DNA from: Kudoa neothunni
Lineage: Eukaryota > Animalia > Cnidaria
Assembly (NCBI GenBank): GCA_964304625.1
Contig: OZ199840.1
Coordinates: forward strand, 6,489,440 to 6,553,439
Direction: 5' to 3'
DNA: 64,000 nt
Shown here: in pieces, positions 1 through 64,000 of the stretch
Position numbering within the stretch: position 1 is the stretch's first letter
Layout of the letters: every line of letters starts with the position of its first letter
The notes under the pieces: model-generated
Databases searched by the model: none
Told to the model about the DNA's origin: nothing
Seen by the model: only the letters and a program-made list of their open reading frames with translations
Translations under genes and position numbers: made by a program

Positions 1-1284
1 TGGTGACATTAAAATAAATTTAATAATTTAATTAAATAATAGAGTTTTACAAAACGGCAATATATTAAACCATAAGACAACTAAAAGTATTTTTCTAACA
101 AATATGATTTATAATGGAACATTGGAATATTACATTTCATTGTCAAATAAAATATTATAAACTTTTTGAAATGATAATCACATTATTTCTAATACTTATA
201 ATATATTTTAAATTCAACAAGTTATAATATAAATTCTTATTCTGTTTGGTACAATATTTATCAACTTAAAACGAGGTTCGCACTTCCAATTTATATACAT
301 TTATATTGAAGTAAATTTCACATCTAATAATAATGTTAAAAATTAATGATGAAATAAGAAAAATGATTAAAATTAAGCGAATGATTTATTTCTATCATAA
401 GGTCCTTATTACAATTACATTTGGTTAATATGCTTAAAATATTGTCAATAATCATTAATTTTACAGTTACTTAATTGGAATTAATTCTTAGATTAGATTA
501 TTAGAAAAAAATCGATTCATATAACCTATTTTCTCCAATTTATTTATATTTTAAAAAGTAAGTGTCCATGATTATTTGATGTATTTAAATAAAAAGGGAC
601 AAAGAAAATTTTGTAGTAACTTATTTAGATGAGGGTCATTTGTAAAATGATCAGGAAAAAATTAATAAAAATAATGTAGAACTATTTTTTTCATTAGATT
701 TAACAAGATGTAAAAAATTCAGATTAATTTTAAACATTCCAATATTTAAGGTCACAGTGGATTCTTGCCTTTTCCCAAGTTTGAAAGACCTGATTTATCA
801 CTTTACGAGAAAAAACTATTAACTATATTTAAACTGCACATAATTGAATAAATATTATTTTGATTGAGAAACAATAAAAATCGGTTGCTATGTCTTGGAC
901 AGTGAATTCGTTCGTTAATTAAATCATATAAAATTTTGATCCTATTTATCATTAGCCAATTTAGTTTTTTTTAATTTTTCAACAACTTTGATAAGTTAAT
1001 ATATGGATACATTCGATAACCCTGATATCAACAATAGCTATGCACCTCGCATTGGAATCTAATACTTACATAAATTAATTATTTGTTAATAAATAAAATA
1101 GATTTATTAATTATGTATTTTTTTATCATTAACTATTATGTTTTTACAAAATTTAACACTCAATAGATTTAAATAAATAAATCTTAAAAGCATTCAATAT
1201 GAAAACTTTTATCATTAAGGAAGAAATAAAAACTAATGGATAATTTGTAATATTTATATATCGCTAAATGTTACTCCTTTCTTC

Positions 1285-1310
1285 ATAATAATAATAATAA
1301 TAATAATAAT
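1285..1310. repeat. (AAT)n microsatellite
   Basis: Run ataataataataataataataataat read directly from the sequence. Confidence 0.85.
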
Positions 1311-1884
1311 CATTGTGAAATATCTACGTCTCAATCAGCTAGTCGATTCCAAGTTCGATTTAATCGAATTGAGTTCCAATTTCAGAAACCGGAGTAGGCA
1401 GAACTGAATGCGCGGTACAAATTAATATGAAAATAAATCATTGTTATTTTAATTCGTAGGCACAATTATTATTGTAGTTTAAAATACAAAAAAATGATTT
1501 TATAACCCATACAAATATTATTTTGGATTACATTGAATCTATATTTTCAACAAAATCCTAATTATACAAAATTTTTAAAAAACTATAAAAAAACTTAATG
1601 TTGAAGATCTATTGAAGAACAAAAATTTATAATAATATATAATAAAATTCGTGATAAATTCAGAGTCAGAGGAATAAATATTTCCATAATAAAATTTGGA
1701 ACTAGAAGGTACACATGACGCTCAATCGCGATAAAATATGCACAAAATCAATTTCACATCAAAATTCGGGGTTTAATTGTTAAATCGGACAATTAAAAAA
1801 TACATCTTATTAATTTATCAGATCTTTAACTAGTATATTTTTTTAACCTACGATATATCTGTACAAATTTAAGAACTTATAATT

Positions 1885-2596
1885 TTAGGCGCCTAAAACT
1901 TTTGTCAATTTTATATTTGTTATAATTATTCTCATAATGTGGATAAATAATAAAAATTTATAATTTTCCAATATAAATTCATAAATATAATAAATCAAAA
2001 TTTAACCTTACTTTTTAATAAATCTTCAGTCTTTACAAAATTTGCTGGTTTATTGGTTGTTGTAGATCTATCTTGTAGAAAAAATGACGAGTCAACTAGA
2101 TTATTCGGTCAAAAACATATATCCAGAAATACACATACAGTATTTTTTCAAAGTTTCTCCATTACTGTCATATTCTACAGTCTCGTTACAGAACGGGGGA
2201 TCCACAGCAGTTGCGTCTGGCGCGTTGGTCACAAACTTCACACAATATGAGGCATCTTCCAACGAGAACAGAGTGCTATTATAGTCCATATAGGATAGAT
2301 GTCGTTCAGCAAATTGTATGCGATCCTGTTTGGATTCGCCCAGGTAGCTTCGTCTGGCATTTGCTGTCTGGCTGGGTTTTTTCGACAATCTACATATGAT
2401 GTAAATTTTTAGTTCAATCAACGCTTCGATTATATCCCAAAGATTCATCAAATTAGTAATATGTTTAAGGGTTATGCAAAGACGTGTGCAATGCTTAAAA
2501 GAATTAAAGTTTACGATTGACAAAGATGATCACGAATCTACTTATGCTCTCAGGGGATATCACGCTATGACAACTCACATTGTACATAGAAATCAT
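1885..2596 (-). CDS. Candidate spliced orphan gene, product unknown; 3' end uncertain
   Basis: Three phase-compatible GT-AG introns on the minus strand: 2578-2538 (GTGAGT donor), 2514-2390, and 2138-2096 (GTATGT donor). A GTAAGG donor follows at 2011. Spliced product: MISMYN-IRDHLCQS-LSKKPSQTANARRSYLGESKQDRIQFAERHL...YCVKFVTN...PPFCNETVEYDSNGETLKKY-FDSSFFLQDRS...EDLLK. No homolog recognised. Confidence 0.4.
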
Positions 2597-4099
2597 AAAA
2601 ACAAATAAACAGTTATGGAATACAATCGAAAAAATTATAGAATTAAAATTTCATTAGCTTGGCTGTCAACTGTGTTTTTTGTATTAAGATAAATGTACAG
2701 TGGTTATCATCGTGCGGCGGACGAAAATGAACCATATACTTGATATAATATCTTATTTTATTGTTAAATATTTAAATTCGTTTTAATTTAGAAATAGTTA
2801 ATTGTTAGCATAGTTTCAAAAATGCCACCAAACACCAGATTAGCTTATATATATTTTGCGGTAATAAAAAGGGATGATTTAAATTCGTGTCTGATCCGCC
2901 ATGCAATCGTGACTTTGCCACTTAATACCTCCAAAATAAAATTATTTTAAATTAAAATTCGATTCGAAATCAATAATACATATGGTAACGATAAAGGATG
3001 AATATTAATGATCATTCATTGAAAAAAATATAAATTTTAATAAATATTATGAATGTGTGGAACGTATTATGTGATTAATTATCCTTCTGTGTGCATATTA
3101 ATTTTGTACGTCAGAAAATATTATCCTATTGTTTAAAACTAAGTATCAACGCCAAAAAATGAATATAAATTTCTAGTTATTTACTTACTTCAACAATATC
3201 ATAAAAGATATAAATACTAAGAAGTTCAATTAATTAAAGAGGATTAATATATTAACGTAATAGGATTATTTTATAAGCAATATTTAGCCAGCAGTAAAAT
3301 CAAACATTAGCGCCTATCCAATAAAACTATTAATTCAATCAACTAAATATTGCCTAAATATGTTAATTTAGTTTGAAAGATACAATTCTACTAAAGTAAG
3401 ATCCATTGCTAATATTATTTTAATAAAATTTAGTTTAATTCAGAATTATATTCCCTTTATTGGTTGAGATGCATATTTCTATTTAATATTGAACGATATA
3501 CAGAATGTGGACCTCGCAATATTTAATAAAAGTTCAAATATCTTAACTAATCTCAATTCAATCATTTTATTATCTATTTTTCTTCATTAGAAGATATTAT
3601 TATCAACTGTTATCAATTATTTGATTGCTTAACTCAGGATCATTAATTTTTAAAGGACTTTATTCCTCTCGACACTACTAGAAAATCCAAACTTCAACAA
3701 ATAAAAATATTTAAACAACCAATAAAGCATACCTAGCCAAACCTCTCTATTATCATTATAATTACAATAAAAGAAAAGAAAAGAAGAGGGAAGACAACTT
3801 TTGTTTATGATAAAATAGTTGGAGGATTTCGAATTTGATTGTATCGAAATTCAAACTACCTTCTAACAAATAACGGAATATCAATAATTGTTTATTTAAC
3901 TAGAAATATGACCAGTAAAACATGATCTAAAGAAAACAGCTTTAGATTGTGATGACCGTCATTGATTATCAAAAATAAACCAACGCTAAGATCACAACTC
4001 ATTAAAATCTTTCTGATAAATAAATGGAAGTTGCAGTAGGCTTACATTACAGATTATATTAGAAAAATAATGTCGCTGTAACGATTTCAAGAGTAAAAA

Positions 4100-5345
4100 T
4101 CTACTTTGATCGATTGCTCCTCATTGAATACGACGGTAATCAGCAAGATTCTAAGGTGATAATATATTCGAAATTTTCGATATTTATTGATTTATCGGTC
4201 TAATATTGATGGTACAGCTTCAGTGAATGTTTTCAATCTGATACACTTGTATGACCTTTGGGTGGTACATTCGCTGAACGATCGTAATAGTATAACAGAA
4301 AACAACCACCGATCTAATAACGATCACCATTAATTACTGAAGGTCGGTTCTCTATGAATTAATCGGCTATAGAATTTATTGTTTACGTTTAATACACATG
4401 ACAGTGCTAAAAACTATTCACTTCGTGAAACACATCAATAATATTTAAGTATTATCCGATTGTTTTTCTATCGGTAATGCGGCAGTTGATTATTTTCAAG
4501 GGGTGATATAATTTTGTGATGAGCAGTTTATTAGTGCAATCACATAATATTAAATTAAATAAATCAAATATTATTTCCGATGTGGGAAAACAGACCAAGT
4601 CTCCCTGCGAGATAAGCTATTTTAATAGGAAATGGTTATTGCAACCGTAAATAATATTCAGGGGCCACTAGTTTTGACTATAATTAGTTTTGGACGCTAT
4701 GAGTGAAGCGACAGGATAGAAATAATTAAATATAGCGGATTCTAAAGAGTTGAATCTGTATATAGTTTTTGAGCAAGAGTTACTGGTAATAAAATCGACA
4801 TTGCGCACACACAAGTAGCATTTAGGATTAAAATTTATCGTGCCAATAACCTCTGCCATTTTAATATTTTTGAGATTTGCACGAAGTAGATTGATCATAT
4901 ATATCTACTTATACAAAAGCGCGGGGAATCACGCATATTTCAAGTGAAGAATGCATCCACTCTGGCGTAGCAGAAAATCGGTCTAAATTATTCCAGATAT
5001 CCTCTTAGTTTATTTTTAAACCACATGTTATATTCAAATAAACTTTATTTCAACTTATTCCTGAATTTAACTGATTTCTGCGGCATTTAATAAAGAAAGT
5101 TGGGCTTTTGGATTTCCTGTGGCTCCCCCAAAATAGCCTTATTGCGAGCATTTTTTTCGAAAACCACACCAAAAATTATTTCTCACAAAAAGAATATGGA
5201 GTGATATGCTTTCAGTACCACAAATTTATTAACAGTTTTTCCAGTTAATCTATTCTCGGTTGTTGTCGTTGGATTTTTAATGTTGCTGATCAACATACGT
5301 TTGTTCATCTCACCATGAACCCACATGATTTCTTGTAATTTTCGT
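4100..5345 (-). pseudogene. Heavily decayed pogo/Tigger-type transposase remnant
   Basis: Interrupted peptides in the expected order: ARNKAILGEPQEIQKPNF (CENP-B/Tc5 HTH-like), IIVKTSG...FTVAITIS, and VPPKGHTSV (resembles the pogo IPPxxTSxLQPLD motif). Many stops and frameshifts. Confidence 0.45.
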
Positions 5346-5730
5346 CTAAAAATAAACTAATAATAATAATTTTACAATTAATATTATCCACAAGAAATTA
5401 AAATTTATTCAAAAATACAACCGTTTACATTCTCAACCGAATTAATGTAATTCTCTTTCTATTAATTACGATTAACTTTACACTTAAATTTTATTTGGTT
5501 TACAATTACATTTTCTAGTCTCATTTTTTATATTAGTATCCGCGACACTTATGTTCGGTTAATTAACATTTTACTTTAAGAATGTATAAACTCTCTATGT
5601 ATACATGAAAAATAAGCTAAATAAAATGGTCAAATTTACAAATAAATGACCAATAATAGTATTAAATCGTAAAAATGTCGTTAAATAATTTTTATATATT
5701 CTTTTCTTTATTCTTCTTTCCAAGTGAAAG

Positions 5731-8700
5731 GGTTAATTTACACGTACTATTTATATTATTTGTAAGTAATAAAAAGTATCAACGAAAAATAGTACTACAG
5801 GGGTGACGTGTAATACGCAATCCCTTCGGGACCGAAGAAAAAGTGCGAATTATCCAACAATGATGGGTAATATGTACTTTTTGTGACGCATGCGTATATT
5901 CAAAATTCAAATATTTTTTGATTAATGTGATAATAATTTACTTTAGGGAACATCGGTTAGTTTTATTGTTTCTTACGCTCCATGTGCGTGTTAAATAATT
6001 CTTCATCTAACTTCTAAGGGGACTTTTAGAAATAAATAGAACCACTTTTGTTTTAAATCCCTTTATACATTTGAGACATTAAATGGTTTTTGTGATTTAG
6101 ATATTTCTTCATAAACTGTTTCTAAATAGGATGTACTAGTGTCTCTTGGATAACTTGAAGATTTAGTTATTTTTCTCAACGTCTTTGTCTCGATATGTAA
6201 TATTTTTTAAGTGATACTTCAGTAATGTTTTAAGCGGTTGAAAATCGTCCTGTTCAACCAAAAAGATTTCATTCTCTACTTTTAATATTTCCTGTATAGA
6301 AAATTGCAACAAAATTGAATCATGCTTTGTCTTAGCTAAATTTCAACTTCGTTTCGAATTTATAAATTTTCAGAGTCATTTTTAGGCGTACATTCACCAA
6401 CGATTTTCGGATCACTATAAAAATTTTACCTACGCAGATTAAACTGTTCTTTAAAACTTTAAAACAAACCGTAGCTAATATCATAGAAATTTTACATAAT
6501 TTTCTTCACAATTTCATTACGTTTAAAAATAATTTCCTATGAGGAATAACTCTGAAATACTTGACCTTACTCAAGTAATCCGTTCGCAGATTTTTCGTCG
6601 GATTCATCGTTTGTTCGGTTGTTTAGTATTTACAATTCCATTTTCATATAATTCCATAATTTGTAATTTCATGGATAGGTTACTATTTAAAATTAATATG
6701 AATATAACAACATAATTTTTAACGGTGTGGCTTTAAGTTTTTTATATCAACTTCAAATATTTTATTGCTTTGTATTTTTTATTTATTATAAGCATATTAT
6801 GAAGATTCACATCAACCATTCATACAAATCTAATAGTACCTGCGCGCGATTGTAAAGTCGATTTCAGGGAAAATGGTGCGTATTACCCAACAATGCGTTT
6901 AAATTGCAATCTTTTATTTAATTTTTGTCTAAAATTTATTTTTCAAATGTAAAAACTCAACTAAATTAAGTTTATAGACGCAAACTTAAATAATGTGTTC
7001 AACAAGTAGTAAATTCTATATGAAAAAGCTAAAGTGCGCATTACCCGTCTCCCATTGTGTTTCGACATTTTTTATAATTACGTTAAATAACAGTAATTCT
7101 TGCGTTGTCTTTAAGTTTACTAAAGTATACTTAATATACTTAGATTTATTCTTATTTTATACGCGATATTTATAAAATTATTTAACATTAGTTATTTGGT
7201 TAATTAAAAACATTAATTGTTCGTTACAAATAAATTTTTTCTTTATTCCATTGAGATTAACGTACATTGTAAAAATAAGAAAAAGTCTCAGGATACAAAA
7301 TATCAATAAAACAGAAGATGGTGACTTATGGCGCGAAATAATTTATTTTAAATTACTCAATAACTCAAAGAATTCATTGAGGAGACCGATTCTTTTGTTT
7401 CTTCTTGATCTAAACCATGCTTCATGAAGATAGGACTCGACGCGATCGAATTTTACCCCTTCCTTATTTTTAGTAGTCGGGTTTTCATTACATTCTAACA
7501 ACATTCGATAATGTTTGAATGCCCTACCCCATCAACAAAACATATTGTACGGTTGACTGTTTGATGGTCCAAACCATATTGCGATAGCCGATTGTATGCT
7601 GGCCACTCGTCACTGTATATTGTAGTCCGGGGTATTATTATTTCATTCACAGTAAATGGGATCAATGTGTGTCGATCTCGTTTTTCTACATAGAAATAGC
7701 GAAATTCAAGTAGCTTCCTCGAATTATCGTCATTTGGGTCACATAAACAAAGATCAAAGATCCAGGACCATCCACTCAATTTGCATATTGATCAATTTGA
7801 ACAATGATTGGTTCTTTATCTTAAAGAGATTTAAAATATTACTACTCTATTCTGTATCATTACCAAAAACACAGTCAATATCAGATAAGTCATCATTGGA
7901 TAGATCGTAGAGTCCCACTTAAATCCTCTTAAACTAAATTTCTTTAAGATTTAATATAAGAAACAATCACCTTGATTATTTTCTGAAGTTAATGTGGTCA
8001 CAGGGTAGAGTTTTTTATCTTATTAGTTTTTCTTTTCCCGCAAAAGATTTTCGTAGATTTCAACGTCGAATCCTAGACCCCCAAACTTTTTCTACAAATG
8101 AAAAGATCTGAAATTATATTTGTAGTCTTTGCAGTCCAATGTGAAAATGTTTTGTTTATTGTTTTAATCATTTTTGCATAGGATATTAATGTATGACCCA
8201 GCAGTAAACAATATTCATAATTTTTTTAAATATTAATTATTAAAAGTCTTCTGTAGTGGACTTATGGATGGGGATAACGTATTCTTTAATGGTGAAACTT
8301 TGTTTTCACACGTTTTACTATAAAAGGATAATAAAATTGAAAATTTTTAAATATACTTCCTGCAAAAATATGTCTAAAGGCATGTGTTTGCATTCCGGTC
8401 GTATTGAGTTTTCTGGGATAAGGGGTACTTTAAATTTGTAGCCCTTTTCTATTTGTATTACGTATTATACTTTCTGCAGTTTGGGCATCTTGATGGTATG
8501 CCATGAATTAAATGGTTTTGGAATAAAAATTCCATAGGTTTCTCATAACCATTGACAATAATAAAAAAATCATTGTCATCTCTTATGTTTACAAAATCCA
8601 TGACTTCAAAAACAGCGCAACCTTATAACCTTTTGTTTTGTTTCAACAAAAATATTTGCTATCGCAGCTTTATTCCGAAAAGGAGCAACTTTTTCTTTGC

Positions 8701-9019
8701 TAAAAATAAATGAGTATACTAAAAAATAAATCAACAATTATCCTAAAAGATTAGAAAATTGGTTATATCTTAGATTTTATTAGAGATGAACAAATATTTA
8801 AATCATAAAGAAGTACGATGATTTAATTATCTAGAATGTATGCTCTCGCAATAATTAAAACAACTAATTTTTGGAAATCATCAAGTACCTCTATACAGCA
8901 ATTAGAGTAATGAAAAAATTCTTATTTAACGTAATTATAAAAAATGTGGAAATAGTATTATTTTTCGTTGATACTTTTTATTACTTACAAATAATATAAA
9001 TAGTACGTGTAAATTAACC
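5731..9019 (-). mobile_element. Decayed Merlin (IS1016/ISXO2-like) DNA transposon; left TIR split by a later insertion
   Basis: Ends GGTTAATTTACACGTACTA / TAGTACGTGTAAATTAACC. The TIR continues at 7060-7090 versus 8922-8952. Minus-strand remnants include KFGGLGFDVEIYE..GKRKTNK and VEKRDRHTLIP...PRTTIYSDEWPAYNRL...HQTVN...FVDGVGHSNIIE (ORF 7495-7779), typical of ISXO2/Merlin DDE transposases. Confidence 0.75.
5798..7057. mobile_element. Non-autonomous Tc1/pogo-like element inserted at a TA inside the Merlin left TIR
   Basis: Imperfect TIRs caggggtgacgtgtaatacgca / tgcgcattacccgtctcccattg, flanked by TA (5796-5797) and TG (7058-7059). Removing it restores a continuous Merlin TIR. Confidence 0.6.
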
Positions 9020-11118
9020 CTTTCACTTGGAAAGAAGAATAAAGAAAAGAATATATAAAAATTATTTAACGACATTTTTACGATTTAATACTATTATTGG
9101 TCATTTATTTGTAAATTTGACCATTTTATTTAGCTTATTTTTCATGTATACATAGAGAGTTTATACATTCTTAAAGTAAAATGTTAATTAACCGAACATA
9201 AGTGTCGCGGATACTAATATAAAAAATGAGACTAGAAAATGTAATTGTAAACCAAATAAAATTTAAGTGTAAAGTTAATCGTAATTAATAGAAAGAGAAT
9301 TACATTAATTCGGTTGAGAATGTAAACGGTTGTATTTTTGAATAAATTTTAATTTCTTGTGGATAATATTAATTGTAAAATTATTATTATTAGTTTATTT
9401 TTAGACGAAAATTACAAGAAATCATGTGGGTTCATGGTGAGATGAACAAACGTATGTTGATCAGCAACATTAAAAATCCAACGACAACAACCGAGAATAG
9501 ATTAACTGGAAAAACTGTTAATAAATTTGTGGTACTGAAAGCATATCACTCCATATTCTTTTTGTGAGAAATAATTTTTGATGTGGTTTTCGAAAAAAAT
9601 GCTCGCAATAAGGCTATTTTGGGGGAGCCACAGGGTATATAATAGCCAAGTGGGTAACGGATCGTGAAACTTAATCTCTTGTGTGCAGCTTGAATTTCTA
9701 ATAGTTATTTTTGTATTTAACAGCTTAACAATTGGCGGAAAAATTAAGTAGAGTACGGTAGGCAACCGATAATACGCACTTTGATCGAAACGACATAGTC
9801 AAAGTTTATATTGGATGAAACGATCTATAATATTTTTTTGATTGTAATAAGATAAAAGTCTTCAAAATATTTTTTCATTAAACTAGTAAATTTCCAGTCT
9901 TTTGTGTCACGTGACTAACCGATAACACGGATTTTTTGGGACAAACCACGTAGATTAAATTATTTTTATTAGAAATGAGGGGAAAATTTTAATTCTGGCG
10001 GTTGAATTTCTGAACGGGCAGGAAACATTTTTTGAGATGTCTATCAAAAAATGATCATTCCCATGAAAATGGAAACAGAATAAATTTTATTTCAAGACAA
10101 TGTTAGTTGCAAATTAAAGAATGTTATAGATGTACATAAATAAAAATTTTCTGGAAAAAATATAAAATAAATTCATATTGCGCTAAAAAATGAATAAGAA
10201 ATAGAATAGTATTTATAATTTTTTAGAACTGACCATTCACCAAATTTTACCCCAATATAAACGGATATAAATATTATATTAATAAATATGATTAAAAAGA
10301 ATTTGCGAATTATTTTTCGCCTAAATAATCTTAGTAATGTTATTTTGTTATTCTAATTAAATAAAGGGTGTAACTATCGATTAAATCGATGTACACAAAA
10401 ATTAGATTATTATAAAAATAGCACAAATTACACTAGATTATCCTATTTGTGTGACGGTTAAAAACTGTGAGTTTTATCAGCGCTAAGTAAATTCGACAGT
10501 AATACCCATTCTGAAAAAATAAAGAAAACACAACAAAAAATGAAACGCGCACGCATTTTAATGCGTATTGTCAGTTGCCTACTGTATTGGCGGAATAGAA
10601 AATACATACATAACTTACAAGCGAAAAGTAGCGGGTTCCAAATTATATATTGCGCACGCGCAATATATAATTTAGGATTAAGTCAGTGGGGGACCATAGA
10701 GACACAGATTGTACGAAATTTACGTTAAGAGAGAATAAACTAAAGGAGCTACAAAAATTAATAGACCAAATATTCTTGACTAACTAAAAATTTCGAAGTG
10801 TTAATATGGACTGAGGCATTCCAACTGGACAATTTAATCCATTATCGCATGTTAAAGTCTATTCGATGATCACATTACCATCTTCGGATCAGTTCTACGA
10901 TTTAAATTTTCTTGCCTGGATTTCTTTACTGAAATTGCTCAAATCATAAAATATCAAAAAATACATAAAACTGACGCCACTTGAATATACACTTGTAACT
11001 GGTGTGAACAGCGTCGCCCAAGGATAAACCATTACATTGCGCAGACGCAATCACACACGTTTGCTTAAATTTTTGACTGGTCCGGTGTCGCGTCCCAGCG
11101 ATTTATCTGCCTCAAATT

Positions 11119-12081
11119 ATGAAACAAAAACTCCTGGAAATATTGAAGAATAGATTTCCAACTGGAGTTGATAGTTCATTTGCATATGGTTCGGCCGTGT
11201 TTGGCCAAAAAGGGGATTCATTATTTAAACGCAATATGATCGATATGGTACTTGTGGTTGATAATCCTCAGCAGTGGCACGCTGAAAACATAGAAAAAAA
11301 TCCACAAGACTATTCACTTATTCGGTATCTGGGCAGTAAAATGGTTTCCTATATTGGAAACGGAACCAGCGTCGGCATTATGTACAACCCAATGGTCAGA
11401 TATAAAGATTTGTCGTTGAAATATGGTGTCATTTCAAAAGGAAAACTCTTGGACGATTTAACCAATTGGAATCATTTTTTCTTGGCTGGACGTCTTCAAA
11501 AGCCAGTGTTGTGGCTGAAAAACTCCACAGTGGTCGATCAAGCCTTACAGCTCAATCTGCAGTATGCATTATGTGTCGCATTGCTTCTGCAACCACAACA
11601 ATTCAAAGAAAAACAACTATATCGTGATCTTTGTTCGTTGTCCTACGATGGTGATGTACGAACATTTTTTGGCATTGATGGCAACAAACCTAGTCGAATT
11701 GTTGATACCAATATGAATCATTTCAGACATTTGTATTTGCCGGTTCTGAATAGATTTTCACACGTGAAATTGGACTTGAAAAGTGGCCAACTTTTCAAAG
11801 ACAGCAAATTCAATAAAGGAATTTTTGAAAAACTACCAAAACCTCTAATTGGATCGTTGCAACAAAATTTCCATGCCAAAGACATGAAGGAATTGTACAA
11901 GATTGAGGCCAACCGATTGAATGAAGCTGTACGCACCACTTTGAGAAGTATCGTCTTCAAAACCACGACAGTAGAGGCGCTTAAGGCCTTTCTCACTACT
12001 AGCTTAATCAAGTCCTTTGTGTACTCCAAAGAAAAATTCAGAAAGTCAGTCCTGTTTAGAAATAGCCATTTGAATGCATGA
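11119..12081 (+). CDS. TAMM41: Mitochondrial phosphatidate cytidylyltransferase (Tam41/Mmp37 family), intronless, 320 aa
   Basis: Family motifs FAYGSAVFGQ, MIDMVLVVDNPQQWHAENIEKNPQDYS, KYGVIS, DDLTNWNHFFLAGRLQKPV and LSYDGDVR in one uninterrupted ORF. Confidence 0.95.
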   Translation: MKQKLLEILKNRFPTGVDSSFAYGSAVFGQKGDSLFKRNMIDMVLVVDNPQQWHAENIEKNPQDYSLIRYLGSKMVSYIGNGTSVGIMYNPMVRYKDLSLKYGVISKGKLLDDLTNWNHFFLAGRLQKPVLWLKNSTVVDQALQLNLQYALCVALLLQPQQFKEKQLYRDLCSLSYDGDVRTFFGIDGNKPSRIVDTNMNHFRHLYLPVLNRFSHVKLDLKSGQLFKDSKFNKGIFEKLPKPLIGSLQQNFHAKDMKELYKIEANRLNEAVRTTLRSIVFKTTTVEALKAFLTTSLIKSFVYSKEKFRKSVLFRNSHLNA

Positions 12082-12649
12082 CAATTTGATTGCTTTATGT
12101 GTTTGTCCATTTTGTATCATTGATTTTTTGTGAGTTTGTCTGCAAGCTTTACTCAAATTTTTATCTTTTTATTCATTTTATTGCAAATTGAAACTAACAT
12201 GTACCATAAAAATAATCGTTTTTAGTTAATATGTTGCAGTTTTACCCTAGCTTCCTTTTAAACAGGATTTAACGGCTTTTCGCCTGGTGTTTATTTAATT
12301 AGACTCATGTGAAACAGACCATTTAGTTAAATAATTCTTCAATTATTTTCAAAAAAATTAATGTGTTAATTTATTTCTTCAAACCTGTAAACATACTAAA
12401 TTTTTTGGGGTTATAATAAAAATATCGAGCAGAATACTTAATTTTCAAATGCATTAACCGATAACCTTTTGGCACTCTCGATTCCGGTTAATTGGGTTTC
12501 AAGATCCCACCGGATTTATTCTAATCAAGCTTCGGATTGCAAATAGGCCTTGCAATTTTCGGCGCTTATATTTTTTACGGTTGACTATTTAAATCGACAA
12601 ACATTCCTGACAATCGAAAATTCAACATTCTTCCACAAAAATATGATTA

Positions 12650-14486
12650 CAGTCGAGATTGGATGCTACGTAATTCCAAAATTCCAACGTTATTCTTTTT
12701 AGAGAGAAACTTAGTTTTTTGGTATTGTTATTATTTTATCATTTTGTAAACATTATTAACATTAAAAAGTAAAAATTTGTTGTATTTATATATAAAGTCT
12801 CGTTAATGCGTGGCTTTAGTAACCCATCTATTTAAAAATAGAAGTGTTTTCATTATGTCCCGTTAAAGACGTAATAGTTAAGAGAAAACAGAAATCATTT
12901 ATTATTATAATTCGATAAAAATATCGAAAGTTGTCGAAAAAATAACCATTTCTAAGTTAAAATTGAGTGATATGGTGATCTATTTTGAATATTAATACAT
13001 TGTCGCATTTAAGGTCATTTGGAAATTGATAGAATTCGTTCACACGACAATAAATTTAACAATACCGATATTGAAACTAAAAAGAGGGTATATTTTTCGG
13101 GAAAAATACAAAAATAGATGGTGAGCTGTATGATTGGCTTTTTAAACAATGGTCGTATGATAATGTTCTGCTGAAACATGTTATTATCGAAATTGTTCTA
13201 TACATTTTGAATCAAAAAGAAATTTCCAATTTAAAGTCTACTTAAGGGTGGTTTTCAGAGTCCACGTCAAAATATGGGATAGCTGTTAAAATTTTTCATG
13301 GTGAGGCTGCGAATACAGATATTTCATCTGTTGACTCATGGAGTGTTGAAAACACTAATTTGGTTAAGGAATATAATCCTAACGAGGTCATAAACATTGA
13401 TGAAACTGCCCTTCTTTTATGGGTAGTTACAAAACATAGGTTATGTTTTGAAGGATGAAGTCGGAATATAAGGCGAAAAATATCCAAATAATTGTGAATG
13501 TTTTACTGGCACTCTTTTTTTAATAGGGGTAAACTTCTATCGGTATTTACTGGTAAATTTCAGAATCCTAGACGTTTCAACTGAGTTAAACATCTACCGC
13601 GTGAATATTATTCATAAAAGCACATGGATGATGTGTAGTATATTTATAAACATAATTAGAAAGTTGAACCAAAAAATGATAGATGAGAATAGAAAAGTTT
13701 TAATTTTGTTGGATTAATATCCTCATCATCCCAAAAATATTGATTTTTTTAAAATATCGACATTTTTTTCCTACCAAAAAACAACTAATATTCTACAAAC
13801 CTTACTTTAGGCACCATCAAATGCATTAAAAGTAGACCAGGAATACAATGGCCAAGCACACGGTTTTATGTGAAGTTTTTACCATCGAAAAATAAACATT
13901 ACTAAACTCAATCATGCCGTTAATTAAACCTTGGGAGAATATTACGCCAGAAATTATATTTAGTTCATTTAAAAATCAAAAATGCTTGGCAGTTATATAT
14001 AAAACTGTAATAAAAAGTTATATCAGTTTATAGAACAAAAAGATTTAAGAAAGATATCCCAAGTCAGAAACAGTTCACAAAGTAATATTTTATGTATACA
14101 TAATTAATATTTTTAAATGAATTTGAAGTTTAATAAAATATATTTGACAATGATAATACTGCAAAATGTGAGAATCAAAATCATGCGGACTTATTGCCCA
14201 CAATGGTTAACCTGATGATATCGAACCAATTATTAAAGGAGTCCAAATTTTAATACAACAAATATAGAATATAATTAACATTTTAACCAAAGTTTTAATT
14301 CAAGAGGTTCCATCTTGATTGTTTGATTCATATCCCATAAGGGACAAAATTTAATAACTCTTCCTTAATTAAACTCTATGTTATCTGTGTTTTAACAAAG
14401 TTTGTTTGTAGGAATAACCATCAAACGTAAGCACAAGAAAATCATATTTTACAGTGTGACGCGCACGCAATATCCAATCTCGACTG
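12650..14486 (+). mobile_element. pogo/Tigger DNA transposon with decayed transposase
   Basis: TIRs CAGTCGAGATTGGAT / ATCCAATCTCGACTG with TA on both sides. Internal remnants GWFS...KIFHGEAA...YNPNEVINIDETAL, NPRRF, RKVLILLD.YPHHP and FFLPK match the DDE_1/CENP-B family. Confidence 0.9.
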
Positions 14487-14495
14487 TATGTAAAG

Positions 14496-14690
14496 CAGGG
14501 GTTCTCAACTGGGGGCACCCGCACCTTAGGGGGTGCGAACTTTGGTCTCAGGTGGTGCGAGATCCGATAAAAATTGAAAATAATTTTTGATAAATTATAG
14601 GTCAGTTACATCTTATCGTATGCAAAGGGGTGCGAATTTCGTTTTGTCACAAACTGGGGATGCTAATCCAGTTTTAGTTGGTAAGTGCTG
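14496..14690. mobile_element. hAT (Buster/Charlie-type) MITE, 195 bp
   Basis: Ends CAGGGGTTCTCAACT / AGTTGGTAAGTGCTG with a perfect 8-bp TSD ATGTAAAG (14488-14495 and 14691-14698). Confidence 0.85.
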
Positions 14691-16571
14691 ATGTAAAGTT
14701 TTTTTCAATAAAAGGACCTCTTAACATTATTCATTTTAATCTGCCCCAAAATTTTTTAAATTAAGATTTAAAAAATTGTTTGGCCCACATCAGTAATTAT
14801 TTGAAAATAAAATTTTTCCCCATTTGAAATATCACTCATAGCTTCTCAAAAGTATTATTTATATTATTTTATTGAACTTCAATATCGACAAATTTTATGT
14901 TTTAAATTATATTTTGGTTTGAAATACTGTCATACACGACGAGGGAATTTCGCCGGAACACAACTAAAACGCACGCACCATTTTAAAAATACATAAAAAA
15001 GATGTTAGAGTAAGAAAAACAAAAAATGAATATAAATTTTAATTCATTTTTACATTTGGAGCAATTCCCTCTCGTAACAATAGACAATCTGCACATGTGG
15101 ATTATACGGATTCGTAGAAATAGCCGGTGCCTTGAGAATACCTATTGAATGAAATTGAAGATTTGAGTCGTTTAATAAACTAATTCAGTGTATTTATAAA
15201 CTGATTCTTAGCTCCTTCTTAGTTTATTATGAGCAAAACGAACAGATCCTTACCCGCAGATGCACAAATTGCTAAAATTGCGTCTGAAATTTGAAGGAAT
15301 ATCAGAGTTTTTGTTTTTATTCTTGTTGTTGGTAATTCCCACTAAATCATGAATCATTCCCAATTTTATAACGTATATGGAAAATATATGAATTAATATC
15401 AAGGTTTATACACTACAAAGATAAAAAGAAAAAAATCAGTACAATAGGAGGTTTATTTTGTAAGCTGCAAAAATAGGCCCACTATTCTACTTGAGGTGTT
15501 GATGTTAAAAATCTATCCAAGTGATAAATTTTTGGTTTCATTTTAATATACTAACGTAAAAGAGAAATGCAGTGTTAATCTTGATACACATGCTAAGAAA
15601 ATCAACCTCCAAAATTTTGGGATTGAAAATAACACACCCGATGTAAATTCAGTCATTGATTTAAAGGGTTATATTATTTACAAAATTATGTAATAAAATT
15701 AAATATATTTGGGATTATTTTTATAAAAAGATCACTATAATAATATTGGGGCTATTGTAATGAAGCTGACTATCTTATATAACCAAAGAATATTCTAACG
15801 GTCTCCTAAGTATATTTAGCTAAAATTTATCAAACTAAACCTAAACATTAGGGACCACCTGCTATTAAAAACAAATATAATTCAAATGCATTTGAGGGTA
15901 AAATTATGCGGCGGTTCGTTTTAAAAGTCAAGGTTTTCTAAGATTTTTACATTTTGGTCTTTAAATATTCACGTATACAAAAAATTAGTTTTAAAATTTT
16001 TATCAGAAGTCATATAGTATCTTATATTTTGTAAAGAGTATTATTTATAGATTATAAGTAAGAAATGGATCCAGCAGGACTTTAATCACTACAACACTAT
16101 TGAAACTGATCATCAAATTTGTTGTTTGCGTCCATTGTTTTAATCCTAGCGTAGCAAATAAAACCCTATCGGAGATATCAAGGAATACCGACAATGTAAA
16201 CTTCATTCATAGGTTTAAGACGTAGTTAACTGTTTAGTATAAACAAAAATTAAATAAAAATTGATCAGAGCCATCTAAAAAATTTCGCGTGCATAAATAA
16301 AATAAAATTTAGAAACTGTATATAATAATAACAACTGTAAAATGTGTTTGTCTACTATTTCACTCAACTATGAATCTCAATAAAGTTATGAGAGTAATTA
16401 CACCTCATATGAAAAATAATATAAAATGTATGATAAATAATATTATTGCAGTATATTACCACGTCATTTCGTTGCAGATGACGCTGAGAAAATCCTACGA
16501 AATATCAAACTAGATGACAATTTATTTGAAATAAATTTTCAATATATTATATTATTTCAACGTGTAAATTT

Positions 16572-17204
16572 TTACAAATAATTATAAAGGTTGGTGGGGT
16601 TGTTGTAGTAGTTTTCAAATATCAACAAAATTTCGGACACTGTTAGCGATATAAACCCAACCCATGCCAAGGCGTAGCTATAATGGTAGTAGGCCTTGAT
16701 TAAACTGCCGCCAGTATATCCTCCAGTGTAAGTGTAGATACTTACCGACAATAAAGTGCTTAAGGCCGCTAGAAAGTTGAGCAACCTTGCGGTAAATAGA
16801 GGGTATTTTGGCACGTAGCAAAACAAACTAAACATAAATACAATCGTGGCCAGATTGAATATAATTCCGACTATCAGGATTCCTCTCACAGCATTTAACG
16901 TATCTAATGTCCGATAAACATTTAAATATACGCCTGGCAACAAAATATCTCTACCTGGAATCGAATATGAGGGATATGATGTACAATAGCCATCGTAATG
17001 AGCACACCAATACCACAAACCATACACCGTTGTATAGAAGCTATCTCGAACCCATCCTGGCGATATCACTGCTACCATCAAACACACAAACCCCCACACA
17101 CACAATATGATCGATATGATGATTAATAATGGCACAGTCTTTTTTGAAAAACATGGTATCTCTACCACATCCATTTTAGAAGAGGTGTTCAGGTTAGTTT
17201 CCAT
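16572..17204 (-). CDS. Claudin/PMP22/EMP superfamily four-TM protein; probable 51-nt intron at 16904-16954
   Basis: W-GLW-C-C signature (SPGW...YGLWYWC...C), four hydrophobic helices, and YHYSYALAW before TM4. Confidence 0.85.
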   Translation of the reverse strand: METNLNTSSKMDVVEIPCFSKKTVPLLIIISIILCVWGFVCLMVAVISPGWVRDSFYTTVYGLWYWCAHYDGYCTSYPSYSIPGRDILLPGVYLNVYRTLDTLNAVRGILIVGIIFNLATIVFMFSLFCYVPKYPLFTARLLNFLAALSTLLSVSIYTYTGGYTGGSLIKAYYHYSYALAWVGFISLTVSEILLIFENYYNNPTNLYNYL

Positions 17205-19986
17205 GGTGCTGTTATCAAATTTGTCTTTGTTTACACGATTTGACTCCCATAACTAACATTGTTATTGTGACTGTATGACGACACAATAAGATCTCCCACT
17301 TCGTAACAATACAGCGACAATAATGCCGACAAATAGACCACTGCAAAATCGAAATAATTTTGAATCAAATACTACGCATCATATTACTGATAATTACACT
17401 GGTGTTTAATATAACACAATAATATCATGATGAATAATGTGAAGAGTCGGTAAATGTTTTGGGAAATATAATTTCAAAATCAATACTTAAACTGAGATTT
17501 AGTTTAATGTTATGAAGAAGTTATTTACAAATTACAGAGATTTTCTGATTTATAAAAATAACTGAATTCAGGTGAGCATTAAAGTAGAGAAATTAATTGG
17601 CCCTTTTGAACAATAACACCGTTATAGTTGACATTCTGGCGTCTAATAATAACTTTAAACAAACCTTCACTACCAAAAAGCCACATAATTATATTTTACA
17701 GTTTTATAGTTAATTATTATAATTATAAGTTTTATCCGATATTTTTACCCCTGGCGTAATCATCTCGTGAGTAACAACGTTGATAGTTGCATTTGCTTGA
17801 AAAGTAATCATGGGTTGTTTCAAATAAATACTCTCCAGGAAAAACCGGGGCTTGGCAATAATTCTAATATTAAAATATAATGAGCTTTAGCAATTGTTTT
17901 TTTCCACATGGATCCTTAGTGACTGCGAATAATTGTTCGGAAAATGACAATAATTTCAGCCACTGCACTAGATTAGAATTAATATATTGAATTATCCTTT
18001 TATCAATAAAAAATAGATTATTATTTTGTTATTGTTAACTAATAGAATCATGATTGCATAAAGTTTCACTTGCTCCAGACGGTAGGAACTCGAATTGGCT
18101 ATTTTATCTTCGATTCAATAGAATTTTAAGAATAAAGTTTTCTTCGATAAAGGGCAAACTACAATCAAGATTGGATATTGCGTAAATTAAGATTTTCATC
18201 ATGAAAATAATTACATTGGAAATTAATTTTAAATAATTATCAGTATTTCATTTAGAAAATTAGTAATTTACAATAAAAATAAAAAAATATTCTTTCTGTG
18301 TCCCCGACATAGTATTGCGTAAAACCTTTTTATTGCGCAACGAAAAAATCAATATGAATCGATATTGCGTAATTTTTTCTTCAATATATGGAGGAAACAG
18401 TGTGATATTTTCGAGAAAATTAGTATAATACTTTGTTTAACCTCAATAAAAATAATCAAAGATGTCATAAAAATGAAGATAGAAAAATTTATCCTTAATG
18501 GTATGGTTATTTTGGTTATATCTGAATATATATATATATATATACACATATATATATATATTCTAGGACATTCAATGCTGACAGAATTCCTTCTCATGAA
18601 ATCAAGCTGAAAAATTCAGACATTGAAGGAAATAGGAAAGGCATTTAAATAAAAGATTCCTCGGCACAAGTGAAGAAATTTATCAAAAATCGCACCAATG
18701 ATCACATTATTTCTGAAGACTTATTCTCAAAATGTTTATTATCATTGCGAAAAAGAATAAAGTTCAAAATTATAGAGAAAGCAAGGGATGTGTAACAAAG
18801 TTTGAAAAAAATTGGAATCATTTTAAACATTTTCATGGTGAAACTACAAACAGCATTCTTTCATCTATTAATGGATCTATGAAAATAAAAATTTGACAAA
18901 CCCCTATAACCCAAGAGATATAATAAATATTATGATACCGCTATGTATTATGAGCAATTACAGAACAGCAGTTACTTATTAAAGGAAGGAAAGTGACAAA
19001 AAGGATAAAAGCTATCAAAAAAACTTAAAGATTTTGGTATTACACTTTTTATGTGGAGGAAATTTGCCATTATCAATAATTGGAAAATATTGAAATCCTG
19101 GGTGCTTCAAGGAGGTTAAAACATACCCTATGGTCATTGTGCTCCAAAAAATATCTCGATGATTTTGGCTATATTTTTCAGGAAATGAACAAGGTAAATT
19201 CTAAAATGTCGGCAAAGAACATAAAAATGCTAATCTTGCTGAGCCAGCGCCCAGCACATCCAAAAGAAATCTTTTGTTATGGCAATATAAAGATTATTTT
19301 AACTAAAAATACAACAGTTATTTTCCAACAAATCCATCTAGGGATGATTTCAATGTTTTAAAAATAAAAAAATGTGTACTTGTATGATATTATTTTATGA
19401 TTCATCAAATTCTAAATACAATTTACTTGATGCAATTTTAACTCCGAATAGCATGAAACTGCATCACATCAAAAATTATTTTGAACATTTCAAAAAATTC
19501 AATATATTTTATGAAAATAAAAGCTAATGCAAACAGTTAAAATTATATCTATTGTGTTAGGACGGGGAGACGGAAAGAGATGATGAAAGTGGTAAAAAGA
19601 ACAAAATTACAAATCACAACCAAACTTTTAACATTTTTATTATCGATAAAAACAAGGAAAACTACCTATAATGATGGCATGGTTCTTAATCGTGAATATG
19701 AAAATTACAATTTGCACCAACCACAAAATCTCAGTTCAAAGTGAAATAGAATCTGATGATATACAAACAAAGTTTTCGATAAAAGATGTTAGATAGACAG
19801 TAAATATATTAAGAAAAGCATTTATTAAAGAAACTGCATCTTTAACCTTAGTTCTCATATCAATAATGAATCAAATATTTAAATTATCATCTAAAAACGA
19901 CATCAATTAAAAATTATTTCATTTGTTTAAAAAATCGACATTTTTGTTCTTTTTGACTTGAAATAATTTTCTTCTATATAAGATAA

Positions 19987-21040
19987 TTAGCTGGAACTGC
20001 CCAGCGTTGCTTGGGGAAGATTTCACCTAGAGGCATTTTTTAATAGCATTCAAAAAATATATTGAAATCTCAAATTAACCCATAGAAACAAAATAACTAA
20101 AAATTTTTAATCAACTTACTATAACGATTTGGATTATGTAATTTAAATTATTATAATTTCTGTGAAGGAAAGTATCAATCCCGGCGTCCATTTAAAAATT
20201 TCGTGGCTCGGTAACTGGGTGCACCACTAACTTTTTAAGAGATAAAAAAATAGAAAAAATAAAAGAGATAGAAGAAAACTTATGAAAATCAATCGATATT
20301 GTTAAAATTAGCATTGTTTAACTCGACATAAACATACATGCGCTTTTATCATAAACAACCACAAATTGCGTCGATTTCAACATAAACGATTTAAATAATT
20401 TGGTGAAATAAAGGTACAACCATCCGCATTGAATTTAATCACATAAAGTAAAACTTAGCGGACAATTTAATGAAACCTATGAACGCAGTATTTCCATTAT
20501 AACGCTTCAATCAACGTAACTTTAACGTTCTCCACGAATTCGTTATTTATGAAACATATATAGATTTTTTAACACATTGAAAACCATTAATAGAACTTAT
20601 AAAATATACTTATCAAGTCATACATTAAAACTCCGCAAATAAGGAGTGTGTTTAAACAGACACCCAAGTAGAAACGCCAACCTTATATATTATAAAGATA
20701 GATAGAAGCAGTTAATGAACATATGATGGAGCATATAAGGGAGATAGTTAACTTCAACCGACCATAACCATGAAATAGGCAAGTGCTAATCCTATCGCTG
20801 AACTCATTTAATCCGAAAAACAAACTTTAAATCGACAAAATCACTATTTCATAAATACTTCTTGGAAACTTTCGTAGTCCGAAAACAATTAAACGATTTT
20901 TTTAAATATCGCAAATTTATAAAAATTTTATATATGGCTTATGGCTCTCTATAAGGAAAAAATTATCCGCACATGCGTACTTAGGACATACACACACACA
21001 AACAAACATACCGACAGTCCCCTTTTATATATATAAAGGA
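19987..21040 (-). mobile_element. Non-autonomous Helitron (composite, with two 5' ends)
   Basis: On the minus strand: A|TCCTTTATATATATAAA 5' end followed by a GTTT/GT microsatellite, and a 3' hairpin CCCAAGCAACGCTGGG followed by CTAA|T (CTRR end). Inserted between A and T with no TSD. A second 5'-like end A|TCTTTATAATATATAAGG lies at 20698. Confidence 0.7.
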
Positions 21041-21088
21041 TTAATTAATATTGATTATAACTAAGATAAATGCGTAAAACAAGTTTAA

Positions 21089-23569
21089 CCTTCTAAGTAA
21101 CATGGGGTGAAAAAAGACCCCAGAGCGATTTAAAACTCGATTTTCTCGAAGTATAAATAATTGCCAAATTTTAAATTTCTACTATTCTCCTAAAATACAA
21201 ACATCTATAAAAAAAATAATAATTAAAGAGATTTTTATATTTTATACTAATATTAAAACAATAAAAATACACCAAATAACATGGGGTGAAAAATGACCCC
21301 AGATTTTTATTTGTTATTTCAATACTACATAATTCAGTAATTCCAAAAATAAAGAAAGACTTAAATTTAAGAGTAGCTTCATGTCGAAAAATGACAAATA
21401 CTTAAAACCAGTCTTAGCGCGCAAGCGCGGAACTTTGTTTTAGTGGCGATGGAGTATTTTTTAGCAAGTAGCGATGATAGCATCGATGAATCTGAACCCG
21501 ATACATTGGATTTGGTATATACAAGGGGGTCTGATAGTGAAGACGTTGAAGATGAATCCATGATTTGCGAATATGTTGATTCCCTCGCTGATAAAAATAA
21601 TAATTTGTGGAGCATCGTGAAACCGAGAAAAACAAAAGATGCAACGGAAAACATGGTCAATTTTAAATAAGGTGTGACTCCATACGCCACTCAAAGAATT
21701 TCTAATATCGCTGGATGTTTTCAACATTTTTTCCCCTTGGAAATAATGAACAAAATCATCGAATTTACCAACCAATATGGAAATACTCATTATGGGAATA
21801 AATGAGAAAACGTTGACGTTGATGAACTAAATGGCTTTACCGGATATATCTTATATATGGCTATCCATAAAGATCGACAACAACCATTAGTTGATTTGTT
21901 TAGTTATGCTGAAGGCAGGCAAATATACAAGGATTTATTTTCTCTGCGAAGATTTAGGCAATTAACCAGAGCGATCCATTTTGATGACACAAACACAAGA
22001 GAGCAGAGAAAATTACTGGATAAATTTTGCTCCATTAGAGAGATCTGGGATATCTGGGTAAATATTGCGAGCAAAAGTTATAATCCAGGGTTTGATGTGT
22101 GTCTTGACGAACAGTTGGTATCCTTTAGAGGTAACTGCTCCTTCAGGCAATATATAGTGAATAAACCTGCGAAATACGGGTTAAAATCTTTTTTACTAGT
22201 AGATCCACAAACTTCATATGTATTAAATATGAATGCATATATTGGTAAAAAATGTTCGACTGATGCCAAAGTTCATGATGTTGGTAAGAATATCGCTCTC
22301 AAATTAACTGAAAATCTAATTGGTTCAGGATGCAATTTGGTTTGCGATAATTATTTTACATCGATTCCTTTGGCTGATGAATTGATCAAAAGAAGAATTA
22401 CCATAATTGGTACAATTCGTAAAAACAAACGAGATATACCACCATTCCTACTATTTAATAGAAGAACCCCGGTGAATGAATCAAAATTTGTTTTCAATGG
22501 AAAGAAAATGTTGGTATCGTTCACTCCAAAGAAAAATAAGAACGTCCTCCTATTGTGTTAATCTAATCATAACACAAAAATTTCTGGAATATTTCCTCAT
22601 AAGCCAGATGTTATCCTACAGTATAATGCTGCTAAAGGAGGCGTTGACACAGTGGACCGTATGTTGGCGTCGGTTTCAGTGAGACGATTCACCAGAAGAT
22701 AGCCGTTAGTTGTGTTTTACAACATGATTGATATCTCACTTGTAAATGCGTTTGTAGTTTACAAGGAGATATTTAACGAACCAAATATTAAAAGAGGAGA
22801 CTTTTTGAAAAAAGTCGCTTTTGAATTATCGGAACCATTAAACATTAGGAAGAACAAAATTCCACAGTTAATAGAACGTACAGGTTCCATAAATCCTCGA
22901 CATTCTGTTGGAAAATATTGCGAAAAAAGATATATCTGGTGTCGTCGAGACAAAGATAAAAAAACGACCATCACATGTGATCTATGTAAGCGTCCATGTT
23001 GCAAAGAACATGCAACTTATTCTTGCAAAGATTGTTCTTTATAGTTATTTATAGCATGAATTTTAATTAGTTTGTCCACAAGATTATATGTTAGTTTATT
23101 ACAGTTGTTCAATTATTTTCTATATATCAGATAATTTTTAAACTTAACTTATTTACTCCTAAACAATGGCATTAAAATAGAAATTATTGAATGAAATGAA
23201 CGTCTGTGTAGTTTGCTGAATCACTTTTAGATTGCCAATTTTACATTATGAAAATAGAAAAATTTATTTTGTTTCAATAAATCATTTATAGTTTATGGAT
23301 TTTTTATATTTTGTAAGGATTTTAGGAGAATTCTACAAACAGTCATTTTAAATTTCGGCAATCGCGCATTATATAGACAATATGCACGTGTGCACATGCG
23401 CGGAAAAATTTAAAACGTGGAAATAATATGGAAAACCTACAAATTTTTCAATTTTATTTAATTTTTAGTTAGTAAATAATCTAAGCATGTGAAATATGCA
23501 AAAACTTTTGGGGTCTTTTTTCACCCCATTGTTACTCGGAAGGTGCCCAATTTTGTGCTACTTAGAAGG
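21089..23569 (+). mobile_element. piggyBac transposon, full length, transposase pseudogenised
   Basis: TTAA TSDs at 21085-21088 and 23570-23573; TIRs CCTTCTAAGTA / TACTTAGAAGG; subterminal GGGGTGAAAAAAGACCCC repeats. Motifs LDEQLVSFRG, KPAKYG, CDNYFTS, GGVDTVD and a C-terminal Cys-rich domain. Four in-frame stops and one frameshift. Confidence 0.95.
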
Positions 23570-23899
23570 TTAAATAAAGCATGTTTGTTGTACGCGCGTG
23601 AGTGTGTCTCGATATTGCATAATTTTTTCGCGATCCCAAAAATTACGCAATATCAAATCGCGACTATCAATCTAAAACAAAATCAGAATTAATTCACTCT
23701 GGGAACGAAATAACGGGTAAGATAAAATTTTTGCCAAACGTACACCTTTTACACAAAACTAAAGATGTCCGCGTTGAGTAAAAATAAACCAAATTTTGCA
23801 TAAATCTTTGATCAAAAGTGACAACTTTCGATATTCAGCATATAGACAAAAGCAATTGATAAAAAATGGAGCAATTTTTGACAATCTTGCCCTTTCCTT

Positions 23900-24450
23900 G
23901 AATACTCAATTCAATTGCGTTACATACGTAAAAATTCAAGACCACATACCGCTATCTTGACCTATTACGATTTACGAGGTTATGAAGTTAATAAGCGATA
24001 TCGTCATCGGAAAAATAACCTATGCAAACGATAGAAGTGGTGGATAACGGATTTTCGTTCAGATCGACAAGTGTACCGTCGCCAAAGAAAATATAACGTC
24101 GATTAAGTTCTACAAAAATAAAATAATATTGATTTTTTGGTGGAATAAACGTAAATGGAATATTTTTTTAATTAAGACTAAATAGCCGCCATGTTCTGGG
24201 ATACATCATTTTGAGACATCTTCAGGAAAAGACTAGAATTTAGGCATATAATTAAAAAAATATCATTATCTTAAGAATTAATTTTTTCTCCACTGGGTGA
24301 ATAAAAACAAATATAACGTTAATTTTCATACTGATGTTCAAAAAATAGAATTTAAGGCTACTTAAATTATTTTAAAAAGAAACATAATTCGATAACCAAC
24401 GAAATTGAAGAGTATATTGCATATAGGGGTTAATTCATGGCCTTTATTTC
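23900..24450 (+). pseudogene. Merlin/ISXO2-like transposase fragment
   Basis: SGG.RIFVQIDK..., KYNV and FFGGIN resemble the Merlin GGxGxxVxIDE..KRKYNxG..WxFGG block. Ends not resolved. Confidence 0.5.
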
Positions 24451-25166
24451 TTTCGAAAAAAATATATGTTAGTTTTTAACACGAATTCATATTAATATTG
24501 TTATACAAAGGAATATTTTGGTATTTATTTGCAACATTATCAAAATTTGCATTATTTTTATATTACTCATTTGGTGTTTTTTTAATTGCATGACGATCTA
24601 AATTTACTATCACGACACTTCAGAACCTAGGATTTATACATCCTTTTTCGAATAAAATGTAGCCACACAAATTTATTTTTTAACTCAAAATATATTGACT
24701 TTTATTTAAATAATAAAATTATATACCCCGCAAAAATTAATAAAAACGTCGAAATTTTTTAAATATCTATATTCGCATGACGGAAATGTTTTTCCATAAT
24801 TTTTCATATCCAGTACCTTTCCATGACAAATGACACATGTCGAACGAGTTGGCATAATGTCAAATTCTACAATTTCCAAATGATAATCTCTCATTCACGA
24901 CTTCATGGTATCTAATCTGAAAGGGATATAAAATCTAAAAAAATTGGTTTAAAGGAATTACTGTTTAACCTTTTGAGTAGATTTAAATCGAGCAACTTCC
25001 AAGTGGAATGAAGTCCATTTTACTCCCATATTTTTATTAAAAGGTTATTATCTATTTTGAGAATTTTTGTGAATAATTAAACGACTTCATCATTGATTAC
25101 ACGTTAAAATTTGTATGTGCTCGTTTTTATCATAAATCTCAATTTTTAGCCCAACTAACCTTCTTT

Positions 25167-25556
25167 ATGACGCCTTCCTCTAAAATAAGACATATTGTGA
25201 TTTTTACGGTTATTTTTAATATAATATCTACCTCAAAAATAAGATCTAGTGATATTTTTAATAAGACAGATAAATAAGCCCTGACATTGTTTCAGAGTAT
25301 TTTGGTAGTGCTTATTTGGCAAGATATTGATTAATAGGCTTTGGTTATACCAATAATGAATAATTATGTTTCTATAATGATAACAATTAAGTTGTTATAA
25401 AAAACTTAATCTACATTACTTTTTTAGATAATTTCACAAAAGTATAATCCTTTTGATTGCATGCCAGAAATATAAGAACTACCTCGTCTATAAGACTGAG
25501 TCATATTAATTTTACACACGAAATATCAACTGGGTCTTATTTTCGAGGGAACGCTG
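25167..25556. mobile_element. pogo/mariner-like MITE remnant
   Basis: Right end GTCTTATTTTCGAGGGAACGCTG|TA. Degenerate left end ttcctctaaaataagac and repeated internal AAATAAGAC motifs. Confidence 0.45.
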
Positions 25557-26569
25557 TAATTATAAAAATATACTTAATATTAAAAGGTATCTTAACGTAT
25601 ATTCCGAGTATATTAATTTAAAGATAAAGATGGCATAAGTTTGAGCTCAGTCGACTCACCGACTTTTGAGGAATATGCGTTAAAATCTCATTTGGGCTCA
25701 AGTGGACCTCAGTTTACATGAAGGGTTCAATAAATCAGCCAACCATATTAACAAGGAAATACAATTTTTGGAAAATTCGTTTGTATAAAGAAAAATTAGT
25801 GATAGATAGATCAGAAAATGGTGAAAAATTTTTCGAATGATTCCAAATAACAACATAAATATTTTTAAAATAATTATCCACGATAATGTTCGAGAGCAGT
25901 AAGTTATTTTGTCACATGGCGTAAAAACATACAACAATTTAAAAAATTAGAATTTATCTATTACAGTTAATGAAAAAAATTATTTTGTTCAAAAACAATT
26001 ATAAAATGACAACATGGAAGCTGCGGGTGATCCTTAATGTGTAAATGACGAATAACGACTTATAAAGGTTTAGAAATTCTTCCTAATCTATGGCTAATTT
26101 TATTATGTCAACAAAATATTTTCACAAAGAATTATAAATTTTACTTAAAAACTTAAGGATTAACAATACTTAATATAATTTTTGCGATGTTGAACGAATA
26201 TCTATTATTTTCGCCGACTTGTTTCTTTATCAATGTAATTTTTCCAAAATTTGCCGAAAAATTCTTTTCGTGGTCATTTTAATCGGACGTTCATTCTAGA
26301 AATATGTTGAAAACCATTAAGTTAATCAATAATTTGATTTCTTTCTACTTATATACGTATATATTTATATTTGTGCACATTAAATCCAAAAATCATTCAA
26401 TTCATGAAAATTTAATCAAATAAAAGGTCAGAATATTGTACTTGAATTGACAAATTCATCATTACGAGAATTCCCGATCTGCGACTTGGTTGTTCAAGGA
26501 GTGGTGTTGTATGTAGAGGATTATTACCGCTTGGAGACTGCGCAAAGGTAAGGTGTGGATATCGCGAAA

Positions 26570-29500
26570 ATGCAACAGCCGAGTGAAACCAATCAACTTT
26601 CTCCTCAAGAAAGTATTAATAGTAAATTTTTCGTACGATATCTTAACGAGCCGATCAGGTAAATCAACCACATCACCTACGAACCATTCAAACAACGAGG
26701 TTAAAGACCAGAATTCACCACCCAACTCTTTTAACACATCAAAACTCGATGAATCGGGTCAAAATTTGAGTGCCCAAAGTATGCTGATAAAATAATTAAA
26801 TGCTACAATTCTTACGAATTAAAGGGCCGAATCTATTTACGTGTGTTTGTTGTAGGAAATCTCTTTGGTGATACTTCCAATCAATCACCAATGAATGGAT
26901 CTGCAGCTTCAGATCTTGGAAAAGTTTCTACCAATTTAGAAAAAACCTCACCAACTTCTTTTCCAAATGATTCCAAAAAACCAGGTTTATTCGACACACC
27001 TCCTACGTGGGATTTGAATGAAAACCCCTCGAATCCAGCAGACCAATCTTTCTCATTTGTTGATATGATAAAGTCTGCAGCTAAAGTTAGTAGTGAGAGT
27101 CCTTTTTCATCCCAAAACAAAGACTCTTTGTTAAAATCGCCTCTCTTCTCCACAACCACCCCAGGTTCGACTCTCTTTTCTGGCTTGGGATCCTCTTCGT
27201 CTGGTTCCAAAGAAAGTGATTCCAACTTGAAAGATATTAAGAAAAGTCCGTTTTCGCCGAAGGATAGCTCCAATCCAACCCCAACTCTTTCAAGCGGCCT
27301 TTTCAGTAACCTTTCTAGCACTGCAATGAATCAGCAATCTACTTCTCTATTTACAGCTAAATCATCTGGTTTGGATCAAGCTCAAGTTGGAAAGGACTCT
27401 TTTCTGTTTTCACCAAATAACAACAGCAATAAGCCTGCTCACAGCCCGTTGATACATGGTGGGAATATCAGTGGAACGTCTCCCATGTCTAGTTTATTAG
27501 GAAATCCTGATAATGGGTCTATTTTGTCATCACTTAATCCGAGTGGATCATCTCCCGCGTTAACTTCTAATAATCAACAACATCCATCCAGTCCGCCAAG
27601 CGCCACTGCTGGAGGCATAACCGGTGAACTACCAAAATCTAGCACCACACGTATTGGAGGAAGTGGCTCTGCTTTGGGCTTTTTGGCCAACATTCCTTTT
27701 GGGACCAAGACCGATAGTAGTCAACCTGTGACTGCACCTTCCACTGACTCGACAGCATTGGGGAAATTGAGTGCATTACGCACTGCTCCTTCAACCTCAC
27801 CTACAAATTCGTCGACATCGTCTGCTCCGCAACAAACTCCTGCATATTTACCGATGACTGGTCTCAATACCAAAACCGCTTCGGCCCCAAGTCCCTTTCC
27901 GCCACGTATACTAATATTTTTGTGTTAGAACCCTTAAACTTTTGTAGAAGAACCAAAACCAAACGGCCCTTTTATACCAACCAACCAATATTTTGGTTTG
28001 ACTATTGACAAGCCCGTGATAGACAGTTCCAGCGAATTCAATTACAAACTTCCAGATTATTTATCTCAACCAAATTCCGATTATGGTATCTTTTCTGTGT
28101 TTAACATCTCGTTTCTTTTTACACTCAATTTTAGTAAAAAATTACGTTGTCCCTAAGGTAGTGTTTGTTGCATCACTAATGTGGATCTGTGTAAATAATG
28201 GAATTTAGTTGGGTTCTGTTGATGAAATAACAAGAAGAGTAGGTCGAAGTTTGTGTTGATTCGAATTGTGATATTCTTTTTAGCTCAAAGTTGCTCACAT
28301 AGAAAACAAAAGTCAACTAGATACGTTGGATTCACTGTCATCGAATATCATTGATTTGGTTCAAAACAAAAACATGTACTACGGATCTGGTCAGTTTAAG
28401 GATATGAATCTGTAAGTTTTGAATTTTATTTTTGACATTAATGTGTTTTCTGAGCGTAGTAAGCCTGAATTGATTCGAGGATTATTTGAAATGGGTTATC
28501 GTATTCCTTCAAGAATCCAAGAAGCAACATTGCCTATAATTGTGAATGAGTAAGTTTTGAATTTCAATTAACTCCGTTCTGTTCATTTGTGCATTAATTA
28601 TGAGATTTGGAAAGCAGCGGAGATCTTATGTCTCATTAGCTTTGTGTGTAAGAATGTATTAAACAATAAAATATTATCATATCCAAATAGCTTAATATTT
28701 TTATCCTTCATAGTTCTGTAGTAAATCTCCGTGATATATTTTTGATTTACAGTTTTTACTTAATACCATGTTTCATTGGGTATGAGTGGGCATGCAATTT
28801 TCGACGCTTTGATGTATAAAGGAGATTATACACAGATCTTTGTATGCGTCTCTATGACGCAAAAATAAAAATTAACATTACATATAATATAATAGCATTA
28901 TGTTTTAATTTCACTATTTTAATATAATTATAAAACCATGGAGATTTTTCCCTTCAAAAGAGATGTTCTCTCGTCCGAAAGAACATGCCTAATTCCCAAT
29001 TAAATTTTATTTGCGAATGAAGACAACGGTTTGTATAACAGATATTATCGGAAAAGTTGGTGTTGCTAAAATCTTTTTTTCAAACAATAAAGGTAAGTGC
29101 TTATCAACAAAACTTATAACATTAGAAAGTGAACTTGCTGTAGGACAATATTTTTAGGGAAGACTTCTAGATGTTGTGTGATTATCTATTATTTTACATG
29201 ATAATCTGCCGTACACTTCAGCTGAAACCAGATAAATCTTTATTTTTTTTATTTTTATGATCTCTAAATAACGAAGGGGGCTAGGAGAGACATGCTTTAA
29301 CGATTCTATCATTCAACGAAGCGTCAATAATGCAAAATGTTTCTGCATACGGTTTTGTTTTGTAGGTAACTTTAACTTGCATTGTTTGTAAACAACTTCA
29401 TTTTAATTTATTTATAAATTAACTCAATCCTCATTAATATTCACCAAATCAAATCGTTTTCTTCCCATTCTTATTAAGGTGCCATTTCCTAAACAACCCA

Positions 29501-32500
29501 AAAAAATAAACGTCGAATCAACCTGAAAAAATCGACAGTATAAATCGAAAATTGCATGCCTTAGGTATAAGATAGGTCTGGTATTATTTGTTACTTTACA
29601 TAGGACTTCATTTTTATGGTATACCTTATTATGCTAAAACAATTATCTTTGGTGGATATTTGTATAAAAAAATTAGTTTTTTTATGAGTTTATCAATTTC
29701 CGCATTGTTTTGTAATAATTTTTTACCAAACTATGCTTATAAAAGACAATTGACATTTTATTATGTATAAATGCCTTTCTTTATGTTCAATTTAATTAAT
29801 ACAAGTGTCTGTTAGTTGTTATAGATTTAATCCCTTTTTGTAATTTAGGTTGTTGTTAATTTTAAAGAATTTATATACTTATCGTTTATAGAGTTAGTTG
29901 CTGTAGTTATGTTCGTGATGTTTAATTAGAATTATTGTTTAACGATAACAAGACATTTATTTTTTCTATAATTTGTTAATGAGTCAGCGATAATTCAATT
30001 TGTCTTATTCTAGGAGTTATTACGGATATCGTCTATAAAAAGGAGTTATCGATGTAAAAATAATGCGTTGCTTGCACAATTCCATTGATGATTAGATTTT
30101 TTTCTTAAGAATAGTCATTGTACAGTCGAGATTGGATGGATATTGAGTAATTTAAGATTTTCATTATGAAACCAATTACATTGGAATTTAATTTCCAATA
30201 ATTATTATTTCATTTAGTAAATTATTAATTTTAACTTGAATTAAAAATATATTTTTTCTGTCCCTGATTTAGTATTGCGTAAAAACATTTTATAACGTAA
30301 TTTTTTCGCGGTCACAAACAATTCGCAATATCGAATCTCGACTGTAATAAGCTTAATAGCATCGTTTTGTTTAGTTTAATAAGACGATAAAACATTTTTT
30401 CTGATGAAATAGCTTTGTTTGATAAATTAGTCGATATTTTGATTTGAATTAGTTAATTAACTATAAATATATTTTTTTAATAAAAATTTACGAATATTGA
30501 TAAAATTGCGATGTAGCAAGAAATCATAATTGCCTAATCTTTATGTTTTTCCTCGAATAACTATTTTCGTATTGAGTAATAAGTTAAATTTTTAAGCCCA
30601 CTTTTCGGTTTTTAGGTTTTGTGATATACGTTAATTACTTAACAGGAGTGTATGTCGGATTTGGGCTGGGAACGCTTTTTTGGTTATATGTGCATTAGAA
30701 TTTTCTCGTTGACCTCCTAATAAAGATAAAAATTTCTAATTTAATAATCAAAATTACAGATAATGATAATGGCATGATATTTTTTCATTGGGAAAATAAC
30801 AGAAGGGCGTATTATATCGTCACATTTGTGTTTCGATATATACTATAAATATGAGTTGGCTTTCTAGAAAAATATTATTTTTACATTTTGTGGAGTCAAT
30901 ACTCACATCACTTACTCCTTCTTTTGATTTATGGAACATGCATTTAATTTTTGGTATAATGATGATTTTAATGATAGTGATTAAATAATAAAAATTATTT
31001 TCTCGAGGTGGTTGTACTTTATTGTATTTTATTTTTATTTGCCAAATATTCAACAATTTTTAAAAATTTATATGAAACTGTTCAAAACGATGGAGTACTA
31101 AATTAAATCAATTTTTATCATACTACACAATTTTTTTGGAAATACACACGAAAAACGAAAGGGATAATTATCTCTCCTCATGTATTTAATATTCGTCAGT
31201 TCTAATCATCCTTGAAGTAATGTACGTCGAAAAGGTTGTTATAAAACGTCGTTTAAAATATTCCAAATCTGTTTGGTAACAAAATGTATATTTATTTATT
31301 TTGACAATAATACCATCTAAATTGATCGTATTTAAACTTAAAAATAAGATAGGATTGAATACCTAATGACGTGTATTTTATAAATTGTTAACTGTATTTT
31401 TATAGTGATAATAAGTTGAATTTTATAATATCCGTGATTTATTGTATTGTATTGGCAGATATTTATTAACGCATGAATTTAAAAATAAGGGCGCTTTATT
31501 GAGATAGCAATATTTGAGCATTAATGTCATATTATAGGAAACGAAATTTGGTTGCTCAGTCGCAAAACGGTACTGGTAAAACTGGTGCATTCGCATTAGC
31601 ACTTTTGTCAAATTTGGAACCCAGTACCAATCATCCTGAGGTAATGGTGTTTTTTGGTATGAGTGATTTGTAATCATTATTTTTGAGGATAGGCTGTTGT
31701 TTTGGCTCCAACCTACGAATTGGCATCTCAAATCAAGTCGGTCATTGACAAAATGGCCAAACATATGCCCGGTATGACTACCATTCTCGGTATAAAAGGA
31801 AATCGATGTAATTTTTTGCTCATCAATTCTGTTTCTGATCGGTTTTTGTCTGTACTTTACTAGTGGCCCCCGGTACAAAAATCACTGACAAAATTGTAAT
31901 CGGTACCCCGGGAACTATTGCTGATTGGATGACCAAATTTAAATTTTTCGACTCTCGTTTTATCAAATTATTTGTTCTCGATGAGGCTGATGTTATGATA
32001 TCACAAGCTGGACATCTTTCCATGTGTTCTAGAATTAAGAGGTAATTTTCGTTTGTCTCACTAGCTTATTGTTGTTGTGATATATTTTGTAGCTCTCTGC
32101 CTAAAAATTGCCAGTCATTATTATTTTCTGCTACCTATCCTGCATCGGTTTGTTCATTTGCCAACTTCAGTGTTCCAAATGCTACTGTGATTCGAGTCAA
32201 ATCTAGCGAACTCACTCTCGACTCAGTCAAACAATACTACACCTACGTTTCCAACCAGAACGAACAATTTGATTTTGCCTGGAATCTTTTCACCACTATT
32301 TGCATTGCGCAATGTATCATCTTCTGCGATGTACGTTCATTGTGACAAATTAAAAATATTGTTTGTTACATCACGAGCTAACAAGTTGGCTAATTTGATT
32401 TTTGATTTAGACGAGAACAGCAGCTAAAAATTTGGCCAGCAAGTTCATTAGTTGTGGTTTCAAAACTTCGGTCATCAGTGGAGAGCAACCTGTCGAAGAA

Positions 32501-32939
32501 CGTGCCGCTGTTATTGAACGCCTTAGGAAGGGCAAAGATAAAGTTCTCATTGCCACCAATGTGGTTGCTCGTGGTATTGATATCAGCACAGTAATTATTG
32601 GTTTTGTTGATTTTATTTTTATGCAAAACAACCCACTACAATAACTAATAGACATCACTTATCATCAATTTTGATATCCCTGTTGAATATAATCACAATC
32701 GCCAATCTAATGACACTGTTCCAAATTTTGAAACCTATTTACATCGCGTTGGTAGGGCTGGACGTTTTGGTGTCAAGGGTATATGTGTTACCGTTGCCAG
32801 ATCCATGCAAGATATCGATTTGTTGGGTCAGATTCAGGCTTATTTCAATCACCAAATTAAACCGATTCACCCGTGGGATGCAGAACAACTGCAAAATCTT
32901 GACCCCATTAAGTATGCTATGGAAGATACGAACAACTAA
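26570..32939 (+). CDS. DDX19: DEAD-box RNA helicase, DDX19/DDX25 (Dbp5) family, ~907 aa, 14 exons, with a long low-complexity N-terminal extension
   Basis: Exons 26570-26612, 26659-26778, 26856-27905, 27948-28085, 28135-28157, 28209-28238, 28284-28411, 28460-28549, 31538-31640, 31693-31807, 31864-32041, 32093-32330, 32411-32590, 32652-32939. All introns are GT-AG; the 2724-nt spliced frame is open. Motifs: GYRIPSRIQE (Q), AQSQNGTGKT, APTYELA, GTPGT, DEAD, SAT, VLIATNVVARGID, PNFETYLHRVGRAGRFG. Confidence 0.88.
30123..30344. mobile_element. pogo-family MITE (222 bp) in DDX19 intron 8
   Basis: TA|CAGTCGAGATT ... AATCTCGACTG|TA. Internal-deletion relative of the element at 18162-23665. Confidence 0.9.
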
Positions 32940-35742
32940 AAGTTCAACATCGTCGCTGTTACTTTCACTCGTTTGATGTCTTACACACTGCTCTTGTGTA
33001 CTGTGTTGTAACTATTTTTAACTGTGTAATAAGGATTTCAGTTTTTCGATAACCAGTTTTCATGTTATTTATCCTATTACATAGATTTATTAGTCAAGAA
33101 TTTTTTGCGTGCGTAGTCGCCTGTCTTATTTAAATATTTAGAATTCCAATTTTTGCTTTTAGATATCTTGGTAACAATATTTTTTTTATGAGAAACAGAA
33201 AATGGAACGCGAAGGGATTAAACGGCAACGATATAAGCAGGAAGATACGTCCTGCAGTAAAAATTTAAAAATAGAATGGTAATATTTAGAACGATGAAAC
33301 CAGTTTAAATTTAACCAAAATTTTCTGTTACAGGAGTAGATGGCCTGCATAGGAAAGGCTGAGCTTATATCAATTCTAGTTTAATAAACATGAAACTATA
33401 TACAATGCAACTTCGGACTTAGGCCGTAATCAGTTCTAGAAGTGTGTTCGAACTACGAATAATTTTTTATCATTTAAAATGATTAGTTTGATCCGTCACC
33501 ATACATCAAATAAATAACTAATTTGTTTTCTTATGTATGAAAAACATGCATACCCTGCATTTAAAAAATATAATAAATAAATATTGAATATAATCATAAA
33601 AATGAAATCGCTTCATTACGTATGAGCCAAGCTTTTGATTTATTTTTGTTACAATGAACGATATTTTTTTATTTTTATATATTTGATCGTTAAAGTCTTT
33701 TCTTTATTAGAAGCAAGAATTAGAGAATTCAAATTTAGTTTTGTGCAGAAAAGTGGCGATTACGTACGAGCCCTGTTGCATTGTATAGGATAATATTTTG
33801 TAGTTGTCATACGATAAATTATAAAGGGTTCTCTTTAAATAATGTTCGCATTATTTGATTGAACAACTCTTCTTCTAGAACTTCTTTTATTCTCAGTTTT
33901 TTGCTCCCATTGGATTTGTTTTGAATGCCCTTTCTATATGTGTTTGAATTCAAACGTGTTACTGACTCAAACTTTTTGGTCAAACTCTGATTTGTACGAG
34001 TTCCGCGACGTTCGAACTCCGATGTTGCAAAGTATAGAGATAATGCACAGACGTTTAATAATTATGAAAATTACTGTGTCGCTAAAGCTTCGGAGATTTT
34101 CTAAAGATCTATAAACAATAGTGAATTAAAAAAACACTTATATGAATATTTTATATGTGAATGCAAATGAATAACGAAGTGTTTGTTTAATTACAACTAA
34201 ATGAAATTAGGGCGTATTATAAGTAATTAGTTAATTTTTAAATCAAGTAATTTATTTGCAAGTAACAGTACTTGTTAGTAGAACACGATTAAAGTTATAA
34301 AATAAAAAAATGGCATTGCTGTTTGGAGACACATTTAAAAGTGGTACGTTTTGAAAAATTTCTAACATTCCTACTCAAGTATACTATCATATATTTAATA
34401 ATTCAATTTTTAATATTTGATTCTTTTACCAAATGAAATAATGGTAGTATTTGAAAGGGATAGAATAGGTTTAAACAATAATTTTTACATAGCGCCTTAA
34501 AATCATTATTTATAACAAAATATTTTTTATTTATGTGTTGTAATATATAATCTCATCTATAACGTAGAGAATTAATTTTACTTAACTGATTGATGATTGT
34601 TTCATAATTATGTAAAAATAAATGAATTATAGAGTTTTCTATTATAAAAATATGATCAACTTTAATAGGAAACTATCAATAAAAGCTTGCAAGAAAAACA
34701 CTTTAATTCACCCTTTATATACAGATTTAGTTTATTCCGATGTAAAATAAAAAATTTAGTTAAAAACTGAAATTTATATTGAGAGTTGAACTTAATGATG
34801 TGCAATGATGACGTTTATAACCATCAATGAAGTAGGTTACTCGCATTAAAATATAAAAGATAGAAATTTATTTAGGTGAAAAGGTACTAAGAAAAATATG
34901 CTGTAACTAATCGGCTACATCGTTCAAAATGAAAATCACTTGAAAATGAATATAAATATGTCTAATTTCTAATAACTGCGATTTTTGTTGCTGCAGGTAC
35001 ATGATGAGTACGATGATAAATTGTGTAATAGAGTTTCCATGCGATTTTAGATTTAATTTATTAATTAATAAACTCCGTTGTTGCTAATAATTATAAACAA
35101 ACTTAAGCTTTTATTCACGCATGTTTCCATTGATAGGCATTATTCTATGGCTTATTACTTGGCGAAATAATTAATTGAAGATCTCATAAATTGGAAAAAA
35201 TGTCACAATAAGTAAATACATGATTAGTGAAAATATATCATTTTCATTTATTTCAGCATAATAATTATTAATTGTTAATTTTTCGTATCACTTAATTTTA
35301 CACATTAGCCTTAAACTATCTACCATAGTGGATTACTGAAACCAAGGAGATGAGTGCGTTGGGAATTGAAAATAAACAACTCATAGTTTAAGAGAAGACA
35401 AACTTTGTAAAATACTTTTGTCAAATAATACATGGCGTCAAATTAAGAGTTAAGACTTATTCTAATAACAACAAAATGTTATTTATGTCGTAACAAAAAT
35501 CTGAAATAATTCAATCAAGAGGAATTTCATATTAAGGTTTTAATTGCTCTGAATGTATTACAAAAATAATAAACTAATCTTGTAAATATTTGTTTGTAAA
35601 TTAAGCATCCCATGTAACAAGTTTAATATTCAAGATTACGTAAAATGTGTCATTAGAACGTCATCACTTACCAAACATTTTTATCAATAATATTATTCGC
35701 TTCGACATATCCATCGTTTAATCAAAATCTTATATGTAATTG

Positions 35743-38214
35743 ATGATCAGAATAAAAAAAAAGTAGCTTTAATTGTTTTTCGTTATAAATAACGTTAACA
35801 GCTTAGTTTTCCTATTTATATTTGTATTGATCGTGTTGTCATTTTTGTACTACATGAGTGGGGAGAACGATGACAAATATCAAACCGTCACCAACGATAT
35901 TATTTATTCAAATGAAATACCTAAAAATAATAATTCTATCTCAAACAACTTAAAACTCGATAATATAGATCAAGTTATTGCTTCTTAGTGTGTACATCAA
36001 AATTAAAATATTCTTAGAGCACAATTGAAGTTATATCAAGCCGTGATGCATTTAGAGTTTATGTTAATGAAAAAATTATATATGTGTCTCCGATTGGATA
36101 TGTTGGAATATCAATGGTTGTTTTAAATCCAAACTCACTAGAAATTGTAAACACTTCCCATTTCAATACTTACATGAGTTTTTCTGAAGCTGAGGAGTTA
36201 CTGAAGGCTGTCAATGATTGCCAAAATAATGAATTAATTATTCTAGGAGTTGTTGTAAGTTTTTGTCTGAATCAATATATTGTACTCATTATTATATTAT
36301 TTTATCAATAAAATTAAGAAAAAAATATAATATAATATAACTTTATTGTTAAATATGTTGGTTAAAATAGAGTTTTTAATGAAATATAGGATGAGGGATC
36401 ATACAAACTTCACGACAAAGTTAAACTAGAATTATCAAGACAAGGCAGCACCAAAATTAAAGATTTGAAATTTAGAAGTATGTGGTCAATGATATTCCTC
36501 AAGGACCAAGCATTGTTGGAAGAAGGAATAATACACAGGGAGACAACAGACGGCTGGCCTACTCCGCTGCGTCTTTATACTTCACTAAAACCCAAATATA
36601 ATGTTCTCCCAATTCAAAAGATAAATTGCATCAATTGGCCAAACGACAACTCATTCGTTCGGAGAAGAAGATTTTGTGATAAATATCAAAAGGAATTCCC
36701 TGATATTTGCCACTGTGAGGAATTCTTTCCTTTTACTAACATTCATTTCAAATTTCTACGTTAATAATATTATGTGATGTTTTATATAGGTCGAAATTAC
36801 AAACCAATCGATTTTCAGTACAAACCATTAAAGAATTATCAAATTCACTCTTCAATCAAACTTAGAGATGCTAATTCGGTGCTGGATAAGACACCAATTG
36901 CCATTGTGTCTTCCTCTCGCCCCAAATACCTCATGCAATGTCTTCAAAGACTATTATCGATCAGTGGAACACGCAAAAACATGATCAAAATCTACACTGA
37001 TTCTAAAAACCAAATGAATATTGAGATAGCAAAATTATTTGAGATTGATCTTTACTTCACTGCCAAGAGATGTGCACCACCTTGTGCTATCGCATTTGTA
37101 AAAAAGAATCATTCTTTCTCAGTTGATATTTAATAACTAATATTTTCTTATTTTTTAGCATTATAGATCCATGTTTTTGGATATATGCGAACAACACCCC
37201 AGAGCCCCAGAGATTATCATTATTGAAGAAGACCTATTAGTTTCACTAGACTTTTTTTATTATTTTGTTCAAGTGCTTCCATCTTATCGAAAAGTCGACC
37301 ATTATTATTGTGTTTCAGCTTGGAATGATCAGGTGTGAATCCTATCTATATCTAAAATTATAACTGTGCCTTAGTCATATAACCACACAGCTGGAGATTA
37401 TAAAATGTTATATCTCACTCATACGATGCCCGGACTAGGCTTTGCAATCAAGCGCTCCACTTTGGTTAACGACTGGTTACCAACTTGGCCCAAATCTCCT
37501 AAACAATTTGATTGGGATTATTTTGTGAGATCGGATAGAATTCGAAAAGGAAGAGAATGTATAGTGCCTGACATTTCACGAACATTTCATTTCGGAGAAA
37601 AGGGTTATTCCGTAAATTTGATCAGTCAAAAAGTGCATTATAGCACTCGGCCGGCGGTCACTTACCAAGAGACTAATTTTGATATCTCATGGTTGGAAAA
37701 CAATTCATATGAATCTTTGATCATTGATCTTATCAAGTTAATGATTTATAACATTAGATCCAAACATTGGGACAACTATATCAATTTAATTTATCTACTC
37801 TAGGCACGCTAAACCAGTAGAGAGTAGTACACTCACCGAAATTTGTGCTATTGGGAAAACAGCCTTTGATGATTACTATAACTCGAAACTCCATAACAAA
37901 CCCCAAAAGCATGAGCCCTCAGATGGAATAAGCATTGACAAGCTACGCAAAAATACTCGCACGATTTATTTTCAAATGAGTAAAAGTTTTGATCAGAAAT
38001 TATGGAAAAAAGTTTCTATGTAATTAAAAACTATTTCTTCATTTCTATGTTATTTCATAGATGTTGGCACATTTGGACAATGGATGAAAGAGATTTCCAC
38101 TTTGGAGCTCTACGTATTTGGTTTTCGGGGGTTCATTATATAGTAATCATGTGCCCTCTCTCCAAGTATTGTGAATACAAACCAGAAAACCTAACTCCTA
38201 TACCGATAGCTTAA
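35743..38214 (+). CDS. POMGNT1: Protein O-mannose beta-1,2-N-acetylglucosaminyltransferase 1 (GT13), copy A, ~655 aa, 9 exons
   Basis: Exons 35743-35762, 35802-35973, 36018-36254, 36390-36714, 36790-37097, 37159-37332, 37375-37736, 37804-38019, 38061-38214 (1968 nt, open). Type II TM anchor, stem domain (VVLNP...FNTY...DEGS), RRRRFC, IEEDL, CVSAWNDQ, TMPGLG, DWDYF, GRECIVPDISRTFHFG. Confidence 0.92.
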
Positions 38215-38953
38215 CTCTTGTTACTAACAAATAAGGGCTATATAAAAGATATATCAATGTTATTCTACATTATTATAATTTTCCCCGCTTTCAGGTATTC
38301 TTTGCTTTAAAGGATCTTAGTTTTATTTCCAGTATTTTATATCTTACATATATAAAGTTATCGCTTTCTTATTATATTCAATTATGAATAATTTGTACAC
38401 AACAGCCTTTAACTAACCTTAGATTTCTTTCATCAAGCCTGATTTAGAATTCAGATCAGTTTTGGCTATCTGCCGTATTTCAAATCACATTTTGGGCCAG
38501 TAAACTCATTGTCAGGTTTTTCTTCATTTTTACGCAGGTGTGGGTGAACCGAATTTTCGAATCCAATTCTTCTCAAAACTTAGGTCATATGGTATTTTAT
38601 GTGTTATGGGTCATGGAAAATTTTTTGATAATTTTTGACACCAAGTAGAAAGTGTGTCGATATCACTAATGCAACTTGGATATAAAATACAATAGAAATC
38701 GCTTGTTAAACATTTTTTTTGTGATTTGAAAAAGGTACACAATAAAGATAACGTGTGCAATGAACGTACGTCTCATGCGCACTTGAATAAAAACTAAACA
38801 CATGGAAGTGTTATTATATTCATCTATTTTTAAAATAATCTGTCATCAATTTAGATTACTCATTTAATCTGATAATTTAAAATTATATCCATAAAAGAAT
38901 ATAATTTTCTTAAGCCTAGTAAATTTTTATAATAAATGGCTAGGTGAATTTTG

Positions 38954-39500
38954 GGTTAAAATGTAGAATAGTGGCCACATTTTCCGATTAAAGATTATAA
39001 TTGGTTCGTAGATTAATCCTGAATTTTTTATAACAAATTAGCATGAAATATGTTAAACATTTAATGGTAGGAACGAGTGGATTAATTACAATAAATTATT
39101 TTTGATGTTAACGTTATGCATTTGATAAAATTTAACACCTAATGCTTGCAGATAATATTAATTTCTTATTCTTATGGACATAAAATTAATAATAGGCAAT
39201 TGCTAATGATGAAATATGACAATCAATAAAAAATCATAGTTGTCACACTCAAATTTTAGGATAAAACAAGGCATGCTTTACTCCATCGATTAAATGGTAT
39301 GTCCTGTGGAAATAACTACGAGGGGCTAGCAGTTTTTTAAAGAATATATTACAACAACTATTATCGATAACAAATACAGTGCCGAAAATAACCTACAGGT
39401 GGTGAAACAATGATAAATACAAAAAATTAGAATAATCAACAGGTTAGATTTTTATTGTGGTCGCTGATTTGGATTACGGCCACTATTCTACATTTTAACT
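38954..39500 (+). mobile_element. Merlin-type MITE, copy 1 (547 bp)
   Basis: TIRs GGTTAAAATGTAGAATAGTGGCC / GGCCACTATTCTACATTTTAACT with a perfect 8-bp TSD GAATTTTG. Confidence 0.9.
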
Positions 39501-40394
39501 GAATTTTGAGTATGGCGGTTCTCAGTTTTTTAACATTTAAAGAATACTCCTTATTAGAATCATCTAAATATTGAGATTCAGCTACCAAATGACGATACTG
39601 TTATTTTCGATATTTTAAGGCGCACTTATTATCTCATTATTTTCCAATTCATTTATTTTATTAATTGAATCATTACGTTACTCATAATTATTATTTCTAT
39701 ACAAAATTTATTTTCCTTGGTCTCATCTTTTCTGTCGAAGCTAATTTTATTTGTCGTAAACGAATTTTTATTATAAAATTAAAGAAAACCGTACCTGTGA
39801 TGAGTTAAAAGTTGTGTACATAGTTATTTATAATTCCAACTTTCTGTAAAATTTTATTATTGTATTAAGTGAGACACCTTCATAGAAATTTTTAATGAAA
39901 AAATGCATTCCGGTAATGCTTATTTAGCGTATACACACATTTCGTAACTATTAATGGAGTCTTATTATGAGACTATACTATACTGAGGCTACTAAGGGCT
40001 AGCAAAGATGAGCCGCTCTCCTACGTAATAATAATCACTTCAATATTGTTACAGAGTACTATGACTTATGAGAGCATTTAGGCAGAGAGAGAAAGAGCAG
40101 ATGTCGGCACAGAATATTACTATTACTATGCAGTTAAATTTTTTTGTGATTTTGTGAAAACGGTAGATACAATGTAAATATAAGATATGTGGTAGTCACA
40201 TTTTAATGTTAGAATACTTAAGTAATTTTTAGACTATTGGAATTAAAATAACTTAGAAAATAACAAAAAAAACAATCACGCGATCAACAGTTTTACGCAA
40301 TATGATGGGTATTACATTACTGTTTTAACTCTCAATTGCTCATAAAATTAAATCAAAAAACAACCCAAATAAAAATCACATATTATTTTGTTAA

Positions 40395-42441
40395 CACATT
40401 CGAGTCCCAATTTTTAGCAGGATAAAAAATTTTTACAAATAAAAATATCAATGAACACAAAATTTTTAAGACACAAGAATTACCCAACAAAAATTTTTTA
40501 AACATTTTATGTTTTTCACTAAAGTGCACAAGGGGACTTCACATAAAAAAAATTGGAAATTTTCTTATGTGACAAAAATCAAACAATACTAATCGTATTT
40601 AGTTTTTTTGGCGTGGAAATTGTAAAAACGATTTCTTCCTTTTACAATACTGCAGCTTGCATTACATTTAAGACACACAAACTGTGTACTTCTTTTACAG
40701 AGGCGACATCTGCTTTTGGAGTCCACCATATCAGGGTATTGTCCTACATTGTCAAATCTAATAAAATCTGACAGCCCGTAATTTTGTTTTTCATTTTACA
40801 TAAGACGAGGACCCCAACTGAGATATGTCCAGACTTGGTCGATCTCACATTGGTACCCTATCTGTTTTTTGTGATAGCTTAAAAGTTCACTTATGGTTTT
40901 GGTGAATGAGAGCAAATCTTTAATCTTTTTCTTTGGCACTTTTCTTATTAGTGGGTTCCTAGTATAGAGCTGCCAGGCATTGATAACGGCTGTATTTAAA
41001 CCCTAAAAGAAAATTTTCGTATAAAATTTTTTGGATTTGTGTTCTAGCCTAAAAGAGCCATCAGCATGTCCGAAAGACCAATCCCTCCCATATTTTTATT
41101 ATACTCGGAAACGACACTAAGGCATACTCAACATTGGTCATTTGTCCTTGGCTTCTAAAAATCTCTTTACATTGCAACTGGATTCCGAGGATGAATGGGC
41201 TGAGGATAAATGGCCACGGATATGTCACATCACTGGGATAATATTATGTCGTTTTGAAGATTTTGTGCTCATTCATATGATCCACGTCAACTTTTTGAAA
41301 TAGCTTTTACAGGAGTTAATACGCAGTTCTTAATTCTATTTCTCCTGATAGTTCCAACAGAATAGATATTGCGATTTTTTAAAAACATTTGCAATGGAAA
41401 TGACATAATGTAATTGTAAAAATATACAAAAAATGTTTTGGATATTGGAAGTGTTTCAGAAAGTCTGACTACAAAATCTCCTGAAGCTAGACCACCGCCT
41501 TGATCGACAGTAGGACGCTTCCTTCATATAGACGAAAATCATATACAATTCCATCGACCGCACACCTTGCGAAGACTTTAAAATCCCACCTGGATGATTT
41601 CTTAGACAGATATTGCTTTACTTTACATTTTCCTTTGAAAGGAATCATTTTCTCATCTATAGAATTACTAACTTCTTGCTTGAGGCTTAAGCAAGAAGTC
41701 CTAAGACGTTCTAAAAAGGATATGATTTTTGAAAAGCTATCAAAACAAGTGATTCATTATTCTTTATATTTTATCGTTGTTACAAAAATGCAAAAACATG
41801 AATATTTGCTGAAAACGATTTCTCGAAACTGTATTAGAAATAGGTAGATAATCCAGTGATTTGCTCCAGTAGCAGCGATAACGTAACATCCTAACAATTC
41901 CTATTAAAATCAAATCTCTAATAAATTTTTGAATTTCTTCAACATCCGTAAGAAAGGTTGAACCAATCTGAGTTGAAAAAATATTCGATTCGTGGGATAT
42001 CATCTCAAGTAATTCATTGAAAGTTAAATTGTGATCCATTGTAATCCAAATTTCTTTATAGTAAACGCCCGTTGTTCACTGTAGTGAGCACGTGTTATTT
42101 AAGCGATATTTTTTGCAATAATTAAATAAATAACGTGAATACTTGAAAGTACAAACTAGAAATAAGTATCTAAACTATCTATATTTTTTAAGATTTATTT
42201 ATAAAATACAAGAAGCTTTTATTTGAAAAATAAAGTTAGAATTTTATAATCCACATTTAGGAAAAAGTATCCTTCAATCTAAACTCATCATTATCAACTA
42301 TGATAAAATACAAATAAAAAAACAAAGCTTAAATCAAATTATTCATTAAAATCTATTTTTGATATCCAACTAGTTAAAGGTAACATGTATTGATCGAAAT
42401 AATCGTTTGTTCATTACAGTGAACAATGAGACTGAAAAGTG
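40395..42441 (-). mobile_element. piggyBac (PGBD3-like) transposon, decayed
   Basis: TTAA at 40391-40394 and 42442-42445, with CAC.../...GTG ends. Minus-strand remnants SRNRFQQIFMFLHF, SIDEKMIPFKGK...KQY, WDFKVFARC, SVGTIRRNRI and EYNKNMGG. Confidence 0.85.
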
Positions 42442-43232
42442 TTAAATGAATAAAATATGTATTATTTCATTTTAAATGCTTCTGTATCAAAAAAAGTCGT
42501 TAATGAAGGATCGTGAACTTTAAATGTTGGCTAACTTTTCTTATTACGATTTCTACGTCGTACGACTACATACTCGCCCAAACTGTTTTTCGAAGTTATT
42601 AGTTGTATTCATTAAAAGCACAAAGCATAAAAATAATCAAAATTTAAACGACTTTCAAAAATAGTGTTGCGTTTGTTCGCGCTAGGCGCAATAGAAATAT
42701 AATTTCACGCTCGTGTGCGTCAAACTACGTAAAAACTGTTTAATGATCAGTTGTATAGACTTACTTGTCATCATTGAAGGGATTGCGCAAAAGCGTTTGT
42801 TTTTTGTATGAAGTTAAAATTGGTCCAAAATGATGAGCAAAGAAGTATGTTAAAAACGAGTTTCGCCAATTATTACTATTTTATGATAGTGTTGTGAAGA
42901 GTCTTAATTTTATTTTAAACAAACATGAGATAAAAATTAGGACAATGCTATTTTAGCAGGATTTTTCTGTTTTTATACAAAATTATCCTTTCTATATACA
43001 ATAGATAATCGATTTTTCGTAATCCCTTTGGGACCAGAGAAAAGTTACTGAAAATGCATCACTGACCAATTTTACGTACGTATCGACTCGTGCGCAGATA
43101 ATTAAAACATGTTGTATTAAAGTAATATTGTAATAAGATTCATAATTATTAATTTTTAGAAAAATTTTTATCTTCTTGGCGTAACTTGAAGAAAATCTGG
43201 TGACTATAAATTTAGATCGTTATCGATTTCAA

Positions 43233-45434
43233 CCCTCTGATGATCATAAAAAACATGTCCGTTGAAATTACTTTGAGGTAAAAAATACCCCAACTATTTT
43301 TTTCGTTTAAAATACGAAAAATATTATAAAGTTTTCAAAACTAGAATCTAACAAATTTCCAGCCGACAGATTTAGTTTAAACTACACGATAAAGTGATAT
43401 ATTTATCGTTGGCACATGCGCGGGCGATTTGTACGATGAATTCTTTTTTTAGAATGTGAGTGTGGAGGTCATATTTACGAAGATGAAGAATTTTCAGACG
43501 AAATGGAATTAATCGACGTTGGTATTAATGTTCTTACGAGTAAGGTTGGTATTCAATGGAATGCGTCAACTCCTTGTCCAACTAAGAGAGGTTTGAAGAA
43601 TGAATGTATCCACGCCGATGCTCAAACAAAAATAAAAAACATTTTGGGCAGGTTTTTATTATTTTCGATTGATGAAATCAGTAATGAAATCACTTTGTTT
43701 ACAAATATATTTGGAAAACATCGTTTTGGCGACCAATTGTACCATCTTGATTTGTTAGAAATTAGGGAATATTTAGGATTGTTAATCCTCATGACCACCC
43801 ATAAGGATAGAGAGGAGCATATAAGTGAGTTTTTCAGCCAGAAGGAAGGAAGAGAAATCTATCGGCAATTATTTTCAATTCGGTGCTTCAGACATATTTC
43901 CCAAGCACTGCATTTAGATGGCTATTATAACTGCGAAGAACGTAGAAATTTGGACCGACTCAGTGCCATTCGTGATATATGGGAGAAGTGGGTTGACGTG
44001 CTACCTAAATGTTTTGCTCCGAACGAGGACGTCATTGTCGATGAACAATTGGTTCCATTGGGGGGGGGGGATGTCCTTCCGGCATTATATGCCCATGATG
44101 TCGGCAAAATGTGGTATATAATTTTGTCTTCTGGTTGATCCAATCGCCAATTACGTTTGTAATGCCAGCGTTTACTTGGGAAAGAACAATTCTGAGACGA
44201 ACAGATAAACTAACGTAGGTGAAAACATCGTTCTCAACCTTACAACTCATTTGTTTGATTCTGGCCAAAATGTTGTCGCTGATAATTTCTTCTCGTCGAT
44301 GTCTCTCGTGAAGAAATTGTTGGAAAGAAAGTTGACTTTTTTGGGAGCAATGAGAAAAAATAAGAGATACCATCTTGTCTTCTACCTTCAAGAAAATGAC
44401 CTCTTTATTCCATCATTTTTTCGTTTCACAATAAATACATGCTGTTATCGTATGTGGCAAAGAAGGCTAATCTGTGATTCTTCTAACTTCCGGCACACAT
44501 TATAACTCTGTTGCTGGAGAATACCTCAAGTTCAAACCTCAATTAATATTGAATGATAATACAACTAAGGGCGGCGTAGATAATGTCGACAGGATGCACG
44601 CATCGGTTTTTATTCGTCGATTTACAAGGAGATGGCCCCTAGTCGTATTCTTAGCATAGTCGATTTGTCATTGGTGAATGCTTTTGCATTGTATGAAGAA
44701 ATATATGGTGAATCGAATAATGGACGAACCTTCCTAAGGGAGATCGCATAGCAACTCCTTAAACTGTTTAAATTGTTGTTGGCCAAACATTCTACCAATA
44801 TACCGGCAAAAAGACACTTCAATAAAGCAAACATTTCCCATTTGGAACCACCTGTAAACATAAAAAGTGCACGACGTGAGTTTTGTCCTCGAAAAAATGA
44901 TAAAATATTACAAGATGGTGCTATAAGTGCTACAAATTTTATTGTCCAGTACATTCTTCAAGCAGTTTTTTAGATTGTTCAAAATAAATATTCCCTAAAA
45001 TTAATGTTTTTGCGCTGAAAGCTATATTTAATTACTTGGATGAGTCTAACCATAACATATAATTACGACACACAGATTATAGTGAATTATTAATGGAGCA
45101 GATTAAACCACAATTGCCTAGCGTGAAATATGAAAATTTATTTCAGTTGCGCTTATAAAAACATTATATACACGAATTAAAGAGTTTTTAATTTAGTTTA
45201 AATTTTAACGTAAAAGAATGGGTGGGGTAATTTCTACCCCAAAGCACTTTAGAAGATAAACATGCAATAAATTTTTTAATACAAAATATTTAAACAATAT
45301 TTTAGTCTAGAATTAAAAAGAAATGTATGTTACAGGAATGCACAGAATCTTAAGCGCCAAAATTTCCAACATAAAGAGATATATGAATTTTAAAATCGCA
45401 TTGGGGTAGATTCAACCCCCAAATCATCGGAGGG
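43233..45434 (+). mobile_element. piggyBac transposon, decayed; related to the element at 21089
   Basis: TIRs CCCTCTGATGAT / ATCATCGGAGGG flanked by TCAA / TTAA. Remnants VDEQLVP, ADNFFSS, GAMRKNKR and GGVDNVDRM...TRRWPLVVF. Confidence 0.88.
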
Positions 45435-46439
45435 TTAATAATGTGGTTTTTAACCGAAATAATTTTGTAGTTGGGCTTTGAAAAATAAATTATTCGTTTG
45501 TTGAGAGATAGTAGTTTACTTGCTGAATTTTTTGAAAAATACGAGAATTATATTTTATAATTTAGTTTCCTGATTAAAAGCTGAGCTACAGAAATGTGGA
45601 TATAAATTGTAAACGGTATTTTTGAAATTACTATTTTAACAAACTAGGTATATTCCAAATGTTTCATCATCACTCTTTCTTTCTTATTTTACTCAAATTG
45701 AAAGGTTAAATTTTTTCAGTTGTTAAAAACCGTTAATTCTTTTGATGGCAAATCAAAGGACGATCTGAATCACTCCTAGAAATGGGCATATAAAATCAGC
45801 TCATCAACCATTATATATCTTTTTTCTAGATGTGAATTGGATTCCAAACGTAAATCAAAGTTCACTTTAGAAAGTTTGTGCATATTAAAATAATTGAACA
45901 TTTTTTTGTTGATTGAATAATATAGTATTATATAAATTGTACAAAAAAGGTCGGTAGAAGATCTTGTAGCAATATCACTCAATTTGTTTTATCATTTATG
46001 GTAACAGTTTTGAGTTCATAAATGGCCGCACAGGAAAATTAACCATTTTTAGATTAAGGCGCGACCGATAACCATAAAATCTCCCACAGGTAATAATTTT
46101 CTTGAATTGAACTCCTTTACTAATTTTTTTGCACATATAATAATCTATAATAAATCGGTTCTCTTGAATCTATAGTTTAATCAATTATAAACTATAGTAC
46201 TAAAATTATTATTTGGTTACCCTTCCAGAATGCTTCTTTTGAATGAATACAAACTCATTTTACATGAAGAAATTAATTCAACATTTTTATTTTGGGAGTT
46301 TTCAAAGTTGAAATATATGTGAAATCAAAATCACGAAATGTAAAAATTTATCGGCTTCTATTCGCAAATTTTTAAATAATGGTAAAATAATGAACTTCTC
46401 TTTATGTCTCAATGATTTACGTTGATATAACGTATTTAA

Positions 46440-47146
46440 TAAGTTTAAGCGAAGGATTTTGAAAATTAAGGTTGTAGCCGAAAAAGCACGTAAAACCGGT
46501 AATCCGTGTGTGTGTCAGTGTGTACGCATTTTTCATTCTTTATAGAGGGAGATATCACTCCATTTGAGCACACGTATGGAAAGATAAAATTTTATTTGAA
46601 TACAGAAAAACACTTAAAAAATTATAAAAGGTGTGTATCCTGCAAAATGACTAAAAACATTTTCACGTGATATGAGTGGTATGATTTCAGGATTTACGCA
46701 ATCATATAGATCATTTCGTTAAAATTATAAAAAGTTAATTTTAAATGTATTGTAGTGTTTATTTTACTTTAAAATTATTTAAAAGTAATTTAGTAATTCA
46801 AATAAGGAAAGTAATATTAGGTTATGTATCCAAGCATTAATATGAAATTCATTTTTTGATGTTTAACAAGATTAGTCCTTTTTATATGGTATGATATAGA
46901 GATTACTGCAAACGACAAGGAGAAAATCGGTTTTTAGGTGCTCTAAAAAGGAAATTTTAAACGCTCAGTAGTGTTTATTCGTTTTTAAAAATATTAAATA
47001 AGGTCCATGCGTCCAATTAATTAAATAAATTATCCGTTAATTGGGTAATCTTTGTACTATTTATTTAAATACTCTTAATTTACTTTGAACTTCATATGAC
47101 TTTGGCCGGGCAAGGAAGCCTAAGCGAAGCGGGGCTTTTACGCTAG
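46440..47146 (+). mobile_element. Non-autonomous Helitron/Helentron-like element; 3' end clear, 5' end approximate
   Basis: 3' hairpin GCCTAAGCGAAGCGGGGC followed by CTAG|T at 47143-47147, with a GT microsatellite near the presumed 5' end. Confidence 0.5.
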
Positions 47147-47211
47147 TTGGTATATGTCACAAACTAATAAGGGAGATTTGACATCTCTCGTAAAATGGCG
47201 TTAGTGACGTT

Positions 47212-50200
47212 TGTAACAATACTACTCGTACATTAAACAGGGAGCGGCGGCTCTGTTGACCCACTAATAACCTATATAGTATTGAGTCATATTGGTGCAT
47301 TTATTCAATGATTATCTATTCGTTATAATGGTGTCAGAGGAAAAAGCCATCAACATGTTAGACTTTAACGACGTAGACGCCCAATTACTGGAAATTCCAT
47401 GGCTGGTGACAAAAAAGTCATGGGCTGAAACCCAGCATTATGCTCGTATTCTACTATGCATTCCCAGATCAATACGCAGTCTGATCGTACCCTCCTGATG
47501 CAGGAGACATTCAAAACAACATTAACATGTTGGAAACCAGCATAAAAAATTACTCACGGTCTTTATGTAGTTCATACCAACTTCTGAAACGCTTTGAGGA
47601 AGCTAAACTGGAACCACACGAACAAATTTTGGAATATTACCAGACTTATCACACTTATGATGAGAGCCAGACCGAATTCGTCCCAGGATGATCTAAATTT
47701 TTGGATCAGACCTAAAATCATAGCGGCCGACCCACTTAGAGATAGGGCAACACTACAAGCACTTAGCTCTGGAAATATCCAAAGTCTCTTTGAAAATATT
47801 CAACTTTCCGGTGATCATGAGAAACAACAGTTAGACCTCCAGGTATTTTCAATATCCAGAAGAAATGTTTACGAATGCAAACGTTGCGGAGGAAAGCACA
47901 ATACTTCTGAATGCAAAGGACTTGCCGTCTGTAAAATTTGCAACAAACGAGGTCATATGGCAAAAAAATGTTGGCGTCAGGGAAACGTGAAAAGGGTGTG
48001 ACTTCCGCTTGGGTACGCTCCCTTCAATCAATAAACAAGCACGATAAAATATCATCAATTGAAAGAGTTCACATAATCCATTCAAATGAACCTCTTATTT
48101 GTAAAATCATTGTTCCGTCTTCAGGCAAAACGTATAATGCATTGATCGATACTGGCTCGGCATACAGTCTTGTAGATAAGAGGATTTCTGTTGATGACTC
48201 ATTAATCCATGTTATAACAAACTTCAAGTTGCAAATGGTAATCCATTAAAAACTGAGTTCAAAACTAACTTACTTGTCGAATTTTCTGGAAAAGTGATGC
48301 CTCACACATTTCTTGTGACCGATGAACTTGTCTGCGACCCAATTATTGGGCGCGATTTTATTAGTTCTCACTTGGCCATTGAAATCAAAATGCAAAACAA
48401 AACGACTTCGAATGTGAATACCTGCACCGTCGAGCAGGGGAATAATTGTAATTGTACAATAAATCTGGACAAAATTCTCGAAAAATACAAAGATGTTTTT
48501 TGTGATGATATTCTCGGACTACCCACTGCTAAAAATTCGTCTCTCAACATTTCATCGAACGGTTCAAAGCCAATCGCACTACGTCCATATAGAATACCCT
48601 ACCATTACAAATATGAAGTAACTCAACAATTAAAGGAGATGCTTCACTGCGGAATTATACGGCGTTCAAAAAGTCCTTGGTGTGCATCAGTTGTTATTAC
48701 GCAGAAAAAGGACAAATCAATAAGACTATATGTGGATTACCGAAAACTGAACGACATCACTGTAAAAGATGAGTATCCATTACCATTACTTTATGACACA
48801 ATAGACAAACTGGCTGGATAAACTATATTCTCTTCATTCGACTTAAAATCGGGATATTGGCAGATCCCTATAGCTAAGGATGGCATCCCCAAAACGGCAT
48901 TCTCACCTGATCATGGTGAAGGTCTTTACGAATTTTTAAAAATGCCTTTTGGAGTAGTCAACGGCCCAGCCGCCTTCCAACATGCTATGGATAATATGCT
49001 TCATGAAATTCCCTATGTTATTGCATACATGGACGATATCGTCGTATTTTCTAAAAATCATGATGATCACTTGCATCACCTCGAAAAAGCATTGAAATTG
49101 CCAAAAGACGAGAACCTTGCGGTAAATCCACCAAAAATCAAAAAGTAAATTTTTCCAAACTGAAATTCATTATTTTGGATTTGTCATATTCAAGAATGGT
49201 ATTGCCGATGATTCAGATAGAGTCGAATCTATAAAAAACTGGAAAATACCCGGTAACAAAAAAGACCTACAATCATTTCTTGGCGCTGTCAACTTCCTCC
49301 ATAGACATGTGAAGAATCTGGCCGAGTTGACCGCCCCTTTGTACACACTAATTGAACTCAAAATCGATTTTATATGGTCAAGCACTGAAGATGATATTTT
49401 TCAAAAAGTTAAACAACTTGTTTCACGATCAAAAAGTCTCAGTTTCCTGATTTGTGCAAACCATTCATTGTCTAGTGCGATGCCTCAAATATGGCATCTG
49501 GAGGTGTGCTAATGCAAGAGGATGGCGCAAATGTGATAATTGCATATACCAGTAAAAAATTCAACAGAAAAGAACTGAAATATGCCACTACAGATAGAGA
49601 AGCTCTAGCGGTGATACACGCCATCGGAAAATTCAGACCATACCTGATTGGGAAAAGATTCCGTATCGTGACTGACCACAATCCTCTTGTAACTCTGAAG
49701 AAAACGAAAGACCTCCTTGGAAGGAGAGGTCGATGGCCCATGGAATGGCAAGAATACGATTTTGACGTGAAATACAAACCTGGTTCGTCAAATATACTTA
49801 CCGACGCTCTTTCTCGAAGCATTTGTAGCATAACAGAATTTTGTGGAATAAATACTGATGAGATTGCCAAAAATCAAGAATCAGATAAATCCATATGCTG
49901 CCTAAAAAATTATTCAGTGCATGATGAAATACCCAACACTTATGATGATGAAGAAACCAATGCTCTCTGGAAAAAGAGAAAAAAACTTAAAATCATTAAT
50001 GGTTTACTCTTCTTTAGCTCACATGTTGGAGACAGTGGTTCTGCCTAAAGTTAACAGAAGTGATATCATTCGACTTATTCATGACCACGGCACAGCACAT
50101 TCGGGAGTCATCAAGACGTCTCAAGCAATAAGGAGGATGTGTTTTTGGCCGAACATCGAGAAGGATGTGCAAACATATATATCTAATTGTAATGTATGCC

Positions 50201-51247
50201 TTAAAACTAAAATTCCGACTCATATGAAAAAAGCTGAACTCATACATACCCATACCAGTGGAAGGACCTGGAATCATGTGGCATATTCACTTTATAGGGC
50301 CCTCGCCGTCTACTATAAATGGTAATCGGCTTATAATAATTATGGTCGACCAATTCACAAAATGGGTTGAAGCCAAAGCATTGGAGACAATTACGGCTGA
50401 AAATACCGTTGGAGCTGTATTAGAATTAATTGTATCAAGACATGGTATACCTCAAAGAATTCACACTGATAGAGGTCACCAATTCGACTCTGCAGTTTTT
50501 GGAGAGTTGTGTTCAAACCTAAGCATTAACCACTCCATGTCTACCCCACACCATTCGGAAGGGAACGGAATGGTGGAACGACAAGTTAGAAATCTCAAAA
50601 CAAAATTATGCGCCCCTATTGAATCGAAAAATTTAGAATGGTACAAAGTCTTAGAAATGGCACTTTTCGCCATACGCACAACGATATCGGACTCTATTAA
50701 ATGGTCACCAGCATACCTTACATACGGAAGGTAGTTATACACGAGGGCTCAAATGCAACTTCCTAAAACTTCACCTGGTAAATTAGGCATATGCAACAAT
50801 GCCTACGTCAAATTTTTCTTGGAAAATTTACGCACATGTCGAAGCGAAGCGATGAAGAATGTTGATACGTCTCAAATTAAGCAGAAATCCTATCATGATC
50901 TAAAATCAACAAATATTCATTATAAGATTGGTGATCATGTGTTTATGCGTAATCGAAACGCGACGTCACTGGTCCCTAAATTTGTTGGATCGTATAAACT
51001 GGTTAAAGTATCACATCCCAACTACGTCATAAAAAGTGCAGGACAAAGTCGTCTTGTCCATTTTAATGATTTAACCAAAAGTGAAACTGCCAAACAAGAT
51101 AGTCGCCCTAAATCATCGCGGAGGGGAGAAATGTAACAATACTACGCGTACATTAAACAAGGAGCGGTGGATCTGTTGAGTCACTAATAACCTATATAGT
51201 ATTGAGTAATATTGGTGCATTTATTCAGTGAGTATCTATTCGCTATA
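47212..51247 (+). mobile_element. Ty3/Gypsy LTR retrotransposon (Mag-like), 4036 bp, decayed gag-pol
   Basis: 116-bp LTRs at 47212-47327 and 51132-51247; TSD ACGTT/ACGTC; PBS TGGTGTCAGA (tRNA-Leu-like); polypurine tract GGAGGGGAGAAA. Two zinc knuckles, protease LIDTGS, RT YMDD, RNase H TDH, and integrase HHCC and TDRG in the order PR-RT-RH-IN. Confidence 0.95.
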
Positions 51248-51328
51248 ACGTCATGTGTCTTAAAATCAATCCATACTGCACGAATAACATTTTCCATACA
51301 TTCTATATCTCAATTAATAAATCTTCCT

Positions 51329-51878
51329 GGTTAAAATGTACAATAGTGGCCGTAATCTAAATCGGCGACCACAATAAAAATCGAACTTGTTGATTATTCT
51401 AATTTATTGTATTTATCATTGTTTCACCACTTGTAGTTTATTTTCGGCACTGTATTTGATTTGTTATTGATAATAGTTGTTGTAATATATTCTTTAAATA
51501 ACTGCTAGCCCCTCGTAGTTATTTCCACAGGACATACCATTTAATCGATGGAGTAAAGCATGCTTTGTTTTATCCTAAAATTTGAGTGTGACAACTATGA
51601 TTTTTTATTGATTGTCATATTTCATCATTAGCAATTGCCTATTATTAGTTCTATGTCTTAAGAATAAGAAATTAATATTATCTGCAAGCATTAGGTGTCA
51701 AATTGTATCAAATGCATAACGTTGACATCAAAAATAATTTATTGTAATTAATCCACTCATTCCTACCATTAAATGTTTAACACATTTTATGCTAATTTGT
51801 TGTAAAAAATTCAGGATTAATCTACGAACCAATTATAATCTTTAATCGGAAAATGTGGCCACTATTCTACATTTAACC
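51329..51878 (-). mobile_element. Merlin-type MITE, copy 2 (550 bp), inverted relative to copy 1
   Basis: Reverse complement of 38954-39500 with scattered substitutions. Has its own 8-bp TSD, ATCTTCCT/GTCTTCCT. Confidence 0.9.
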
Positions 51879-52279
51879 GTCTTCCTTGTATACATTGAAT
51901 GGAAGCTCGCTTAATTTTGTTCTCACGCTGAATTAGAAAAACAATACTACACAGGTGCTTTTTAATATGTTTTTAAAGTAGGGCATCGGGATATTTCTTA
52001 TTTCGGACAACAATATTGATTATATGAGTACTTCTAAGTAAAATAACATAGTTTTTTAATCCAAACTCCCTTTCAAATGCATATTAAAAGCCGTATTTGC
52101 AAAAATTTTCTACAAAGGCGATTATGTACTCACGTACTATTGTAAACATACGCGGACACACATAATAACATTACACATAAATAGATGATTACGATACTTC
52201 CTTCGTGAACAAATATTCATAGGTATATTCTCCCATAAACAACAGTATTTATTTTTGACCAAAATTGCACATTTAAACA

Positions 52280-55200
52280 ATGCCTAGAATAAATAGAAAG
52301 TAACTTTAATCACTTTAATTTGATTAAATATCTTTGATAGGATCATTGCTCTGTTCATATTTTTACTCATTGTATTGTCATTCTTGTATTACTTGAATGG
52401 ATTGAAAAATAATAACTATCAAACGGTTTATAACGATATCTTATTAGATCATTTTTTGCCAACTTCTCTTTCTCCAAAACTTGAAAATACAGATCAAGTT
52501 ATTGCTTCTTAGTGTGTATATCAAAATTAAAATATTCTTAGAGCATAATTGAAGTTATATCAAGCCGTGATGCATTCAGAGTTTACGTTAATGAAAATAT
52601 TGTATATGTGTCTCCGCTTGGGCATGTTGGAATATCAATGGTTGTTTTAAACCCAAACTCATTAGAAATTTTAAACACTGCCCATTTTAATACTTACATG
52701 AGTTCGTCTGAAGCTGATGATTTGTTGAATTCAGTCAAATCCTGTGGAAAAAATGAACTAATTATTCTAGGAGTTGTTGTAAGTTTTTGTTTAAACGAAT
52801 GCATAATACCCACTGCAGTGGTAGACCACTGATTTTTAATCCCCCTTAAATGTTGTTAGAAATATTGATATTGAAAGTGGGAATTTTTAATGTAATTTTG
52901 TCAATGTCTTATCAATATTTTACTAACTTATCAAAAATTTTATGTTTATATTTACCGAGAAATTATTTTTATGATGGACAATTCTTAATCCTCTTAAGAA
53001 ATGCTTGAAAAAGAATTACGTAATTCTGTTTTTCTTTATTACAGCACTATTTAATCATATTCTATTTAAGCCTACTATGCGTATAAGAAAATAAGAAGTA
53101 TCAAAAGTTTTTAAACGCATTGTGTATATTAGCTATTGATTTTAAGCCATCCTTTCGCAATCATGGTGAAAGTGTGTAAAATCCGTCCCTCTAATATATA
53201 TATATATAAATATATAACTGTTTAATATAATTTAATTTAATAAATTGAGGAAAAAAAATATTGCTTTTACTTAAAATTAAAATATTTGGTTATTATAATC
53301 CGACACACGTTTTTTGGAATAATTTTAGATATTCCTTTTTTAAACGGCACGAACATGATCAATCGATTTTTTTTGCAAAATATTAAAAAAATGTAATACT
53401 AATTAATTAATTAACGAGGTATGACAAGAATATGACGCCTTAAAACATTTCACCAATTTTAGTTTCGTTTTATAAAATTTCATCGGGATTAGAAATGGAG
53501 GGTGTGTTACAATGCTTTATAGCTGGGATCGGCAACCTATGGACCACAATGCATTGACTGGCATACAAAAATTTCTTAATATCTAAAATACCTAAATACT
53601 TTTTAAGTTGTCATCCATATCGTTTTTCGAAATGTTTATAGGTTGTCGATGTAAACATTTTAGACCACTAAAATTCATTTTCATAAAATCAGAAAACCGG
53701 AATTAATATGGATGCTAAAATATCGTCAAAATTATTCCAATCAAAGTATATAATATTTTTAAAAGGGTATATAATTACATTTCTTGTCATTTGACTTAGT
53801 CTAATAAATCGTTCATTCACAAACTTAGCACGAGCTTATTACACTGCAAGTGAAATTTATTTGAGTATAATACTTTTGATTTTATGTAATTTTCTAGTTT
53901 TAATGACTTTTATAAATTCTTGTTTATATATTTAAATTAAAATTTTGAATTAAGATTAATTTGACATATTGGTAGATTAATTTTAATACGGCGCGCATTA
54001 GAGTTAGGGTATGTCTATTCGGCCCATCACTCAAAAAGGTTGCCGACCCCTGCTTTATAGTAACAAATTTAGCTCCACTTTGGAGAATATTGCTGAATTA
54101 TTTTATTACATTATGCCTTTATTTAATATGTTTGTTATTTTATTAATTTTTACATCCATTAAACATAATTACCGTAATGTCTCGTTATTGCGTAATATTT
54201 TGGGACTGGGGAAAAATTACGGAATATCGAGTCGTCTACGCACGCATAATAACTTTTAATTTAACATTTTTTACAAAATTGCTTATATATTTTATAATTT
54301 TTTATTCATTTATTGGTAATTTTGCGTAAGACATCCTTAACTTGATGTACAGAAAATAATATATTAGGATTCACAACGACCTACGTCTTTTCGCGGATTT
54401 AAAAGACTTTTTACTTGAAACGTTGTAACGATTTCATCGTTGTGAATGAGATCAGGATCGTCACTTCAAAAAGTAAATTTACCTTGATTATCTTAATTTA
54501 AATATATAATTTCATTTTCTTCCAACAAAATAATATCATTACACATATGAATATTAAAATTTTTCTATTAATTACTTTATAATGTTATTTCTTCATCACA
54601 TTACTTTAAAGTTTTATATTCTTAATTTTTCAATAAAAGTGAAGAAAAAATCAATTATTTTTTTTAAAAATAGGCAACCGATTGACTCACTAATTTTGAC
54701 GTATAAAAATAAACGAGCATGGCATATTTAAATATTTTCTGGTCCTTTTCTCCGAATAGCACATTTATTAAAAATATTTCTCTTAATTGGGTATTAATCG
54801 TTGAATTATTGCCAGATCAATTTGTCGCACCACACAAACAGTGTTTTTGGTAGAAATAGGAACTGGATGTTTTCGAAATAATTGATCGATTAAGGACGGT
54901 GTGAGAAATGTTGTAATAAAATTAAAACCTGTTTTCTCTAATAAATCTCTGCTTCATATCGTTGAGGATCTGATAAAATATAGATGAAGATAATCACACA
55001 TTCATTATCGAATGTCATTAAACTAAAAGCTCTTTAATTCCCTAAAACAACTTGTTTTCTTAAAACCTTCTTATTACGTGTAATTGTAATTTTTCTTCGG
55101 TCATTGTAGCAGTGATAAACATAGTTGCACGCTTTTGAATTATTTTACACGCTTACATTGTGCTAATTTTTAATAGTGGACGTACGCTGTATCGGTTTTT

Positions 55201-58200
55201 CATAAAAATGAGCGTTCTCATCCAAATTTAATATGTATTCCGGATTGTTTCTTGACAAAATCTCGGCAAAATTTCCCATCCATTGATAAATATATTTAAA
55301 ATCAGCGCTCTCCTTATCCGTTCAATTTGAGTTTTACAGGCCGTAACGCCTTCTGCATCGGTTAAACTAACATTCTCTTCCGTTAAAATCGTTTATTCAA
55401 ATATCTTTGATAATAAAACAAGATTATTCGATCATTAAAAAACTAGATAATATTATTTTTCCCTCGTTGAAACTACCCAATTGTACAGACTATTTTAATA
55501 TCCTTATATTTTCCGGGTTTAAATATTTTTCAAGATTTTGAAATTTTCGAATCTATGGTTTCGTCTTGTTTGGAAAAAATTCTAAAAATATTCAAATAAC
55601 TTATTTTAAATTATCGAACAATATTGAAGATAATATATGGTTAAACGAAACGTTTTACATTAACATCATTAACACCACTTAAAAACTTAAAAAGTTGTAG
55701 AAATAAATTATTTTTATTACATTATCCTTAGTTATTTGAGAATTTACAATACTTTTTATAGTGCATCCATCAAATTAATGGATTAAAATAAAAAAAATGG
55801 GTTACGCAATAACGGGACACGAGGTTTTTTCTAATTTGTTCGATATCCACTTGTTCAACATTTTTTTTGTATAATTATCTATTTAAGCATACTTAATGTG
55901 ACTATTATGTTTTGTTTAGTGAATTAAAGCACATAACTCCAATAAAGTTCAATTACGCAGTATCGAGGCACAACTTTTATCTATTTTTTTAATTTGACGA
56001 TAAAAAAATGCGAAAACCCAATTAATGATTTTATCAATTTCCAATTGAATACAGTAGGTAATTACTAATTCATACCACCAATAATTTATAATATTCTATT
56101 TTTTGTTAATATTATTAAATTAAACAATGTATTATAAAAATTTAATGTATATTGAACGACGGTTTTTTATTCAAAAATATACCTAATATCTATGTAATAC
56201 ATTTATCATTAATTCGTGATGCAAAATGATCTATACCAAATCAATCCACATTCTTGCATAAACTTACAAATAAATAGACATATATTATATTCCCAGAAAA
56301 TAATTTCATAAATTAAGTAAAGTAAAGAAAAATCTAAATACTTGAATTCGGTGAACGAGCTGCTACTCAAGAGAACCAAAACTATTACAATAATACATAC
56401 TGTTACTTGAATCATTTCTTCTTTAATCCCCGAACTAGCTGAAAACTTTACATTATCCAAATAAAAATAAAGTGGAAATCTACCCGACATTTTTATTTCA
56501 TTAAATTGTATCAAATAAAAGTCAGCATTGACTGACTCAGTAAGATAAAAATTCATTGAGAGAGAATGTGGAGTAAATGATCAATTATTAAGGTTTTATT
56601 TTGTATGGGCATGCGCGACAATTTATGTTGATACTTTTCTTTGGAATATGATTGTATTTATATGTTTATTTAATTTAAAAAAATAATTTAAGTACTTTCA
56701 GATAGTTTATTTTACTTTAAAAAGCACGATATAATATTACGCATCGACACGTAAAATGATAACAAACAACGATTATTTCATCAAACAGTTATCATGTATG
56801 TTTGTTGAATGCTCTCTACAGCTCTAAACTAATCAACATGATGATGAATCGTCATATTTTTAACAGTAAGTATAAGAGTTATTAGAATTTGAGGAGCTAT
56901 CGATGTATTCAAGAGAGAACGACGTGCCTATATCTATGTTGCGCTTGTAGGCTAGCATGGCATGTATTGTTGTTGGTTATTTATCCGATATTTATTCAAT
57001 AGAATTTTCTTAAATTTTAAAAAAATGAAGTATTTTGTTTTTTTAAATAATTTAAAAAAGATAAATGGGAGTAGATTTCCACATCAATTTTAATTATAAA
57101 GTCTTTTTATGTTAACATTTTTGATATATGGGAAGAAAATATTTAAATTTTGTTATTAAGGCTTTAATAAAGACAGAACAATACAAAAACTGGATAGGGA
57201 TTGTGTTCCATTTAAAGCTCTAATATTGTTGGCCAAATTGATTTGGCGTAGAAATCTACCTCATTATACTTAGAGGGTTTAACGGGATTTCTCTGAAAAA
57301 TTACATGATCATAGACATGTGCGAAAGTATAATATTTAAACCAATAAAGATAAAATAAGAAAAAAGATGACTATGATACTGATCAACATGTTTATGAACA
57401 ATTCCTTTGAACCCGATCAACAAAATATCTAAATTTTCTCACCAAGATCATTAAAAAAATTGTAGGTTTATAGGAGAATAATTATTATTCGAATGCGTGT
57501 AATATATGCTTAGAGAATTGAAATATAATTTAATTAAAAGGTAGATGCTTTTTTGAGCATCCATTGTTGTCGCCTCCGAAAATTAGCGCTACCTCGAATT
57601 TCAACGTAAGTGAAGTCTTTAATACTGATTTATGTACTAATTATTGAACAATTACAAGACGGCGTCCTTTTCCTAACTAAATCAACGTATAGTGTCACTC
57701 AGAATTATTCTCTATACAACTTAAATATTGCTTTCTAAAATATTATTTTAACATATTTAACAATTTGTATAGATTTATGAAAATTTACCACTGAATATTT
57801 ATAAAAATGGTTGTAAACAAATAATATTTATGTGAGCATTACTAATATGGTATAATTAGAGGTAAATAATGCTTAATTCGCTCTTTTTTCATATCCCAAA
57901 CGATTACAAATTAGAGGTAACCCACTGCATCACATATTATCTTCTATAAACTTCATACATTTGCAATATATTATTTAGATAAATTCGCATTAAAATTCTA
58001 AAAATATATAAAAATTTGTGCCAAATTTTTTAAGACATAATTTTTTATGATGCATAGGATGACGGATCTATGAAGCTTCATAATGATGTTAGATTGGAGC
58101 TTTCAAAACAAGGCAGCACCAAAATTAAAGATTTGAAATTTAGAAGTATGTGGTCAATGATATTCCTCAAGGACCAAGCATTGTTGGAAGAAGGAATAAT

Positions 58201-59883
58201 ACACAGGGAGACAACAGACGGCTGGCCTGCTCCGCTGCGTCTTTATACTTCACTAAAACCCAAATATAATGTTCCCGTCCTTAAAAAAAATCAATGCAAC
58301 AATTGGCCAAACGATAACTCATTCGTTCGGAGAAGAAGATTTTGTGATAAATATCAAAAGGAATTCCCTGATATTTGCGATTGTATGGGAATCTTCTTTT
58401 ACATTAAAATATTTCAAATTTTTATGTTAGCAATATTACATGATAGTTTGATTAGGCCAAAACTTCAAACCAATTGATTTCCAGTACAAGTCCTTGAAAA
58501 ATTCAAAGAATCTATCCTCATCGATTCATGTTGATGATATAAATTCAGTATTGGATATGACACCAATTGCCATTGTGTCTTCCTCTCGCCCCAAATACCT
58601 CATGCAATGTCTTCAAAGACTATTATCGATCAGTGGAACACGCAAAAACATGATCAAAATCTACACTGATTCTAAAAACCAAATGAATATTGAGATAGCA
58701 AAATTATTTGAGATTGATCTTTACTTCACTGCCAAGAGATGTGCACCACCTTGTGCTATCGCATTTGTAAAAAAGAATCATTCTTTCTCAGTTGATATTT
58801 AATAACTAATATTTTCTTATTTTTTAGCATTATAGATCCATGTTTTTGGATATATGCGAACAACACCCCAGAGCCCCAGAGATTATCATTATTGAAGAAG
58901 ACCTATTAGTTTCACTAGACTTTTTTTATTATTTTGTTCAAGTGCTTCCATCTTATCGAAAAGTCGACCATTATTATTGTGTTTCAGCTTGGAATGATCA
59001 GGTGTGAATCCTATCTATATCTAAAATTATAACTGTGCCTTAGTCATATAACCACACAGCTGGAGATTATAAAATGTTATATCTCACTCATACGATGCCC
59101 GGGCTAGGCTTTGCAATCAAGCGCTCCACTTTGGTTAACGACTGGTTACCAACTTGGCCCAAATCTCCTAAACAATTTGATTGGGATTATTTTGTGAGAT
59201 CGGATAGAATTCGAAAAGGAAGAGAATGTATAGTGCCTGACATTTCACGAACATTTCATTTCGGAGAAAAGGGTTATTCCGTAAATTTGATCAGTCAAAA
59301 AGTGCATTATAGCACTCGGCCGGCGGTCACTTACCAAGAGACTAATTTTGATATCTCATGGTTGGAAAACAATTCATATGAATCTTTGATCATTGATCTT
59401 ATCAAGTTAATAATTTATAACATTAGATCCAAACATTGGGACAACTATATCAATTTAATTTATCTACTCTAGGCACGCTAAACCGGTAGAGAGTAGTACA
59501 CTCACCGAAATTTGTGCTATTGGGAAAACAGCCTTTGATGACTACTATAACTCAAAACTCCATAACAAACCCCAAAAGCATGAGCCCTCAGATGGAATAA
59601 GCATTGACAAGCTACGCAAAAATACTCGCACGATTTATTTTCAAATGAGTAAAAGTTTTGATCAAAAATTATGGAAAAAAGTTTCTACGTAATTAAAAAC
59701 TATTTCTTCATTTCTATGTTATTTCATAGATGTTGGCACATTTGGACAATGGATGCAAGAGATTTCCACTTTGGAGCTCTACGTATTTGGTTTTCGGGGG
59801 TTCATTATATAGTAATCATGTGCCCTCTCTCAAAATATTGTGAATACAAACCAGAAAACATAACTCCTGTACCGATAGTTTAA
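52280..59883 (+). CDS. POMGNT1: POMGNT1 copy B, 9 exons, intron 3 expanded to 5279 nt
   Basis: Exons 52280-52299, 52341-52497, 52542-52778, 58058-58382, 58456-58766, then four exons offset +21669 from copy A. Same intron positions as copy A and an open frame (MPRINRKIIALFIFLLIVLSFLYY...KPENITPVPIV). Confidence 0.9.
53523..54052. mobile_element. hAT (Buster/Charlie-type) MITE, 530 bp
   Basis: Ends CTGGGATCGGCAACCT / AGGTTGCCGACCCCTG with a perfect 8-bp TSD CTTTATAG. Confidence 0.9.
54185..55970 (-). pseudogene. Decayed pogo/Tigger remnant
   Basis: Minus-strand RATMFITATMTEEKLQLHVI resembles the Tigger RxTVLLCANxxGEKLKPLVI motif. Pogo-type terminal motifs (tattgcgtaat...gggac; attacgcagtatcgag) at both sides. 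Confidence 0.45.
56200..57281 (+). pseudogene. piggyBac 3' remnant
   Basis: Degenerate ...YCYLNHFFF... segment in a DNFF-like context, and a right end gtagaaatctacctcattatacttagaggg followed by TTTAA. Confidence 0.4.
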
Positions 59884-61084
59884 TTCTATTTACTAATAAA
59901 TATGTGCTGAATGTAAAATAACTGGTTTTATCTTGATTACTCGCTCCTATGTCATCGAATGAATCCTTTCTATAAATACTTCATAAAAATTAATCGCAAT
60001 ATGAAACTTGCAGCCTAAATAGAGCATATAAAATCTAATAGACCAGAGTTGAATTCATTCAAGAAAACAAATATGGGACATAAATCAATGCAAATATTCT
60101 GGAAATAAAACTTTTTTTCCTTTAAGATAAACTTGCCGGCGAAACTTATTAGGCTGTGAAGTTCTAGTCGGTTCGATGGATATTGTATGTATTACAGTCA
60201 ATAAGGTGAAATTCCACGTCTTTATTTTCTATTTTAGTGCAGGAATTAAATCCACTAAATATCCTCGTCTCAAGTCGACCACCAACCAAACCTACCCTTC
60301 AATTTCAATAGAGTTGGTTCTGTTGAGTTTGCAAAAATTTTATTAACTAATGCACATCTGACGTTTCAAACATCTAACCCAACCCTCCAAAAATACAAAT
60401 CACTGTCTGCCTAATTATAAAACTTCTGTTATTTTTGGATTTGGTTATTGAAATGACTTACCCCGAAAGTAGGACTTAGCGAAACATTTAGAATAGGAAT
60501 ATTTTGAAATGCGATAAATTTATTTAGCCTTTTATATTTAATAAGTAATAATATTGATGAATTTTAAATATAAGATTACCCTTTATTCATAACAATAAGA
60601 AAAATATCTATCTTAAAAAACTAAATACACATCTTTTTCTTCCATTTTAAATATGTTTTAATCCAATATTAAAATCCCAAATCCATTTATTTTTCTATTT
60701 TTCAAAGAAGTTATAGTTTCATTGTATTTCTGTATAGTTTAACATTGAATATATATAGTTTAAATCAATAATTTCATTTTTTTTCAATTCAAGAAAACAT
60801 TAGTGAAAGAATCAGAGGACAAAATTTTTCCAACTTATTTGACGATTGTGTTGATTGACCTCTAACTACTGTGAAAGTGCACAAAACCAATAATATTTTA
60901 CAAATAAAAAATTAAATATAAAGTTTTATTCCAACTAAAAATGTTAATCGAGTTTCCAATTGATATTTCTTTAATTATACAACATAATTTGTGAATAGAT
61001 TTTTGAGATAAACGTAATTTTTATTGTATGTTATAGTGATAATGGAATATTTTCTTAAGCTCAAAGCTTTGGTATACAGTAAGG

Positions 61085-61788
61085 CAATGATGTTCAACCT
61101 TTTTGGAACCAAGTAACCCCAGAGATTGAAAATTTTTTAGCGGATCCTCACATAAAATTAAACCCAAATGAGGAAAATACAAGTTTGAAATTTGCATGCG
61201 TCCCCCACCAAAAAAATAACAGTGATACTTTCCAAGTTTATTTTGTATTCAAAATCAATAAAAACTAATATGATACTTGTGGTTGGTGACTTTGTCTTAC
61301 AACTACAATATTGGGATATTTGTTGTCTCCATGTTAAAGCGTTGAATCAAAGGCGATAACTTTTTGGGTATTGTTCATAGGTGAAAGCAAGCAGGAGTCA
61401 TTCACTTTCTTTTGTTTCAATTGCGACAGAACAACACGATCTCCGATATCGAAAAATGCTTGCTATGAAAAAAATTTTTAAAGGTAAAAGGTGAAACGAT
61501 AGCAAAATTTGATAAAATTTGGGCTCTTTTATTCAAAAACCGACTCAGATTCTTGAAGCATCGCTACCAGCATTCAATGGGTTCTTAACAAATTAAAAGG
61601 TTTAAAATATTTATTTTTAAAATTATTCTAAATTTAGGTACTTGTTATGAGAGTAATAATTAATTAAAATAGACGAAATTGTTCATATTCGACATCGCCA
61701 AACAAATCGGCAACATTTATTTAAATTTAGATGCCTGTACAAAATCTTCGTATGTATTCCTGCCGTAGAACCTGGTTAAAAACCATTG
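61085..61788. mobile_element. hAT (Buster-type) non-autonomous element, 704 bp
   Basis: Ends CAATGATGTTCAACC / GGTTAAAAACCATTG with a perfect 8-bp TSD CAGTAAGG. Confidence 0.85.
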
Positions 61789-63329
61789 CAGTAAGGTTTT
61801 GACATTGCGGAACTTTCTGTAACCTAACAATATTTATTCGATATCGAGTACCTGCTCAAACGCAATCATGAAATTTATTTTTCCAATAAATTATTATAGT
61901 TTCGAGTATTTATTTGTTTTTTAATCAATGTGTTTAAAATCTATTACAGGGCATAACTCAGTGTTTCTCAACGTGTAAAATTTTATCGGGCATAAACATT
62001 TTTAACGTTAAACGAATGACTCTGGTTAGCACGGAATATCTTAAACATTGATGACATTGATGTGGGATGGATAATGATGAGATAATTGGACAGTATGGCG
62101 CACCTTTAAATTAATATCTCCGTCTTCGATCTTTTTTATTTGTAAGTGACTATTAATGTCGTAAAACAATTATTAATTATATAAAAATTAATAACATTTA
62201 AAGAGACCTTTATCCTAACTGGAGCGGAATGGTTTTAAATCTAATCTTGTTTAATTTATAATCGTGACGCCCTCCAATTTTTTATTTAATCTAATGTATT
62301 TTGGACTAATTTTCTGTCCAGATTATCCATTCTCGGTCTATAAGCCCCGTATACACGTAAGTCTTGTCTAATGTGACATGAATTACCACGAGTTTTTTCA
62401 CTTAACGTTGTTTTAATGGAATGAAGTATTAAGATGTTAATTTTTGAAGTACATCGATAAATTAAGTTGATCTGACCAAAGACATCTTAATTTTAATGAA
62501 AAAAGATGGATATATTATTGTTTATTAAATTTTAATCTGACAGGAGGCTTGATTTAAAGTTATAATTAGTTAAAATAAAAAAACATACTTTCGAAAAAAG
62601 GGGGACACAAAACTTTTCTCCAAGAAAAAGTGGGGTATGATAGAAAAAAGGTTGGGAAGTGCTGCCCTGACGTATAGTATTATTTTTTGATTGGAAAGGG
62701 AAGTCATACATAACATATTCTTTTTTAGAAAATTAAAAAAAAACTCCTTTATCACCGGATCAAAATAAAAAAACAAATAAACTGCTTGAAAAATATAATA
62801 ATAGAATACGTCGTCTGGTTTCAACGACTTATTTTTCTGAATTTTAAGTTGATTCAACCATAAAACAAATAGTTGAGTATCTTTTATTACTTAATTCAAG
62901 ATGAAATACTTTTAATAAAATTAACAGAAATAATTTAGAGGCATTGGCTATTACCACGGGAATCAATTTCTCTGTAATTATTACCTCTATTAAATAACTA
63001 ATTTCACATTATTTATATTTTTCTCTATTAAATTATAAAAAATTAAGAAATTTGAGTTGGTTGTAAATTTATGGAAAATAGACGGCTAGTAGCATAAATG
63101 TTGGCGAGTTTAATAGACTAAAACAATATTAACTTTGAATTAATACTGAAAATAAATCATTTCTAATTTATTGCTTTGAGCTATACATGTAAACATAACT
63201 CCGCGTGTTATACGAGCTTGGTTAAACTATAACGAGTGATTCGAATTTAGACAATTTCCATGTTGGAATAAAATTTTATATTCAAGAGTATGAAAAATGT
63301 CATTTTGTGAATCTAAAAATTCGAGATTC

Positions 63330-63950
63330 AAGTAGAATTGACTCAGTGCAAAACCGGGTTAAGCGAAATATTAGAAAACACGCTAGTGTATTACGAAATA
63401 ACTTACGTGTGCTACTTTGGAGCCCTTTACCGAAATAGAGGTAAAGGCGAATGCAAAAGATTCTCTTAAGGGAGATTTCCCATTTAAGGTTACGTTAAGA
63501 GTGACTATAGATGGAAATTTCCTGGAGAATAGATCTTCTAACACTACCCATAACCATCCAAATGATCCATGGATCTATGAAAACTTACCCAATCAGAGGA
63601 AGTTAAACCAATGTGATGGCTATTTGTCGGAACTTCTTTCTCTTGGAGAAAACAAAAAGCTCATACAAGCCAAGATAAATGACGAGACAGACAAGAATAT
63701 ACCTTTGAAAACTACCCACAACATTATAAAATCCTCCTAAGTCGGATCGGATAACATTGCATTAGTTGTAAAAATTTTAAAGAATCAATGCAACTGCAAA
63801 GTGAGCGTTTTATCAGATGATAATAAAAATGTTTGTGGAATCTTTTCCAAGGATAAGCAGATGTCCAACATAATTAATTTCTTTCCGAAGCTACCCATGC
63901 TTGATGCAACTTATAAACTGCTAGACTCACGGTAACCTTTGGAGGTTTTC
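63330..63950 (+). pseudogene. Mutator/MULE (ZSWIM3/FAR1-like) transposase remnant
   Basis: YYEITYVC...PFKVTLRVTIDG...THNHP...YENLPNQRKL, then after a stop FFPKLPMLDATYKL, the context of the first catalytic Asp of MULE transposases. Confidence 0.7.
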
Positions 63951-64000
63951 TCTATTTGGTTGTTTTCTCAATTTATTAGTGCGCCATTGTATCCGTCCTG

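What the first reader, a model, noticed from the sequence alone, without database searches (positions are those of the whole stretch)
26570..28411. Dbp5/DDX19 helicase fused to a ~500-aa nucleoporin-like low-complexity domain
Seen: seven exons upstream of the Q motif splice in phase through short GT-AG introns (42-77 nt) with no stop, placing about 510 aa before the helicase core. The region is Ser/Pro/Thr/Gly/Asn-rich with spaced Phe motifs: NLFG, KPGLFD, SFSF, SPFSS, SPLFS, STLFSG, SSGLFS, TSLFT, SFLFS, IPFG, YFG. Known: Dbp5/DDX19 is normally about 480 aa with a short N-terminus, and is recruited to the cytoplasmic face of the nuclear pore by Nup159/NUP214 and Gle1. Inference: this helicase may carry its own degenerate FG-like intrinsically disordered region, allowing self-tethering at the pore or condensate partitioning, possibly compensating for a reduced NUP214. 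Only three true FG dipeptides are present, so the nucleoporin resemblance is compositional only.
Basis: partly seen in the sequence, partly recalled or inferred. Interest (0 to 1): 0.8.

Follow-up and report, generated by a model that had tools for sequence, protein, structure and literature searches.

The report
Myxozoan DDX19 with FG-like disordered arm
In a fish-parasitic cnidarian (very probably Kudoa neothunni), the mRNA-export helicase DDX19 carries an extra 400-residue floppy arm with spaced Leu-Phe motifs that may help hold it near the nuclear pore; roundworms have a similar arm, so the design is known and the news is an apparently independent origin.

Summary
The gene model holds: 14 exons, 907 aa, all GT-AG, Q-motif Phe at aa 506. 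No RNA was available, but an ortholog from a related species (79% core identity) has a Ser/Thr/Gly-rich exon joined by a 37-nt intron in the same place and phase, so arm and helicase are one gene. Correction: the extra arm is exons 1-3, about 404 aa; aa 406-505 are the ordinary DDX19 N-terminus. The arm is not an FG domain (2 FG, chance level), but Leu-Phe is enriched in both species (7 vs 1.4; 3 vs 0.7), as in this genome's true xLFG nucleoporin. It is the only DDX19 found; GLE1 is intact. NUP214 and NUP88 were not detected, but the search barely saw NUP62, so loss is not shown. The layout is known: C. elegans DDX-19 (1,022 aa, 21 FG) stays perinuclear without NUP214; filarial and Plasmodium proteins are extended too. 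Best reading (0.5): a convergent FG-like arm that concentrates the helicase at the pore rim. The scan had not reported this gene elsewhere. New variant of a known kind; interest 0.45.

The parts
26450..26569 (+). Probable 5' leader. GC steps from about 0.22 to 0.42-0.46 at 26450; a strong donor-like site (AAG/GTAAGG) at 26548 could remove the first ATG and move the start to M67.
   Evidence: GC, ATG list; sequence; inference, no RNA
26570..26612 (+). Exon 1, aa 1-14, first ATG with A at -3
   Evidence: not covered by the ortholog contig
26659..26778 (+). Exon 2, aa 15-54, Ser/Asn/Pro/Thr-rich
   Evidence: not covered by the ortholog contig
26856..27905 (+). Exon 3, aa 55-404: main disordered arm; all seven Leu-Phe motifs lie in aa 57-239; short words SSGLFS and ALGKL are shared with the ortholog
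27948..28085 (+). Exon 4, aa 405-450: start of the ordinary-length DDX19 N-terminus
   Evidence: exons 4-5 are 58.5% identical to the ortholog; alignment
28135..28157 (+). Exon 5, 23-nt micro-exon, aa 451-458
   Evidence: contiguous with exon 4 in the ortholog
28209..28238 (+). Exon 6, 30 nt, aa 459-468: aligns with the conserved N-terminal helix of animal DDX19
28284..28411 (+). Exon 7, aa 469-510, ends just after the Q-motif Phe (aa 506); internal Met 499 and 509
28460..28549 (+). Exon 8, aa 511-540, rest of the Q motif
28550..31537 (+). Intron 8, 2,988 nt (37 nt in the ortholog); holds a dispersed repeat at about 28788-29574 with at least 39 other copies, 71-83% identical
31538..32939 (+). 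Exons 9-14 (31538-31640, 31693-31807, 31864-32041, 32093-32330, 32411-32590, 32652-32939): DEAD-box core with motifs I, Ia, Ib, II (DEAD), III (SAT), V and VI intact; stop at 32939

Best explanation
This is the single DDX19/Dbp5 mRNA-export helicase of a Kudoa myxozoan, with an intact core and a normal N-terminal regulatory segment, plus a roughly 400-aa disordered arm gained somewhere on the lineage leading to Kudoa (gene structure shown by DNA comparison; helicase activity inferred from family and motifs). The arm most likely works like a degenerate FG domain: spaced Leu-Phe, Ser-Phe and Pro-Phe stickers in Ser/Thr/Pro/Asn spacers make weak hydrophobic contacts with FG nucleoporins or with the export receptor on the emerging mRNP. 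That raises the helicase's concentration at the cytoplasmic rim of the pore, or in a perinuclear condensate, where GLE1 activates it (inferred). It has no detectable anchoring domain, so it would be a dynamic tether, not a built-in nucleoporin. It is convergent with, not homologous to, the FG arm of nematode DDX-19.
For: Same gene layout in an ortholog at 79% core identity. Leu-Phe enriched in both arms although they do not align (7 vs 1.4, p 0.0004; 3 vs 0.7, p 0.02), and it is the most enriched dipeptide of the arm. The genome's true FG nucleoporin is built on xLFG/xLFS (14 LF, 11 FG). Nearest language-model clusters are Nucleoporin_FG (0.76-0.77, lead only). No fold predicted (pLDDT 43, one short helix). 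GLE1 is intact. Precedent: worm DDX-19 has 21 FG (PMC8311347), sits between pore and P granule (bioRxiv 10.1101/2024.03.25.586584) and keeps its rim location in nup214 nulls (PMC12050070); yeast lives with Dbp5 fused to Nup159 lacking its Dbp5-binding domain (PMC7553267).
Against: FG is not enriched (2 vs 1.2, p 0.35), while the genome still uses real FG elsewhere. The arm has more charge (13% vs 7%) and Pro (11% vs 3%) and far less Gly (7% vs 23%) than that nucleoporin. The Leu-Phe signal was chosen after looking; across some 300 dipeptides it would not survive strict correction in this species alone, and the replication rests on 127 aa. No Pfam FG match. Deleting the FG exon of worm DDX-19 added no fertility defect to a triple-FG mutant (PMC12669755). 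No RNA, localisation or binding data. The single-sequence fold is weak evidence of disorder.
Confidence: 0.5

Rival explanations
1. The arm is a generic regulatory disordered region: a Ser/Thr-Pro phosphorylation platform or a module for entry into cytoplasmic RNA granules or nuage, not tuned to the pore.
For: 22% Ser, 11% Pro, 16 Ser-Pro against 9.4 expected; charge and Gly unlike the genome's FG nucleoporins; worm DDX-19 marks a germ-granule layer rather than the pore itself in adult germ cells.
Against: The repeated Leu-Phe core matches the host genome's nucleoporin motif; the nearest model clusters are FG nucleoporins, not mucins or other Ser-rich proteins.
Confidence: 0.25
2. The arm stands in for a lost cytoplasmic-filament complex: NUP214, NUP88 and perhaps NUP358 are gone, and FG-type sequence has moved from nucleoporins onto the export factors themselves, possibly by capture of a nucleoporin exon.
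For: No match to NUP214 or NUP88 profiles; only one Ran-binding domain found in the genome, where NUP358 normally gives four (the four is my own knowledge). NUP98 has about three FG and many LG/LLG, with its Rae1-binding motif close to the start. An earlier unchecked note reports an FG domain on Rae1 (s1-705183).
Against: The searches are insensitive here: NUP62 scored E 0.66 and NUP54 under its cut-off, and PF13634 missed the known FG exon. Human R259 and D223 equivalents are kept. The arm matches no nucleoporin or other sequence in the genome or database. I could not locate Rae1.
Confidence: 0.12
3. The arm is a tolerated, nearly neutral extension of the reading frame.
For: No significant alignment between the two species (p 0.13); worm FG-exon deletion had no added phenotype; Plasmodium has a differently composed extension.
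Against: Kept open in two species whose cores differ by 21%, in a genus with short proteins (median 348 aa; PMC12239612); shared short words exceed shuffles (12 vs 3.8 four-mers, p 0.0025); Leu-Phe enriched in both.
Confidence: 0.08
4. The Ser-rich exons are a separate gene, or the main transcript starts downstream (Met 499 in exon 7) and the arm is rarely made.
For: No RNA evidence; Met 499 is conserved in the ortholog.
Against: Only 42 nt (37 nt in the ortholog) separate exon 3 from exon 4, GT-AG and phase 1 in both; exons 4-7 upstream of Met 499 are 59-68% identical between species; retaining intron 3 gives a stop within a few codons.
Confidence: 0.05

Closest known systems
DDX19/Dbp5 family (human DDX19B 479 aa, yeast Dbp5)
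   Same: All DEAD-box motifs; best solved-structure match is DDX19B (E 2e-43 against 1e-20 for eIF4A, ortholog exon); nests with animal DDX19 in the tree (SH-aLRT 95, quick tree); N-terminal helix region kept; GLE1 partner present.
   Different: About 404 extra disordered residues in front; long branch (about 38-44% identity to other DDX19); human I258 and R262 positions are Ser, though position 262 also varies in flatworm and insect.
Nematode FG-bearing DDX-19 (C. elegans 1,022 aa, 21 FG; filarial 796 aa)
   Same: Long low-complexity, Phe-dotted N-terminal arm on a DDX19 core.
   Different: Nematode arms have true FG enrichment (8 vs 2.4 in the filarial protein); the Kudoa arm has Leu-Phe-Ser instead; no sequence similarity between the arms; a Trichinella model has a short N-terminus. 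Independent origin is inferred, not tested with free-living cnidarians.
FG domains of nucleoporins (NUP214, NUP62, NUP98, NUP153 type)
   Same: Disordered, Ser/Thr-rich, spaced Phe; shares the xLF core with the xLFG nucleoporin of the same genome.
   Different: FG at chance level, more charge and Pro, less Gly, no coiled coil or other pore anchor, no Pfam match.
Plasmodium DBP5 (P. gonderi 829 aa)
   Same: Long N-terminal extension with an FG/FS patch.
   Different: Highly charged (38%), Lys/Glu/Asn-rich; unrelated sequence.
Engineered yeast Dbp5-nup159 delta-NTD fusion (PMC7553267)
   Same: Shows that a covalent tie of the helicase to FG-bearing pore material supports export without the Nup159 propeller.
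   Different: That fusion has the Nup159 coiled-coil anchor and is stably built into the pore; the Kudoa arm has no anchor.

Membership tests
DDX19/Dbp5 | Intact DEAD-box motifs Q, I, Ia, Ib, II, III, V, VI | tested here: met
DDX19/Dbp5 | Closer to DDX19 than to eIF4A, DDX48 or DDX6 | tested here: met
   solved-structure ranking; tree, SH-aLRT 97 for DDX19/Dbp5 and 95 for the animal group, quick search only; top representative hits are DDX19-type
DDX19/Dbp5 | N-terminal helix just before the core | tested here: inconclusive
   aa 455-470 align with it in a multiple alignment and are conserved between the two species; exon 7 alone gave no PDB match
DDX19/Dbp5 | NUP214-binding Arg (human R259) | tested here: met
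   alignment; role of R259 from PMC5037575
DDX19/Dbp5 | GLE1 activator in the same genome | tested here: met
   PF07817 match E 8e-10, frame continuous across a 48-nt GT-AG intron
DDX19/Dbp5 | RNA- and GLE1-stimulated ATPase that remodels mRNPs | not testable with these tools
   needs biochemistry
Nucleoporin FG domain | FG dipeptides repeated above chance | tested here: not met
   2 in 404 aa against 1.2 expected, p 0.35
Nucleoporin FG domain | Disordered, polar, low-charge spacers with spaced hydrophobic motifs | tested here: inconclusive
   polar and unfolded in the model, Leu-Phe enriched, but 13% charged and 7% Gly against 7% and 23% in the genome's FG nucleoporin
Nucleoporin FG domain | Attached to a domain that anchors in the pore scaffold | tested here: not met
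   no Pfam family and only one 8-residue helix in exon 3
Nucleoporin FG domain | Binds nuclear transport receptors or forms a selective phase | not testable with these tools
   needs assays
Nematode-type FG-DDX-19 | Long low-complexity arm in front of a DDX19 core | tested here: met
Nematode-type FG-DDX-19 | FG repeats in the arm; arm homologous to the nematode one | tested here: not met
Nematode-type FG-DDX-19 | Perinuclear granule localisation | not testable with these tools
   needs imaging

The most novel reading that the evidence does not exclude
Kudoa has lost the NUP214-NUP88 (and NUP358) cytoplasmic filaments and has moved FG-type sequence from nucleoporins onto the mobile export factors (DDX19, perhaps Rae1), while NUP98 has traded FG for LG. 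It would be an animal that ends mRNA export with a self-tethering helicase instead of a docking nucleoporin.
Probability: 0.12. Interest if true: 0.8.

Novelty: new variant of a known kind. Interest (0 to 1): 0.45.

Why it matters
A second animal lineage apparently putting a Phe-sticker arm on DDX19 suggests the worm arrangement is a recurring solution for holding the export helicase at the pore rim. It also gives a natural test of whether Leu-Phe-Ser motifs can do the job of FG. If a proper proteome search confirms that NUP214 and NUP88 are missing, Kudoa would be a natural counterpart of the engineered yeast Dbp5-Nup159 fusion and a model of a minimal animal pore. If NUP214 is present, this is a modest lineage-specific extension.

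Tried and rejected
RNA support: three raw metatranscriptome runs gave zero reads, so no test; X3 covers introns and is DNA. Exon 3 found no homolog in the 5.8-billion set, in Pfam or elsewhere in its genome. No second DDX19: exon 14 and an insect DDX19 found only this locus plus other DEAD-box genes. No myxozoan DDX19 outside the one ortholog turned up; the length limits of the word search keep full-length kin out of reach of single-exon queries, so this says nothing about other myxozoans. Rae1: three DNA patterns and one protein query found BUB3 or nothing. FG-pattern scans were swamped by chance matches. PF13634 missed a known FG exon, so profile negatives for FG proteins are uninformative. 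Sphaerospora molnari was considered as the source and rejected (40.17 Mb in 40 contigs). The run SRR33849685 is named in no held paper. Napetschnig 2009 and Sheth 2010 are not held. My first two scripts misplaced exon 5; one search is the final model. As the operators required, the spliced protein was never sent to a search tool: remote searches were exon by exon by reference, and the joined search and a full-length fold were left out. The joined model was used only inside local scripts against files already fetched.

Full report
Source. The window is G000:C3:6489440-6553439 of a 40,260,978-base assembly in 4 contigs, about 30% GC. This fits the published Kudoa neothunni assembly from yellowfin tuna: 40.2 Mb, three chromosomes plus a mitochondrion, 30.4% GC, intron length 49 nt, too little parasite RNA for annotation (PMC12239612). 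The name came as a lead from earlier scan notes; I checked it only by these statistics. S. molnari (40 contigs) does not fit.

Observation. Fourteen exons between 26570 and 32939 splice through GT-AG introns into 907 codons without a stop. The seven introns before exon 8 are 42-77 nt, as stated. The Q-motif Phe is aa 506 and motifs I to VI are intact. Exon 3 sits in a 391-codon open frame; 350 stop-free codons have a chance of 2e-8 at that composition, and its codon use favours this frame over the two shifted ones, with third-position GC 0.33 against 0.36 in the core. Phase agreement across the small exons proves little alone, since 1,489 stop-free chains exist under lax rules. No RNA test was possible: three raw RNA runs laid no read, and the fourth run is DNA.

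Ortholog. A search with exon 14 found one close relative, 72% identical, on a 2,404-base DNA contig from run SRR33849685 (species not identified, presumably another Kudoa). It splices through nine 33-39-nt GT-AG introns, all at positions shared with the window's gene, into a stop-free frame. It begins inside a Ser/Thr/Gly-rich exon (127 aa before the contig ends) that joins the exon-4 equivalent by a 37-nt phase-1 intron, matching intron 3. The 23-nt exon 5 is contiguous with exon 4 there, and intron 8 is 37 nt rather than 2,988; in the window that intron holds a dispersed repeat. Identity is 79% in the core, 68% in exons 6-7, 59% in exons 4-5 and about 21% in the arm, where the best local alignment is no better than shuffles (p 0.13) but shared four-letter words exceed them (12 vs 3.8, p 0.0025; SSGLFS, ALGKL). 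Arm and helicase are therefore one gene in two species. Exons 1-2 and the true start remain unverified; a donor-like site at 26548 could move the start to M67.

Size of the addition. Against other DDX19s, aa 455-470 fall on the conserved N-terminal helix, and ordinary-length proteins start near aa 400-410. The added part is exons 1-3, about 404 aa, not 510.

Nature of the arm. It is 22% Ser, 11% Pro, 10% Thr, 8% Asn, 7% Gly, 13% charged. A single-sequence fold of exon 3 gives pLDDT 43 and one 8-residue helix (weak evidence without an alignment). FG is at chance level (2 vs 1.2). Leu-Phe is the most enriched dipeptide (7 vs 1.4, p 0.0004, chosen after looking) and recurs in the ortholog's unalignable arm (3 vs 0.7, p 0.02). 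A true FG exon in the same genome, about 4 kb upstream of a NUP62-like coiled coil and probably the same gene, has 14 LF, 11 FG and 5 FS. So the arm shares the xLF core but mostly ends it in Ser, and has much less Gly and more Pro and charge. The nearest language-model clusters are Nucleoporin_FG at 0.76-0.77, under the tool's 0.9 line and with a low recognition value, so a lead only. No homolog of exon 3 was found.

Family and partners. The core ranks DDX19B first among solved structures and nests with animal DDX19 in a quick tree (SH-aLRT 95). No second copy was seen. GLE1 is intact. Human D223 and R259 equivalents are kept; R259A is known to lose NUP214 binding (PMC5037575). I258 and R262 positions are Ser, but 262 also varies in other animals; their interface role is from my memory. 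NUP214 and NUP88 profiles found nothing and only one Ran-binding domain was found. These negatives are weak: NUP62 scored E 0.66, NUP54 and NXF1 fell under their cut-offs, and the FG profile missed the known FG exon. NUP98 is present with about three FG, 19 LG in 345 aa and a degenerate Rae1-binding motif near its start, which agrees with note s1-712041. The Rae1-FG note (s1-705183) I could not check.

Precedent. The single large search (exon 12) returned extended DDX19s from a filarial nematode (796 aa) and Plasmodium gonderi (829 aa), both with FG enrichment and no similarity to the Kudoa arm. C. elegans DDX-19 is 1,022 aa with 21 FG (PMC8311347), defines a granule layer between pore and P granule (bioRxiv 10.1101/2024.03.25.586584) and keeps its rim location in nup214 nulls (PMC12050070); deleting its FG exon added no fertility defect to a triple-FG mutant (PMC12669755). 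In yeast, Dbp5 fused to Nup159 lacking its N-terminal domain supports life (PMC7553267). The normal recruitment by NUP214, GLE1 and NUP42 is reviewed in PMC13242641. I found no paper on myxozoan nucleoporins.

Mechanism. Shown: one gene, intact core, conserved ordinary N-terminus, a fast-evolving arm that keeps Phe stickers. Inferred: the arm works like a degenerate FG domain that concentrates the helicase at the cytoplasmic pore rim or a perinuclear condensate (0.5). Rivals: generic regulatory or granule-entry region (0.25), replacement of lost cytoplasmic filaments (0.12), near-neutral extension (0.08), wrong model (0.05). It is a DDX19 family member; it is not a member of the FG-domain class, since FG repetition and a pore anchor were tested and not met.

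Limits. The spliced protein was not searched or folded as a whole; remote searches were exon by exon by reference. Other myxozoans and free-living cnidarians were not reached, so the age of the arm and its independence from the nematode one are inferred.

Verdict. Real and correctly described apart from the arm's length; a new variant of a known design. Interest 0.45, rising to about 0.8 only if loss of NUP214/NUP88 and transfer of FG-type sequence to export factors are confirmed (probability about 0.12).

Noticed in passing
L005:3140-4700 (G000:C1 about 12800100-12801700): NUP98 has about three FG, 19 LG and 11 LL[GSQ] in its repeat region; a degenerate Rae1-binding motif lies near the apparent start, so the first FG segment seems to be missing.
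   Followed up: partly
L040:8183-9658 minus and L040:3690-4149 minus (G000:C1 10912200-10918200): A 470-aa exon with 11 FG in 25/37-residue xLFG repeats lies about 4 kb upstream of a NUP62-like coiled coil; probably NUP62. Shows that true FG is still used in this genome.
   Followed up: partly
G000:C1:12109921-12110250: Only one Ran-binding domain was found in the genome; NUP358/RanBP2 may be lost or too diverged for the search.
   Followed up: no
window 28788-29574: Dispersed non-coding repeat of about 785 bp inside intron 8, at least 39 other copies at 71-83% identity.
   Followed up: partly
window 35770-37800, 52540-52830 and 58050-59470: Duplicated glycosyltransferase genes with ILEI and GNT-I matches (POMGNT1-like); the two long copies are nearly identical in the GNT-I part.
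   Followed up: no
window 47588-51133: LTR-retrotransposon-like element (reverse transcriptase and integrase matches) broken into several frames; described only.
   Followed up: no
window 21395-23041 and 43440-44957: Two piggyBac-like transposase remnants (DDE_Tnp_1_7).
   Followed up: no
window 11077-12078 and 16575-17252: Single-exon TAM41 gene and a claudin-family gene.
   Followed up: no
L025:5170-7935 minus (G000:C2 about 8736200-8738900): BUB3-like gene, found while looking for Rae1.
   Followed up: partly
L008 against the window gene: Introns 4 and 11 of the window gene are absent from the ortholog, whose introns are all 33-39 nt.
   Followed up: no
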